The notes beneath the pieces are model-generated. The model saw only the letters and a list, made by a program, of their open reading frames with translations, was not told the origin of the DNA and ran no database searches. Shown one piece after another: positions 1 through 64,000 of a stretch of DNA of 64,000 bases. Both the position numbers and the translations under genes were made by a program. Origin of the DNA: an uncultured Eubacteriales bacterium (lineage in GTDB: Bacteria; Bacillota; Clostridia; Lachnospirales; JAISER01); the NCBI GenBank assembly GCA_964500895.1, contig CAZCQP010000002.1:1812-65811 (forward strand), given 5' to 3'. The stretch's first letter is position 1. Each line of letters opens with the position of its first letter.

Positions 1-137
1 GACCGGCCGAGGGCGCGGAAAGTATTGTTACAAGCAAGCCTATCGGCAGGATGGGGAAGCGTTTTTAAGAGACGAAATAGGAAAGAGATTTCGCAGCGAA
101 TCGATTGTTTATATTGTATAAAAATTGAATGAGCCCG

Positions 138-655
138 CTACAGATTATACGCATACGGTTCCGCAAGCCTTGTCAGCCTGGTGATTTCACCGAGTACCAC
201 TTGTTCAAGAAAATCTATGCGTATGTAGTGGGTGGAAATGTAACTAGGCCGTTTGTCGTATTCCCAAGGATTATTACGGTTTTTCTTTGGCGGAACCACA
301 GGCTTAAAGTTTAGAGCCTGTGCTATGTAGCGGGTATAGTCATCTTCCTAGGCTCTATCCATGACCAAAGGTATCACATCTTCTTGTTTGCCGACTGTTT
401 TCGTGAGGATTGTACCCTGTGGTGCATCGTGAAGCTGCCCCTCGCTAATGTAAATGCCATGCCACGGCTGTTTTCTCATTTGCAGACATCATATGGACTT
501 TTGTGGTTAATCCACCCTTTAGAACACTCTATTGCTTGTTTGTCTCTTTTCGCAAGTATCAGGGTGGACTTTGACTACTGTGGAATCCAGAAATAAGGCT
601 TCTGGTTTTATCTTAAGGATGTCCTGTGCATGTAACACCCGAAACAGCTTTTCTT
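138..655 (-). pseudogene. IS5-family DDE transposase remnant (frameshifted, stop-interrupted, N-terminus missing)
   Basis: Minus-strand translation gives LFLDSTVVKVHPD, GGLTTKVH, SEGQLHDAPQG and DDYTRYIAQALNFKPVVPPKKNRNNPWEYDKRPSY. These lie in at least two frames with in-frame stops, and the track has no intact ORF. Confidence 0.55.
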
Positions 656-750
656 ATTTCTGTTCTCGCCCACTACTTTGATTTTGATTATGCTGTTCGC
701 TACTGTTTTAATTACATTTGACTATAAAACAGTGTCTTAATATTTTCTCG

Positions 751-800
751 AAAAAACAGAGCCGCACCACTGCGTCAGGCAGTGGGGGCGGCTCTGTTTT
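751..800 (-). terminator. Rho-independent terminator downstream of mazEF (bidirectional shape)
   Basis: Long GC-rich hairpin cagagccgc...gcggctctg at 757-796, flanked by an A-run (751-756) and a T-run (797-800). Confidence 0.6.
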
Positions 801-840
801 GGTAAAAATGATAATGGTTGGTAAATGAAGAATCTTTTGT

Positions 841-1164
841 TTAAGCATCAGTAACGGTCATAAAGCTGGTAATCAGCTGCATGGCTTTGGCTAACGTTTC
901 GTCGGGCACAGTCTCTACAAATTCGGCATTTCGGGCCAGTATCTCTACTGTTCGGACTTGTTCACACAGAATGCATCCGGTTGTTTGTGTTTGCCCATTT
1001 AGCGGAAGATGGAACGGGTGCTGCTGCTGGGTTTCTGCAATGGGGCAAACAATAGACATTTTACAAAACGTATTAAACGTATCATTGCTGATAACAAGCA
1101 CAGTGCGCTTATCTTTTTGCCTATGCCCCGTGTGTAGTTTGATAATGGACCCTTGTTTCACCAT
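841..1164 (-). CDS. mazF: MazF/PemK-family type II toxin (endoribonuclease)
   Basis: 107 aa. Has the PemK-like pattern (KRTVLVISND, IVCPI, CEQVRTV) and overlaps the upstream antitoxin gene by 7 nt. Confidence 0.8.
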   Translation of the reverse strand: MVKQGSIIKLHTGHRQKDKRTVLVISNDTFNTFCKMSIVCPIAETQQQHPFHLPLNGQTQTTGCILCEQVRTVEILARNAEFVETVPDETLAKAMQLITSFMTVTDA

Positions 1165-1439
1165 GCCTCACTACCTACAGGCTTTCTCCAATCGCCGTCC
1201 ATTGGTGTATTTGGTTGATGGGCCTCTGCCAGTATGCTGGCAATGTCTTTGTTATAGTATTCCTCTAAATACTTTTCAAGGCTGTTATCGGAATGGGTTT
1301 TCGCCTTCCTTATAACAATTGTATTGTCTTCCACCAAAATTTCCACCGTATCATGTTCGGCTAGGTGAATGTTCTCTAAAATGGCTTTGGGCAAACGTAT
1401 ACCGTGGCTGTTCCCCCACTTTTTAATGGTTGTTTTCAT
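1158..1439 (-). CDS. mazE: MazE/AbrB-fold antitoxin
   Basis: 93 aa. N-terminal SpoVT/AbrB motif TIKKWGNSHGIRLPKAIL, with the gene overlapping mazF. Confidence 0.8.
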   Translation of the reverse strand: MKTTIKKWGNSHGIRLPKAILENIHLAEHDTVEILVEDNTIVIRKAKTHSDNSLEKYLEEYYNKDIASILAEAHQPNTPMDGDWRKPVGSEAW

Positions 1440-1467
1440 AGGCGCACATCCTTTTTATGTATAAGGT

Positions 1468-3684
1468 TTATACCGTAAACTCAAAAACCATTTGGGCCAG
1501 CATTTCGGACTGGCTGTTCAGTTCTTGGGCTGCAGCAGCAGATTCCTGGGATGTTGAGGCGTTGTTTTGAACCACCTCTGCAATTTGGTTAATGCCCACG
1601 GTAATTTGGGAAATGCCCTCGGACTGCTCTTTTGTTGCGGTAAAGATGTTGCTGATAATGCCCGAAACATGGTCGATGTCTGATACAATTTGTTGTAGGG
1701 AGTGAGCGGTTAATTGTGCAGTGTTCATGCCGTCGTTAATTTTGCTTATAATGTTTGCAATCATGGCAGAGGTTTCTTGCGCCGCCTGTTGGCTGCGGCC
1801 TGCAAGGGAACGCACTTCCTCGGCAACAACACCAAACCCCTTACCCTGAGCCCCGGCACGTGCCGCCTCTACGGCGGCGTTCAGCGCCAGCAGATTGGTT
1901 TGGAATGCAATGTCGTCAATCACTTTAATGATTTTAGAAATATTGCTTGAGGCATCTTTAATTTCCTGCATAGACGTTAGCATTTTGGTCATTTCGCTGT
2001 TGCCTTCCCGGGCGCTGGTCATGGATTTTTGTGATAAAGCATTGGCTGTTTGGGCATCTTGGGCGGTGCTGTGGGTTTGTTCATTAATGGTGATGACCGA
2101 GGCATTCAGTTCTTCCACAGCGCTGGCCTGCATACTGGCACCGTTGGCCAGGTCCATGGAAGATTCAGAAATTTGCTTGGCACCACTTAAAACGTTTTCT
2201 GCCGAAGCTTTAATATCGCTGATGGTGGAGCGAAGGGTGCAAGAAATATGGTTAATGGATTTCTTGATGAAATCAAACTGCCCCACATAATCACGTTGGA
2301 TAGACGCCCTTAAATCGCCTGCGGCTAGGGTGCCCAACACTTGTGTCATTTCATTAATATATGCACCGGTAGCTTTCACCATGGTATCGAAAGAATTGGC
2401 CATTTCGGCAAAGCTGCCTTGGTGGTTTTTGTTAATGCTTACGTCAAAGTTGCCCTGGGAAAGCTGGGACAACACCTGGTTGGCCTCATGGATAGGGGTG
2501 TTAACCGCTTGCAGCAGGTTGTTTAAGCCCTGGGTTAGGGCGTTCCAGTCACCGTTATATTTGCTGGCATCTACCTGTGTGTCCAGCTGGCCGCTCATGG
2601 CGGCGTTAATCAAAGCGTTGATGTCACCGCTGACGGATGAAAGGTTGCTTTGCAGTTCTTCAAAATACTGGTTGGCAATGGCTTTTTTCCCGGGTAATTG
2701 GGCAAGCTGGGTATTAAAATCCCCTTCGCCAAATTTGCTAAAGGCTTCCAGCACATGCATGTGGTCGTTTACCAGGGCAGATACAGTGTTGTTGATGGCG
2801 CTGGCTACATTTTGATATTCTCCGTCAAACACATCTTCCGGGATTCTGGCGTCTAGGTCACCTTTTTCCAATTCGCCGGACATCCAGTTAATTTTATTCA
2901 TCAGCAAGAAGATAATATCCCGAAGTCTTATAAAGGACTGTGCCAGCATACCAATTTCATCGTTGCTTTGGTAATTGATGCTGACGTTTAAGTCGCCTTG
3001 GGACATTTTCTGCGCCACATCTTCTAATACCTTCACCGGTGTTTGAATGGATTTGGTTATGAGATAAACCATGCCAATAACCAGCAGCATTCCAGCGCCT
3101 AAAACGCCAATGACTACCCCTATGGCAAAAATGTATGTACTGTGGGCCATGCTCGTTTGTTCGGCGGTTTCAGCATCCTGTGCGGCAGTCATTTCAGTTA
3201 GAACGCTGGCGGCATTGTCTATAGCCGGGGCATACTGGGCCGAAAATATGGCTGTGCCTTCATTCAAAGATTCCACTGTATTTTCTAGGGCCAGGGCATA
3301 AATTTGCTCCCGATAGGGCTTAGCTTCATTAACAATTTTCTCGAACTTGTCAAAGTAAGACGGGTCTAGTTGTGTATTGGCCTTATATGCCTCAACCGCT
3401 GTCATCATATCCGTCCGAGCCTGGTCTGCAGCAGCCATGGCTTGCTTGATTTGCTCTGGATCTGAAACCACAAGGGTTAAAAGTATATTTTTCTGTATTG
3501 CCAACATGTGCCTGCGGATTTGCCAGATGTAGCCCGTGTTTGGGACTGTTTCAAAAGCAAACTGATCTGCAACTTTGGCCATTTTGTTCACGCAAAAAAA
3601 TGCCGATATGCCAAGAATGACAAGCATTGCAAAGACGGTACCAAAGCCAACCATCAATTTTGATTTGATTCTTAAATTTTTCAT
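1468..3684 (-). CDS. Methyl-accepting chemotaxis protein with multiple HAMP-like repeats
   Basis: 738 aa. Has an N-terminal TM, a second TM, repeated HAMP-like segments and a C-terminal signalling domain (AFQTNLLALNAAVEAARAGAQGKGFGVVAEEVRSLA). Confidence 0.9.
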   Translation of the reverse strand: MKNLRIKSKLMVGFGTVFAMLVILGISAFFCVNKMAKVADQFAFETVPNTGYIWQIRRHMLAIQKNILLTLVVSDPEQIKQAMAAADQARTDMMTAVEAYKANTQLDPSYFDKFEKIVNEAKPYREQIYALALENTVESLNEGTAIFSAQYAPAIDNAASVLTEMTAAQDAETAEQTSMAHSTYIFAIGVVIGVLGAGMLLVIGMVYLITKSIQTPVKVLEDVAQKMSQGDLNVSINYQSNDEIGMLAQSFIRLRDIIFLLMNKINWMSGELEKGDLDARIPEDVFDGEYQNVASAINNTVSALVNDHMHVLEAFSKFGEGDFNTQLAQLPGKKAIANQYFEELQSNLSSVSGDINALINAAMSGQLDTQVDASKYNGDWNALTQGLNNLLQAVNTPIHEANQVLSQLSQGNFDVSINKNHQGSFAEMANSFDTMVKATGAYINEMTQVLGTLAAGDLRASIQRDYVGQFDFIKKSINHISCTLRSTISDIKASAENVLSGAKQISESSMDLANGASMQASAVEELNASVITINEQTHSTAQDAQTANALSQKSMTSAREGNSEMTKMLTSMQEIKDASSNISKIIKVIDDIAFQTNLLALNAAVEAARAGAQGKGFGVVAEEVRSLAGRSQQAAQETSAMIANIISKINDGMNTAQLTAHSLQQIVSDIDHVSGIISNIFTATKEQSEGISQITVGINQIAEVVQNNASTSQESAAAAQELNSQSEMLAQMVFEFTV

Positions 3685-4226
3685 TCCCTTCCACCCTTAT
3701 ATGTTTATTTGACAGCATTGTAAACTACCTGATGACTACACTGCATACTGATTTGACCATATGAACCCTTTAAACGCAAAAAGCCAATCACGGTTTTTTG
3801 CACAGTTCAAAAAATGCCGGATTAGCCGTAAAAGATTAGCAAAGAATGTGTAGTATGTTTGCCGTCTTATTGAGCAGCAGACTGTAATTTGTATTTAATT
3901 TCACCGTCATTCCCCTAAATCACGTCTTGCGATACATTATAGCACGTTAAATTGTGTACTTCAACATACCCTGCTAAAATTCACATTCTTTCACACCATA
4001 AAAGATGCCCAAGTGTGAATACAAAATTTGTTTTTTACTTTTAGAACAGTATCTATATTTGAAATATAAATCCAATAATGTTTTTATTTAATTAGGATTT
4101 TGAATTAGATTTTACCCTATGCATACATTTGGGAATGTGCTATAATCCCATGGATAAACAATTGATAAACACAAGGTTTGTTTTATAAAAAATGCATTGG
4201 TGTGATTAACTTAAAATAAAGAGGGG

Positions 4227-5759
4227 ATGGGTATGCCTAAAAAGCAACTGACCAACCTTGGGGTATTAATGGATTTATTAAACATTTCCACCGTGGAATT
4301 GTCTAAGGCCATTGCTATTGAACGCAGCTCCATCAGCAAATGGCGCCACGGTGCCACTAAAATATTAGCGGATATGCCCTATTTTGAAGAATTGGTCAGT
4401 TATATGGTGCAAAAAAACAAACGCATGGGCAATGAATTGCTAGAGAACTTTTTTGAAAGCGTTTATCCTGTGAAGAAACGTTTACATAAGGAATATTTAA
4501 AAAGATGCATTCGTGCTTACCTATTAGATATACCGGATGCAAAAGTATCGGATACGGCTGCAAAACATCAGTTGTCCATCACCAATACCAATACCTCTAT
4601 GATTGTGACCAAGCAAACCGGCGCAACAGGCCGGTTGGAGATGTTTATTGGGTTACTTACAGATGCTGAAAAATTAACCGAACCTTCTGTCATTAGAATA
4701 TTTGAAGCCGAGCAGCTTGAATGGATTTCATGTAACATGCACAATGCGGTTACCTTTTACCAAAAGATTAAAAGTGTTTTAAATGCGGGGCATAAAATAG
4801 AATTTATTTTTCAGGTGCGCTGGGGGCAGGTACCGTCTTTAGAGCTGCACCAAATTTTTTTAGAGCTTATCTTTCATGAAAAGCTGTCTGTTTTTGTTTT
4901 TACATCCAAGGCAAACAAAAACTATATTGGCAGCATGTATATATTGTCTGGGCATACGGCCGTTTTCGGTTTTTATTTCGATGACAATCTGGACAACATG
5001 CTCAGTTACCAGTACACTGACAAGCAGCTTATAGTAGGATGTGAGGCTATACTGGAAAAATATAAAGAGACAGCCCCTCAAGTGATTGTCACCAACAAAC
5101 GGTCTGATTGGGAGAAAATGTTGAATAATATTCATGCCGTTAGATACAGAAGCGGCGCATATTTTCAATCAGGTAAATCCCTCTGCCTATGTACCATGAG
5201 CAAAGCATTGCTGGACGAAATATTGGAAGCCAACAATCTAACCAATGAGCGAAAGCAGCTTTGTTATGATTTTTACTACACGTTTAGGGAAATTGTGGAG
5301 TGCTGCGCCCCAGACCCGGCCAGCGGCTTTTATTACATTTTAGATGAAATTACAGCTCCTTTGGCTTACCCTGTCATTACAAACTACGTGTTATCTGCCA
5401 TCACCGGGCGGCTGGTGCAAATGAGCCGTACACAATATATGCAGCATTTCAAAGACACCGCCGAAATTTTGTTGGCGAAAAAAGAGTATCGGGTTTTGCT
5501 GCACCATACCGCCATTCCTACCATTGTGCCCATATCGTACCCAAAGTCTGTCTGGTACAAAAACGATTGCTGGACGCTTGCCATCAACACGGACAGTTAC
5601 TCTGGAAAGACCAAATTTGTGTACGGCGAAAATATGAAGACCTCTAATGTCTTTGAGTGTTGGTTTCTGGACATTTTGGAGAAAATTCCTGAGCACAAAA
5701 AAGATAACGCCTTTGTGGCGGACCTTTTTATGAAAATTGCAAACGGCCAAAAGGTGTAG
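4227..5759 (+). CDS. Uncharacterised 510-aa protein with N-terminal XRE-like helix-turn-helix
   Basis: The N-terminus LNISTVELSKAIAIERSSISKWRHG is HTH-like and I do not recognise the remainder. RBS agagggga lies upstream, so the start may be the ATG at 4233. Confidence 0.6.
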   Translation: MGMPKKQLTNLGVLMDLLNISTVELSKAIAIERSSISKWRHGATKILADMPYFEELVSYMVQKNKRMGNELLENFFESVYPVKKRLHKEYLKRCIRAYLLDIPDAKVSDTAAKHQLSITNTNTSMIVTKQTGATGRLEMFIGLLTDAEKLTEPSVIRIFEAEQLEWISCNMHNAVTFYQKIKSVLNAGHKIEFIFQVRWGQVPSLELHQIFLELIFHEKLSVFVFTSKANKNYIGSMYILSGHTAVFGFYFDDNLDNMLSYQYTDKQLIVGCEAILEKYKETAPQVIVTNKRSDWEKMLNNIHAVRYRSGAYFQSGKSLCLCTMSKALLDEILEANNLTNERKQLCYDFYYTFREIVECCAPDPASGFYYILDEITAPLAYPVITNYVLSAITGRLVQMSRTQYMQHFKDTAEILLAKKEYRVLLHHTAIPTIVPISYPKSVWYKNDCWTLAINTDSYSGKTKFVYGENMKTSNVFECWFLDILEKIPEHKKDNAFVADLFMKIANGQKV

Positions 5760-5775
5760 GTTTCTTTTTGGCCAT

Positions 5776-5819
5776 AAAAAATCCCTCCATGCGGCTTTTT
5801 GCCTAAAGAGGGATTTTTT
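5776..5819. terminator. Bidirectional hairpin terminator between convergent genes
   Basis: aaaaaatccctc...gagggatttttt is a 12-bp stem whose arms include the A-run and T-run. Confidence 0.6.
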
Positions 5820-5860
5820 ATGCATAACTTGAGGCGTTTTTACGATACTTAGGCCTACAT

Positions 5861-7279
5861 TTAACTGTTGCGCCGTTTCATCCACACCACCAGCCCAGCG
5901 GCCAAAATGGCCCCGGGCAGCACCAGAATGCTTATGGATCCCAGCACCAACACGCTGGCCTGGTTTACCATCAACACCTCTGAATTGGCGGTTTTGGGTG
6001 GAATATATACCGCTTCCCCTTTGTCTTGCAGCCAGTTAACGGCACTTAACAAAAAGCGATAATTGCCGTCCCCTACATAACTGTTCACAGATTCTTCCAA
6101 AATGTAGCTGTTACCCACCACCATCAGCTTGGTGTTATCCGTGGTGTTTCCTGTACCTTCCTTGCGCACCGCCATGGCCAGCACAAAGGGGCCGTCTGTG
6201 TCTCCGGTTTCCTTGCTGATGGACTGCATGTTGGGGCTGGTTTTGGCATACGCTTTCTGGGTGGTTTCCAGTACCGGTTCAAGGGTTACCCCTGTGGGCA
6301 TGGTGTCTGTTTGGGCCACCCCTTGGGCATAAGGCATGAGCACCCGGTAAGAACCTTTCACCATGTCTCCCGCAGCGGCGGTCTGGCCGATAAGGGGCAA
6401 AATGTTTAAAGGGTTGCCCTGCACGTACTGGTTGGGGTCACCTTCTGCCAAGAATGCCCCCCCTTGTTTCACCCCGTACTGGGCCAGCACCCCGGCTAGA
6501 TTGTCCATGGGCCGTTCTAAATGGTCCAAAAGGAACAGCCCTCTTCCCCCGGCTTTGAAATACGCCGATGCTTTCTGAGCTTCCTCTGCCGTCCAGTCTG
6601 TGGCTGGGGTGGTCACCAGTAGCATTCCGCAGTCCGCCGGCACTGCTTCTTTAAACAAATCCACATACAACAGTTCAAAACCGGCCATTTCCAGCCGCCC
6701 TTTAAACTGCTCCGGCAAAGGCACCTCTTCGTGGCCTGTTACCGCATACACCACCGGCGCTTGGGTTAAAGTCACATACACAATGGCGTTGGACACTTGG
6801 GGCTCTACATCTACGCTGACAATTTCCTGCTGAAACGTTTGCATGTTCAGTTCGGCCGTTACCAGGCTGGATGCCGCAATCACCTTTTCCCGCTGGCCAC
6901 TTTTAACAATGATGCTGCCCGGGGCAATTTCCTCCCCGGCTTTTTGAAACTGTGCCGCAAACTGGGGGTTGGTGAGGGGGTCTACAGCCGTCACCTTCAC
7001 ATGGGAAGAATAAGCCGCATATTGGCTCAACATTTCCCGGGCCATATCCATCACCGTGCTTTTGTCTTCATTAAAAAAGAGGGGATAGATCTCTACATCC
7101 TGGGTTAAACCGTCCAAAATGTCTTTTGTTCCTTGGGAAATGGAATACCATTTGTCTTGGGTTAAATCGTAACGCCAATCCAGCTGGGCAACCACCACAT
7201 TCACAGCCACCAGCGCCGCCAGCGCAAACAACAGGAAAGGCCCGGAAACCCCTTTCATTTTAAATGGTAAATTTTTCAT
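5861..7279 (-). CDS. GldG-like ABC transporter auxiliary/substrate-binding component
   Basis: The ORF track gives 5861-7405. I prefer the start at MKNLPFKM (7279), which abuts the stop of the upstream permease gene. Has N- and C-terminal TM helices and the DLTQDKWYSISQGTKDIL motif typical of ABC_transp_aux. Confidence 0.7.
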   Translation of the reverse strand: MKNLPFKMKGVSGPFLLFALAALVAVNVVVAQLDWRYDLTQDKWYSISQGTKDILDGLTQDVEIYPLFFNEDKSTVMDMAREMLSQYAAYSSHVKVTAVDPLTNPQFAAQFQKAGEEIAPGSIIVKSGQREKVIAASSLVTAELNMQTFQQEIVSVDVEPQVSNAIVYVTLTQAPVVYAVTGHEEVPLPEQFKGRLEMAGFELLYVDLFKEAVPADCGMLLVTTPATDWTAEEAQKASAYFKAGGRGLFLLDHLERPMDNLAGVLAQYGVKQGGAFLAEGDPNQYVQGNPLNILPLIGQTAAAGDMVKGSYRVLMPYAQGVAQTDTMPTGVTLEPVLETTQKAYAKTSPNMQSISKETGDTDGPFVLAMAVRKEGTGNTTDNTKLMVVGNSYILEESVNSYVGDGNYRFLLSAVNWLQDKGEAVYIPPKTANSEVLMVNQASVLVLGSISILVLPGAILAAGLVVWMKRRNS

Positions 7280-7280
7280 G

Positions 7281-8153
7281 TTATCGGCCCCCTTTCCGGC
7301 TTTTGTTTTCCAGCACGTAAATGGCGCCAAGCACAAAGGCCGCAGAAAAACTGATGTAGTAAACCAAGTCCGCCCCGTTGAGCACCCCTTTGAAGAAGTT
7401 TTCAAAACGGGTCATAATGGAAAACCAGCTGAAAATTTTAACCAGCAGCCCTTCAAAGTAATCCGGCTTTAACACAAACAAAGCGCCACAAACCCCGGCC
7501 CCTAACGCCAGCAATACCAACGCAGGCCACAGGCTTTTAGATGCTTCATATAAATGGTAAGCCAAAAACAGCAAAAACGCCGCCACCACCACCAACGCCG
7601 CCGCTTTATCTCTGGGCAAAGCACTAATCAGCGCCGGCATGATGTAAAACAGAAACAGTGCGCCAAAAGCACCCACCGCCGCCACCATAGGGTTGTGGGT
7701 TAATGTAGAGATAAACAGCCCCACGCTAATAAATGCAATACCCAGCAGCAGAAAGCCCATATACGTACCCACAATCTGGGGGGTAGGCAGTTTGCCAAAA
7801 GCTGAGGCACACAAAGGAAAAATGACCGTCACGGCAACGGCTATGGCAAACAAAGCCACCGCCGCCACAAACTTGCCCAGCACAATTTGCCAAGTGCGCA
7901 GGGGGGATGTGAACAGCAAATAGTCCGTTTTAAGCTTGGCTTCTTCTGCAAACATACCCATGGTAAGCATGGGCATTACAATAAGCAGCACTATGGTGGA
8001 AGCGGACAACACGCTGGAGTATTCTGGGGAAGCGGAAAACAGGCACACCGCCGTGAAAAAAACCGCCGTCACCAGCACCAAAAAGCTGATGAACACATAA
8101 CCCGTCATGGTGGTGAAATAGCTGTGCAGTTCTTTTTTAATCATGGTTTTCAT
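7281..8153 (-). CDS. ABC-2 type transporter permease (GldF-like)
   Basis: 290 aa polytopic membrane protein, in an operon with the ATPase and the GldG-like gene. Confidence 0.75.
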   Translation of the reverse strand: MKTMIKKELHSYFTTMTGYVFISFLVLVTAVFFTAVCLFSASPEYSSVLSASTIVLLIVMPMLTMGMFAEEAKLKTDYLLFTSPLRTWQIVLGKFVAAVALFAIAVAVTVIFPLCASAFGKLPTPQIVGTYMGFLLLGIAFISVGLFISTLTHNPMVAAVGAFGALFLFYIMPALISALPRDKAAALVVVAAFLLFLAYHLYEASKSLWPALVLLALGAGVCGALFVLKPDYFEGLLVKIFSWFSIMTRFENFFKGVLNGADLVYYISFSAAFVLGAIYVLENKSRKGGR

Positions 8154-9135
8154 GGATTTCCGCCTCCTCTCCCGTTTCTTGGGTTGCCTCTGCTTGCTGC
8201 TCTTTTTCCGTCATTTGCAGGAAGATTTCTTCCAGGGTTAAATCCACTGGTTTCATAAGCATAATGGGCAGGTTGTGCTGGGCCAGGCAGCCAAACACCG
8301 CTTCCCGCACATCTGCTTGATCATTCCCCCAAATGAAAACATCCCAGGTGTCTGTTTCGTATACAGCGTCAAAGGTGGCTTCTTTAATGGTGGGGCAGCT
8401 TTCCAAGGCCTGGGCAATGGCGTTTTGGTCGCCTTTAATGCGCACCAGCAGCTTATGCCCCCGGTTTAAGCTTTCAGACAGCTTCTTGGGGGTGTCTACC
8501 GCCACAATTTTGCCCTGGTTAATGATGATGACCCGGTCACATAAGGCGCTGATTTCCGATAGAATGTGAGAGCTTAAAAACACGGTGCGGTCTTTGCCAA
8601 AGGCTTTTAGCATGTCCCGCAGCTCCATCATCTGCTTAGGGTCGAAACCCACCCCAGGCTCGTCCAAAATAAGCACTTTCGGGTCGCCCACCATAGCCTG
8701 CGCCAAACCCGCCCGCTGGCGGTAACCTTTAGACAAATTTTTAAGCAGCCGCCCAGAAACTTCGGTGAGGTGTACCATTTCTTTTATGTGAGACAGCATG
8801 TCCACCCGAGCCGCTCCCTTGGGCACCCCTTTCATGTCTGCCACAAAGTTTAAATATTCGTCCACTTTCATGTCTGGGTAAAGGGGCGGTACGTCTGGCA
8901 GATAGCCCATGCAGGCTTTGGCTTTCGCTGGTTCTTCCTGCATGTTAATGCCGTTAATAAAAACTTGCCCGGTGGTGGGGGCACTGTAGCCGGTTAAAAG
9001 TTTCATGGTGGTGGTTTTGCCTGCCCCGTTGGGGCCAACAAAACCCACAATTTCTCCTTCTTCAATTTGGAAACTTACGTGGCGCAAAGCCAACTGGCGC
9101 CCGTAACGCTTGCTCAAATTTCTGGCTTCTATCAA
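8137..9135 (-). CDS. ABC transporter ATP-binding protein (GldA-like)
   Basis: Walker A GPNGAGKTT, signature LSKGYRQR and Walker B LILDEP. Confidence 0.9.
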   Translation of the reverse strand: MIEARNLSKRYGRQLALRHVSFQIEEGEIVGFVGPNGAGKTTTMKLLTGYSAPTTGQVFINGINMQEEPAKAKACMGYLPDVPPLYPDMKVDEYLNFVADMKGVPKGAARVDMLSHIKEMVHLTEVSGRLLKNLSKGYRQRAGLAQAMVGDPKVLILDEPGVGFDPKQMMELRDMLKAFGKDRTVFLSSHILSEISALCDRVIIINQGKIVAVDTPKKLSESLNRGHKLLVRIKGDQNAIAQALESCPTIKEATFDAVYETDTWDVFIWGNDQADVREAVFGCLAQHNLPIMLMKPVDLTLEEIFLQMTEKEQQAEATQETGEEAEIHENHD

Positions 9136-9180
9136 CGTTATTTCCCTCCAACATCAATGATATTAAGCCATCATACATGA

Positions 9181-9210
9181 AAAAAAAGGCAAGCGCAAGG
9201 GCGCTTTTGC
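9181..9210 (-). terminator. Putative terminator after the M15 peptidase gene
   Basis: A-run at 9181-9187 followed by hairpin gcaagcgc-aagg-gcgcttttgc, which reads as hairpin plus T-run on the minus strand. Confidence 0.4.
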
Positions 9211-9217
9211 ATAAATT

Positions 9218-9676
9218 TTACGCATTATTGCTGCTTTTTCGTGCTTTTTCCCAAGGCCAAGGGTCGTCTGGCGGCATTTTACCTTGTTGCAGTTCCCGTA
9301 TGGTAAGCCCGCCAGACCATTGAAAATGGGGCATATCCACCAGGGTTTCCCAGTTTCCGCCCCACTCCAGCCCCAGCTCTTGCCCCATATGCCCTGCAAG
9401 GGTTAAAATGGCTTTATAATGCACGCTTCCGGTGATGTGGTAATAAACATCAAAGGCCAGCCCATAATTATGAAAACTTTCCCCGCCCCGGGCGTTGGTG
9501 ATGATGCGGCCCGGTATGTCACGCCCATGCTTGTACAAGGCATCTTGGCTTTCAAAGTCCCGGTAAGTGGAGCTTAGGCCAAGGTGATGCCCCATGTCTT
9601 CCATGCGCCGCAAAAGTTCTGCCGCTGCCCGTTGCATTGGGGGGTATAAATCTGTTATGCTATTGCTGTTTACCAT
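9218..9676 (-). CDS. Peptidase M15 (CwlK/VanY-like cell-wall endopeptidase), no signal peptide
   Basis: Motifs SFHNYGLAFDV and LEWGGNW...DMPHF are typical of the Zn-dependent D-Ala-D-Ala carboxypeptidase/L-Ala-D-Glu endopeptidase fold. Confidence 0.75.
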   Translation of the reverse strand: MVNSNSITDLYPPMQRAAAELLRRMEDMGHHLGLSSTYRDFESQDALYKHGRDIPGRIITNARGGESFHNYGLAFDVYYHITGSVHYKAILTLAGHMGQELGLEWGGNWETLVDMPHFQWSGGLTIRELQQGKMPPDDPWPWEKARKSSNNA

Positions 9677-9688
9677 GCGTTCTCCTCC

Positions 9689-9952
9689 TTACTGGTTAAT
9701 GGTAAAGACATTTTGGCCCTCTGTGCTAATTGTAAAGACCATGGTTGTGGTGGGGTTAATGAAAATACTTAACTGTATGGCAGCAGCATCTTTACGGTTT
9801 CCTGGGTCATAATCTACATTGTAGGGAATGCCGTATTGCATTAAAAGGCTTGTTAAAATGCTGAGTTTACAAAAAGACAGATTACCGTTTAGCAACTGCC
9901 GAAATAAATCTATGGAAAACAAAGCGGATATTTGACTGTCAAATATCGACAT
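9689..9952 (-). CDS. Hypothetical 87-aa protein
   Basis: ORF only. Lies 12 nt upstream of the M15 peptidase gene on the same strand, with no recognisable motif. Confidence 0.35.
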   Translation of the reverse strand: MSIFDSQISALFSIDLFRQLLNGNLSFCKLSILTSLLMQYGIPYNVDYDPGNRKDAAAIQLSIFINPTTTMVFTISTEGQNVFTINQ

Positions 9953-10144
9953 AAAAACCGCTCCTTTCTGTATATCTCTTTATCATATGCGAGGGGTGGA
10001 CGGTTGGTGTCCACACTGAAAGAGTCTTGTTTAAAAGTATTGCGCACAAATATTTACGTCTTGTGACATCTTTATAGGGTGGATGAAAAGGCAAGGGCAA
10101 GCAAAGCCCTTGTTTCCCAACGGTGATGGCATTTTTGCCCATCC

Positions 10145-10191
10145 ACACTATATGTTGACAAATAGAATTAACGTGCTACAATATATAGTGT
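10145..10191 (+). promoter_or_regulatory. Tandem NrdR boxes upstream of nrdJ
   Basis: acactatatgttgaca (10145-10160) and ctacaatatatagtgt (10176-10191) both resemble the 16-bp NrdR palindrome acaCwAtATaTwGtgt. They are spaced 31 bp apart, about three helical turns. Confidence 0.7.
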
Positions 10192-10237
10192 TTTTAACAA
10201 AAGCAATTCATGGATGCATGAATTTGGAGGGAACCAC

Positions 10238-13177
10238 ATGGAACTGGATAGAAAACTGATTCGGCATTTTACCAAAGCATTGGACGACAACAAAAGCCTG
10301 AATAGTGTGTACGATTTATTTAAATGGAAAAAAGTAGACGTGAAGCTGAAAAACCACGCCACCGGCGAATTGCTCACCAACATGACAGACTTGGAGTTTC
10401 CAGAGCATTACAGCCAAAGCGCCTGTGACATCATTGCCAGCAAATATTTTAGAAAAAAAGGGGTACCCGGCCAGCAAGGCAGCGAACATTCCATGCGCCA
10501 GCTGGTACACCGCATGGTGGATTTTTGGGTGGCTTCCCTTGTGGACGAAGGGTTGATTGCCGAAGATACCCGGCACATTGTGTATGACGAACTGGCGTAC
10601 ATGATGCTGGCCCAAATGTGGGCCCCTAACAGCCCCCAATTTTTCAACACTGGGTTAAAGTCTGCCTACAACATCACCGGCCGCTCCCAGGGGCATTATT
10701 ATTACGATGCCGCCACCGGAGAAGTGCTGGAAACAGAAGATGCCTACACCCGCACCCAGGGTTCTGCGTGCTTCATTATTAGCATCGGGGATTCTTTGCT
10801 GGGTGAAAAATCTTTAACAGACCAATTAACCACAGAAACCCTTTTGTTTAAATACGGTTCCGGGGTGGGCACCAACTGGTCACCCATCCGGGCCAAAAAC
10901 GAGCTGTTGTCCGGCGGGGGTAAATCTTCTGGGCTTTTAAGCTTCTTGAAAGTGTCCGACCGCAACGCCGGGGCCATTAAGTCGGGTGGAACCACACGCC
11001 GGGCGGCCAAAATGAACATTTTAAACTTAGACCACCCGGAAATTATGGACTATATCTTGTGGAAGTCCAACGAAGAAAACAAAGTGGTGGCCTTGGGTAA
11101 AATGGGCTATTCCACAGACATTGACGGGGAAGCCTATGAAACCGTGTCCGGACAGAACGCCAACAACTCTGTGCGGGTGCCTAACCGGTTTATGGACGCT
11201 TTAAACACCCCGGAAAAGGATTGGGAAACCAGAGGGCGGATTGACGCCGCTGCTAACGGCAGCCACAAAGTGGGGGCATTGTGGGACAACATTGCCTATG
11301 CTGCTTGGCGCTGTGGAGACCCAGGCATTCAGTTTGACGACACCATCAACGCCTGGCACACTTGCCCTTCCGGGGAAGACGGCAACACTGGGGCAGCCTA
11401 TAACCGCATTAACGCCAGCAACCCTTGCTCCGAATACATGTTTTTGGACGACACAGCTTGCAACCTGGCCAGCATTAACGTGGTGAAGTTTTACGATGAA
11501 AAAACCGGCGCTTTTGATGTGGATGCTTATTTGCATGTGATTAAAATGTCTCAGCTGGTGCTGGAAGCCACCATTCACATGGGCCAGTTCCCTACCAAAG
11601 ACATTGCCAGAAAGTCTTACATGTTCCGCACCACCGGCTTGGGCCTCACCAACCTGGGCACTTTGTTTATGCTCATGGGTCTGCCTTATGATTCAGACGA
11701 AGCCAGACATACCGCCGCCGCCCTCACAAGCATTATGACGGGTTATTCCTATTATGTGTCGGCATTGATGGCGGAAACAGCAGGGCCGTTCCCTTGCTAC
11801 GAATTGAACAAGACCCACATGGCCAAGGTGATTAAAAACCATGCAAGAGCAGCGGCGTACAACGCCAAAGACACCCGTTTTGAGGACATGCCTTACCAGC
11901 CCATCACCATTGACCACAGTGCCTTGGGTAAGCTGAAGCTGGACAATCTGTCCCAGTGCATCAAGCAGGTGTGGAAGGAAACCATTCAGGCGGGGGAAGC
12001 TTTCGGCTACCGCAACGCCCAGGTTTCTGTACTGGCACCAACAGGCACCATTGCCTTTGCTATGGACTGCGCCACCACTTCCTCCGAGCCGTTCTTTAGC
12101 CACGTGGCTTATAAGAAGCTGGTGGGTGGCGGTTTCATGACCATGGTAAACCCGGCCATTCCCACAGCGTTGGCCAAGCTGGGTTATTCTGCCAAGGAAA
12201 TTGCAGACATTACGGATTACGTGATGCAAGCAGATGAAAACGGCATGGTGATAGACGGCAAAATGGAAGGTGCACCCCATTTAAAAGAAGAACATGTGGC
12301 GGTTTTCGATACCGCCAGCAAATGCGGCACAGGCACACGGTTCATTGCACCGGAAGGCCATGTGAAAATGATGGGTGCTTTAACCCCTCACGTCACCGGA
12401 GCCATCAGCAAAACTGTGAACCTACCGGGCGATGCGACCATTGACGACATTAAAAACATTTACCGTCTCTCTTGGGAGCTGGGGGTTAAGGCCATTGCCC
12501 TGTACCGGGACGGCTGCAAAGCTTGCCAGCCTTTAAGCGCCACCGCCGGGCATAAGCAGGAAAAAGATTTTAACAATTATACGTACCAAGAGCTTTTGAA
12601 CTTTGTGGAAACGGAAAAAGTGGTGTACAAACCGTTGCGGGTGAAACCCAGGGGCATTCGCACCGCCCGGGTGCACGAAGCGGCCATTAACGGCTTAAAG
12701 CTGTACATCACCACCTCCTTTTACGAAGACGGGCGGCTGGGGGAACTGTACGTTTCCTGCGGGCGGCAAGGCTCTTTAACCAAAGGGCTTTTGGACAGCA
12801 TGTCCACCACCATTTCGGAAATGCTGCAATATGGGGTTCCTCCTCAAGACATTGCCCGCATGTACCGTGGCCAGAAATACGAACCCAGCGGCATGGTTAC
12901 TGGGCACCCGTACATTAAGTTTGTAGATTCCATTTCAGACTTGATTAGCAAAATTGTGGACATAGAGCTGGGCAATTACGATTACTGCCAAGTGAAGCCT
13001 GAAGGCTGGGGGGAAGCCCATCCAACCCAAAGCATTCAGGAAGTGATAAAGAAACAGTACACCGCCAGCGACTTCCTTCACGGGGACATTTGCCCCCACT
13101 GCAAAAGCAGTAAAATGGTGAAGAACGGCACCTGCAAGGTGTGTACAGAATGCGGCACCACCACCGGGTGTAGTTAA
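10238..13177 (+). CDS. nrdJ: Adenosylcobalamin-dependent ribonucleotide reductase, class II
   Basis: About 979 aa. Has class II RNR motifs (NPCSEYMFLDDTACNLASIN, TVNLP) and a C-terminal Cys4 ribbon CPHCKS...CKVCTECG. Start placed at the ATG 7 nt after RBS ggaggg. Confidence 0.9.
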   Translation: MELDRKLIRHFTKALDDNKSLNSVYDLFKWKKVDVKLKNHATGELLTNMTDLEFPEHYSQSACDIIASKYFRKKGVPGQQGSEHSMRQLVHRMVDFWVASLVDEGLIAEDTRHIVYDELAYMMLAQMWAPNSPQFFNTGLKSAYNITGRSQGHYYYDAATGEVLETEDAYTRTQGSACFIISIGDSLLGEKSLTDQLTTETLLFKYGSGVGTNWSPIRAKNELLSGGGKSSGLLSFLKVSDRNAGAIKSGGTTRRAAKMNILNLDHPEIMDYILWKSNEENKVVALGKMGYSTDIDGEAYETVSGQNANNSVRVPNRFMDALNTPEKDWETRGRIDAAANGSHKVGALWDNIAYAAWRCGDPGIQFDDTINAWHTCPSGEDGNTGAAYNRINASNPCSEYMFLDDTACNLASINVVKFYDEKTGAFDVDAYLHVIKMSQLVLEATIHMGQFPTKDIARKSYMFRTTGLGLTNLGTLFMLMGLPYDSDEARHTAAALTSIMTGYSYYVSALMAETAGPFPCYELNKTHMAKVIKNHARAAAYNAKDTRFEDMPYQPITIDHSALGKLKLDNLSQCIKQVWKETIQAGEAFGYRNAQVSVLAPTGTIAFAMDCATTSSEPFFSHVAYKKLVGGGFMTMVNPAIPTALAKLGYSAKEIADITDYVMQADENGMVIDGKMEGAPHLKEEHVAVFDTASKCGTGTRFIAPEGHVKMMGALTPHVTGAISKTVNLPGDATIDDIKNIYRLSWELGVKAIALYRDGCKACQPLSATAGHKQEKDFNNYTYQELLNFVETEKVVYKPLRVKPRGIRTARVHEAAINGLKLYITTSFYEDGRLGELYVSCGRQGSLTKGLLDSMSTTISEMLQYGVPPQDIARMYRGQKYEPSGMVTGHPYIKFVDSISDLISKIVDIELGNYDYCQVKPEGWGEAHPTQSIQEVIKKQYTASDFLHGDICPHCKSSKMVKNGTCKVCTECGTTTGCS

Positions 13178-13189
13178 GCAATAAAAAAA

Positions 13190-13230
13190 GCGGGGCACTG
13201 TAGGATTAATTTCTCCTTACAGTGTCCCGC
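13190..13230 (-). terminator. Terminator after tRNA-Trp, also positioned after nrdJ
   Basis: Hairpin gcggggcactgtagg...ccttacagtgtcccgc with a T-run on the minus-strand reading. A second perfect hairpin, cctttcggaaa-tgg-tttccgaaagg, lies at 13246-13270. Confidence 0.6.
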
Positions 13231-13277
13231 TTATAAAAAATAAAACCTTTCGGAAATGGTTTCCGAAAGGTTTGCAA

Positions 13278-13350
13278 CAGGGGCAGTAGGACTTGAACCC
13301 ACGACATCAGGTTTTGGAGACCTGCGTTCTACCAACTGAACTATACCCCT
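13278..13350 (-). tRNA. tRNA-Trp (anticodon CCA)
   Basis: Manual cloverleaf: acceptor AGGGGTA/TGCCCCT, D arm GTTC-AGTTGGTA-GAAC, anticodon stem CAGGT/ACCTG with loop CTCCAAA, T arm GTGGG-TTCAAGT-CCTAC. CCA is not encoded. Confidence 0.9.
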
Positions 13351-13376
13351 AAGCTAAGCTAAGTTCAACAGAGGTA

Positions 13377-13405
13377 ATTCTATACCAAAACGGCTTATAA
13401 GTCAA
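13377..13405 (-). promoter_or_regulatory. Sigma-A type promoter for tRNA-Trp
   Basis: Minus strand reads TTGACT, a 17-nt spacer, then TAGAAT, about 25 nt upstream of the tRNA 5' end. Confidence 0.6.
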
Positions 13406-13664
13406 GGCTAAATTTTTTGAATCTGGATTCATAATAAGGAATGCTGGATTTTCGAGCGAATTTTTTGCCAGCTCAGCACGTTTGCTACACAAACGCCGCA
13501 CCTTTGGTGCGTCCGGCCTTCTTGCCGGTGCATCAAGGCAAATTTTCGCAGGAATACCCTTGAGGTATTTCAAGAAAATTTAACGCAGTATGGCATAAAA
13601 TTGGCCGAAAAGGCGGCGTTTTGTTTATGAAGACAGGTTCTAATCTTTGCAGAACGGACGGAAA

Positions 13665-14174
13665 ATGATGAACACACAGCTTAAGAATCTTTCATTAACG
13701 GCTTTATTTACAGCACTTATAGCCATGGCCACCATGGCCATTTCCATTCCTGTTCCCATCGCCCAGGGCTACATCCATTTGGGGGACGGGGTGATTATAG
13801 CCATCAGCTTTTTCTTTGGCTGGCGCAAAGGGGTTGCTTCTGCTGCTATTGGTTCAGCCTTGGCAGACATTTTAACCGGTTATGCCCACTGGGTACTTTT
13901 CACCTTAATCATTAAAGGGTTAATGGCTTTGCTTGTGGCCAAGCTGTGCCGGGCAGACAAGCCTCTTTTCTGCTTTAGAAACATTTCTACCCTTGTGGCT
14001 GCGGAAGTTGTAATGGTTGTGGGCTATTTTTTAGCGGGCATTGTGCTGACGGGCGCACTGGCTTCCTTGCAAAGCATTCCGGCCAACGGCGTGCAGGCCA
14101 TTGGTGGTATGGTCACATTTAGTGTCATTGCAGCCGCCCTAAAAAAAGCCAATGTGGCAAAATATGTTCAGTAA
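13665..14174 (+). CDS. ECF-transporter S-component-like small membrane protein (substrate unknown)
   Basis: About 170 aa with 5-6 TM helices and the GYIHLGDG motif. The track starts at a TTG (13647); I prefer the ATG at 13665 or 13668. Confidence 0.55.
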   Translation: MMNTQLKNLSLTALFTALIAMATMAISIPVPIAQGYIHLGDGVIIAISFFFGWRKGVASAAIGSALADILTGYAHWVLFTLIIKGLMALLVAKLCRADKPLFCFRNISTLVAAEVVMVVGYFLAGIVLTGALASLQSIPANGVQAIGGMVTFSVIAAALKKANVAKYVQ

Positions 14175-14756
14175 TTACAAAAATAGCGAAACTGCGCAGT
14201 ACACCAGCAACAGCCCCATCACCGTATTTAATATGCGGGCATGAGCAGAAAAGGCTTTGCAAAACACGGCCCCAAAAACCGCCCAGCATAGGGTGGACGT
14301 AAACCCGATAAAAGCAAGCATCAGCGCAAAGCCAATAATTTCTGGCCACCCGTTGAAATGGGGCAATATGTAGGCAGACATAGACGTTACCCCATAAATC
14401 ATAATTTTAGGGTTTAAAAACTGTAACAGCATTCCGCTTATGAAAGAGCTGCCTTTGGCTTCTCCTTCACCAATATGCGCACCGCTTTTAAATGTTTTAT
14501 AGGCCAGAAACAGCATATACAGCGCCCCAGCCCCCTGCATAAAGGGTTTCACCACCGGCAGTAGCGTAAATAAGGAATAGCTGAACAAGGCCACCAAAAG
14601 CATAATCACCGAAAACCCGGCCCATATGCCCAGGTTAAACGGGAAGCTTTTCTTAAAGCCCAGCCGGCTGGCATTGGACATGGACATGATGTTGTTGGGG
14701 CCGGGGGTGTAGGCGGTAATGAACACATACATTAGAAACGAATACCAGTTAAACAT
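14175..14756 (-). CDS. LysE/RhtB-family amino-acid exporter
   Basis: 193 aa. N-terminus FITAYTPGPNNIMSMSNASRLGFKKS is typical of LysE-type translocators. Confidence 0.75.
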   Translation of the reverse strand: MFNWYSFLMYVFITAYTPGPNNIMSMSNASRLGFKKSFPFNLGIWAGFSVIMLLVALFSYSLFTLLPVVKPFMQGAGALYMLFLAYKTFKSGAHIGEGEAKGSSFISGMLLQFLNPKIMIYGVTSMSAYILPHFNGWPEIIGFALMLAFIGFTSTLCWAVFGAVFCKAFSAHARILNTVMGLLLVYCAVSLFL

Positions 14757-14794
14757 TGAGCAACCTCCTATACTTACAGAATGGAGCGATACAT

Positions 14795-15325
14795 ATGGAA
14801 CAAGCAGTCATTCGTTTGGCCACAGCAACCGACATTGATGCCATTGAGGGTTTGTATAACGACTTGGCAGACTTTCACGCTGCCAACACAGACTATACAG
14901 GCTGGAAAAAACATATTTACCCCAATCGATCCACCGCCGAGGAAGCGCTTGCCAAGGGTGCACTGTATGTGGCAGACCGGGCCGGCTGCATTGAGGCCAC
15001 CGTTATTTTAAATAGCTACCAACCAGACGCTTACGCCGCCGCAGACTGGCAGATTCCCGCCGAACCATGGGAAATATTGGTCATCCATACATTGGCCGTA
15101 CATCCATTATACCATAGCAAAGGCCTGGGGAAAAGTTTTTTAGCTTTTGCCGAACAATTAGCCCAGGAGCGTAACATGAAAGCCATTCGCCTGGATACGG
15201 CCATGACCAACAAACCGGCAGCCGCTTTATACGAAAAAATAGGTTATCGATTTGCCGGGCTGGTGGATTTGAACTTGGCTTATAACCCCACACAGTTTCG
15301 GTGCTACGAAAAGGCCATTGGATGA
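14795..15325 (+). CDS. GNAT-family N-acetyltransferase
   Basis: Acetyl-CoA binding motif HPLYHSKGLGKSFL. Start chosen at MEQAVIRLA. Confidence 0.75.
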   Translation: MEQAVIRLATATDIDAIEGLYNDLADFHAANTDYTGWKKHIYPNRSTAEEALAKGALYVADRAGCIEATVILNSYQPDAYAAADWQIPAEPWEILVIHTLAVHPLYHSKGLGKSFLAFAEQLAQERNMKAIRLDTAMTNKPAAALYEKIGYRFAGLVDLNLAYNPTQFRCYEKAIG

Positions 15326-15430
15326 CTTGATGGATACGGGATGGTGTTGTTAGCGGGGCCTTTGGAGAAAGTCAATGAAGAAGGCACGGTTTGCGCTGTT
15401 GGAGTGCGCATGTTGGAATTGTTTTTAGAG

Positions 15431-18400
15431 GGAATCATCGCCCTTCCCTTGCGAGGGACGACTGTTGCCCCGGTTCTTATGTGTCCGCTCCTGTAATATT
15501 TCAATCCACGTCCCCTTGCGGGGGACGACTTTCATTTTAACTCTAATTGATTTATGTTTAAAATTTCAATCCACGTCCCCTTGCGGGGGACGACGGGTTT
15601 TTTGCAAGACAATAAAGTCAAATTGATTATTTAAATCCACGTCCCCTTGCGGGGGACGACGGTACACCTCTTTTCATAAATTTTAAATTCGTAAATTTAA
15701 ATCCACGTCCCCTTGCGGGGGACGACGGCCCCAATTTTATCCGCTGGCATATCCTTTGTTTATTTCAATCCACGTCCCCTTGCGGGGGACGACCCGTGCG
15801 GCTTCCCGTTCATCGTCCGTTTGAGCTTATTTCAATCCACGTCCCCTTGCGGGGGACGACCCCTCGTAGTCCTTGTTGATGACAAAGTCCTGTCCATTTC
15901 AATCCACGTCCCCTTGCGGGGGACGACTTGGTGGCATCAATACCATCACGCACAACAGCGGAATTTCAATCCACGTCCCCTTGCGGGGGACGACCACCCA
16001 CACCGTTGCCCTGGTTTTGCTTGGCTTGCAATTTCAATCCACGTCCCCTTGCGGGGGACGACAACATTTCTTCCATTGTTAGACCGGGAAAACATTATTT
16101 CAATCCACGTCCCCTTGCGGGGGACGACCCATTACGGAGGTACAGCTTTTTGATACAAATAACATTTCAATCCACGTCCCCTTGCGGGGGACGACATGCC
16201 CGTTGACCTGGCCCCGCCGAGGGCAGGGAGTATTTCAATCCACGTCCCCTTGCGGGGGACGACGCAATAAGTCCAAGCAATTGCGCAATGGGTGGAAATT
16301 TCAATCCACGTCCCCTTGCGGGGGACGACATGGCTGTTTTTAACTATTCCAATGATTTTTGCATTTCAATCCACGTCCCCTTGCGGGGGACGACTGGATG
16401 TAATTAACGCTAATGCCAGGTGGGACAGCATTTCAATCCACGTCCCCTTGCGGGGGACGACACTGGGCGCGGACGGCTGGGTGGGGGACTTTTATAATTT
16501 CAATCCACGTCCCCTTGCGGGGGACGACCCAAACAGGCAAGGAAATAACCATAGGCGCAAAGGATTTCAATCCACGTCCCCTTGCGGGGGACGACGGGTG
16601 CGCCCGGCGCAACTAAAATCCACCTATCCCCATTTCAATCCACGTCCCCTTGCGGGGGACGACGTCCTCACTCTTCCACTTTCTGATGCGACTTTCGGAT
16701 TTCAATCCACGTCCCCTTGCGGGGGACGACCCGAGTGTACCAGACCGTCGCCGATGAGGATGATTGATTTCAATCCACGTCCCCTTGCGGGGGACGACTG
16801 TCCTGGAGTTACTGATATCGGCATATCTAGCACATTTCAATCCACGTCCCCTTGCGGGGGACGACAATGTAACCTCTTGCGCTCTTGTACAAATTTTGGT
16901 TATTTCAATCCACGTCCCCTTGCGGGGGACGACATCTTATCCTGCGCTTTGAGCCGTCCTTCAAAAAATTTCAATCCACGTCCCCTTGCGGGGGACGACT
17001 TTTGTTTTGTTGCTACGCTGAACTCGTTCTTCTATTTCAATCCACGTCCCCTTGCGGGGGACGACAGTTTCTATTGGTGATGTATACTACAACCAATCTA
17101 TTTCAATCCACGTCCCCTTGCGGGGGACGACGTCCTCACTCTTCCACTTTCTGATGCGACTTTCGGATTTCAATCCACGTCCCCTTGCGGGGGACGACTA
17201 TGGGGCCTGTCCAATCAGCTGGGGTTTAACGATATTTCAATCCACGTCCCCTTGCGGGGGACGACGACGATGGATGATGACCGTTTGGAACTACTGAAAC
17301 ATTTCAATCCACGTCCCCTTGCGGGGGACGACGGGTCGGATTATACGCTACCGAATGTATTAAACATTTCAATCCACGTCCCCTTGCGGGGGACGACACA
17401 ATAAAATACATACCCTTCCCCTTTGGGCGAATTTCAATCCACGTCCCCTTGCGGGGGACGACGATACGGCGGCCATACAGATGTTCTTTACACGTATATT
17501 TCAATCCACGTCCCCTTGCGGGGGACGACTATTCGTCTGGAGCAAATTCTTCCTGGTCGATATTAATTTCAATCCACGTCCCCTTGCGGGGGACGACCAA
17601 GCAGGGGGATAGCAATAGATACTAAGCTCTTTATTTCAATCCACGTCCCCTTGCGGGGGACGACTGTTCTGTTTATTAATACTCCGTAATTTCAACAATT
17701 TCAATCCACGTCCCCTTGCGGGGGACGACCATTTCAAAAGGGTAAGCTAATGGAGGCGATATTCTATTTCAATCCACGTCCCCTTGCGGGGGACGACACT
17801 ATGCTATCTAAGTATAATCAAAAAAAAACAAGATTTCAATCCACGTCCCCTTGCGGGGGACGACTCTTCGCTCATGTCATTTGATATAAATATTTTTATT
17901 TCAATCCTCGTCCCCTTGCGGGGGACGACTGACGATGCTGCCGTTATACCGGGCGTTATGCTATTTCAATCCACGTCCCCTTGCGGGGGACGACGACCAC
18001 TTCATCTTGTGGCATGACCTTGAGGCCATTTCAATCCACGTCCCCTTGCGGGGGACGACATTAGACGGGCAATGGAGGTACAATCGCCTAGTCAATTTCA
18101 ATCCACGTCCCCTTGCGGGGGACGACCCGGATGGACTTGCTACCGGTTGAGGTCAAAGAATTTCAATCCACGTCCCCTTGCGGGGGACGACGGTAAATCA
18201 TAATGGTCTTCGTCATCTATAATAATTTCAATCCACGTCCCCTTGCGGGGGACGACATTCCTGTGGCAAACTCACTTAACGTCTCAACAGATATTTCAAT
18301 CCACGTCCCCTTGCGGGGGACGACATAAGCTCTACAGCATGGCTAAGTACGCCATCAGCAATTTCAATCCACGTCCCCTTGCGGGGGACGACTTAATGAC

Positions 18401-21400
18401 CAAGGTATCCCTAGGTTAATTGACCTATTTCAATCCACGTCCCCTTGCGGGGGACGACAACGTTTAAGCACTGCATTTCCAAATATAATCCCATTTCAAT
18501 CCACGTCCCCTTGCGGGGGACGACTGTAGGATGGGCTGCGTTTTTAAGCGAAATCAAGATTTCAATCCACGTCCCCTTGCGGGGGACGACTTCAATTTGT
18601 TTTGTTCGGACAATTTGTCAACAGATTTCAATCCACGTCCCCTTGCGGGGGACGACTTTATTCGGGGTATTAAACAAATCAAGCTCATTAGCATTTCAAT
18701 CCACGTCCCCTTGCGGGGGACGACAATGCCATAGCCTTTAATATCGGCCATGGCATTTTATTTCAATCCACGTCCCCTTGCGGGGGACGACGTTTGGGGA
18801 TGCGGTTAAGGGCTTGCATTTGTACGATTTCAATCCACGTCCCCTTGCGGGGGACGACGCCTGATTACATGAAAACGCAGGAGCGACTGAATATTTCAAT
18901 CCACGTCCCCTTGCGGGGGACGACTGAACCGTGGCCAGTACGACAATACCGACCAATATATTTCAATCCACGTCCCCTTGCGGGGGACGACAAATATCGG
19001 CCGAACTGGCGTAAGCAGTTATAATATTTCAATCCACGTCCCCTTGCGGGGGACGACATCGTGCCCCCGAAGCCGGTGCCCAGGTAATTAAAAATTTCAA
19101 TCCACGTCCCCTTGCGGGGGACGACCACTTGCAACCCATGACTGCCAAGCAAAAGCCGGAGATTTCAATCCACGTCCCCTTGCGGGGGACGACTGGCTGT
19201 AACATTGGCATCATTGATGACCCCATTAAATTTCAATCCACGTCCCCTTGCGGGGGACGACACCACTCATAAGCCAATTCAAAAATGCAAGTTGCTATTT
19301 CAATCCACGTCCCCTTGCGGGGGACGACAGTTGCTGGACGAATGATTGATATAATTTCAGATATTTCAATCCACGTCCCCTTGCGGGGGACGACAGTTTG
19401 CGCCGACAATCGTAATATGACCGCCGGGATTTCAATCCACGTCCCCTTGCGGGGGACGACGAAACCGACACCGTATTAACGGCAACCTACGAAAACATTT
19501 CAATCCACGTCCCCTTGCGGGGGACGACACCAGTACAGATTGCCTATGTATCTTGCAGATGGATTTCAATCCACGTCCCCTTGCGGGGGACGACGATAGC
19601 ATAACACAGGTTGACGTTCGCCGAGTAAAATTTCAATCCACGTCCCCTTGCGGGGGACGACCTCTGCCATTTCTCATGTATGGCGTCGCCTTCTGCATTT
19701 CAATCCACGTCCCCTTGCGGGGGACGACCCAATCTGGGCTTTTACGTCAACTTGCCTTTCTTATTTCAATCCACGTCCCCTTGCGGGGGACGACAACGAG
19801 GATAGGCTACATAACAAACACAAACGAGCATTTCAATCCACGTCCCCTTGCGGGGGACGACTGGGTTTAAAATCCTCTCAAGCAAGTTTTTGTTTGATTT
19901 CAATCCACGTCCCCTTGCGGGGGACGACTAACATCGAGATGGCATTAGCAAAAGGTGACAAGATTTCAATCCACGTCCCCTTGCGGGGGACGACCTTTTG
20001 TTCAAAGTAACAACTTTTTGTTTACAAGATTTCAATCCACGTCCCCTTGCGGGGGACGACCTCATTGCTGCTTGTCAACGCAGGGTTGTTAACTATTTCA
20101 ATCCACGTCCCCTTGCGGGGGACGACAGCTTACATAGTAGCGCCTATCACCGGAGAAACTATTATTTCAATCCACGTCCCCTTGCGGGGGACGACGAAAG
20201 CAACCCAAAAGCGCCGGTTACTGTATTCAAATTTCAATCCACGTCCCCTTGCGGGGGACGACCTTGCGCTATTTTGTAATTTAAGCGCTGACTGTTCGAT
20301 TTCAATCCACGTCCCCTTGCGGGGGACGACTGCTTAGTTCGTAGCAATCTTCTCCCAAATCGCTATTTCAATCCACGTCCCCTTGCGGGGGACGACTGGA
20401 GGCGCTTAGCGATAAATATGCCGCACTGCAAATTTCAATCCACGTCCCCTTGCGGGGGACGACAATTCTGGCGCTATCAATGCATTGAACTTTAACGATA
20501 TTTCAATCCACGTCCCCTTGCGGGGGACGACGCCAGCAAGTCGACTACAATATCACGGAACACCTCTAGTCGATTTCAATCCACGTCCCCTTGCGGGGGA
20601 CGACACATAAATACGCTGGGGCTTACCTCCTACATCTGGATTTCAATCCACGTCCCCTTGCGGGGGACGACGACGAAGAACCTCGTCAACCAGCATAGCC
20701 TCTTTATTTCAATCCACGTCCCCTTGCGGGGGACGACAATTACCTGTCCTGCTTATTGTTGGATTTTGAGAATATTTCAATCCACGTCCCCTTGCGGGGG
20801 ACGACTCCACGCCTTTTGCCTGACCGTTTGCTCCATTGATTTCAATCCACGTCCCCTTGCGGGGGACGACCCCTTCATCCCTATAAATGTGCTCATCAAA
20901 AATTATTTCAATCCACGTCCCCTTGCGGGGGACGACAAGGCTTTTATGTTTTACATTCCATTCCCGTCAAATTTCAATCCACGTCCCCTTGCGGGGGACG
21001 ACGTAGTTTTGCCGGTGTTAAAAATTCGATTGGTGCAATTTCAATCCACGTCCCCTTGCGGGGGACGACAAGCCTGTCAAATCTGTGGGGGCGTTTTTCA
21101 AGGTATTTCAATCCACGTCCCCTTGCGGGGGACGACAATGTCGATGTCAAACAAGGCTTTAGTGGTCATGATTTCAATCCACGTCCCCTTGCGGGGGACG
21201 ACAGTATTCTTCGCTTGCTGTTGGCAGGCCCTTAACAATTTCAATCCACGTCCCCTTGCGGGGGACGACACGGTTTTAAATTTATCAAGCGTATCCCTCA
21301 ACAATTTCAATCCACGTCCCCTTGCGGGGGACGACATCTATGGATACACCATCAGATAGTATGGTTTTGCATTTCAATCCACGTCCCCTTGCGGGGGACG

Positions 21401-24400
21401 ACGGGTAGGCGCTGGTGCAGAGACGCTTCCTGGCGATATTTCAATCCACGTCCCCTTGCGGGGGACGACCAGACAAGTCATATTGCAGCAATGACTTTGG
21501 GTTATTTCAATCCACGTCCCCTTGCGGGGGACGACCGCCCCGCCATAAGGTAGGGGCTATAATTATATACCATTTCAATCCACGTCCCCTTGCGGGGGAC
21601 GACGGCCATCTTCCAGCAAGTGCGTTAGCCACGGGATGATTTCAATCCACGTCCCCTTGCGGGGGACGACCCAACTGGGTTAACGAGTGTGTCTTTATCT
21701 ATGTTATTTCAATCCACGTCCCCTTGCGGGGGACGACCTTTTAAGTCCTTAGTTATGTGCAACCCTGTTTATTTCAATCCACGTCCCCTTGCGGGGGACG
21801 ACATAAGTCTAACTTTGTTCTCGTGGTTTCTATCAAGATTTCAATCCACGTCCCCTTGCGGGGGACGACCATAACCTCCATAACCCAAATGCAAGAGCGA
21901 GAGCAATTTCAATCCACGTCCCCTTGCGGGGGACGACGCTTGCGCTTCGTTATTTGCGCGTTCTACAGCTTATTTCAATCCACGTCCCCTTGCGGGGGAC
22001 GACTCTGGTTAACATGCGTATCGCTCCTTGTTAGTTTTATTTCAATCCACGTCCCCTTGCGGGGGACGACGCGGATTATTTTGTCGGGGTTATTTATCAT
22101 TAACATTTCAATCCACGTCCCCTTGCGGGGGACGACAATGCCGACTGTAACGGCAGTTACAATATTATTAATTTCAATCCACGTCCCCTTGCGGGGGACG
22201 ACATGGCTTTACATTTAAGCAAAAAGCACGACATAAATTTCAATCCACGTCCCCTTGCGGGGGACGACAAGGTGCGTCCGTTCCGTCCTCATCTATATCC
22301 CAGCATTTCAATCCACGTCCCCTTGCGGGGGACGACTAGCCACCAAAAGATTGTGTTGCTTTTTGAGATAAATTTCAATCCACGTCCCCTTGCGGGGGAC
22401 GACATTTTACCCCTTTCGGCTGTGCAGCCCTTATAAATTTCAATCCACGTCCCCTTGCGGGGGACGACTTGATACTGGTTGCCTTTAATAGCCGTTATTT
22501 TGTATTTCAATCCACGTCCCCTTGCGGGGGACGACTTAGGCTAATGGATGTAATGGGTAAGGGTTGTAATATTTCAATCCACGTCCCCTTGCGGGGGACG
22601 ACTTAGGCGGCAAGACGTTTTTTGAAAAGGCAGTAGAAATTTCAATCCACGTCCCCTTGCGGGGGACGACCTCAACGCTGTTATTACTGTCATGCGTCAA
22701 AACATTTCAATCCACGTCCCCTTGCGGGGGACGACTATTTTGTCGATTATGTTTGGAACTTTATTTCCATTTCAATCCACGTCCCCTTGCGGGGGACGAC
22801 TTTAACTTCAAAGTTTCATAGTTGTCGAGTATTACATTTCAATCCACGTCCCCTTGCGGGGGACGACGTCGCTATCGCAACCCATCCTGCTTGCGCAAGT
22901 GTATTTCAATCCACGTCCCCTTGCGGGGGACGACTCTTTTATCTGGTCCCTTAAGGCTTGTTGCTCATCAATTTCAATCCACGTCCCCTTGCGGGGGACG
23001 ACGTTGGCTTGCTTATGTAATTGTGTCAAACAACAAAGATTTCAATCCACGTCCCCTTGCGGGGGACGACCAAAAACAAAAAACCAGGTTTCAGTTATCC
23101 TCTATTTCAATCCACGTCCCCTTGCGGGGGACGACCCACCACTACTGTCCAATCTTCCTGGATGAGCAATTTCAATCCACGTCCCCTTGCGGGGGACGAC
23201 TCAAGTAGATACCACAAGGATTTTTAGCCAGTATATTTCAATCCACGTCCCCTTGCGGGGGACGACTGGCAGTGAGAGGCGGGGAAATTTCGGTTTGCGA
23301 TATTTCAATCCACGTCCCCTTGCGGGGGACGACTACAACAGGCTTAAATCACTTATGCTGCATGCCAATTTCAATCCACGTCCCCTTGCGGGGGACGACT
23401 AAGGCGCATGAGGCCAACAGAGCAGCCAGAAAATTTCAATCCACGTCCCCTTGCGGGGGACGACTGCAGTAGGATTTAAGCTGGGCTTCAAGGTCTTTGA
23501 TTTCAATCCACGTCCCCTTGCGGGGGACGACGGGTAAGGGTAAGGGTTGTAATGGGGGAGGGAGGATTTCAATCCACGTCCCCTTGCGGGGGACGACGCC
23601 TTGCCGCCAAAGATAACCCATTGCTGTTTAAATTTCAATCCACGTCCCCTTGCGGGGGACGACCCATGTGCCTATTGTTAACCGTGGCAATAGCTTTTAT
23701 TTCAATCCACGTCCCCTTGCGGGGGACGACTAAAGCGTTGCCAATTTCAACCTGTATTTCTTCTATTTCAATCCACGTCCCCTTGCGGGGGACGACTTAA
23801 CTAAAAATTTAAACAGGTGGTGCATTTAATATTTCAATCCACGTCCCCTTGCGGGGGACGACCACACAAGTAACACGCAAGTAACACGCTTAGTAGAATT
23901 TCAATCCACGTCCCCTTGCGGGGGACGACAGCGATTGCTGACATAAGACAATACTTTTCATCAATTTCAATCCACGTCCCCTTGCGGGGGACGACAGCAG
24001 CACTCGTATAATAAACTCCAGCGTACTGGATTTCAATCCACGTCCCCTTGCGGGGGACGACATGTTTTCTTGCGAAATAACGTCCTGTGCTGTTTTATTT
24101 CAATCCACGTCCCCTTGCGGGGGACGACTAAGTCTGGATAAAGAAATTATAAAAACCGGATTTATTTCAATCCACGTCCCCTTGCGGGGGACGACCATCA
24201 AGTCTGGTGTATCAATCTTAAGATTTTTTATTTCAATCCACGTCCCCTTGCGGGGGACGACTCACTGTCGGCCGCATACCCGTTTATGGACGATATTTCA
24301 ATCCACGTCCCCTTGCGGGGGACGACCCCTGCCCCTGAAATTTTTTCTGCTATTGCCATCGATTTCAATCCACGTCCCCTTGCGGGGGACGACGAAATTA

Positions 24401-27400
24401 AGCCTAACGAAGACCGTGAGCTTGGAATTTCAATCCACGTCCCCTTGCGGGGGACGACATTTTTTACCGGCATTGCCGGGGATTACCAAAGCAATTTCAA
24501 TCCACGTCCCCTTGCGGGGGACGACTAAGGCTTTTATGTTTTACATTCCATTCCCGTCAAATTTCAATCCACGTCCCCTTGCGGGGGACGACGGTGTCCG
24601 TGAGCAACATAAAAGCCGCCCTGCATATAATTTCAATCCACGTCCCCTTGCGGGGGACGACTGAAATTAAGCCTAACGAAGACCGTGAGCTTGGAATTTC
24701 AATCCACGTCCCCTTGCGGGGGACGACTCCGCTCGTTGTTTTGTCGTTACTAATTTTTATCATTTCAATCCACGTCCCCTTGCGGGGGACGACATCCATA
24801 GATACTCCAATGCAAGCCTCAATAAATATTTCAATCCACGTCCCCTTGCGGGGGACGACCCAAAGTCCGCCCCGTCTGGCACTACATCTGCTGGATTTCA
24901 ATCCACGTCCCCTTGCGGGGGACGACGCCCTTGAATATTATTCTACTTCCGTTCGGGAACTTATTTCAATCCACGTCCCCTTGCGGGGGACGACCAGAGC
25001 AATACAATACGCTCTTAGGGCTTCCTGCTATTTCAATCCACGTCCCCTTGCGGGGGACGACTCGGAACGAAGCTTATCGATATGCCGTACTGGTTATTTC
25101 AATCCACGTCCCCTTGCGGGGGACGACCGATGCTCTCAAGCGATTCATTCACTGCTTCTTCATTTCAATCCACGTCCCCTTGCGGGGGACGACATAAACG
25201 AGTTCGGGTTTCCTGTTATTAGCAAAGAATTTCAATCCACGTCCCCTTGCGGGGGACGACTGATTCAGAGGCAAGCAATCCTAATTTGCTAACGATTTCA
25301 ATCCACGTCCCCTTGCGGGGGACGACAAAGCTTAACGAAACTACAGTGACGGCCGCACAAATGATTTCAATCCACGTCCCCTTGCGGGGGACGACCGCAG
25401 AACAGTATTGGTCGTGGATTTGTTGATTTTATTTCAATCCACGTCCCCTTGCGGGGGACGACTGATATAATTGCTCGCTACCTCTTAATGCGTTATTATT
25501 TCAATCCACGTCCCCTTGCGGGGGACGACTGACGAAAACAACAACATTAAAGCAGGGTTTAAAATTTCAATCCACGTCCCCTTGCGGGGGACGACAAATT
25601 CTACAACCGCAACGATTGACCGCAGAATCAATTTCAATCCACGTCCCCTTGCGGGGGACGACGGGCGCAACCAAGGGCGAGCTAAAAGCGAATTACAAAT
25701 TTCAATCCACGTCCCCTTGCGGGGGACGACTTCTGCCGCACCTTTTTTGCCAAGCGCTTCACGGAAATTTCAATCCACGTCCCCTTGCGGGGGACGACCC
25801 TTTCCATAACGATAATCGGCCTAGCGCATCCGTATTTCAATCCACGTCCCCTTGCGGGGGACGACGATGACACCGGGCAAGGGTAATTTCTTCCGTATTT
25901 CAATCCACGTCCCCTTGCGGGGGACGACCACAGCAGATAGCGCAGAGCCACGTACAATTAATATTTCAATCCACGTCCCCTTGCGGGGGACGACGTTTGA
26001 CGAGTGTATGAGGGTTTTGAAACCCAATGATTTCAATCCACGTCCCCTTGCGGGGGACGACGTAAAGGGCAATAATAGCCAAACATTTGCCATAACGATT
26101 TCAATCCACGTCCCCTTGCGGGGGACGACTTGTCACAGCTTGACATTGCAAAGATTGAGCTTGACATTTCAATCCACGTCCCCTTGCGGGGGACGACGAC
26201 GCAAGTTGATGTTGATACCGATATTTTAAACATTTCAATCCACGTCCCCTTGCGGGGGACGACATTGGGACACAGCTTCAAAACTGCTGCTGCGGCATTA
26301 TTTCAATCCACGTCCCCTTGCGGGGGACGACGTGTTGCGTTCGCTCAAAACGTTCCAAACTTAACGGATTTCAATCCACGTCCCCTTGCGGGGGACGACC
26401 ACAAGGCGTTTACAATTCAGCAACGCCTATAGAGAATTTCAATCCACGTCCCCTTGCGGGGGACGACAAGCCAAGCAGCCACTTTAGCCGCCGAATATAG
26501 AAATTTCAATCCACGTCCCCTTGCGGGGGACGACATTTGATTCCGCTGATGATGCTATGGCCGAAACTATTTCAATCCACGTCCCCTTGCGGGGGACGAC
26601 ATGGTTACACGCAGTACGCATAAGGAGGCAGGGATATTTCAATCCACGTCCCCTTGCGGGGGACGACAAATGCGTTTGATTTGCCGCCAGATTATTTTCA
26701 ATTTCAATCCACGTCCCCTTGCGGGGGACGACATAAATGGCTGAAACTCACTGGAAAAAACTTAATTTCAATCCACGTCCCCTTGCGGGGGACGACTTGG
26801 TCATGGAGCTGTTAACCTTCCGCCCGCTAGTTTCTGTATCTACGTCGCCTTGTGGGGGTCTAGTATGTTTATTGGGTTTGGAGTACAAAAAAATTTCAAT
26901 TTCAATCCACGTCCCCTTGCGGGGGACGACGCTTCGTCAATTTCGGCTTGTAGTTGTTCGGTTTATTTCAATCCACGTCCCCTTGCGGGGGACGACACTA
27001 GCAGCCGGTGGAATTATTTTATAAGCGAAAAATTTCAATCCACGTCCCCTTGCGGGGGACGACGTGTCATAATCGGCATATTTAGCTTGTTCTTGTTATT
27101 TCAATCCACGTCCCCTTGCGGGGGACGACTAATTGCGTTTGCTGTGATGGCCGCATCATCTGTAGATTTCAATCCACGTCCCCTTGCGGGGGACGACGCC
27201 ACTTGTCAATCTCTGCTTGTGCGTCATCAACATTTCAATCCACGTCCCCTTGCGGGGGACGACCCCCGTCAATTTTTGCTGATCCGGCAACATACGTATT
27301 TCAATCCACGTCCCCTTGCGGGGGACGACCATTGACCAACCGTTCTGACCGAGATTATATTGTATTTCAATCCACGTCCCCTTGCGGGGGACGACCCATA

Positions 27401-28463
27401 TGGCAAATAATTATAGAGGTGATTACATGATATTTCAATCCACGTCCCCTTGCGGGGGACGACAATGTAACTTGGCTAAAGCCACGAATGCGGTTTGATA
27501 TTTCAATCCACGTCCCCTTGCGGGGGACGACAATAAATCACATCCAATTGTTTGTTTCTATTGTGCATTTCAATCCACGTCCCCTTGCGGGGGACGACGG
27601 CGTTATATTGTGCGGTGCTTGTAGTAAAAAACATTTCAATCCACGTCCCCTTGCGGGGGACGACGTTCAATGTAAATCATTAGCAAGTCATCAGACAAAA
27701 TTTCAATCCACGTCCCCTTGCGGGGGACGACTTCGCCCATCGAGCAAGGTCTTTTGTTATTTGCATTTCAATCCACGTCCCCTTGCGGGGGACGACGGGT
27801 GGAGCCAGTGGGAGAGTTTTAACACAATCGGATTTCAATCCACGTCCCCTTGCGGGGGACGACTTTCCTGTAATTTTTTCAAGCTCTGCGGAAAGTTTTA
27901 TTTCAATCCACGTCCCCTTGCGGGGGACGACGGCACGATTATCACCAACCCTTCACATTTACAAAATTTCAATCCACGTCCCCTTGCGGGGGACGACCCT
28001 CATGGGCTGCCGATGCCTGGGCCTGGGGAAAAATTTCAATCCACGTCCCCTTGCGGGGGACGACAATCGAAAAAGGCCCAAGCTACTGCTATTTCGGCGA
28101 TTTCAATCCACGTCCCCTTGCGGGGGACGACATTGCAATGTCACGGAGTTGCCCGAAACAGCAATATTTCAATCCACGTCCCCTTGCGGGGGACGACTTG
28201 TGACGCCACTTTTAGCCTAAACAACAGCATTATTTCAATCCACGTCCCCTTGCGGGGGACGACGACATGATTGGAGACACCAATGATTTGCTTGGTGGTA
28301 TTTCAATCCACGTCCCCTTGCGGGGGACGACTAATTGTCAATAGGTAAATTTGATTATTTATATGATTTCAATCCACGTCCCCTTGCGGGGGACGACTGA
28401 GGCAAGGGACGAATTGCAAGCATTGAAACAGATTTCAATCCACGTCCCCTTGCGGGGGACGAC
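15431..28463 (-). CRISPR. Type I-C-like CRISPR array, 196 repeats (32 bp) and 195 spacers
   Basis: Plus-strand repeat is ATTTCAATCCACGTCCCCTTGCGGGGGACGAC; the minus strand reads GTCGTCCCCCGCAAGGGGACGTGGATTGAAAT. I listed every repeat start by hand, from 15431 to 28432, with spacing of 63-73 bp. Spacers are mostly 33-36 nt. The degenerate terminal repeat at 15431-15462 and the AT-rich leader next to cas2 set the polarity. Confidence 0.97.
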
Positions 28464-28632
28464 AGCAAAAATGCATACATTTAACTATCATTCAAGCAAA
28501 TAAACATACAACAATTACAAAAAACACCTATGACCAAGACAAAACGCCAATTTCCAAGCATGGCAATACCCCAAAACACCTTAATTTCCAGTGCGAAAGA
28601 TGCCCCAAAACCATGTACGCTTAAGGTTCGCA
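28464..28632 (-). promoter_or_regulatory. CRISPR leader
   Basis: 169-bp AT-rich, non-coding segment between the cas2 stop codon and the first (newest) repeat. Contains an internal 35-bp imperfect tandem duplication. Confidence 0.7.
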
Positions 28633-28923
28633 CTACACCATTAAAATGCCCTCCACGTCAAACCCTGGCTTAGCCCCAACATGGGTCACTTTCGTTTTGT
28701 AATTGTTTCCCAAGTTGTAAAAGCGCAGGCTATCCTTTTCCGCATCAATGAGCGCTTCCAGCTTGTGCTTCACCTCGGCCAACTGGGTTGCGTCCAGCAC
28801 GCATTCAAAAACTGAATTTTGAACCCTCTGCCCGTAATTGACACACTGTTTAGCCACCTGCCGCAGCCGTTTGCGCCCCTGGGCTGTTTCTGTGTTCACA
28901 TCATAAGTAATTAAAACAAGCAT
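28633..28923 (-). CDS. cas2: CRISPR-associated endoribonuclease Cas2
   Basis: 96 aa starting MLVLITYDV, a ferredoxin-like Cas2 pattern. The track ORF (148 aa) extends upstream into cas1, so I use the internal start. Confidence 0.9.
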   Translation of the reverse strand: MLVLITYDVNTETAQGRKRLRQVAKQCVNYGQRVQNSVFECVLDATQLAEVKHKLEALIDAEKDSLRFYNLGNNYKTKVTHVGAKPGFDVEGILMV

Positions 28924-28931
28924 CTGTTCAC

Positions 28932-29963
28932 CTACTTCCACAAAAATGGTGGATACGCCTCTAAGTCGCCCCGCAAATGCCGGGCCAGCAGCATGGCTTG
29001 CACGTGAGGCACTAATCCCCACTGTATTTTTTCTTCCAAAAACGGATGGGTAATGGTTTCCTGTTTGCGGGCTTGCCACGCACTTAGAAATGCTTTGCGT
29101 GCGGCATCATCCATAATGACGGCGCCATTTTCCTTTACGGTGAACCCTTTGGCATGAACTTCCCGCTTGTTAATGAGGGAAAGCACAAATCGGTCGGCCA
29201 GGATAGGGCGCATTTCTTCCATTAAATCCAGCGCAAGAGAGATGCGCCCGGGGCGGTCTCGGTGCAAAAAGCCCACGTAGGGGTCTAGCCCAACCCCTTC
29301 TAGCGCCGATGCTACATCGTTTGCCAGCATGGTGTACGCAAAGGAAAGCAGCGCATTCACTTTATCCAAAGGCGGTCTTCGGCTGCGGGTGTGAAATTGA
29401 AAGTCCTCTTTTTGCTGCAAAATCAACTGGTCTATGACACCAAAATACCGAGTGGCACTTTCGCCTTCCAGGCCACGCAATTGCTCAAGGTTTTCACAGT
29501 CTTTGATGGCATCTGTAGATTTTTTAATGAGTGCAGAAGCCTTTTTTAATTGCTCAACGTCAACCCGGGCGGCGTGGTCCCGGGTGGCCCGCTCTATGAC
29601 CCAGCGTGCATTATACAGCTTGCCGATAATCATGTTTTGTGCAATGAACAGGGACTGCTGCTCGTCATCTGAAACCCTGTACTGCTTTTTGCGCAGCAAC
29701 ACATTGCCATGCACTTCCCCCACAATGCGTGCCTGAAACCGGCCGCTGGGGCTTAAAAAGCAAAGGGCAATATTTTTTGCGGCACAGGCCCGCATGAGCG
29801 CTGGGCTTGCGCCTGTGTAGCCAAAAGTTACAATGCTTTCAACATTATGTAAAGGCAAACGGATGACTTCCTGCTCCTCTTTTCGCACGACGATGTTTTC
29901 CCCGTCTAAAGAAAGATAGTGTTCAGGGGTTGTGATATACAACGTGTTCAGCAATTTTCTCAT
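28932..29963 (-). CDS. cas1: CRISPR-associated endonuclease Cas1 (I-C type)
   Basis: 343 aa. N-terminus MRKLLNTLYITTPEHYLSLDGENIVV and conserved C-terminal region (FGYTGASP, LDLMEEMRP). Overlaps cas4 by 4 nt. Confidence 0.92.
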   Translation of the reverse strand: MRKLLNTLYITTPEHYLSLDGENIVVRKEEQEVIRLPLHNVESIVTFGYTGASPALMRACAAKNIALCFLSPSGRFQARIVGEVHGNVLLRKKQYRVSDDEQQSLFIAQNMIIGKLYNARWVIERATRDHAARVDVEQLKKASALIKKSTDAIKDCENLEQLRGLEGESATRYFGVIDQLILQQKEDFQFHTRSRRPPLDKVNALLSFAYTMLANDVASALEGVGLDPYVGFLHRDRPGRISLALDLMEEMRPILADRFVLSLINKREVHAKGFTVKENGAVIMDDAARKAFLSAWQARKQETITHPFLEEKIQWGLVPHVQAMLLARHLRGDLEAYPPFLWK

Positions 29964-30625
29964 GCGTCTGCCTCCCCAATTCTTGTTTGAATATAGTGGG
30001 CCACGGATGCCTTTTTCAGCATTTTAGGAAGGCAAAAGTCCGCCAACGAGCAGGACTTACAGGCTTTGTTAGGCTTACACTTGGGTGTGTGCCCCCGTTG
30101 GTAATGCTGGTGCATTTCTTTCAGCATGTCCTTAGCGGTTTGGCGTAGGGTTTGGGTGAAGGCGACTGGCAGCCTGCGCCTTGTTTCGCCGTAAAACAAA
30201 TAGCCTTCCTGAATATCACAGACAAACATTTCCTCTAAACATAATGCTTGTGCGCACAATTGCAGTTCGTCTGCGTCATTTTGCTTTGGTGCGCCTCGCT
30301 TATACTCCACCGGCACCACACGGTATGTACCATCCCGGCCATGAATGGTGATGCCACTTGCATCTTTCCAAAGCTCCACCACATCGCAGACACCGGATAT
30401 GCCCAGATCCCGGGACATCACCGGCATACTGCGGGTGATCAGCACATCGCCCCGCTTTTCCACAGAAGCTTCATGGGCTTTTTCGTGCAGAAATCTGCCT
30501 TCAAGGGTGAGCACATTTTCCTTCCATGCCTGTTCAACGTGAATCAGCCCCCACTGGCGGCGGCAAAAGGCAAAATGTTGTATGCCCGATAACGGGAGAA
30601 AGTCTTCTTCGTTAAACATCATCAA
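29960..30625 (-). CDS. cas4: CRISPR-associated exonuclease Cas4
   Basis: 221 aa. RecB-like motif (VPVEYKRG), N-terminal Cys (HFAFCRRQW) and C-terminal Cys cluster CKPNKACKSCSLADFC. Confidence 0.9.
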   Translation of the reverse strand: MMMFNEEDFLPLSGIQHFAFCRRQWGLIHVEQAWKENVLTLEGRFLHEKAHEASVEKRGDVLITRSMPVMSRDLGISGVCDVVELWKDASGITIHGRDGTYRVVPVEYKRGAPKQNDADELQLCAQALCLEEMFVCDIQEGYLFYGETRRRLPVAFTQTLRQTAKDMLKEMHQHYQRGHTPKCKPNKACKSCSLADFCLPKMLKKASVAHYIQTRIGEADA

Positions 30626-30784
30626 CCATCCTTAACAGTGGAACCCCCAACGTTTAATCCGCATTGATATAGCATAATTTTACACCAGTTACCATTATTA
30701 TACAACAAAAAATGCATGTATCCATTATCAGTAAAACCTGGTATAATTCTGCCAACCAATTTAATTGAAGGGAAGATAAGCGTG

Positions 30785-31357
30785 ATGCAACTGCTCTTAT
30801 TGTGCGACGGGCAAAGCCAGGACTTTTGCGGCTGCAACCTTGGAGAAGCGGCTGCCGAAGCAGCCCAAAAAGTAGGTTTTGAAACAAAGCGTTTATTGTT
30901 GGATTTTGACCACATACAACCGTGCGTGGGCTGCTTTGACTGTTGGGTGAAGACCCCCGGCCTTTGCATACAAACAAAAGACAACGCCAACAGCATTTGC
31001 CGTGATTTTGCCCGCAGTGATGCGGTGCTACTGCTTTCTAAAGTGACCTACGGCAGCCATAGCCCGGACGTTAAGGCTATGCTGGACCGTATCATTCCCA
31101 ATGCATTGCCATTTTTTGAAACGGTGGAAGGGGAAATGCACCACCCCAAACGCTATGCCAAAGTTCCCAACTGGATTGCTTTTGGCTACGGCAACATGAC
31201 GGATGAAGAAGCGGATACCTTTGCAGCGCTGACGGTGCGCAACAGCCTGCACTTCCACCCACCAAAACGCTGCACCTTGCTCACCCGCAGCGCAGCAGAT
31301 TTACCCCAAGCGTTAGAGGGCTTACAGGCTTTTTTAAAAGAGGAGGGAACAAAATGA
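30785..31357 (+). CDS. Flavodoxin-like / NAD(P)H-dependent FMN reductase family protein
   Basis: Flavodoxin-fold pattern including CVGCFDCWVKTPGLC. Start chosen at MQLLLLCDG. Divergent from cas4. Confidence 0.6.
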   Translation: MQLLLLCDGQSQDFCGCNLGEAAAEAAQKVGFETKRLLLDFDHIQPCVGCFDCWVKTPGLCIQTKDNANSICRDFARSDAVLLLSKVTYGSHSPDVKAMLDRIIPNALPFFETVEGEMHHPKRYAKVPNWIAFGYGNMTDEEADTFAALTVRNSLHFHPPKRCTLLTRSAADLPQALEGLQAFLKEEGTK

Positions 31358-31998
31358 GACGCATTGTAGCCATTAACGGCAGCCCAAAAACCAAAGGGGT
31401 ATCGGCCATGCTTTTGGAACAGCTAGGCGGCCGCCTTCAAGGGAAGCTGGAAATAGAACAAGCCATGAAGCTGCTGAAAACCCCGGAAAAGCTGGCAGAC
31501 ATCCTTTCTGCCGACTGCCTGCTTATTGTGTACCCCCTTTATGTGGATGCCCTGCCTGCACCCCTTCTAAAAGTGCTAACCTTGCTGGAGGAAGCGGCCC
31601 AAACAGTAGCCCAAGACCAGCCCCTGCCAAAGGTTTATGCCCTGTGCAATTGCGGCTATGCAGAGCCACAGCAAATAAGCCTGTCTTTTAAAATGCTTCA
31701 ACATTTTTGCAGCAGGGCCGGGTTAACCTGGCAGCAGGGTGTGGCCATTGGTGCAGGTGGGTTTTTACAGCCCAAAATGAAAGATTTGACTAAAGGCCCC
31801 ACAAAACCAATTGCCCAGGCGCTGGATGCTTTAGCCAAAGCCGTCGATGGCCGGGAAGTGCCCAGCGGCCAGAACGTCTTTACAGCCCCACAAATTCCAC
31901 TGTTTATATACAAGGTAGGGGCCACCCTGTCCTGGCACATTGCAGCCCGGAAAAATGGGGCCAGCGGAAAGCTGAAAGCCAGGCCACACATGGAATGA
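31354..31998 (+). CDS. Flavodoxin-like / NAD(P)H-dependent oxidoreductase
   Basis: N-terminus MRRIVAINGSPKTKGVS is typical of the FMN-reductase fold. Overlaps the upstream gene by 4 nt. Confidence 0.6.
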   Translation: MRRIVAINGSPKTKGVSAMLLEQLGGRLQGKLEIEQAMKLLKTPEKLADILSADCLLIVYPLYVDALPAPLLKVLTLLEEAAQTVAQDQPLPKVYALCNCGYAEPQQISLSFKMLQHFCSRAGLTWQQGVAIGAGGFLQPKMKDLTKGPTKPIAQALDALAKAVDGREVPSGQNVFTAPQIPLFIYKVGATLSWHIAARKNGASGKLKARPHME

Positions 31999-32017
31999 GC
32001 ACCTTGATACACAAGGC

Positions 32018-34843
32018 CTAAATTAGCTTTTGATAAGTTTTCAGCAATTCTTCCCCCACAACACTCACCAGGTGCAATTCAGTGGGGTTGCCGATGCGCT
32101 TGGCGGTTTTCCTTGCCAGCTGATAATGGGCCACCGCTTTGTTTTTGGTGCCGATGTGCAATTCAATAAGGGCGGCATAGGCTTCCGCAGTGGCCAACCC
32201 CCACAGGGCATTAAACGCATGGAAACATTCAATGGCTTGTAGGATGTACCCCTTGGCTTCGGCGTACCGCTGCATTTTATATAGGGTTCGGCCAGCACAG
32301 GAATAAAACACCCCCAGCCCCCCGGCTTTTGGCTGGGTTTCGCTGGCATGGATGGCTTTTTCAAAATATTCAAAGGCGTGGGCGTAGTCTTCTTCGCATT
32401 CGTAACACTCGCCGATGTAGTTGTAGCAAACCGCCACAAACATCTCGTCATAACTGTTGCACTGTTGAATTTGCGCCACGGCTTTCCAGATGGTGTCTTT
32501 GGCTTTGGCATACTGACCTTTTTTCAGTTCATACAGCCCCCGCAGCCGGATAAACAGGCACCGTTCTTCGCAATGGCCGGTGAGCAGGGGCAACAGTTCC
32601 TCTGCTTGTACAATGTAATCAAGCATCACTTGTAAATCATTAATTTGAATGCCGTAATAAATCATTTGTTTAAAATTGTTTAGCAAGTAGGGCAAGTCTC
32701 CCTTTTGCCGGGCATAAGCCATGCTGTGGTTAATGTATGCCAAACCGTGTTCATAATCCCCCAGCCGGATGTAGTACCGCCCCAAAAGAAAATCCGTTTT
32801 CATGCGCACCAAGTCAAAATCTGCATGGCCTTCCCCGGCTTTTTTAATCTCCGAGGCCAGCTGCAAAAGCTGCTGGCTGCTGGAAGTTTCCGGCTTAGGG
32901 TTGCCAATGTCTTCGTAACTGGCAGACATATAGGGGTACGTTTCGTGGTACACAGCATAAAATTCCGTTAAATACTCAATTTTATAAATACAGCTTTGGT
33001 ACACATCGCCACAGGCGTTGTAATGGTAAATGAGCTTGGCACGCAAGTGAAACGTGGGCGTTTGGCTGTACAGCCCTTCGTAATAGGCGGCAATTTTTCG
33101 GTGCAAAATACGGCGCTTACCCACCGGCTGCATGCAGTGAATGTGCAGCCGTATTTTTTCGTGGGTGAAACAGTAAAAGGCTTGTCCCTCCGCCAATTCT
33201 TCTTTTATAAACTGCTGGGCCAGCAACGCTTCAACTGCTCGAAACACCCCCGCTTCATCGGTGCAAAGGCCACACGCCAGCATTTCTTCCAACGTTACCC
33301 CTTTAAAAAACAGTGCCATGGTACACAGCACTTCTTGCTCCTGTTGTGAAAGCACCAAAAACCGCTCTTGAATCATGTTCACAACCTTTGCCGAAAGCCC
33401 GGTTTGATAGCCTTTGTCTCGGATGGTTTCCAGCAGTTGTGTTAAAAACAAGGCGTTGCCTTCCGTGTCTTTGTAAATTTTATAAAGAATCCCCGGCCTG
33501 TCTTTCAGTTCCGGCAACCAGGCACAGGCAAACTGGGCGGTTTGGGCCTTGGTAAAGCGTTCCAAGGTTATGGTAAGCACCTGGGTGGTTTTTTCCAAAG
33601 CCTGCATAAACAGCCCCATGTTGGGCTGCCGATGGTTTCGGCAGCAAAGCAAAAAAGACATGCTGCGGTTGTTGCATTTGCGGATGATGGTTAACAAAAC
33701 CCGCTGGCTGGCAGCATCCATCCACTGCAAATCGTCAATGGCCAAAACAATTTTTTTGCCTGGGTTATTGGCTGTTAATTGGGCAAAGAGGGCTTCGAGT
33801 GCTTTTAAAAACCAGCCTTCATTCATGTTTTCGTGGGCCACCGGTTGTTCAAAAGGCGCATGAAGCAAACCGTTAAGCTGTGCCAGCAAATCATACCACA
33901 CGCAAAAGCTGGCAGAGGATTCATTTTGAAAGCAGGTGGTTTTGATGATAAGATACCGACTGTTGTCCAGAATGCGTAAGGTTTGGTTAAACAAAGCGGT
34001 CTTACCCACACCCGCCTCCCCAACAAGCAGCACCGGCTTTCCGGCATCTTCGGACAAACCGCTTAAACAATGGGTGGCGGTGTACAGCTCTGTATCCCGG
34101 CCCCAGAACATGGGGGCCGCTTCTTGCGGGGTGTGCTGGGCATATTCCCGCATTTCCATAATCTGTTCAAAAAGCTCTGTGGTTTTACGTTCCGGTTTTT
34201 CTCCTAAGTCCCGTTCTAAGATTTGTTCCAGCATGTTGTAGAGCATGATGGCCTGGTTGTATTGCCCCAGGGAAATATAAAGCTGCATCATCTCCCGGTA
34301 TGTTTGCTCACTGTACACATCGTTCTGGGAAATCAGCGTAATATAGCGCTGCAACTCCTCGTCCAAACTTTCGCCGGACTTGTTTTTAATGCGTTCTTTC
34401 AGTGCATGAACATACATGGCCTTGTAGTGTTTGCGTCGGCCTTCCACCCATTCTTCAAATTCCAGGCAGTTTTTAATGTAGAAACAATCTAAAAAATCCC
34501 CTTTGTAGGCCTCCACCACGTTGTTTTTGGTGATGTTGTCTGTGTCGATGACAATGTTGGCCAAGGGGTTTAATTCTATAATGCCGTTGCCTACGGCGAG
34601 AATGGTGTCCTCGCCCAATGTTTTCCTTAAACTATACAAAATGTCCCGCAGCCGGTTTCTGGCGGTTTTTTCATCGTTATCCGGCCAGAACAACCGCATC
34701 ACTGCCTCCCTGGTCATCATTTTATTGATGCAAAGGGCATAAAAAAGTGCCTCTGCCTTTTTGTACCGGAAACTGACGAAGGTTTGGTCTTGGTCCCACT
34801 TTACATAGGGCGTGCCCATTAGCGAAACGGTTAGGGGTTTCAT
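32018..34843 (-). CDS. Large SARP/AfsR-like regulator: winged-helix + BTAD + STAND P-loop NTPase + TPR
   Basis: N-terminal OmpR-type wHTH/BTAD-like segment (FRYKKAEALFYAL...RLFWPD...ARNRLRDILYSLRK), Walker A GEAGVGKT and a long C-terminal TPR-like helical repeat region. Start chosen at M23 behind RBS aaggag. Confidence 0.7.
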   Translation of the reverse strand: MKPLTVSLMGTPYVKWDQDQTFVSFRYKKAEALFYALCINKMMTREAVMRLFWPDNDEKTARNRLRDILYSLRKTLGEDTILAVGNGIIELNPLANIVIDTDNITKNNVVEAYKGDFLDCFYIKNCLEFEEWVEGRRKHYKAMYVHALKERIKNKSGESLDEELQRYITLISQNDVYSEQTYREMMQLYISLGQYNQAIMLYNMLEQILERDLGEKPERKTTELFEQIMEMREYAQHTPQEAAPMFWGRDTELYTATHCLSGLSEDAGKPVLLVGEAGVGKTALFNQTLRILDNSRYLIIKTTCFQNESSASFCVWYDLLAQLNGLLHAPFEQPVAHENMNEGWFLKALEALFAQLTANNPGKKIVLAIDDLQWMDAASQRVLLTIIRKCNNRSMSFLLCCRNHRQPNMGLFMQALEKTTQVLTITLERFTKAQTAQFACAWLPELKDRPGILYKIYKDTEGNALFLTQLLETIRDKGYQTGLSAKVVNMIQERFLVLSQQEQEVLCTMALFFKGVTLEEMLACGLCTDEAGVFRAVEALLAQQFIKEELAEGQAFYCFTHEKIRLHIHCMQPVGKRRILHRKIAAYYEGLYSQTPTFHLRAKLIYHYNACGDVYQSCIYKIEYLTEFYAVYHETYPYMSASYEDIGNPKPETSSSQQLLQLASEIKKAGEGHADFDLVRMKTDFLLGRYYIRLGDYEHGLAYINHSMAYARQKGDLPYLLNNFKQMIYYGIQINDLQVMLDYIVQAEELLPLLTGHCEERCLFIRLRGLYELKKGQYAKAKDTIWKAVAQIQQCNSYDEMFVAVCYNYIGECYECEEDYAHAFEYFEKAIHASETQPKAGGLGVFYSCAGRTLYKMQRYAEAKGYILQAIECFHAFNALWGLATAEAYAALIELHIGTKNKAVAHYQLARKTAKRIGNPTELHLVSVVGEELLKTYQKLI

Positions 34844-34921
34844 AGCCATTGCTCCTTGTCCATTCATGAAGTTTTGGCCGCCGGAATAAGACAAACCGGC
34901 GGCCTGCAAGGGACGTATGTA

Positions 34922-36334
34922 TTAGAATGGGCCGTATCCTGTCTGCACGGCAATCACCAGGAATACACAGGCGATGACGCACCAGAGTAAAAACAACGGC
35001 AGGAAAAATTTCACCCATTTGTTCCAGGAAATGTTGCTCATGGCCAAAGCGGCCATGAAGTAGCCGGAAGTAGGGGAGAGGATGTTGGTGAAAGCATCGC
35101 CGAACTGGTAAGCCAGAACAGCGGTTTGCTTGGTGATGCCCACCAATTCTGCTAAAGGTGCCATAATGGGCATGGTGATGGCCGCCTGGCCGGAGCCTGA
35201 AGGCACAATGACGTTAAAAATATCTTGCACAACAAACATACCAATGGCGCTTAACTGTGGTGGCATTCCTTTTAAGGCGCTGGCCATGCTGTAAATGATG
35301 GTGTCCATAATGGAGGCATCGGTCATGACCACGGTGATGGCTCTGGAAAAGCCAATAATAAGGGCGGCAAACATCATGGTAGCCGCACCGGCCACAAATT
35401 CCTTGGCAATTTCATTAATTTTAAGCCCGCCAACAATCCCGGCCACAATGCATAACAGCAGGAAAATGGCACTTAATTCGTCAATGTAAAAACCAAATTT
35501 CACCACGCCCACCACAATGGCCACAATGGCGGCTGCAAAGGACAGCAGCACCAGTTTGTGCCGGGTGGTGAAGGTGGGCACGGCGTCTAAATCTGCCGTA
35601 AACGTGGAGTTTTTATCTTCCACATACATGGAACTTAATTCAGGGTTTTTCTTAACTTTCTTGGCATACAGCATCACATAAATCACAGAGGTGAGGGTGA
35701 GTGCCACATAGGCCCATGCCCGCAAACCAATGCCGGAGAAAGGTGGAAGCCCTGAAATGCCCTGGGCAACCCCTACGGTGAAGGCGTTGGTCATGGCACC
35801 GGCAAAACCTGCGCCGCCGCCCACCAGCAAAATGGCTGTACCGGTGATGGAGTCGAACCCCAGCGCAATGCAAATGGGAACCATAATGGGAATGAAGGCC
35901 AGAAATTCCTCGGCATTGCCGATGAAGGTGCCCCCAAGAGAACAGATAATCATAATAACTGGAATGAGCAATAGCTCTTTCCCAGACATTTTTTTGCAGA
36001 TATTGGCCATGCCCACGTCAATGGCACCGGTGCTTTGAATAATTTTCACTGCGCCGCCAATGAAGAACATGAAGAAAATGATGTAGGCTGCGCCCTGCAT
36101 ACCTTTGGGCACTGCCAACAGCAAATCCATAAAGCTGGTAGGGTTTGAATCTACCGCATGGTAGGATAGGGGGTCTACGATATTTCGTCCTGTGGCTTCA
36201 TCCAGCACCCGGTCGTACTGACCGGCAGGCACGATGTAGGATGCAACAGCCGCCACAATAATGAAGATGGCAAGCAGCACCAGGGGGTCGGGCATTTTTA
36301 TTCCGGCTTTCTTTCCAGTTGTTTCGGCAGACAT
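34922..36334 (-). CDS. YfcC-family (DcuC-like) membrane transporter
   Basis: 470 aa polytopic membrane protein with N-terminus PDPLVLLAIFIIVAAVASYIVPAGQYDR, typical of YfcC. Confidence 0.7.
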   Translation of the reverse strand: MSAETTGKKAGIKMPDPLVLLAIFIIVAAVASYIVPAGQYDRVLDEATGRNIVDPLSYHAVDSNPTSFMDLLLAVPKGMQGAAYIIFFMFFIGGAVKIIQSTGAIDVGMANICKKMSGKELLLIPVIMIICSLGGTFIGNAEEFLAFIPIMVPICIALGFDSITGTAILLVGGGAGFAGAMTNAFTVGVAQGISGLPPFSGIGLRAWAYVALTLTSVIYVMLYAKKVKKNPELSSMYVEDKNSTFTADLDAVPTFTTRHKLVLLSFAAAIVAIVVGVVKFGFYIDELSAIFLLLCIVAGIVGGLKINEIAKEFVAGAATMMFAALIIGFSRAITVVMTDASIMDTIIYSMASALKGMPPQLSAIGMFVVQDIFNVIVPSGSGQAAITMPIMAPLAELVGITKQTAVLAYQFGDAFTNILSPTSGYFMAALAMSNISWNKWVKFFLPLFLLWCVIACVFLVIAVQTGYGPF

Positions 36335-36356
36335 GTAAAACCCTCCTCAAATTTTT

Positions 36357-37544
36357 TCATTGAAGCAAATCTAATGCAGCCTGTACAAAAAGCGCAGTAC
36401 CTTTGTAAATGACGCTATCGTCAATTGCAAATTTACTGTTGTGGTGAAAGTAGGTCACTCCGTCCTCGAAGTGGGCCTGGGGGTTGCACAGGAAGAAATA
36501 ACATCCCGGCACCCGTTCAAAGAAAAATGCCGCATCCTCGCCGCCCATCAATCCCTCCTCCATCATATGTATGGTGTCTTCAGCAAACATTTTCCTGGCC
36601 GAAGTTAAAAATGATTGTACCACACTTTTATTGTTAATTAAAGGGGGATAGCCGTCTAAAAATTCCAGTTCAAACTCACAGCGCATACTCATGCCAAGGC
36701 CTGTAAGGATTTCCCGTATTCGCTTAAAAATATAACTGCGCAGTTCTAAAGTGGCACAGCGGATGGTGCCCCGAAGTTCCGCTTCATCGGGAATGACGTT
36801 AAACGTGCCACGCCCGGCTTCCACGCTGGCTAGGGTGATAACGGCCGCTGCGGAAGGTTTAATCTCCCGGCTGATGATGTACTGCATGTTGTTAATGGCC
36901 AGTGCAGCAATGGCCACCGGGTCTATGCAAATTTCCGGTGTTGAACCGTGGCCCCCCTTGCCTTTAATCACAATGCGCACTTGATCGTCGGCGGCAAAGG
37001 TGTTGCCCATGCTCACCACGATTTCACCGTTTTTGTAGTTGCCGCCCACGTTTCCCACATGCAAAGCCAGCATGTAATCCACCTTGGGGTCTTCCAGCAC
37101 ACCGTCTTGCACCATGGGGTAAGCACCGCCAGGGCCTTCTTCCCCCGGCTGGAAAATAAGCTTCACTTGCCCTTCCATGGTGTCTTCCCGCTCTTTAAGC
37201 ATCTTGGCGGCACCCAGCAAAATAGCCGCATGGGCGTCGTGGCCGCAGGCGTGCATGTTTTCGTTTTCAGAGGAAAAAGGCAAACCGGTTTGCTCGGCCA
37301 CCCGCAAGCCGTCAATGTCTGCCCGCAAAGCCACCACTTTGCCGGGTTTATTGCCAATGACCGCCGTAATGCCTGAATGGTTTCTGTAGGTTTGGTATGT
37401 AATGCCCAGGTTATCCAGCTGTGTTTTGATGTAGTCGGCTGTTTTGGGCAAAACAAGCCCGCATTCTGGAAATTTGTGCAGTTCCCGCCGCCAGTTGATG
37501 ATTTGCGGGCTTAGATCACGGGCCTGTTGGAATATGGCATTCAA
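36357..37544 (-). CDS. M20D-family amidohydrolase (N-acyl-L-amino-acid amidohydrolase-like)
   Basis: 395 aa with metal-binding motif MHACGHDAH and GEEGPGGA. Confidence 0.85.
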   Translation of the reverse strand: MNAIFQQARDLSPQIINWRRELHKFPECGLVLPKTADYIKTQLDNLGITYQTYRNHSGITAVIGNKPGKVVALRADIDGLRVAEQTGLPFSSENENMHACGHDAHAAILLGAAKMLKEREDTMEGQVKLIFQPGEEGPGGAYPMVQDGVLEDPKVDYMLALHVGNVGGNYKNGEIVVSMGNTFAADDQVRIVIKGKGGHGSTPEICIDPVAIAALAINNMQYIISREIKPSAAAVITLASVEAGRGTFNVIPDEAELRGTIRCATLELRSYIFKRIREILTGLGMSMRCEFELEFLDGYPPLINNKSVVQSFLTSARKMFAEDTIHMMEEGLMGGEDAAFFFERVPGCYFFLCNPQAHFEDGVTYFHHNSKFAIDDSVIYKGTALFVQAALDLLQ

Positions 37545-37579
37545 TGGGCCGCCCCCCTGATTTTTTTAGATTTGGCAAT

Positions 37580-37763
37580 GAGGGGTTATATGCAAATATA
37601 ACCCCTCACGCAATATGGGACAAAGACCTTGGGAAACTTTTTCGAGAAAAAGTTTCCCAAACCCTTCAAAAAGCTTTTTAGGAAAATGCAGCTTTGCTGC
37701 ATTTTCAAGAAGTTCTTTGCTTCTTTCTTTCAAGAAAGAAGTAGGGTTCGGGGCAAAGCCCCG
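37580..37763. repeat. Cluster of five consecutive perfect hairpins/palindromes in the hutU-M20 intergenic region
   Basis: 37580-37607 gaggggttatat-gcaa-atataacccctc; 37631-37658 gggaaactttttcgagaaaaagtttccc; 37682-37706 gaaaatgcagc-ttt-gctgcattttc; 37720-37741 cttctttctttcaagaaagaag; 37749-37763 cgggg-caaag-ccccg. Confidence 0.8.
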
Positions 37764-37778
37764 AGGTCGGCCCTTGTT

Positions 37779-39497
37779 TTATCTTACATATTTGCCTTCT
37801 GGCCCGAAGGTCACTTTGTCTGCCGGTTCCCACCACAGCGGAATCTTAATGCCTTCGCTGGTCAGCTTGCCTTTGCCGTTGCACACGTCTTTGGCAATTT
37901 GATACCCAGCCTGGGCATGGCGCACAACGCCGATGCCGGAGTCTACGGTCATACAAGCTTCCAGGCGCAGGGCTGCTTCTTCTGTGCCGTCTGCAATCAT
38001 GGTTACGCCGGTGTGTACCGCTTCACCCATGGAGTAGTTGGCTTGAATGGCAATCAGGTCGCACATGCCTGCACAGTTGAGCAGGGCGTTTAAGTATGGC
38101 CAGTCGGAAATAAGGTCGCCGCCGTCCATCATGTTTTCCGATTCAAAGGTGGGGTTTACGATAGAGCCGGAGTCCAGGTTGTCTCTGGAGAAAGCCACGG
38201 GCCCTTTAATTTCGCCTTTTTTAATCAGCTCGTTCACTGCAAGGCCAAACCGTTTTCTTTGTCCAAAACCCATGTAACAAATACGTGCGGGCAGTGCTTC
38301 AATGGGCAGGTTCTTTCTGGCCAGTTTAATCCAGCGTTCCACCAGCGGGTCACCGGCGCAAACTTCAAGCGCCAGGTCATCCAAGCGGGCCAAGTCACTG
38401 GCTTCACCGGAAATACAGGTCCATCTGAAGGGGCCTCTGCCTTCGCAGAACAGCGGGCGGATGTATGCGGACACAAAGCCCGGAATTTGTTTGGCTTCTT
38501 CTGGTGCCATGCCGGCATCCATACACTCTTTCCGAATGCTGGTACCGTATTCAAACACTTCGGCGCCTTTTTTGGACATGGCAATCATAGCCCGCAGTTG
38601 CCGCTGCATGGTGTCTCTGGCATCTTTTAAATAAGCCACCCTGTCACGGCCACGGTATTCGTCTGCTTCTTCCCCGGTGTAGCCGGAAGGAATGTAGGAG
38701 ATGGGGTCATGGCATGGGCACATTTCGCTCACGATGTCTGGCATAAAGTCGTCCCGCTTCAGCACTTCCTCGTAAATGTCTGCTGCATTGGCGTACAGGC
38801 CGATGCCGATGGGTTTCTTTTCTGCCACATGTTTTTTAGCAATGGCAATGGCTTCGTCCAAGGTGTTTACCATTACGTCCATGTAGTTCTTTTCAATTCT
38901 TCTTTTAATGACACGTTCGTCAGCGTCCACCACAATGGCCACGCCGCCGTGCATTTTCATGGCCCAGGTCTGGTTGCCGCCCATGCCGCCAGCACCGGCT
39001 GTTAAATAAATTCTACCAGTCAGGTCGTTATTGAAGCTTTTGATGGCGATGGCAGACAAGGTTTCAAATGTGCCTTGAATAACCCCTTGGGTGCCTATGT
39101 ATTCCCATGGTGCAGCGGTGTATTGGGCAAACATGGTCAAGTTTTTATCTTGCAGGTCGTAGAAGGTTTCCCATGTGGCTTTCATGATGTTGGTGGTGGC
39201 CATCACCACCCGGGGGGCCAGTTTGTGGGTTTTAAACACAGCCACCGGCATACCGGATTGCACCACCATGGTCTCGTCGTTTTCCAGCTCTTTTAATGTT
39301 TGCACAATGGCATGGTAAGATTCCCAGTTGCGGGCGCATTTGCCGTTGCCGCCGTAAATAACCAGCAGTTCAGGAATTTCTGCGTTTTCCATGTTGTTTT
39401 CCAGCATACGCAGGATGGTTTCTTGCTTCCAGCCCTTGCACCGTAAGGTGTCGCCACGTTGGGCCTTTACGGAATATAATACTTCAGCTTTTGCCAT
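37779..39497 (-). CDS. hutU: Urocanate hydratase
   Basis: 572 aa, full-length urocanase pattern (GGMGGNQ, NYMDV, WEPADKV region). Confidence 0.92.
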   Translation of the reverse strand: MAKAEVLYSVKAQRGDTLRCKGWKQETILRMLENNMENAEIPELLVIYGGNGKCARNWESYHAIVQTLKELENDETMVVQSGMPVAVFKTHKLAPRVVMATTNIMKATWETFYDLQDKNLTMFAQYTAAPWEYIGTQGVIQGTFETLSAIAIKSFNNDLTGRIYLTAGAGGMGGNQTWAMKMHGGVAIVVDADERVIKRRIEKNYMDVMVNTLDEAIAIAKKHVAEKKPIGIGLYANAADIYEEVLKRDDFMPDIVSEMCPCHDPISYIPSGYTGEEADEYRGRDRVAYLKDARDTMQRQLRAMIAMSKKGAEVFEYGTSIRKECMDAGMAPEEAKQIPGFVSAYIRPLFCEGRGPFRWTCISGEASDLARLDDLALEVCAGDPLVERWIKLARKNLPIEALPARICYMGFGQRKRFGLAVNELIKKGEIKGPVAFSRDNLDSGSIVNPTFESENMMDGGDLISDWPYLNALLNCAGMCDLIAIQANYSMGEAVHTGVTMIADGTEEAALRLEACMTVDSGIGVVRHAQAGYQIAKDVCNGKGKLTSEGIKIPLWWEPADKVTFGPEGKYVR

Positions 39498-39557
39498 GAA
39501 AATTCCTCCTAAAATGATTATATGAAATGGGTGTGCGTCACCCCATTGTTACTGATG

Positions 39558-40877
39558 TTATCTAAAAAAGAAGTAGACGAAAGGTGTGGCCAGCAGCAGA
39601 GACAAAACAATCCGCTCGAACCAAACGATAACGATTTGCTTTAAACTGATCTTAATTTCGGTGCCCAAGATACAGGGGATAGCCCCGGAGAAGAATAACA
39701 CTTCCGATACACAAACAATGGCCATCACTGCTTGGGTTTTAAATGCGGTTTCTCCAATAATGCCCGCTGGCAGGAACATATCCGGCAGCGTTAGCGCCAA
39801 GCCTTTGGCCATAACCATGGCATCCGGGCCAAAGCCCAGCAGTTTGGTTAGAGGCAGGAAGATGTAGCCCAGCACATCAAAAACCGGTGTAAACTTGGCC
39901 AACACAAGGCCTAAAAAACCTACGGAAAGCAGGGTGGGGGCAATGGAGAGGGAGAGCCGCAACCCATCTTTAAAGTTTTTAACAATGCCGCCTACAATGT
40001 CTGGGGCATTTTTACAGGCATGTAAGCCTTCTGTAACGGCTGTAGCGGCCAGCTTGCCTTTAGGGGCCTCTGGTTCCGGCTTCACCGGTACATCGCCGTA
40101 GGTTAAGTCGGACATGCTGCGCAAGGGGAACAGCCGTGTGGTGATGGCTGTGACTAAAAAGGTGATGACCAAGGTGCCCCAGAAATACACGTTCCATCTG
40201 TCCATAAGCCCCAAAGTTTTGGCCACGATAATCATAAAAGTAGCGGAAACCGTGGAAAACCCTGTGGCAATGATGCTGGCTTCTTTGTTGGAATAGTAGC
40301 CTTCCTTGTACACCTTGTTGGTGATGAGCAGCCCAACGGAATAGCTGCCCACGAAAGAGGCCACAGCGTCAATGGCGGACCGCCCCGGTGTTCTCCACAC
40401 CGGCCGCATGATGGGGCGCATGAACACCCCTACAAATTCCATAAGGCCGTAGTTCATGATAAACGCCAGGAAAACCGCCCCAATGGGCACCAAAATGCTA
40501 ACGGGAATAACCACCTTCAAAAACACGAAGGGCATCATGTCTGGGGTGTGGATGCTTTCCGGCCCAAGCTTAAAGGCCGCCACAAACACCAGGGGAATAC
40601 CAATGATTTTAAGCACAGTAAAGACAAGGGTTACCGTATCTTTGCGCCAGGTTTTGTTGTAAAAGGGCAGTGCCGCCCCAAGGCACACCATCACAATGGC
40701 GTAGACTGTTCCAAAAAATGGCCAACTGCGCATCCATGTAACGATGTGGTCAATGGGAATGGTTTGCGCACCGTTTAAGGTGATGGGGATAAAAAACATA
40801 AAGATACCCAGTGCGTTAAGGAGAATGAATATAAGTACAGTTCCGCTTTGTACACCATTATTCTTTTCTGCCATCAA
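39558..40877 (-). CDS. YjiH/nucleoside-recognition (GATE) domain membrane protein, possible hut-linked permease
   Basis: 439 aa polytopic membrane protein lying between hutH and hutU. The family assignment is tentative. Confidence 0.5.
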   Translation of the reverse strand: MMAEKNNGVQSGTVLIFILLNALGIFMFFIPITLNGAQTIPIDHIVTWMRSWPFFGTVYAIVMVCLGAALPFYNKTWRKDTVTLVFTVLKIIGIPLVFVAAFKLGPESIHTPDMMPFVFLKVVIPVSILVPIGAVFLAFIMNYGLMEFVGVFMRPIMRPVWRTPGRSAIDAVASFVGSYSVGLLITNKVYKEGYYSNKEASIIATGFSTVSATFMIIVAKTLGLMDRWNVYFWGTLVITFLVTAITTRLFPLRSMSDLTYGDVPVKPEPEAPKGKLAATAVTEGLHACKNAPDIVGGIVKNFKDGLRLSLSIAPTLLSVGFLGLVLAKFTPVFDVLGYIFLPLTKLLGFGPDAMVMAKGLALTLPDMFLPAGIIGETAFKTQAVMAIVCVSEVLFFSGAIPCILGTEIKISLKQIVIVWFERIVLSLLLATPFVYFFFR

Positions 40878-40938
40878 AAACCCTCCTTCTTACAATACCA
40901 ACGCCTGCAACCTCCAATGTTTTTTCTTTAGTTTAGTC

Positions 40939-42468
40939 TTACTTCAGCCCGCCCACGGCTTCTTCCACAGCGGCCAGCAGCTTGCCGGAAGAAAGTAAGC
41001 CATACAGCACTTGAATGTCCCCGTAAAATGCCCGGTCGCTGTCCATGTAGGGCACCACACTGCGCACCGCATCGTAAACCGCTTTGGTGCCGGGTGCCAG
41101 CTTTGCGCTGTCTTTAAAATCTGCCGCCTGTGCCCCACACATGGCTTCAATGGCCAGCACTTGAAAAGCATGTTCCACAATGGTTCCGGCTTTTCTGGCG
41201 GCAATGGTGCCAAAACTTACATGGTCCTCCTGGTTGGCAGAGGTAGGGATGGAATCCACACTGGCGGGGTGCGCCAACGTTTTGTTTTCAGACACCAGCG
41301 CCGCTGCGGCGTATTGGGGAATCATAAAGCCGCAGTTAATGCCTTCTTCAGGGGTTAAAAACCCAGGTAAGCCGCTAAGGGTGGGGTTTACCAGCCGCTC
41401 GATGCGCCGTTCAGACACATTGGCGTATTCGGCAGAAGCAATGGCCAGTGTGTCCATGGCGATGGCCACCGGTTGGCCGTGGAAGTTGCCCCCAGAATAC
41501 ACGTCCCCGTTATCCGGGAAAATAAGCGGATTATCCGTAGCGGCATTGATTTCCGTGCTGATTACACTCTGCACGTAGTCCATGGCCAGGCGGCTTGCCC
41601 CGTGAATTTGGGGAACACAACGCAAGGTGTAGGCATCTTGGTTTCTTTTCTGCCCTTGCCGGGTGGTTAGCTGGCTGCCATTAAGCATATGGCGCATATT
41701 TTCTGCCACGTCCATCTGCCCTTGGTGGGGGCGCACTTGATGGATTCTGGGGTCATAAGCGTCCACAATGCCTTCCAAGGCATCGGCGGTTAAGGCGGCG
41801 ATAGCGTCTGCAGTTTTGGCCAGGCACAGGGCATCGTAAATGGCCAGTGCCCCAACCCCCATCATGGCGCAAGTGCCATTAATAAGTGCCAGCCCTTCTT
41901 TTGCTTTTAAAGTGACGGTTTCTATACCGGCAGCTTCCATGGCTTCTTTGCCGGACATCACTTTTCCTTTGTATTCCGCTTCCCCTCTGCCCAGCATGGG
42001 CATCACCATATGGGCCAGTGGGCATAAATCCCCGCTGGAACCCACAGAGCCTTTTTGGGGAATGACAGGGTGCACCCCTTTGTTCAACATATCAATCAGT
42101 GTTTGCACGGTTTCAAGCCGGATGCCGGAGAAACCTTTGGCCAGGGCGTTTATACGAAGAAGCGCAATCGCCCGCACCACATCGGTGGCAAAGGGTTCGC
42201 CCAGCCCGGAAGCATCCGCCAGAATTAAATTTAATTGAAGGGCTTCCAGCTTGTCATCGGCAACGGCAATGTTTTCAAACTTGCCAAAGCCTGTGTTAAC
42301 GCCGTAAACCACCTTTTTTTCCCGAATAACTTTTTCAATAATGTCCCGGGAAATATGTATCTTTTCTTCTGCCTGGGGGGACAGTGCCACTTCCGCACCG
42401 CACCGTGCAACGGTAGCCACCGCTTCAATGGTCAGGCTTTCGCCGTCGCACAAAACCTTCTCTAACAT
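40939..42468 (-). CDS. hutH: Histidine ammonia-lyase
   Basis: MIO-forming motif GSVGSSGDL. Start chosen at MLEKVLCDG behind RBS gaggcgggg; the track ORF extends 18 codons further upstream. Confidence 0.92.
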   Translation of the reverse strand: MLEKVLCDGESLTIEAVATVARCGAEVALSPQAEEKIHISRDIIEKVIREKKVVYGVNTGFGKFENIAVADDKLEALQLNLILADASGLGEPFATDVVRAIALLRINALAKGFSGIRLETVQTLIDMLNKGVHPVIPQKGSVGSSGDLCPLAHMVMPMLGRGEAEYKGKVMSGKEAMEAAGIETVTLKAKEGLALINGTCAMMGVGALAIYDALCLAKTADAIAALTADALEGIVDAYDPRIHQVRPHQGQMDVAENMRHMLNGSQLTTRQGQKRNQDAYTLRCVPQIHGASRLAMDYVQSVISTEINAATDNPLIFPDNGDVYSGGNFHGQPVAIAMDTLAIASAEYANVSERRIERLVNPTLSGLPGFLTPEEGINCGFMIPQYAAAALVSENKTLAHPASVDSIPTSANQEDHVSFGTIAARKAGTIVEHAFQVLAIEAMCGAQAADFKDSAKLAPGTKAVYDAVRSVVPYMDSDRAFYGDIQVLYGLLSSGKLLAAVEEAVGGLK

Positions 42469-42622
42469 CCTATGCCCCGCCTCTCGCTTTAAGCATTTGT
42501 TCGCTTGTATTTGTTTTATCATAAATTATAGGTTTAATTCGTCTGCAAACTGTCTGCAATTATGTAAATGCACAAATTTAGTTAAGTTTAATAAAATAAT
42601 TTGTTGGTTTTTGTTTAAATTT

Positions 42623-43498
42623 TTAAGAATAGATTTGCTCCATAGAGAAATTTGTCACCCTTAAGTAAAAGCGTAGCACTTCTTCCAATGCATATAGGGG
42701 TACCGGCCCTACCAGCTCTGTACCTGCAACAGATACCCCATAGGAAGCGGCTTCCGACTTGATGGTTTCAAAAACCCGGTGGATGGGGGTTTTTTCATAG
42801 TTGGTCAAATTCATAGAAATTTGGGCAATGCCTTTTTCCTCTAGCATCAGGGCAATGGCCCGCACGCATTGATAGCCCCCCGTGGCATGGCGAACAGCCT
42901 TCACAATCTTTTTGGCCACGTCCAGGTCGGCTGTGTTTAAGTTCACGTTAAAGGCCACAAGAGGGAAACGCACCCCGGTCACTGTGCCGCCGCTTTTGGG
43001 CACAAAGTTTTTGGGGCCTTCGTCTGGCACCCAATTAGGGTCTTGCATCTTTTCGCAAAGTCCTTCGTATTCCCCTTTGCGGATGGATACCAGGTTTTTC
43101 CGGTGCTCTGCTGTGGCCGCTTCTTCATAGTAATACACCGGCACACCCAGTTCCCCTAAAAATTGGCCAAAGGCACGGGCAATTTCCAGCGCTTCGCTTA
43201 TTTCCACATTTTTAACAGGGATGAAAGGCACCACATCCACAGCGCCCATTCTGGGATGGCTACCTTTGTGGGTGGTCATGTCGATGAGCTCAATGGCTTT
43301 GGCGGCCAGTTTTTTTGTGCCCTCCAGCACTTGTTGGGGTTCCCCTCTGTAAGTGAATACGGTGCGGTTGTGGTCTCCGTCTGCATTCATGTCAATGAGC
43401 TCCACCTCTGCCCCGGTGAGCAGCGCTTGCTTCACCGCCTCAATTTTTGCCATGTCTCTGCCTTCGCTAATGTTTACTTCTGCCAGCAATACTTTCAT
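42623..43498 (-). CDS. Glutamate formimidoyltransferase
   Basis: 291 aa. MKVLLAEVNISEGRD and the HPRMGAVDVVPF motif of the FtcD N-terminal domain family. Confidence 0.85.
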   Translation of the reverse strand: MKVLLAEVNISEGRDMAKIEAVKQALLTGAEVELIDMNADGDHNRTVFTYRGEPQQVLEGTKKLAAKAIELIDMTTHKGSHPRMGAVDVVPFIPVKNVEISEALEIARAFGQFLGELGVPVYYYEEAATAEHRKNLVSIRKGEYEGLCEKMQDPNWVPDEGPKNFVPKSGGTVTGVRFPLVAFNVNLNTADLDVAKKIVKAVRHATGGYQCVRAIALMLEEKGIAQISMNLTNYEKTPIHRVFETIKSEAASYGVSVAGTELVGPVPLYALEEVLRFYLRVTNFSMEQIYS

Positions 43499-43517
43499 TT
43501 TAGTTCGCTCCTCTCTT

Positions 43518-44075
43518 TTATTTTAAATTTTCCAATGCACTTTGAAATTGCTCTAAAATCTGTGGGTCTTTAATTAATGGCATGTTGGCTTCCACATTCA
43601 GCACGCAGCCTTTCACCCCGGCTTCCGACAAATAGGCGGCGCTTAACAAATCGGAGCTTGCCGCCGGGTTGGCGTTGCCTTCTAACCCCTTGGCCAGTGC
43701 GTGGGCACGCTTGCACATTTGGCCATTTTCGCAGGGAACGGTTGCCGCTTGAATGCCCGCCGCCTGAATGGCTTGTGCCCGTTTTTGCTTTTCTTCGTCT
43801 GTGTTTTTGGGCAGGGCGTAAGCGTCTTTTATCATGCAGTAGGCTTCGGTGTCTTTTATGGCACCTTCCATTAGCTTTTGGGCTAAACTGTCCGCTTCTG
43901 CCACAATGGCTTCATAATCTTCTACGGTTAGGTTCACCGGCTTTTTCATAGAAAGCTTAGCCACCATGCCCACCATGCCAGCGGCCATGGCCCCAGCAAT
44001 GGCAGATGCAGAGCCGCCCCCCACCGTGAAATTATTAGAATCCACCACCAGTTTTAAAATGTCTGCGTTCATCAT
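43518..44075 (-). CDS. Formimidoyltetrahydrofolate cyclodeaminase-family protein
   Basis: 185 aa with GGGSASAIAGAMAAGMVGMV, typical of the FtcD C-terminal-like cyclodeaminase family. Confidence 0.8.
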   Translation of the reverse strand: MMNADILKLVVDSNNFTVGGGSASAIAGAMAAGMVGMVAKLSMKKPVNLTVEDYEAIVAEADSLAQKLMEGAIKDTEAYCMIKDAYALPKNTDEEKQKRAQAIQAAGIQAATVPCENGQMCKRAHALAKGLEGNANPAASSDLLSAAYLSEAGVKGCVLNVEANMPLIKDPQILEQFQSALENLK

Positions 44076-44175
44076 AAAACCTCGCTTTCACATAAATGCA
44101 TTATAAATAATAGCTATACAACAAATATTTATGCATTTAGTTTATACACGAAGCGTTGTCAAAACATCTGCATAC

Positions 44176-44199
44176 AAAAAACCGCCTTAAAAAAGGCGG
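44176..44199 (-). terminator. Rho-independent terminator after argH
   Basis: Minus strand reads ccgcc-ttttttaa-ggcgg followed by tttttt. Confidence 0.6.
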
Positions 44200-44224
44200 A
44201 TTAAGTCGTACACTTTTGTTTTTA

Positions 44225-45610
44225 TTAAGACAGCATCTCCAATTTGGTTCTAACAAAAGCAATCTGCTTGTCCACACACTGGGGGGCAGGGCCGCCCTGA
44301 ACGTTGCGGTTTTTAATGCAGGTTTCCAGCTTAATTGCTTCAAACACATCGGCGTCAAACAAGGGGGAAAACGCCTTGTATGCTTCCAAGCTTAGTGTTT
44401 CCAGGGTGCTGTTGTTTTCAATACAATGGGCCACCAGCTGGCCGGTGATTTGGTAGGCGCTGCGGAAAGCCACCCCTTTTTTGGTTAAATAATCGGCGCA
44501 GTCTGTGGCGTTAATGAAGCCCTTGGCGGCTGCTTCCCGCATGGCTTCAGGAAAGATACGCATGGTATCCACCATGGGGATAAAGGCGGTTAAACAAAGC
44601 TTGGTGGTATCTAACGCATCAAACAGCGCCTCTTTATCCTCTTGCATATCCTTGTTATAAGCCAGGGGAAGGCCTTTCAGCATGGTGAAGAGGGTGGTGC
44701 AGTGGCCAAACACCCGCCCAGCTTTTCCTCGTACCAATTCCGCCACGTCCGGGTTTTTTTTCTGGGGCATAATGCTGGAACCTGTGGCGAAGGCATCGTC
44801 CAGCTCTATAAATTTAAATTCCCACGAACACCAAAGAATGATTTCTTCTGAAAAACGGGAAAGGTGCATCATTAAAATAGAGAGGGCAGAACATATTTCA
44901 AGGCAAAAATCACGGTCTGAAACCCCGTCTAAGCTGTTTTGGGTGGTTCGGGCAAAACCCAGCGCCTGTGCTACCATGTCACGGTCTATGGGGTAGGTGG
45001 TGGCGGCAAGAGCACAGCTGCCCAAAGGCATTTCGTCCATGCGGGCCAGCCCGTCTTGCAGCCGGCCAATGTCTCGCAGCAGCATTTGGGCATAGGCCAT
45101 CAAGTGATGGGCCAGGGTAATGGGTTGTGCCCGCTGCAAATGGGTATACCCTGGCATCACCGTGTTTAAGTTTTCTGCTGCTATGCGGCACAGCACTTCA
45201 AGCAGTGCTTGAATGAGCGTTATAATCTCTTGGGCTTCATCCCGCAAGTATAGGCGAAGGTCTAAAGCCACTTGGTCGTTACGGCTTCTGGCAGTGTGCA
45301 GCTTTTTGCCAGCCTCACCAATGCGGGCGGTCAGTTGGTTTTCCACAAAGGTATGAATGTCCTCCGCTTGGGTGTCGAAAGCCAGCGTGCCCCCTTCAAT
45401 GTCTGAAAGGATGGCTTTTAACCCAGCTACAATAGCGTCACTGTCTTCTTTAGGGATGATGCCCGTTTCACTCAGCATGGCCCCATGGGCCATGCTGCCA
45501 ACAATGTCTTGTTTGTACATTTTACAGTCAAAGGCAATGGAAGCGTTTAATTGGTTCACCGTTTCATCGGCTTTTTTTTTAAAACGCCCTGCCCACAGTT
45601 TATCCGTCAT
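44225..45610 (-). CDS. argH: Argininosuccinate lyase
   Basis: 461 aa with fumarate-lyase signature GSSIMPQKKNPD. Its start codon overlaps the argG stop (TAATG). Confidence 0.93.
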   Translation of the reverse strand: MTDKLWAGRFKKKADETVNQLNASIAFDCKMYKQDIVGSMAHGAMLSETGIIPKEDSDAIVAGLKAILSDIEGGTLAFDTQAEDIHTFVENQLTARIGEAGKKLHTARSRNDQVALDLRLYLRDEAQEIITLIQALLEVLCRIAAENLNTVMPGYTHLQRAQPITLAHHLMAYAQMLLRDIGRLQDGLARMDEMPLGSCALAATTYPIDRDMVAQALGFARTTQNSLDGVSDRDFCLEICSALSILMMHLSRFSEEIILWCSWEFKFIELDDAFATGSSIMPQKKNPDVAELVRGKAGRVFGHCTTLFTMLKGLPLAYNKDMQEDKEALFDALDTTKLCLTAFIPMVDTMRIFPEAMREAAAKGFINATDCADYLTKKGVAFRSAYQITGQLVAHCIENNSTLETLSLEAYKAFSPLFDADVFEAIKLETCIKNRNVQGGPAPQCVDKQIAFVRTKLEMLS

Positions 45611-46833
45611 TAGTGTCCTGCTTTCTGATCCAGCATTGCTTTCACTTTGATAGGAAGTCCCAGCAAATTGATGAATCCTTTAGAATCATTTTGGTCGTAA
45701 GCGTTGTTGTCGTCGCCAAAGGAGGCAATGGCTTCATTGTATAAAGAGTAGGGGGAGGTAACACCGGCATTAATGATGTTGCCCTTGTACAGCTTCAGCT
45801 TAACCTCGCCGGTAACCGTTTGCTGTGTTTGCTGAACAAACGCCCACAGCGCCTCCCGCAGGGGGGTGTACCACTGGCCGTTGTATACCAGCTCTGCAAA
45901 TTTGTGGCCAATGCCTTGCTTGTAGTGCATGGTCTGTTTGTCTAGGCAAATGCTTTCCAGTACGTGGTGGGCGTGGTATAAAATGGTGCCCCCTGGTGTT
46001 TCATAAACCCCCCGGGACTTCATGCCCACCAGCCGGTTTTCCACAATGTCTATGATGCCAATGCCGTTTTCTGCACCCAGTTGGTTCAGCAAGGTTACAA
46101 TCTCTGAACCTTTCAATGTTTTGCCATCCACAGCCACAGGTGCGCCATTTTCAAAGGTGATGCTCACATAGGTGGGAACGTCTGGGGCTTGTTCTGGGGT
46201 TTTGCACACACACAACATTTTGTCATACAGGGGTTCGTTGCCGGGGTCTTCCAGTTCCAGCCCTTCGTGGGAAAGATGCCACAAGTTTTTGTCCCGGGAA
46301 TAGTTGGTTTCTTTTGTGAAAGTTAAAGGCACGTTGTGTTTGGCGGCATATTCCATTTCGTCCTCTCTGGACTTAAGCTCCCAAACCCGCCAAGGGGCAA
46401 TCACTTCCATGTGGGGCGCAAATGCCTTAATGGAAAGCTCAAACCGCACTTGGTCGTTGCCTTTGCCTGTGCAACCGTGGGCAATGGCGTCTGCCCCTTC
46501 TTTCATGGCAATGTCCACCAAATACTTGGCAATGACCGGCCGTGCAAAGGACGTGCCCAGCAGGTATGTATCCTCATAGACAGCACCTGCCATCAAGGTT
46601 GGGAAAATGTATTCATCCACGAATTCATCAATCATGTCCACAATATATAGCTTGGATGCACCAGTTTTCAGGGCCTTTTCCTCAAGGCCTTCAAATTCTT
46701 CGTCTCCCTGGCCCACGTTACCGGCCACTGCAATCACTTCACAGCCATCATAGTTTTCCTTCAGCCATGGAATGATGACCGATGTATCCAAACCACCTGA
46801 GTATGCCAATACAATCTTGTTAATCTTTTTCAT
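45610..46833 (-). CDS. argG: Argininosuccinate synthase
   Basis: Starts [18 protein letters not shown] (ATP-PPase motif) behind RBS aaaaggag. The track ORF carries a 23-codon upstream extension that I reject. Confidence 0.93.
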
Positions 46834-46866
46834 AATAACCGCTCCTTTTATTATATAATTTTTTAT

Positions 46867-46921
46867 AAAAAAAACAAACAAAACAAAAAGCGACCTCAGC
46901 ACAAAATGGCTTCAGTCGCTT
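46867..46921 (-). terminator. Intrinsic terminator located between the arg promoter/leader ORF and argG (candidate attenuator)
   Basis: Minus strand reads aagcgactgaagc-cattttgt-gctgaggtcgctt followed by tttgttttgtttgtttttttt. It sits about 35 nt upstream of the argG RBS. Confidence 0.6.
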
Positions 46922-46954
46922 GTGTTTTGTTTGTTGGTTGGGAGGATGTTCCGC

Positions 46955-47056
46955 TTACTCTCCTTCGCTAAACACACAAGAAACTAAAGCCTGCATACGG
47001 CGGCGCAGACCTAATACGTTTACTTGTGAAGTTACAGCAACATTAAGATTCAGCAT
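46955..47056 (-). CDS. Candidate 33-aa leader peptide with three consecutive Arg codons
   Basis: RBS taaggag, 7 nt, then ATG. Peptide is MLNLNVAVTSQVNVLGLRRRMQALVSCVFSEGE, with CGC CGC CGT at 46997-47005. Same frame as the C-terminal part of the 60-aa track ORF. Confidence 0.35.
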   Translation of the reverse strand: MLNLNVAVTSQVNVLGLRRRMQALVSCVFSEGE

Positions 47057-47076
47057 GTTCAAACTCCTTAAACAGC

Positions 47077-47137
47077 ATTGCAATATAAATGCATATACTT
47101 TGCTGTTTACTATACTGTTGTTTTTTAAAAATGTCAA
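47077..47137 (-). promoter_or_regulatory. argGH promoter with an ARG-box-like palindrome
   Basis: Minus strand reads TTGACA (47132-47137), a 17-nt spacer, then TATAGT (47109-47114). Just downstream is TATGCATTTATATTGCAAT (47077-95), a TGCA-N7-TGCA AT-rich palindrome resembling ArgR/AhrC operators. Confidence 0.5.
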
Positions 47138-47426
47138 TAGTTTTTTGCAATGCTCATGTTCGTTTCATAAACAAGCCAAAACATTTAGAAGTAACGAATC
47201 ATCCAGAAGCGTAGCCAACACGTTACCATCTATTGCTATAATTTCGCCTAAATCGCCAGCATTTTCACGCATAATATCAGCCATTGCGGACCCGTCGGCA
47301 TCTCTGTTAACCATATTCAATATGCGGCTTAGCGTTGGTTTGGACGAAATGCTTTTTATGTGGTAATGTTTGCTGTAAAAAGCTATCTTTTACTGCATCA
47401 ATTTTCGTGCATCTTATCCCAATGAA

Positions 47427-47912
47427 TTATTTAACTAAAAATAGTTGGATGTATCTATCTTTTATATTTTGGGGATTGACCAAGACTTTAACAATAAAAT
47501 TTTCAGGGTTAGCGCTAATATTGTAATAAAGCAATTTGCTTTCATCAATAAGTACATTGCCAATTTCATTTTCGTAACGTACTGTAACTGTAAATGGGTG
47601 TGACTTTTTTTTTGAGAATCCGCCATACCCTATATATGTTCCATGAAAAGATATATCGTTGTTGTATTTAACCCCTATAACCTGGGCCTCGTAACTAATT
47701 CCTTTTTTCTGCAATCGCATTTTACGCTTGGCCTTAAAATAAAAATAAAGATAGCAAAGAAAGAGCCTGGCCAGTGGTAATAATATTTCTGTTATCACCG
47801 CTTGTTTCATTAAAACAGTAACTACCACCCATAATAAGTCTATGAGCATCACAAGTGTAAGCACAGTAACAACAAAATAAAACCCTCTATAACCGTATCT
47901 CAATTCTTTCAT
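47427..47912 (-). CDS. Hypothetical membrane protein (two N-terminal TM helices plus a beta-rich C-domain)
   Basis: 161 aa ORF in a locally AT-rich segment. Resembles DUF3592-type architecture, but this is not verified. Confidence 0.45.
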   Translation of the reverse strand: MKELRYGYRGFYFVVTVLTLVMLIDLLWVVVTVLMKQAVITEILLPLARLFLCYLYFYFKAKRKMRLQKKGISYEAQVIGVKYNNDISFHGTYIGYGGFSKKKSHPFTVTVRYENEIGNVLIDESKLLYYNISANPENFIVKVLVNPQNIKDRYIQLFLVK

Positions 47913-47965
47913 ATCTTTGCCTTTCGGTTAGTTTGCAAAGTTAACATATTGCCCTAATATTACAA

Positions 47966-48139
47966 TTTAGAACCTGTATTCAATAATGGGTTGCCCGCAT
48001 TTGAAATGGCGATTTTTCGCCATTCGAGGCGCAGCGATGCAGGCATAATAAAACAAATTATGGCAAGCCGCTGCAACAAAGAAGGGCGGGATAATTGCTT
48101 TCAAAGGCAGATGACAGCTTATTGCATACAGGTTCTTAG
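47966..48139. repeat. ~174-bp AT-rich element bounded by 19-nt imperfect inverted repeats (MITE-like or structured RNA)
   Basis: tttagaacctgtattcaat (47966-47984) against attgcatacaggttcttag (48121-48139), with 16 of 19 positions complementary. Contains an internal hairpin aatggcga-tttt-tcgccatt. Confidence 0.45.
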
Positions 48140-48268
48140 TATAGTACAACAAGCGGCCGCGTTCAAGCACCATTTTCATGGCTCCTACAGATTTAGCCAG
48201 AGTTTTACCTTATGGTCTGAATAGGACAAAATATCTTCAGTGTCGTCTCGAAAAAGTTTCCCAAGGTT

Positions 48269-48460
48269 TTACGTTTGCTCTTGTTTAACCACCACTTTTT
48301 TGATGCCCTTTTCAAACTGGCTGCGGGGCAACATCACCATATGGCCGCAGGTTTGGCAGCGGATTTTAAAGTCCATGCCCATGCGCAAAATTTCCCATAT
48401 TTGCCCACCGCAAGGGTGGCTTTTTTTCATTTGAACCACGTCACCAATTGAAAATTCCAT
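48269..48460 (-). CDS. DUF951-family small protein
   Basis: 63 aa: MEFSIGDVVQMKKSHPCGGQIWEILRMGMDFKIRCQTCGHMVMLPRSQFEK. Confidence 0.75.
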   Translation of the reverse strand: MEFSIGDVVQMKKSHPCGGQIWEILRMGMDFKIRCQTCGHMVMLPRSQFEKGIKKVVVKQEQT

Positions 48461-48464
48461 GTTA

Positions 48465-49286
48465 TCACATCCTAAGTTTCGTTTCGTCTATGGTGTAGGG
48501 CAGGGGCGGGCAGGGCGGGTCGATGCCTTCCTTTTCAAACCGAACTTTAATAAGCCTGCGCAACGCCCGCTCCACACTCCAGTTTTTCCCCACCTGGCAA
48601 TCTGCGTTAATGCGAATGGTCAGCGCCCAGTGGTCCATAGAAGAAACCCCTAAAACGGTGGGGGTTGTTAAAAGGCCGTCTGCTTTGGCGTTGGCCATTT
48701 CATCTTCCAAAATAGCCAGTACTTTTTCCAAGGGGGCTTGATAGGGCACTTTCACTTCCACCACCGCCCGGTTGTAGGCCTTGCTCATGTTGGTCACCAG
48801 CCGGATGGTGCTGTTGGGGAAAATATGTACGTCCCCTTCAAAGCTGCGAATGATGGTGGTGCGCAGGCCAATGGATTCTACTGCGCCGGATTTACCATTA
48901 ATTTCAACCATGTCCCCCACCTGAAACTGGTTTTCAAACAAAATGTACATGCCGGTGATAAAGTCTTCAATGATGCCTTTCGCGCCAAAGCCCAAAGCGA
49001 TAGAACCCACCCCAGCCACAGCAAGAATAGATTCCATAGAGGCCCCGAATACCGCCAGTAACTGCACAGCCATAAAGAAGTAAACCCCATATTTCACCAC
49101 ACTTACCAGCACGGTAGACAAAGTGTCGTAATTGTTTTGAGGGAACTTCTTCTTTGAAGCGGCAAAAAAAGAGCGGATAATCTTTTTGCAAACCACCGTA
49201 ACCAGTAGGCCTCCAAAAACGATGGCCAAAACACTGGATAATTTAAAAAATATTTCTGATAAAACAGGTAAAAGATTGTCAGGCAT
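48465..49286 (-). CDS. MscS-family mechanosensitive channel
   Basis: 273 aa with 3 TM helices plus the conserved beta domain GDMVEINGKSGAVESIGLRTTIIRSFEGDVHIFPNS. Confidence 0.85.
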   Translation of the reverse strand: MPDNLLPVLSEIFFKLSSVLAIVFGGLLVTVVCKKIIRSFFAASKKKFPQNNYDTLSTVLVSVVKYGVYFFMAVQLLAVFGASMESILAVAGVGSIALGFGAKGIIEDFITGMYILFENQFQVGDMVEINGKSGAVESIGLRTTIIRSFEGDVHIFPNSTIRLVTNMSKAYNRAVVEVKVPYQAPLEKVLAILEDEMANAKADGLLTTPTVLGVSSMDHWALTIRINADCQVGKNWSVERALRRLIKVRFEKEGIDPPCPPLPYTIDETKLRM

Positions 49287-49312
49287 ATAAGGAACGCCCC
49301 TTTAAAAATGAA

Positions 49313-50233
49313 TTAAGATGTTATCAACCGCTGGGCCAGATACACAGCCCCCATTTCTGCTTTTTCCCGGGCCAGTACCACGTGAGCCTGGGGAAATTCT
49401 TTTTTTATCTGGGCTGTAAAACCCTCACGAATGTTGTTGTTCAGCAAGAAAACAGAACCCGCTAAAACCAGTGGGCCTTGGGTCATTTTGCAGCGCAAAA
49501 TAAGCGCTCTGGCCATTTCATATAAGTCGTTGACAGCATCCTGCTCAATTTGCTTGGCGTGAGGGTCCCCACCTTCTGCTGCGTACTTGATGATGGGTGC
49601 CAGTTCTGATATTTTATTTTTGCTGAAATGTTCGCTGTACATGTAACCGGTAAGCTGGCGCAGGTCTGTCATAGAAAAATGGGTGCACACCTTTTCCAGA
49701 AGCCCGCTGCTGGGCAAACGATCGTCATAAGCTTTCAGGGCGTACTGTATAGCGGCAATGCCCATGCCGTAACCAGAGCCAACCCCGTCTAACAAGTGGC
49801 CCCATCCGCCACAATGGTGGGTGCGCTGGTGGGCGTCTAAAGCATAGGCACGGGCATCGGTGGCGGCCACCACTAAAATGCCCGGTTCCCCTTTGGTTTC
49901 CGTGGCCAGCATGATATTCAAGTCTGTGGTAACCAAAAGGGGGCAGTCGAAGCCCAAATGTTTAAATATGTTGCTGTACGTTTCCTCTGTTTCGGGGGTT
50001 ACGTCACCGGCAATACCCAGGCAAATGCTTTTCACATGGGCAGGGGTTGTGTTTGTAAACCTGCCAAATTCCTGGATGAGCCTGGTGAGGTGGTCTTGCA
50101 CTTGTTCCCAAGGCCACTTGTGCAAATCAATGGAATTGCCCATGTGGCGGCCCACCACCTTTTGGGTCTCGGTGTTGTCCATACCCACCAGCCTGCTGTA
50201 AGCGCTGCTGCCGTCTATGCCTAATGCAATCAT
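49313..50233 (-). CDS. BadF/BadG/BcrA/BcrD-type ATPase (N-acetylglucosamine-kinase-like)
   Basis: 306 aa ASKHA-fold with N-terminus MIALGIDGSS and GGWGHLLDGVGSGY. Confidence 0.7.
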   Translation of the reverse strand: MIALGIDGSSAYSRLVGMDNTETQKVVGRHMGNSIDLHKWPWEQVQDHLTRLIQEFGRFTNTTPAHVKSICLGIAGDVTPETEETYSNIFKHLGFDCPLLVTTDLNIMLATETKGEPGILVVAATDARAYALDAHQRTHHCGGWGHLLDGVGSGYGMGIAAIQYALKAYDDRLPSSGLLEKVCTHFSMTDLRQLTGYMYSEHFSKNKISELAPIIKYAAEGGDPHAKQIEQDAVNDLYEMARALILRCKMTQGPLVLAGSVFLLNNNIREGFTAQIKKEFPQAHVVLAREKAEMGAVYLAQRLITS

Positions 50234-50395
50234 GCCATAACCCCTTTCGTCTGTATATGCAGGATTATATCCAATTTTTACTTATGCTATTATGATAGCA
50301 CATGTTGGCAGGCGAATCAATTTTTAAATTGTGTTGTTACATGTGGTTGTTTTGATGCATAATACTACGATAGCAACAAACAGGAGGTGAAGCGT

Positions 50396-50944
50396 GTGTT
50401 TGGCAGACACAAAAAATGGGAGAAGATGTTTGACGGGTTGTGTCAGGCGTATTATGAAAAAATATTGGGTTATTGTTATGCGGTGTTGGGGGATGAAACA
50501 GCGGCCCGGGATTGTACCCAGGAGGTGTTTCTGGTGGCGTGCCAAAAAAGTGAACAGCTGGCGGCACATCCTAACCCTGGCGGTTTCCTCTTTCAAACTG
50601 CTAAAACATTGGTGAAGAAAACACGCAGAGAAAGTTTCATGCGTTTAATGCGTGAACAAGAAGTGGATGAACAAATAGTGGGCTTGGTAGATGCCCATGC
50701 AGACATTGCAAACCAGCTGGATAAGCAGATTATTGCAGAGGATTATGTAGAGGCGGTGCTGGAACAGTTGCCGGAGGACAAGCTAAAGCTCTACACCTTA
50801 TATTACATGGGCAAGCAAACCATGGCGGAAATTGCACAGCAGCTGGGCATGGAAGAAGCGGCGTTAAGGATGCGTTATGTGCGTTTGCGGCGTGAGATGA
50901 AAGCCATCGTGGCAAAGGTGTGTGAAAATAATTTTGACTACTAA
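50396..50944 (+). CDS. Sigma-70 family (ECF-type) RNA polymerase sigma factor
   Basis: Has a region 2-like segment (YEKILGYCYAVLGDETAARDCTQEVFL) and a region 4 HTH (QTMAEIAQQLGMEEAALRMRYVRLRREM). The start is uncertain: GTG at 50396 or ATG at 50426. Confidence 0.75.
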   Translation: MFGRHKKWEKMFDGLCQAYYEKILGYCYAVLGDETAARDCTQEVFLVACQKSEQLAAHPNPGGFLFQTAKTLVKKTRRESFMRLMREQEVDEQIVGLVDAHADIANQLDKQIIAEDYVEAVLEQLPEDKLKLYTLYYMGKQTMAEIAQQLGMEEAALRMRYVRLRREMKAIVAKVCENNFDY

Positions 50945-51022
50945 AAGCTCCGTTACAAATGATGATAAGCTACATATTAAAGTGAACACATTGGCCAATG
51001 TTGTGAAAGGAGGGGTTCTTCC

Positions 51023-51892
51023 ATGCAAGAAAAGCAACGGGTGTTAAAAGAACTGGACACAGCCATTGATGCCATGGATATGGCAAGCATTGAACGTGGC
51101 CTCAATACTTTGCAAGAACTGGAACACCAGCCCGTCAAGGCGGAAAATGTACAGGACTTTGCCGCCCGCATCAAAAACTTAAACAGAGAGGATAAGATGA
51201 AAATGAAACCATCTAAAACCATGAAAGTCGCTTTGGTTGCTGCTATCGTCAGCGCTATGGGCATTACGGCTTATGCAGCCAATGAATTAAAGGTATTTTC
51301 CTTTGCCAAAGGAGACAAATATGTTACGGTGACCACCACGGAGGATATGACCCAGGAAGAAGCAGAAGCCATGGTGAAAATGAGCGAAGGAGGCGTTCAG
51401 CCGGCGGACGCAGATGTTAAAATGATGGTGGAGCCGGACAGTCTGATGTTTGAATCGGTGGAGCAGGCGGAAAAGGATATGGACATGAACGTGATTTTGC
51501 CTGAAACCATGCCGGAACTGCCTGTGTCTGAAATAATGGGGCAAAAGTTGGATTTTGGGCATGTAGAAAACCGTATGCTTTGGATCACTTATGGAGACCC
51601 GGAGGAAAGAGCGTTTGGATTGACCGTTGGGAGAGAGGTTGTTAAGTCGACAGAGCCGGTTATTGGCTATTCCGCCAGTGACATGGATGAGGGCAGCTTA
51701 GGCTCCTACACCAGCAAAAATGGCACGGTGTTCACCACGCTAACCGAAAGCGATGACGCCAGTGAAAGAACAGCCCATATTGCAACGGTTCAAGTAGGAG
51801 AATACGAATATACGCTGGTATTCTTTGGGTTTGATGATGCGGAACGCCTAGCCATTATTGATAGCGTGGATTTGTCTGCCTATGCCCAATAA
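51023..51892 (+). CDS. Putative anti-sigma factor / membrane-anchored partner (DUF4367-like)
   Basis: 289 aa with a single TM (VALVAAIVSAMGITAYA). Sits immediately downstream of the sigma factor gene. Confidence 0.5.
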   Translation: MQEKQRVLKELDTAIDAMDMASIERGLNTLQELEHQPVKAENVQDFAARIKNLNREDKMKMKPSKTMKVALVAAIVSAMGITAYAANELKVFSFAKGDKYVTVTTTEDMTQEEAEAMVKMSEGGVQPADADVKMMVEPDSLMFESVEQAEKDMDMNVILPETMPELPVSEIMGQKLDFGHVENRMLWITYGDPEERAFGLTVGREVVKSTEPVIGYSASDMDEGSLGSYTSKNGTVFTTLTESDDASERTAHIATVQVGEYEYTLVFFGFDDAERLAIIDSVDLSAYAQ

Positions 51893-51958
51893 CATGAAGC
51901 AATAGACAACCTGTGCTCCGGCTGGTATAATGGGCAAAAAACTCGGAGGACACAAGCG

Positions 51959-52453
51959 ATGTCTGTGGAACGTGTGAAAGCTTATTTATCCCGGTGGCAG
52001 TTGGACACTGCTGTATTGGAAATGCCCGACTCCACCGCCACTGTTCAGGAAGCGGCGAAAGCCTTGGGCACAGAACCGGCCCGTATTGCCAAAACATTAT
52101 CTTTTCAAGATGCAGGCAATGGGCTGGGCGCCATTATTCTGGTGGCTGCGGGTGATGCTAAAATCGATAACCCTAAATTCAAGGTGGCTTTTGGGCAAAA
52201 ACCTAAAATGTTGTCCTTTGAAGAAGTGACGGAAAAGACCGGCTTTCAAGTGGGCGGTGTGTGCCCCTTTGCGCTGCCGGAAGGGGTTAGGGTTTATCTG
52301 GATGTTTCCTTAAAACGTTTTGAGTCCGTTTATCCTGCCTGTGGCAGCTTAAATTCTGCCATTCAACTGGCGTTGGAACAGCTGGAAATGTGTACACCCT
52401 GCATGGGTTGGGTGGATGTATGCAAGGGATGGCAGCCGGAAGATGAAGCGTAG
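51959..52453 (+). CDS. YbaK/EbsC-family aminoacyl-tRNA deacylase domain protein
   Basis: 164 aa with the pattern KTLSFQD...GGVCPFALP, typical of the YbaK/ProRS-associated domain. Confidence 0.7.
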   Translation: MSVERVKAYLSRWQLDTAVLEMPDSTATVQEAAKALGTEPARIAKTLSFQDAGNGLGAIILVAAGDAKIDNPKFKVAFGQKPKMLSFEEVTEKTGFQVGGVCPFALPEGVRVYLDVSLKRFESVYPACGSLNSAIQLALEQLEMCTPCMGWVDVCKGWQPEDEA

Positions 52454-52547
52454 TTGGCGCACTGCAAAGCAGTGCGTAGGGTGGGGCGGCCAGCCATTGA
52501 ACCGCCGCTGGTGCAAATGAGCCGCCCCAGCCAAGAACAAGGCCGCC

Positions 52548-52703
52548 AGGCGGCCAGATGTCTAACTGCCGATGATGTAACTGAGCCGCCAATGTTTAGG
52601 TAACAATGGCCGCCTAGCCGCCGAATACTTCGGTTGCCAGGCGGTCATATGCCATGGTTTGGGCGGCGCAATTAAAAAAAGCGGCCGAAATATACTGGCC
52701 GCC
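52548..52703. repeat. Diverged third copy of the GC-rich GGCGGCCAG/CTGGCCGCC-bounded element
   Basis: aggcggccagatgtctaactgccgatgatgt matches the 5' end of the 62-kb units at 26 of 31 positions. A 9-nt inverted partner, ctggccgcc, lies at 52695-52703. The surrounding 52470-52710 region is dense in GGCGGCC/GGCCGCC motifs. Confidence 0.55.
52674..52702 (-). terminator. Terminator after the DUF1015 gene
   Basis: Minus strand reads gcggcc-agtatatttc-ggccgc followed by ttttttt. A second perfect hairpin, ccggctgtg-cttg-cacagccgg, lies at 52711-52732. Confidence 0.6.
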
Positions 52704-52741
52704 CATTCCCGGCTGTGCTTGCACAGCCGGAAACTTTTCTT

Positions 52742-53980
52742 TTATGACAAAGTATGTATCAATAACCCGCTTCTAAGCTTAGGTTCAAACCAAGTAGATT
52801 TAGGGGGCATGAGCCGGTCTTCATCCGCCACGGCCATCAGCTCTGCCATAGACGTGGGATAAAGTGCAAAGGCCACTGCCATTTCACCGCTGTCCACACG
52901 GTCTTTTAAGGCACCCAGGCCACGAATGCCACCCACGAAGTCAATACGCTTGTCGGTACGGGGGTCACCAATGCCCAGCACGGGGGCCAGCAAATGGTTT
53001 TGCAGCAAGGAAACATCCAGCCCTTCCACACTATCGGCAGATATAATGTGGCTTTTGGCTGCAAGGGTGTACCACTGGCCTTGCAAGTACATGGAAAAGG
53101 TGTGGAGCGCTTTTGGAGTGGCCATCTCTGCCGGGGATACTTCAAAGTTTGCGCTGATGGTTTCTAAAAAGCTTTCCGGTGTAAGGCCGTTTAAGTCCTT
53201 CACCAGCCTATTATAGTCCATGATGTACAGTTCTTCATCTGGGAACGCCACAGCCAGGTAAAAGTTAAATTCAGCGTCTGGAGCAAAGCTTGGGTTTTCT
53301 TCCCGGCGTTTAAGCCCCACCTTCACCGCAGATGCATTACGATGGTGGCCGTCTGCAATATACATACAGGGAACCTGTTCAAAGCCTTGGGCCAAAGCGG
53401 CCAAGGCTTTTGCATCGTCCATCACCCACACTTTGTGGGCAATGCCGTCTTCTGCCACAAAGTCATACACCGGGGCATGTGTTCCTTTCCATTGGGTCAT
53501 AATGCTTTGAATATCCGCCTGGTTTCTGTAGGCCAGAAAAATAGGGCCTGTATTGGCATTTAAGGTTTCCACATGGCGAATGCGGTCTTGTTCTTTATCT
53601 ACCCGGGTCAGTTCGTGTTTTTTAATGGTACCGTTCAGGTATTCGTCAATGGCGGCACAGCCCACCAAACCGGTTTGGCTGCGGCCGTTCATGGTCAGCT
53701 CATAAATGTAGTACAGCGGTTTATCGTCTGAAATTAAAACCCCGTCTGCCTGCATTTTTTCAAAATTTTCTTTGGCTTTGGCATAAACCCTATCATCATA
53801 TAAGTCAATGGCTGGGTCCAAGTCGATTTCAGCCTTGTCTACGTGCAAAAAAGAATGGGGGTTGCCTTTCACCATTTCCCGGGCCTCGTCACTGCTCATT
53901 ACGTCATAAGGCAGAGCAGCCACAGCCTTGGCGTATTCCGGGGCAGGGCGAATGCCTTTAAATGCTTTAAATGTCGCCAC
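52742..53980 (-). CDS. DUF1015 domain protein (serA/serC-associated)
   Basis: 412 aa with N-terminus MATFKAFKGIRPAPEYAKAVAALPYDVMSSDEA, characteristic of DUF1015. Confidence 0.8.
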   Translation of the reverse strand: MATFKAFKGIRPAPEYAKAVAALPYDVMSSDEAREMVKGNPHSFLHVDKAEIDLDPAIDLYDDRVYAKAKENFEKMQADGVLISDDKPLYYIYELTMNGRSQTGLVGCAAIDEYLNGTIKKHELTRVDKEQDRIRHVETLNANTGPIFLAYRNQADIQSIMTQWKGTHAPVYDFVAEDGIAHKVWVMDDAKALAALAQGFEQVPCMYIADGHHRNASAVKVGLKRREENPSFAPDAEFNFYLAVAFPDEELYIMDYNRLVKDLNGLTPESFLETISANFEVSPAEMATPKALHTFSMYLQGQWYTLAAKSHIISADSVEGLDVSLLQNHLLAPVLGIGDPRTDKRIDFVGGIRGLGALKDRVDSGEMAVAFALYPTSMAELMAVADEDRLMPPKSTWFEPKLRSGLLIHTLS

Positions 53981-53992
53981 GTTGTTCTCTCC

Positions 53993-55153
53993 TTAAATGG
54001 TTCTAACGGCAATGATGCCGTCCAGCTTACGAATTTCTTCCGCCACGGCCTCCATGTCCCCACCGTCCACGTCAATCATGGTGTAGGCGTGGTCGCCCTT
54101 GCTTTTATTCAGCATGTTATCAATGTTCATGCCTTTTTGCGCCAGTGCTGTGGTGATGGAACCTACCACATTAGGCACATTGCGGTTCATGATGCATATC
54201 CGTTTTTTGCCCACATAAGGCATGTAGCAGCTTGGGAAGTTTACAGAATTTTCAATGTTGCCGTATTCTAAGTAGTTTTTAAGCTCGATGGCGGCCATTT
54301 CAGCGCAGTTGTCTTCGGATTCCGGAGTGGATGCACCCAAATGGGGAATGGTGATGATGTTTTTGTGGCCCAGCAGTGTTTCGTTGGGGAAGTCTGTCAC
54401 ATAAGCGCCCACGGTGCCGTTATCCAGAGCGGCAATCATGGCTTCATCGTCCACCAGCTCACCACGGGAAAAGTTCAGAATGCGCACCTCTTTTTTCATC
54501 CGTGCCAAGGTGTCTTTGTTAAACATCTTACGGGTATCGTCGTTGAGGGGTACGTGGATGGTGATATAGTCGCAGTTTTCAATAATCATGTCAATGCCGT
54601 CGGCCCGGCGAACGCTCCGGGAAAGGCTCCAGGCTGCTTCCACAGACATGAAGGGGTCGTAGCCGTACACTTCCATGCCCATGGCGTTGGCGGCGTTGGC
54701 CACCAATACACCAATAGCACCTAAACCAATAACACCAAGCTTTTTACCAAACAATTCCGGCCCAACAAAGGTGCTTTTGCCTTTTTCCACCAGCTTGGCC
54801 ACGCCGGTTTCCCCTTGCAGCCCTTGCACCCAGTTCACCCCGTCAATGATGCGGCGGGAAGAAAGCAGAAGCCCGGCCATTACCAGTTCACGAACGGCGT
54901 TAGCGTTAGCGCCTGGGGTATTAAACACCACCACACCAGCTTCGGTGCATGTGTCTATGGGAATGTTGTTTACCCCGGCACCTGCTCTGGCCACGGCCTT
55001 TAAACCGGCGGGCAAAGGCATGTCGTGCATGTTATAGCTGCGCAACAAGATGCCGTCTGGGTTTTGTTCGTCGGATGTCACTTGATAGTGTTCTTCCGGT
55101 AACCGGCACAAGCCGATTGGCGATATGTTATTCAGTGTTAAAATTTTATACAT
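53993..55153 (-). CDS. serA: D-3-phosphoglycerate dehydrogenase with C-terminal ACT domain
   Basis: 386 aa with NAD-binding GVIGLGAIG, catalytic region and an ACT-like C-terminus. Confidence 0.88.
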   Translation of the reverse strand: MYKILTLNNISPIGLCRLPEEHYQVTSDEQNPDGILLRSYNMHDMPLPAGLKAVARAGAGVNNIPIDTCTEAGVVVFNTPGANANAVRELVMAGLLLSSRRIIDGVNWVQGLQGETGVAKLVEKGKSTFVGPELFGKKLGVIGLGAIGVLVANAANAMGMEVYGYDPFMSVEAAWSLSRSVRRADGIDMIIENCDYITIHVPLNDDTRKMFNKDTLARMKKEVRILNFSRGELVDDEAMIAALDNGTVGAYVTDFPNETLLGHKNIITIPHLGASTPESEDNCAEMAAIELKNYLEYGNIENSVNFPSCYMPYVGKKRICIMNRNVPNVVGSITTALAQKGMNIDNMLNKSKGDHAYTMIDVDGGDMEAVAEEIRKLDGIIAVRTI

Positions 55154-55198
55154 GGATATCCCCCGCTTTATTGGACTCTTTCAAAACTTACACGAAGT

Positions 55199-56278
55199 TT
55201 ACTTATTCGCCACTTCAAATTGCTTCATAAAAGCCACCAGCTTTTCCACCGCTTCCAAGGAAACAGCGTTGTAAATGCTGGCCCGCATACCGCCCACGCT
55301 TCTGTGGCCTTTTAAGTTTACAAACCCAGCGGCAGCGGCTTCTTTTATAAATTTAGCATCAATGTCTTCGTTGCCGGTCACAAAAGTCACGTTCATCAAG
55401 GAACGGTCTTTGGCTTCGGCAGTGGCTGTAAACAGCTTGGATTCCTCTAAATAGCCGTAAAGCAGAGCGGCTTTTTCTATGTTAATTTTTTCCATGGCAG
55501 CAACGCCACCTATAGATTTAAGCCATTCAAACACAAGCTTGGCAATGTAAATGCCGTAGGTTGGGGGTGTGTTGTGCATGGAGTCGTCTTTGGCGTGTAC
55601 CTGGTAATCTAGCATGGTGGGGGTGATGTCCATGGCGTGGCCTAAAAGGTCTTCACGGATAATAACCACGGTGACACCTGCTGGGCCAATGTTCTTTTGT
55701 GCACCGGCATAAATAAGCCCAAACTTACTGACGTCGTATACTTCGGATAAAATGCTGCTGGACATGTCTGTAACCAAGGGCACACTGCCTACATCCGGCA
55801 AAGTGGTAAACCGGGTGCCGTAAATGGTGTTGTTCATGGTGATGTGTACATAATCTGCGTCTTTTGAGAAGGCGGAAGCATCCACCTGAGGTATGTAACT
55901 GAAGTTTTTATCTTCGGAAGAAGCCACCACGTTCACCGTGCCGTAACGTTTTGCTTCTTGGATGGCTTTTTTAGCAAAGGCACCAGTTTTAAGGTAGTCG
56001 GCTTTTTTGTTTTGAAACAGATTCAAGGGCACCATAGAAAACTGCAAACTTGCGCCGCCCTGTAAAAAAAGCACCCGATAGTTTTCGGGAATGGCCATCA
56101 GTTCAGTGAGCAGTGCTTTGGCTTCATCGAAAATTTCCAAATACATTTTGGAACGATGGCTCATTTCCATCACAGACATACCGGAAGTTCCGTAGGCCAC
56201 CAATTCTTTTTGGGCTTTTTCCAGCACCTCCACCGGCAACGCCGACGGTCCGGGAGAAAAATTAAAACAACGGTTCAT
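55199..56278 (-). CDS. serC: Phosphoserine aminotransferase
   Basis: Starts MNRCFNFSPGPSALP behind RBS ggagg. The track ORF carries a 55-codon upstream extension that I reject. Confidence 0.9.
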   Translation of the reverse strand: MNRCFNFSPGPSALPVEVLEKAQKELVAYGTSGMSVMEMSHRSKMYLEIFDEAKALLTELMAIPENYRVLFLQGGASLQFSMVPLNLFQNKKADYLKTGAFAKKAIQEAKRYGTVNVVASSEDKNFSYIPQVDASAFSKDADYVHITMNNTIYGTRFTTLPDVGSVPLVTDMSSSILSEVYDVSKFGLIYAGAQKNIGPAGVTVVIIREDLLGHAMDITPTMLDYQVHAKDDSMHNTPPTYGIYIAKLVFEWLKSIGGVAAMEKINIEKAALLYGYLEESKLFTATAEAKDRSLMNVTFVTGNEDIDAKFIKEAAAAGFVNLKGHRSVGGMRASIYNAVSLEAVEKLVAFMKQFEVANK

Positions 56279-56380
56279 AACAATACCTCCATAAACGCCT
56301 TTAAATTTTTCATATTGTACTACAGATTTTAGCACAGCACAACAACAAAACGTGAAAAAATAAATTAAAGTATGGAAAAT

Positions 56381-56409
56381 AAAAAACCCGCACCGTGGGA
56401 CGGGGCGGG
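56381..56409 (-). terminator. Terminator after the DUF1540 gene
   Basis: Minus strand reads cccgccccg-tccca-cggtgcggg followed by tttttt. Confidence 0.55.
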
Positions 56410-56423
56410 CAAATGTTGAGTGC

Positions 56424-56588
56424 TTACATGGATGCGCTTTCAAAGCTGTCGCATTCGGTTTCTTTCTTGCTGTGGCAGCTAGAGCCTTGGCAGGAACTAC
56501 CCACCATAATATCGTTTAAGGTACAATATTGCTTACCTTCATTGAATTTGCAGGAAGAAACGTGGCATTTAATGGTTTGACCGGACAT
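56424..56588 (-). CDS. DUF1540-like small Cys-rich protein (54 aa; below the track's apparent ~60-aa size cutoff)
   Basis: RBS ggaggtg, 6 nt, then ATG. Peptide is MSGQTIKCHVSSCKFNEGKQYCTLNDIMVGSSCQGSSCHSKKETECDSFESASM. Confidence 0.65.
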   Translation of the reverse strand: MSGQTIKCHVSSCKFNEGKQYCTLNDIMVGSSCQGSSCHSKKETECDSFESASM

Positions 56589-56663
56589 GTTTTCACCTCC
56601 AGAGTTTTATGTGTTCAGTATGTGCCGTTTAACTCTGGAGTATGCATATGCTCAAACATGTCT

Positions 56664-57086
56664 TTATACCGAAATTTTGGAAAAAATAAGCGGCAGGGTG
56701 TAGGGGGTGGCCTCTGTAATGTGTAAAGCGTCGCAAGCTTTATTCACAGCGTCCAATTTCAAATTGTATATGTAAGAAATGTCTTCTCTGGAATATGTGA
56801 AAGGCGAGCCGCAATCCAATTCCCGCTGGTACAGGCGGCAAATGTTGCTTTCCCCTTGGGACATCACCTTTAAAAAACTGCGGCGGGTAAGACGCTTTAC
56901 ACCCAGCTGACGTAAATGACGGGTAATGTCTTCCGGCTTCATGTCTAAAAGCCTGGCTGCTTCCCCTAGGTTTAAGTCTCCTTCAGCAGTTTTAATGAAC
57001 ACGTCAATGTCCTTAAACCTGGTGTAAATGTCTGTCACATACGTTTCCAGATAGTTATGGTGGCGTGATTTAATTTCCCTGTGCAT
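56664..57086 (-). CDS. Hypothetical protein with central helix-turn-helix
   Basis: 140 aa. LNLGEAARLLDMKPEDITRHLRQLGV resembles an excisionase/MerR-type HTH. Confidence 0.45.
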   Translation of the reverse strand: MHREIKSRHHNYLETYVTDIYTRFKDIDVFIKTAEGDLNLGEAARLLDMKPEDITRHLRQLGVKRLTRRSFLKVMSQGESNICRLYQRELDCGSPFTYSREDISYIYNLKLDAVNKACDALHITEATPYTLPLIFSKISV

Positions 57087-57346
57087 GAACGCCCCTCCTT
57101 ATAATGCTTCAACGTTGTAAACTTGAAACCATTGTAACGCAGATGCACGTATAAATCCACCTGTAAAAACTGGAATGTGGTCAAATTGCTGTAAAAAGAA
57201 TGCATCACTTGTAAAAAAATAGATAATTATGTAAAGAAAATATTTGCATATAAACCCAGTGATTTACATATCACCAAAATGCCGGTTGTACATAATATAG
57301 GGTAAAGAGAGAGGGAATATTGATATTATTTTAAGGAGGATGTAAA

Positions 57347-57508
57347 ATGGCTGCTTTCGAGCTGAACAAGCAACATCATGAAAAAGATTGTGATGACGTA
57401 CAAGGCGTAAGCTTAGACCCCAGACGACTCCGTGAAGAGTGCATCATTGCACTGAAAGTATACGATAGTTGCAGACAGCCGGACTGCAAGCACTTACACC
57501 TTTTTTAG
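57347..57508 (+). CDS. Small Cys-rich ORF (53 aa), possibly the 5' fragment of a longer gene
   Basis: Strong RBS aaggagg, 7 nt, then ATG. Peptide is MAAFELNKQHHEKDCDDVQGVSLDPRRLREECIIALKVYDSCRQPDCKHLHLF. The stop lies 18 nt before the small ORF that precedes the recombinase. Confidence 0.45.
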   Translation: MAAFELNKQHHEKDCDDVQGVSLDPRRLREECIIALKVYDSCRQPDCKHLHLF

Positions 57509-57526
57509 CATGACGGGAAGGGGTGC

Positions 57527-57730
57527 ATGAACATGAAAAAAACAAAACAAAGCATGGTGCGTGTTAAGCGGTATGTGCAGGTGTTAACCCCTCAGGGGGA
57601 TGTGACCCGAACCATAGACTTGCAATCGGTTTCTAAAGAGGAAGAAGACAGGTGGCTGGCGTGCGTTTTTCAACAGGCAATGGAGCGGCTGGGGTATGCG
57701 CCTGTTGAAAGAGATGGGAAGGTTTTATAA
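57527..57730 (+). CDS. Hypothetical 67-aa protein immediately upstream of the recombinase
   Basis: ORF with RBS ggaagggg. Its end lies 13 nt before the recombinase start codon. Confidence 0.4.
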   Translation: MNMKKTKQSMVRVKRYVQVLTPQGDVTRTIDLQSVSKEEEDRWLACVFQQAMERLGYAPVERDGKVL

Positions 57731-57743
57731 GGAGGTTGCGCCC

Positions 57744-59216
57744 ATGGCCATTGCGGCGGTGTATATAAGGGTTTCCACCGAAGACCAAACCGAATTTTCC
57801 CCAGAAGCCCAGTTAAGGGCCATAGGGCAATATGCGGAAAAAAACGGATACACCATAGAGGAAGATTTTATTTTTAGAGACGAAGGCATTTCCGGCAGGC
57901 GTGCAGACAAACGCCCGGCCTTTCAAAAAATGGTGGCCATGGCTAAAAGGAAGCCAGCGCCTTTTCGGGTAATATTGGTGCATAAATTTGACCGTTTTGC
58001 TCGATCACGGGAAGACAGCATTGTGTATAAGTCTTTGTTGAAACGGGAGTGTAACATTAAAGTGGTGAGCATTACGGAACAGCTTGAAGACGACAAGTTT
58101 TCGGTCATCTTAGAAGCCATGTTGGAAGCCATGGCGGAATATTACAGCCTGAACTTGTCCGAGGAAGTGAAAAAAGGGATGACGGAAAAAGCACGGCGGG
58201 GAGAATTACAAACCCCGGCCCCTTTTGGCTATCGCATGGTGAACGGACTACTCACCCCCCAACCGGAAGAAGCAGAAATGGTGCGTGAAATTTTTAGGCT
58301 TTATGTGAACGAACGCTTGAACTTGCGGTCCATTGCCAAGCACATGAACGGGCAGGGCTGTAAAACGAAACAAGGGAACAGCTTTGACACCCGAAGCATC
58401 ACCTACATTTTGTGTAACCCCACATATACAGGCAAAATGCGCTGGACTCCCACCGGCCCGGCAGCCAGCAGGTTTCATTTTGATAACCCGGACACTTGGG
58501 TGCTGGAGGGCAAACATCCAGCCATTGTAGGGGAACAAATGTGGCAGGAGGCCAACCGGCGCATCCGAGCAGACAAAAAGCAGAAAATTCCCTTGTATAC
58601 ACGGGATGGCAACGTGCAGACCCACTGGCTGCGGGGGGTGTTGCGCTGTGGCCATTGCGGAACCACCCTGTCTTACGGGAAAGGAGCTGAAGGCAAGCAA
58701 GGGGCTTACCGATGCAGCAAATATTTAACCGGGGGGTGCCCACAACCCCAGCGCATCACCGTGGGCAAAGCGGAACAAGCGGTACTGGATGTTTTACAAA
58801 AAGATGGTGCAGCGGTGCCTCCCATAGTTTTCCAAAAAAACAATACCCATTTACAGGAACAACAAGACACATGGATGCGCTGTAAAAAAATGATCACCAA
58901 GCTGCAAGACCGGCTGGAAAAAGCACGGGAACTGGTGCTGGCGGGAATAGATACAACAGAAGAATATAGGCAAAACAAACTAAAGATAGAGCAGCAAATG
59001 AAGGAAACCATAGAAAAAATGCAGACCATAGAACAGCAGCAAAAGATGCAGCAGGAAGAAAGGGAAGAAAAAAGGGTTGGTTCGGTGGCAGATATTCTGT
59101 TATCCCAAGCCAGCTTGACAGAAAAAAACAATGCCATCCGGCAATTGGTAAGTCAAATGGTTTATGATAAACAAAATGAAACGTTAGATATTTATTATTA
59201 TGCAGTAGAAACATAA
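57744..59216 (+). mobile_element. Large serine recombinase (resolvase N-domain + recombinase domain + zinc ribbon + coiled coil)
   Basis: N-terminus MAIAAVYIRVSTEDQ carries the catalytic Ser motif. Also has FDRFARS, a recombinase domain, a Cys-rich ribbon (CGHCGTTLSYG...YRCSKYLTGGC) and a Q/E-rich coiled coil. Start chosen behind RBS aaggagg. Confidence 0.88.
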
Positions 59217-59220
59217 ACCT

Positions 59221-59236
59221 TGGCATGAAATATGCA
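59221..59236 (+). promoter_or_regulatory. Candidate sigma-54 (-24/-12) promoter
   Basis: TGGCAT-gaaat-ATGCA against consensus TGGCAC-N5-TTGCW, with correct GG-N10-GC spacing. Lies 41 nt upstream of the next start codon. Confidence 0.5.
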
Positions 59237-59276
59237 TGTATAAACCAGCAGAGAAAAATTAGAAGGAGAGATACAA

Positions 59277-60038
59277 ATGAATCATATCATTGAAAGATTA
59301 AAAACATTACAGGGGCACACAGGATTTTATTATAAAAATATGGTTACGGGGGAAACATTGGCCTATCAGGAAAACGACACCTTTACCCCGGCCAGCATCA
59401 TTAAGCTGCCCATGCTTATGCAAATTTTTCGCATGGCGGCCAAAGGGGAAGCGGATTTAACTGAACGCATTAAAATCCGGCATGAAGACAAGGTGCCTAG
59501 TTGCGGGGCGCTTAACAGATTTACCGATGAGCCGGTGGTGGATATACGCACCTTATGCAACCTGATGACAATCATTAGCGACAACACCGCCACCAACGTG
59601 CTCATTTCCCATTACGGTACAGAGCGGCTGAATAAAGGCTTTGAGGAAATGGGCCTTGAAAAAACCAGAGTGAACCGGCGGTTATTTGATATGGAATCTG
59701 CCAGAAAAGGCATTTCAAACTATATAACGCCAAAAGAAATCGGTCAGCTATTGGAACAACTTTACAACCGTACTTTTGTGAATGAGGCCGTTTCACAAGA
59801 TATATTAAACATTTTACTGGAACAGCAGTTTGACCATAAAATTCCCGGCATGTTACCTCCCGGCACAAAGGTGGCCCACAAAACAGGGGAAGATGATGAC
59901 ATTTCCAACGATGTGGGCATTGTATACGCCAAAGCACCATTTGTGGTTTGCTTTGTGTCCAATAAAACCATCAACCATCCGTTTAATATGTTCATTCGGG
60001 AAACAACCTTAGAACTGTTTAACCAGTGCAATCAATGA
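59277..60038 (+). CDS. Class A beta-lactamase-related serine hydrolase
   Basis: 253 aa with SxxK (ASIIKLP), SDN (ISDNTATN) and KTG (HKTGED) motifs. No obvious signal peptide. Confidence 0.7.
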   Translation: MNHIIERLKTLQGHTGFYYKNMVTGETLAYQENDTFTPASIIKLPMLMQIFRMAAKGEADLTERIKIRHEDKVPSCGALNRFTDEPVVDIRTLCNLMTIISDNTATNVLISHYGTERLNKGFEEMGLEKTRVNRRLFDMESARKGISNYITPKEIGQLLEQLYNRTFVNEAVSQDILNILLEQQFDHKIPGMLPPGTKVAHKTGEDDDISNDVGIVYAKAPFVVCFVSNKTINHPFNMFIRETTLELFNQCNQ

Positions 60039-60107
60039 CCAAGTGTGGTATAATGGATGCAGAAATATAAGTTTGCAATTTTCTGTTTATCATGATGAGG
60101 TGACCAC

Positions 60108-61952
60108 ATGCTGGAAGCAACGCAAGTTGTAGAAAAACTTATGAACAACATGGGGCGGGGCTTGGTTTACATTAACCGTGAGCAACGCATTTTAATATGC
60201 AATCAAAAAGCCAGAGCCATTACAGGCATTGATTTTGACCATACCAATACCCACGAAGGCGGGCAGTTGGCTCCCGGCGACATTGTTATTATCACCGATA
60301 ACGATTTGGGTGACGACGACGGGGATTTGACCTCGGAGGATTTAAGCCTGATTAATATTAGCGATAAAGGCATTAACCAAAGGGACATGTTCATTGGGGT
60401 TGGCGTGTATAAAAACAGAAAAATTGAACCGTCTTATAAATATGTGCGGGAACACCAGCTGCGCACACCCTTTGAACTGGATGTGCATTATTTAGGCTTC
60501 CACATTGTGGCCACCATCGATACCATTAAAAAGATGATGAGCATTCAAGTGAACGGCAAAGTATTTGCCATGAATTTCTACAATGCCGTGGGGCATATGG
60601 TAGTGATTAACGGCAGCAACGGCCGGATTAAATTTTTTCAAATGCCGGGGTACAGTGTGCGGAAGGAATCCATTGGCGTGTTGCTACGGGGCGGCCAGTT
60701 TTTGGCAAAAAACAGTGATTCGGGTTTCTCCATTATCGGCCAAAAAATGTTGAATGTGTTTGAAGAAAGCCCGCTGACCCAAAAGGTGATTGAATTATTT
60801 AATGGGCAGAAAGAACCCATTAAAGATACCTTATATGAAATTAACCGGCGGCCGTTTATTTGCTCATTAATGCCCTCATTTGCAAAAGATAACCCAGAGG
60901 TTGTGGAAGGTGTTTTTATCATCTTGCAGGATGCCACCGAACTGGAAGCCATGCTGGAGGACAGAAACCGCATCATTGCGCAGATTGAGAAGAAAAACCA
61001 TGAACATAGCACCTTTCGTAACGCCTACCCTGAGGATGCGTTTCAAGACTTTGTGGGTGACGGCCCGCTAATTCAAGATGTGAAGTATTTGGCCTATAAA
61101 GCTTCCCAGACCAAGTTTAATGTGATCATTACCGGGGAGAGCGGCACAGGTAAATCCCACCTTGCCAGGGAAATTCATGATTTGCAGAACAAAGACGGTG
61201 CTTTTGTGGAAGTGAACTGTAGCACCATTGCACCTACCCTGTTTGAAAGCGAATTGTTCGGCTATGTGGGCGGGGCGTTTACCGGGGCGGCTTCTGGAGG
61301 GAAGGCTGGTTATTTTGAAGCGGCAAACAAAGGCACCATCTTTCTGGATGAAATCGGCGAAATTCCTCTGGACATTCAGGTAAAGCTGTTGCAGGTGTTG
61401 CAAAGCAAAACATTGTACAGGGTAGGTTCATCCAAGCCGGTGCATGTGGATGTGCGGGTGATTGCTGCCACCAACAAAAATTTGGAGCAGGAAGTGGAAA
61501 AGGGCAGTTTTAGAAGCGATTTGTACTACCGCATCAATGTTTTTCCCATTGAAATACCCCCGTTAAGGGAACGCAAAACAGATTTGTACGTGCTCATTAA
61601 TCAAATATTGCAAAAAACATGTAAACGGTATGAAGTGACACCCAAACAGTTTTCCGGTGAAGCTTTTCGTAAAATGCTGGCCTATAGCTGGCCCGGCAAC
61701 ATTCGGGAGTTGGAAAACATAATTGTTAGGGCCATTACGTTATGCGAATCCAACTTGATTTACCCAGAGCATATTAGCCTTACCGGCCAGAAAAATCCCA
61801 AGTCTATGAAAGAACGGTTGCAGGACGAAGAAGTGCGCATCATGCAGGAAGCCTTGATGCGTCACAACGGCGATAAACAGAAGGTGATGCATGAACTGCA
61901 AATGTCTAAATCTGTGTTTTACGAGAAATGTAAGCGGTATGGCATTGGATAG
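60108..61952 (+). CDS. Sigma-54-dependent transcriptional activator (bEBP) with N-terminal sensor region
   Basis: AAA+ domain with GESGTGKSHLA, the GAFTGA loop (GGAFTGA), an ESELFGY-type motif and a C-terminal Fis-type HTH. Confidence 0.9.
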   Translation: MLEATQVVEKLMNNMGRGLVYINREQRILICNQKARAITGIDFDHTNTHEGGQLAPGDIVIITDNDLGDDDGDLTSEDLSLINISDKGINQRDMFIGVGVYKNRKIEPSYKYVREHQLRTPFELDVHYLGFHIVATIDTIKKMMSIQVNGKVFAMNFYNAVGHMVVINGSNGRIKFFQMPGYSVRKESIGVLLRGGQFLAKNSDSGFSIIGQKMLNVFEESPLTQKVIELFNGQKEPIKDTLYEINRRPFICSLMPSFAKDNPEVVEGVFIILQDATELEAMLEDRNRIIAQIEKKNHEHSTFRNAYPEDAFQDFVGDGPLIQDVKYLAYKASQTKFNVIITGESGTGKSHLAREIHDLQNKDGAFVEVNCSTIAPTLFESELFGYVGGAFTGAASGGKAGYFEAANKGTIFLDEIGEIPLDIQVKLLQVLQSKTLYRVGSSKPVHVDVRVIAATNKNLEQEVEKGSFRSDLYYRINVFPIEIPPLRERKTDLYVLINQILQKTCKRYEVTPKQFSGEAFRKMLAYSWPGNIRELENIIVRAITLCESNLIYPEHISLTGQKNPKSMKERLQDEEVRIMQEALMRHNGDKQKVMHELQMSKSVFYEKCKRYGIG

Positions 61953-62002
61953 AAAAAAGGCTGCAAGTTGCCTATGAAAGGCAAGCGTGCAGCCGGAAGG
62001 GG

Positions 62003-62379
62003 AGGCGGCCAGAAGTGTGACTGCCGATGGTATTACCAGCGCCGCCTCTGCCGTGGCCAATGGCCACCCATGCTACCCAATAGTTTGTACGTGCAACAGG
62101 TAGTCGGGGCGGCCAGTCGCCTAAGGTTAAGGCGGCTCAAGTATGTAAGCGGCCTGTGATGTCTGGCCGCCTTAGCGCTGGGCAAAGCCCAGCTTAAAAA
62201 CCGTAGAGAAGGCGGCCAGAAGTGTGACTGCCGATGGTATGCCAGCGCCGCCTCTGCCGTGGCCAATGGCCACCCATGCTACCCAAAAGTTCGTGCGTGC
62301 AGCAGGTAGCCAGGGCGGCCAGCAGCCAAAGGTTAAGGCGGCTCAAGTATGTAAGCGGCCTGTGATGTCTGGCCGCCTT
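62003..62379. repeat. Tandem pair (period 207 bp) of a ~171-bp GC-rich element with 11-12-nt terminal inverted repeats
   Basis: Unit 1 spans 62003-62173 and unit 2 spans 62209-62379. Each begins (A)AGGCGGCCAGA and ends TCTGGCCGCCTT. The first ~78 nt and last ~55 nt are nearly identical between units, while the central ~45 nt diverge. Confidence 0.85.
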
Positions 62380-62392
62380 AGCGATGCGCAGT

Positions 62393-63493
62393 TCACTCGG
62401 TATATATACGAGGTGGTCTTCCGGCAATACGGGCGACGATCTCGTTTTTGTTTGTACCAGCCAGTTTAGAGGCCTCTTCGATGGACATGGTGTTGTCACT
62501 GCCGTCACCGTAAATAATGGCCAACTCCCCTTCTTTGGCATGGGGCACCTGGGTTAAGTCTACCATACACTGGTCCATGCAAATGACGCCGATGATGGGG
62601 CACTTTACCCCTAAAATGGTCACATAGCCTTTGTCCCGCATGTTTCTGGGGTAACCATCTGCATAACCGAAAGGCACGGTGCCAATGACCGTGTCACAAG
62701 GGGCTTTCCATAAATAATCGTATCCCACACCTTCTCCAGCAGCCACAGGCCGCACTTGAGAAAGGTGGCTCACAAATGTCAATGAGGAAACCACGTCCAG
62801 ATGCCCTTTATGAAAGCCGCGTAGCCCATAAATCAGTGCCCCAGGCCGCACCATGTTCATGTGGTATTCTGGGTAATCCACCAGCGAGATACTGTCGCAT
62901 ACGTGTTTATAGCGGAATTGTGCCCCGCCGTCTTCAAGCTGTGCGGTGATGGCATTAAAGCGTTCCACCTGCTTTAAGTTTTCCTCGTCATTCACCAAAG
63001 CCAGATGAGAAAAGACCCCTTCTACTTTTAAGTAAGGCAGTTTACAAATGGCCAGCAGTTCATCCACGTTATCGGTGCCCAACCGGTGAAAGCCGGTGTC
63101 TACTTTTAAATGGACGGTAGCTTGGGTATGTTTTTCCCGGGCTAACTCGTTTAACACGGTGGCTTGCTCTAAAGAGAAGATGGTTTGGGTGATGTTGTTT
63201 TCCACCACATAAGGCAACAGCCGGTTGGGGGTATGGCCTAAAATAAACAGAGGGTATTCGGCATACGCTTGCCGCAATTCTAATGCTTCTGTTAAAGTAG
63301 CCACGGCCAGATAAGTAGCACCGTGTGCCATTAGGGTAGGGGCGATGCCCACAGCCCCGTGGCCGTAGCCATTGGCCTTCACCACGGGCATAACGGCTAC
63401 GTCTTTGCCCACCATGCCTTGAATGAGGTCCATGTTGGTGCCGATGGCATTTAAGTGAACCTGAACGTAAGTGTCTCTCAGGATTGATGTCAT
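62393..63493 (-). CDS. alr: Alanine racemase
   Basis: 366 aa with PLP-lysine motif VVKANGYGHG. Confidence 0.9.
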   Translation of the reverse strand: MTSILRDTYVQVHLNAIGTNMDLIQGMVGKDVAVMPVVKANGYGHGAVGIAPTLMAHGATYLAVATLTEALELRQAYAEYPLFILGHTPNRLLPYVVENNITQTIFSLEQATVLNELAREKHTQATVHLKVDTGFHRLGTDNVDELLAICKLPYLKVEGVFSHLALVNDEENLKQVERFNAITAQLEDGGAQFRYKHVCDSISLVDYPEYHMNMVRPGALIYGLRGFHKGHLDVVSSLTFVSHLSQVRPVAAGEGVGYDYLWKAPCDTVIGTVPFGYADGYPRNMRDKGYVTILGVKCPIIGVICMDQCMVDLTQVPHAKEGELAIIYGDGSDNTMSIEEASKLAGTNKNEIVARIAGRPPRIYTE

Positions 63494-64000
63494 TGTTCAT
63501 TTCCTTTCTTGTGGTTTAAAAGGGCCAAAACCCCCATCACTTCCATTAACATGCCCACTTTCATGGCGCTTTCGTCTGGGTTAAACCATTCGCTGTGCAA
63601 AGTTTGGGGATGTGTTTCGTTGGGGCTTTTGGTGCCGATGTTAAAGTATAAGGCTTTGGTGGCGTTTGTAAAGTAGGAAAAATCATCGGCGCCTAAGCTG
63701 GGCTCGGGCATAAAATGAATGGCCGATTTGGGCAAATGGCTGTACGCCACTTCTTTAATGATTTCCTGCACGTCATCGTCGTTAACCAACGCCGGGTAAC
63801 TGTCTTTAAAAACAATGTCAGCTTTTGCACCGAAAGCCTGGGCGGTTTGGGTGGCCACCAGTTGCACCTTTTCTTTCAGCAGTGCTCGGGTGTCGTTATC
63901 CAGGGCACGAATAATGCCGGAGAGCAGCACCTCTTTAGGAATGACGTTGTTGGCGTGTCCCCCATGAAATTGCCCCACCGTCACCAAACCAGCGTTAGTA
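63490..64000 (-). CDS. M20D-family amidohydrolase, 3' part (gene continues beyond the window end)
   Basis: The C-terminal region VTVGQFHGGHANNVIPKEVLLSGIIRA is typical of M20D amidohydrolases. Overlaps the alr start by 4 nt. Confidence 0.7.
   Translation of the reverse strand, partial: TNAGLVTVGQFHGGHANNVIPKEVLLSGIIRALDNDTRALLKEKVQLVATQTAQAFGAKADIVFKDSYPALVNDDDVQEIIKEVAYSHLPKSAIHFMPEPSLGADDFSYFTNATKALYFNIGTKSPNETHPQTLHSEWFNPDESAMKVGMLMEVMGVLALLNHKKGNEQ

Follow-up and report, generated by a model that had tools for sequence, protein, structure and literature searches.

Arginine biosynthesis is the standard example of repressor control, exerted by ArgR/AhrC, with T-boxes in some Firmicutes. 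The argG-argH genes described here lie on the minus strand of a 64-kb stretch of DNA (the window), downstream of a leader in which a short open reading frame (ORF) with three consecutive arginine codons is followed by an intrinsic terminator. The question raised by this locus is whether a ribosome translating the short ORF decides between termination and read-through into argG, as an earlier note on this DNA had proposed, or whether the ORF, the terminator and an operator-like site at the start of the transcript have some other meaning.

Results

A single promoter precedes the leader and argG-argH

The elements on which the argument rests are given below in the order in which they would be transcribed.

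47109-47137, minus strand: sigma-70-type promoter (TTGACA 47137-47132, 17-nt spacer, TATAGT 47114-47109)
47080-47094, minus strand: ARG-box-like operator TGCATTTATATTGC (47093-47080), at about +8 to +24 of the transcript
47064-47069, minus strand: Shine-Dalgarno (SD) sequence AAGGAG of the leader ORF, with a 7-nt spacer to the ATG
46955-47056, minus strand: leader ORF of 33 codons, MLNLNVAVTSQVNVLGLRRRMQALVSCVFSEGE, plus stop (ATG 47056-47054, TAA 46957-46955)
46962-47041, minus strand: anti-antiterminator, a long imperfect hairpin of -27.9 kcal/mol predicted by RNA folding
46997-47005, minus strand: putative regulatory codons CGC CGC CGU (R18-R20), forming the last two bases of the apical 5' arm (47012-47004) and most of the loop
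46974-46991, minus strand: 5' strand of the antiterminator, segment 2, GGCUUUAGUUUCUUGUGU, within leader codons 22-28
46908-46925, minus strand: 3' strand of the antiterminator, segment 3, ACACAAGCGACUGAAGCC, identical to the 5' arm of the terminator
46867-46921, minus strand: intrinsic terminator (stem 46921-46914/46895-46888, an inner stem, and a U-rich tract at 46889-46867)
44225-46848, minus strand: the putatively regulated genes, argG and then argH

The promoter matches the consensus at 11 of 12 positions and is the top-scoring promoter-like site in a promoter scan of positions 46000-48000. Judged by the spacing from its elements, transcription would start at about 47104-47101. The core stem of the terminator has a predicted energy of -16.4 kcal/mol and can be extended through the upstream A-rich tract to 46935-46873, giving an A-tract/U-tract stem of -31 kcal/mol. 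The first gene, argG, has its SD (GGAG) at 46845-46842 and its ATG at 46833, ends at 45610 and encodes 407 amino acids; argH (45610-44225) overlaps it in the sequence ATGA and has its own terminator at about 44200-44175. The promoter, the ribosome binding site (RBS) with its 33-codon ORF, the three consecutive arginine codons (CGC CGC CGT, 47005-46997) and the terminator hairpin with its U-rich tract had all been described in the earlier note. Each is present where it was placed; every coordinate given there was correct, and jointly the elements are well beyond chance.

Two other features of the region deserve a mention in their own right. The genes 3' of argH form a histidine-utilisation cluster (FTCD_C, FTCD_N, hutH, a transporter and hutU). 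A plus-strand ORF at 46920-47366 (148 aa) starts with TTG, lacks an SD, matches no family and was judged spurious. No second copy of the leader, which could have indicated an origin as a repeat or mobile element, was found in the window.

Between the terminator and argG, no promoter passes the promoter scan. The sole -10-like hexamer in this interval, TATAAT at 46855-46850, has a poor -35, and the separate argG promoter that it could form (TTGTTT-16-TATAAT) fails the scan and was rejected; transcription from it would start inside the argG SD. Expression of argG-argH therefore depends on read-through of the terminator. This bears on the idea that the promoter, ORF and terminator are an independent small-protein or sRNA gene and that argG is transcribed separately. 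The unit does have its own promoter, RBS, ORF and terminator, and attenuator-derived sRNAs and dual-function RNAs exist (PMC7968998, PMC12612679). Such a gene would nonetheless leave argG without a promoter, its peptide lacks homologues in the collections searched and matches no Pfam or NCBIfam family, and the antiterminator described below would be unexplained. Because a strong terminator stands between the sole promoter and argG-argH, a conditional terminator is the natural reading of the arrangement, and we consider an independent small gene improbable.

An ARG-box-like site lies at the start of the transcript

The palindrome resembling an ARG box that the earlier note had placed at the start of the transcript is real, but weak: TGCATTTATATTGC matches the 14-nt Firmicute-type ARG-box core TGMATWWWWATKCA at 12 of 14 positions, and it is a single, AT-rich box. 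A scan of the whole window with the ARG-box core returned 26 matches, with 15 expected. The site contains ATGCATTTAT, a member of the 10-mer class ATGCATWWAT, which occurs three times in the 64 kb, once at the argG leader and twice at the promoter region of the hut/FTCD operon, where the boxes lie at 44136-44092. The sharing of this class between the argG and hut/FTCD promoter regions, an observation made post hoc, suggests a common operator. Among the ORFs annotated in the window, none was identified as argR. By analogy with TrpR at the trp operon, the ARG-box-like site at the transcription start probably adds a layer of repressor control to whatever the leader does.

The leader ORF is singled out by its run of arginine codons

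Of the 20 ORFs of 10-60 codons in the window (both strands) that start with ATG behind an SD, just one, the argG leader ORF, contains at least three consecutive arginine codons. Arginine makes up 4.0% of the 11539 codons in the 24 window genes, among which three arginines in a row (RRR) do not occur a single time. The codons themselves are ordinary and well used, with CGC and CGU representing 25% and 13.5%, respectively, of the arginine codons in these genes. In 20000 dinucleotide shuffles of the 271-nt 5' UTR, a short ORF with SD and ATG arose in 5.9% of cases, and one that also carried RRR in 0.025% (p = 0.00025).

The leader can form three mutually exclusive helices

The minimum-free-energy fold of the leader consists of one long imperfect hairpin that encloses the leader ORF, followed by the terminator, and the fold of the 276-nt leader has a z-score of -4.9 relative to dinucleotide shuffles. 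Within the long hairpin, segment 1 (CACAAGUAAAC, 47028-47018) pairs with GUUUCUUGUG (46984-46975), and the apical hairpin is formed by 47012-47004 with 46995-46987; the arginine codons occupy the end of this 5' arm and continue into the loop. The outer closing pairs reach 47067-46941. After transcription of the whole leader, the GGAG of the SD (47067-47064) is able to pair with CUCC (46944-46941), and in the predicted fold UGCU, from the start region, is paired to AGCG immediately past the leader stop codon. The base and span of the hairpin coincide with the SD and the boundaries of the ORF. In the full-length fold, base pairing takes up both the SD and the AUG of the leader, so translation would have to begin co-transcriptionally, a point against control by a ribosome.

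The second helix, the antiterminator, is formed by segments 2 and 3, which pair over 17 bp with one U-C mismatch (-26.0 kcal/mol). The earlier note had recognised part of it, the pairing of cttgtgtgttt (46980-46970) with aaaacacaag (46928-46919). That pairing exists, although it turns out to be just a portion of the longer 17-bp helix, and the small overlap of about 3 nt with the terminator arm for which it was faulted disappears once the whole helix is considered, as the antiterminator takes up the entire 5' arm of the terminator. With segment 3 corresponding to the complete terminator 5' arm, antiterminator and terminator are fully exclusive. The antiterminator is also stronger than expected by chance, both when the upstream 116 nt are dinucleotide-shuffled 2000 times (mean -14.9, sd 2.6, p = 0.0015) and when 2000 random 116-nt genomic segments serve as the reference (p = 0.001). 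A test made with the partial strand 46932-46913 only had given p = 0.088, and is superseded by that with the full strand through AAGCC.

Before segment 4 has been transcribed, the hairpin state is predicted at -54.2 kcal/mol and the antiterminator state at -47.6 kcal/mol, a gap of 6.6 kcal/mol; on these modelled energies, the two are near enough for switching. When co-transcriptional prefixes of the leader were folded free of ribosomes, the hairpin was kept in every one of them and the terminator was then formed. Termination is thus predicted to be the default outcome unless the hairpin is opened.

The exposure of arginine codons in a hairpin loop ahead of a terminator also brings to mind a T-box, or another riboswitch that would bind tRNA-Arg at the CGC/CGU codons shown in the apical loop, and Arg T-boxes do regulate arginine genes in some Firmicutes (PMC1262725). 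Yet Rfam searches returned no T-box or riboswitch, either in positions 46500-47500 at E-values up to 10 or in the whole window at gathering thresholds. Apart from one tRNA-Trp, these scans picked up only mir-268 and similar models, as chance matches to the A/U-rich terminator. The UGGN bulge is absent throughout the antiterminator region (46991-46908), and there is no Stem I architecture. Judged on these sequence features, the T-box reading of the argG leader is effectively refuted, and we give it hardly any weight.

The arginine codons sit at the predicted decision boundary of the switch

The effect of a ribosome on the competition between these helices was calculated on the assumption that its leading edge lies 16 nt past the first nucleotide in the P site, with limits of +/-2 nt. 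With R18 in the A site, the ribosome would reach to about 46992, leaving about 46991, the first base of segment 2, as the first free nucleotide. The RNA ahead of a ribosome waiting at R18 is predicted to fold into the full antiterminator (-27.6 kcal/mol). In a scan of A-site positions, the pairing probability of segment 3 with segment 2 is 0.92 at any codon up to R18, then falls to 0.73 at R19, 0.58 at R20, 0.36 at M21 and 0.15 at codon 23, and is 0 from codon 24. As the drop runs across R18-R20, the arginine run sits at the decision boundary. The position of the arginine codons in the middle of the peptide, which the earlier note had counted as a caveat, is therefore no weakness of the model: placed in the apical loop, these codons mark the furthest point at which a ribosome can wait without covering segment 2, and any movement beyond it would begin to mask that strand.

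The same geometry changes the role of the stop codon. The leader stop, 40 nt past the arginine run, precedes segment 3. The earlier note had supposed that a ribosome reaching this stop would mask the alternative structure; such a ribosome would instead sit between the two strands of the antiterminator, and masking would occur as the ribosome moves over codons 22-28. With the stop upstream of segment 3, the arginine-replete state would rely on steric separation of the strands and on the hairpin re-forming, which counts against the model.

By the position scan, the antiterminator would also be favoured at equilibrium wherever the ribosome stands on codons 2-18, so that arginine specificity would rest on kinetics. 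A further point against the attenuator model is that coupling of transcription and translation is weak in some Firmicutes.

These observations leave room for a sensor other than the arginine codons. The leader could be a real three-helix conditional terminator that responds to an RNA-binding protein, a small ligand or the overall rate of translation, with the RRR run being incidental. The switch architecture is significant by itself, whatever it is that flips the hairpin, any ribosome on codons 2-18 would tend to flip it at equilibrium, and the 6.6 kcal/mol between the two states is within reach of a bound factor. Set against this, the combination of SD, ATG and RRR (p = 0.00025) would be left unexplained by such a sensor, the SD and ORF boundaries match the base and span of the hairpin, and the structure is a simple long hairpin, with no multi-helix aptamer and no match to an Rfam family. 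To our knowledge, no RNA-binding regulator of arg genes has been described, which also counts against it. We regard this explanation as unlikely. In a more specific form, arginine would be sensed directly by the long hairpin or by a factor that binds it, making the leader a natural RNA switch responsive to arginine, with a secondary role for the ORF. With a gap of only about 6.6 kcal/mol between the states, stabilisation of the anti-antiterminator by a ligand or protein is conceivable, but no feature of the leader points there positively, the statistics of SD, ATG and RRR speak for the ribosome as sensor, and we consider direct sensing very improbable.

A model for arginine-dependent read-through into argG-argH

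Returning to ribosome-mediated attenuation, the helices and ribosome positions described above can be combined into the following model. With no ribosome on the leader, or after the ribosome has been released, the long hairpin would lock segment 2 (46991-46974). Segment 3 (46925-46908) would then by default pair with segment 4 to form the terminator, and transcription would halt before argG. In arginine-starved cells, the ribosome would wait with R18 (47005) in the A site, with the apical hairpin melted and part of segment 1 covered. Segment 2 would be free to pair with segment 3 as soon as the latter is made, sequestering the 5' arm of the terminator and allowing read-through into argG-argH. 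In arginine-replete cells, the ribosome would pass R18-R20, run over codons 22-28 and cover segment 2. It would then stop at the UAA (46957), between segments 2 and 3, holding the strands apart so that the terminator can form; after its release, the more stable hairpin could re-form. We infer translation of the ORF, the limits of the ribosome footprint, the kinetics and the arginine response of the argG-argH leader from this modelling. The core of the proposal made in the earlier note, ribosome-mediated attenuation at the arginine codons, has thus held up as the best-supported reading, on intrinsic evidence that is now stronger, whereas its details, namely the extent of the antiterminator, the masking by a ribosome at the stop codon and the caveat on mid-peptide codons, had to be revised.

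Relatives carry ARG-box arrays in place of the leader

A search for relatives of ArgG in species-representative genomes gave 80 loci, the best of which, in Christensenellaceae-type MAGs, encode proteins 77% identical to that of the window; no ArgG with an identity between 77% and 100% was found in a collection of 5.8 billion proteins. Upstream of argG in the 80 relatives, there was no leader, no attenuator-type terminator in the 5' UTR, no similarity to the leader described here and no consistent ORF with an arginine run. The apparent R-rich ORFs seen upstream of argG in some relatives were rejected as GC-rich off-frame or terminator translations. Three protein matches (P0001, P0003 and P0004) were likewise set aside, their high scores coming only from longer or duplicated gene calls; they have ARG boxes upstream and no leader. 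In the closest relatives (L001-L013), the promoters are flanked by 2-4 better ARG boxes, and the UTRs are short in those inspected.

Searches for the leader itself gave a similar picture. No homologue of the leader DNA or peptide was detected in 83 related loci. A 60-aa leader frame had no match in the JGI metagenomes (searched with six peptide patterns) or in the 5.8-billion-protein collection, and the 11 exact matches to the 18-mer of segment 3 in metagenomes were all in unrelated coding sequence. The attenuator layout is thus seen in a single genome only. As judged from the sequences available for comparison, the lack of leader homologues is a matter of missing close relatives rather than of loss of the feature within them. 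The leader appears to be lineage-specific, standing in a place where relatives carry ARG-box arrays.

The comparison with relatives also bears on repressor control without attenuation. An ArgR/AhrC-type repressor acting at the operator could be the only regulator, the leader and terminator setting a constant low level of read-through and the ORF being fortuitous. The ARG-box-like site overlaps the start of the transcript, relatives use ARG boxes, and the leader is conserved nowhere in the collections searched. This explanation has to make do with one weak box (12/14) in place of the 2-4 better ones of the relatives, and it turns the terminator, the exceptional competing helix and the RRR ORF into coincidences. 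We therefore think it rather doubtful that the operator acts alone, even somewhat more so than that the switch is worked by another sensor.

Discussion

Our analysis points to a ribosome-mediated leader-peptide transcription attenuator that would read Arg-tRNA supply and gate the single promoter into argG-argH. We think this the probable function of the leader. It seems fairly likely, in evolutionary terms, that arginine biosynthesis genes have in one lineage acquired a classical attenuator sensing Arg-tRNA where an array of ArgR operators would otherwise stand. A repressor and attenuation may plausibly act together, as at the trp operon. Leader-peptide attenuation is itself a known, classical mechanism, and what we did not find described is arginine biosynthesis as its target: no account of a leader-peptide attenuator of arg biosynthesis genes was found in the full-text literature, in which subscription journals were thinly covered.

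A working arginine attenuator, if this reading is true, would add another amino acid, and the Clostridia, to the trp/his paradigm. Compared with the Christensenellaceae-like relatives, it would also show how one means of sensing may take over from another at the same gene, with an ARG-box array giving way to a ribosome-read terminator. At about 230 nt, the element is small; its helices can be clearly assigned, and it might be reusable as an arginine- or tRNA-Arg-responsive part. Its significance is limited by its single occurrence in an unsampled lineage and by the fact that the mechanism is well understood.

Comparison with known systems

The closest parallels in design are the attenuators of E. 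coli (trpL, hisL, leuL, thrL, pheL and ilvL/ivbL), which likewise have a promoter-proximal short ORF with a run of codons for their own amino acid. They also form the exclusive helices 1:2, 2:3 and 3:4, the last of which is the intrinsic terminator; in both designs, segment 2 is released when the ribosome stalls over segment 1, and the untranslated default is termination. At the E. coli trp operon, a repressor operator bound by TrpR may act at the same promoter, as proposed here for argG. The argG leader differs from these systems in its amino acid, arginine being outside the canonical set, and in the location of the regulatory codons, found in the apical loop that separates segments 1 and 2 and not inside segment 1. 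The terminating ribosome masks segment 2 in the classical design, whereas here the stop lies between segments 2 and 3 and the strands would be kept separate. Moreover, a single hairpin of the argG leader encloses the entire ORF together with its SD and AUG, and there is no sequence homology to the E. coli attenuators.

Leader-peptide attenuators have also been described in Firmicutes, with a Leu-rich peptide at the S. aureus ilv genes (PMC5794164) and a His leader at hisS/hisZ in bacilli (PMC2965389). They share the proposed mechanism and the phylum with the argG leader, in a group where T-boxes usually dominate. It has been argued that such attenuators are lineage-restricted and apparently evolved independently (PMC2965389). 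The argG leader differs from them in amino acid, genes and lineage (Clostridia), shows no sequence similarity to them and is a prediction from sequence, whereas the Leu and His cases are backed by experiments or by comparative data.

With regard to other means of controlling the same genes, ArgR/AhrC acts on the same targets through ARG boxes, which usually occur in pairs and overlap the promoter, and one ARG-box-like site is present at the start of the argG transcript. ArgR/AhrC control is repression at the DNA level by free arginine and, in the relatives, involves 2-4 boxes flanking the promoter and a short UTR, whereas the present locus has one weak box and a leader of about 270 nt with a terminator. 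Arg T-box riboswitches are nearer in principle, in that they too act at the RNA level, by antitermination dependent on tRNA-Arg charging ahead of arginine genes in Firmicutes. Among pathways regulated at the RNA level, arginine has been listed under T-boxes and not under attenuators (PMC1262725). The argG leader lacks the specifier-loop/T-box-bulge architecture, and its proposed sensor is the ribosome as opposed to direct binding of tRNA.

Arginine-dependent control of an arginine biosynthesis gene by an upstream ORF is also found in fungi, where the arginine attenuator peptide (AAP) is encoded by the uORF of arg-2/CPA1. The nascent AAP senses free arginine, stalls the ribosome at high arginine and blocks scanning, and thus represents a eukaryotic, translational mechanism with the opposite stalling logic. 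In bacteria, ribosome pausing at arginine codons is a documented arginine sensor in orf34/speFL of Salmonella (PMC6386406) and rbfL of S. aureus (PMC13009471). As proposed for argG, the ribosome pauses there at arginine codons, consecutive or nearby, of a short leader ORF; the pause reports arginine limitation and changes the structure of the mRNA further downstream. The outputs differ, with mRNA stability, Rho and unfolding of the RBS at speF, occlusion of the RBS at rbf, and an intrinsic terminator here. The orf34/speFL and rbfL leaders control polyamine or biofilm genes, whereas the argG leader precedes the genes of arginine synthesis.

Sequence elements around the leader stop codon

The stop codon of the 33-codon leader ORF upstream of argG, which contains three consecutive Arg codons, is flanked by two short segments with opposite relationships to a Shine-Dalgarno (SD) sequence:

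46966-46958, minus strand: second SD-like segment, GAAGGAGAG, immediately 5' of the stop codon
46945-46940, minus strand: anti-SD-like segment, CCUCCC, shortly 3' of the stop codon

In the minimum-free-energy fold, the CCUCC sequence pairs with the SD of the leader itself. The argG SD could be an alternative partner, and pairing of CCUCC might hold translation of the leader to one round.

A possible operator shared by the arginine and histidine-utilisation operons

On the minus strand of the argH-hut intergenic region (44076-44224), a TTGACA promoter has downstream of it two or three ARG-box-like sites, resembling operators of the ArgR/AhrC repressor:

about 44200-44175, minus strand: argH terminator
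44161-44156, minus strand: TTGACA promoter, between the argH terminator and the start of the FTCD_C/hut operon
44136-44127, minus strand: ARG-box-like site ATGCATAAAT
44101-44092, minus strand: ARG-box-like site ATGCATTTAT
44075, minus strand: start of the FTCD_C/hut operon

The only further copy in the window of the 10-mer class to which ATGCATAAAT and ATGCATTTAT belong is found at the argG transcription start, and the arginine and histidine-utilisation operons may have an operator in common.

Other features of the window

47912-47427, minus strand: 161-aa ORF with hydrophobic stretches, 5' of the argG promoter
47320-47165, minus strand: 51-aa ORF with a TTG start, 5' of the argG promoter
about 16230-28465, plus strand: very large CRISPR array (~12 kb), adjoining cas1 and cas4
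28932-29963, plus strand: cas1
29960-30625, plus strand: cas4
57696-59216, plus strand: large serine recombinase (Resolvase, Recombinase and Zn-ribbon domains)
59277-60038, plus strand: class A-type beta-lactamase family gene, directly 3' of the recombinase

The hydrophobic stretches of the 161-aa ORF look membrane-spanning, and neither this ORF nor the 51-aa ORF (window 47165-47912) had a match in Pfam or NCBIfam. The absence of long ORFs from about 16230-28465 is explained by the CRISPR array, whose 32-nt repeat, ATTTCAATCCACGTCCCCTTGCGGGGGACGAC, recurs with a period of about 66. The region 57696-60038 may mark where a mobile element has its boundary.

Upstream elements in related argG loci

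Among the related loci fetched for comparison, the 630-aa 'ArgG' gene call of L083 (ENA contig k141_10953, 62-1954) contains an internal duplication of ~220 residues of argG, which raised the bit score that it obtained when proteins were searched; the call probably reflects an assembly chimera from two strains. In seven loci from Gallimonas-like and uncultured Clostridia MAGs (L023, L025, L028, L029, L034, L038 and L075), a GC-rich hairpin, AAAAAGAGGCGCAAAAUGCUUGACUUGCGCCUCUU with Us after it, is conserved ~60 nt 5' of argG. Its loop contains a -35-like TTGAC motif, and the hairpin may be a regulatory palindrome or a terminator overlapping the argG promoter. In rumen Clostridiales MAGs, L014, L016, L017 and L018 have in common an argG 5' UTR of ~90 nt downstream of a TATAAT box. 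A hairpin based on GCAAAAGCCGCA...UGCGGC is conserved in this UTR, and argG might be regulated there by another kind of RNA element.
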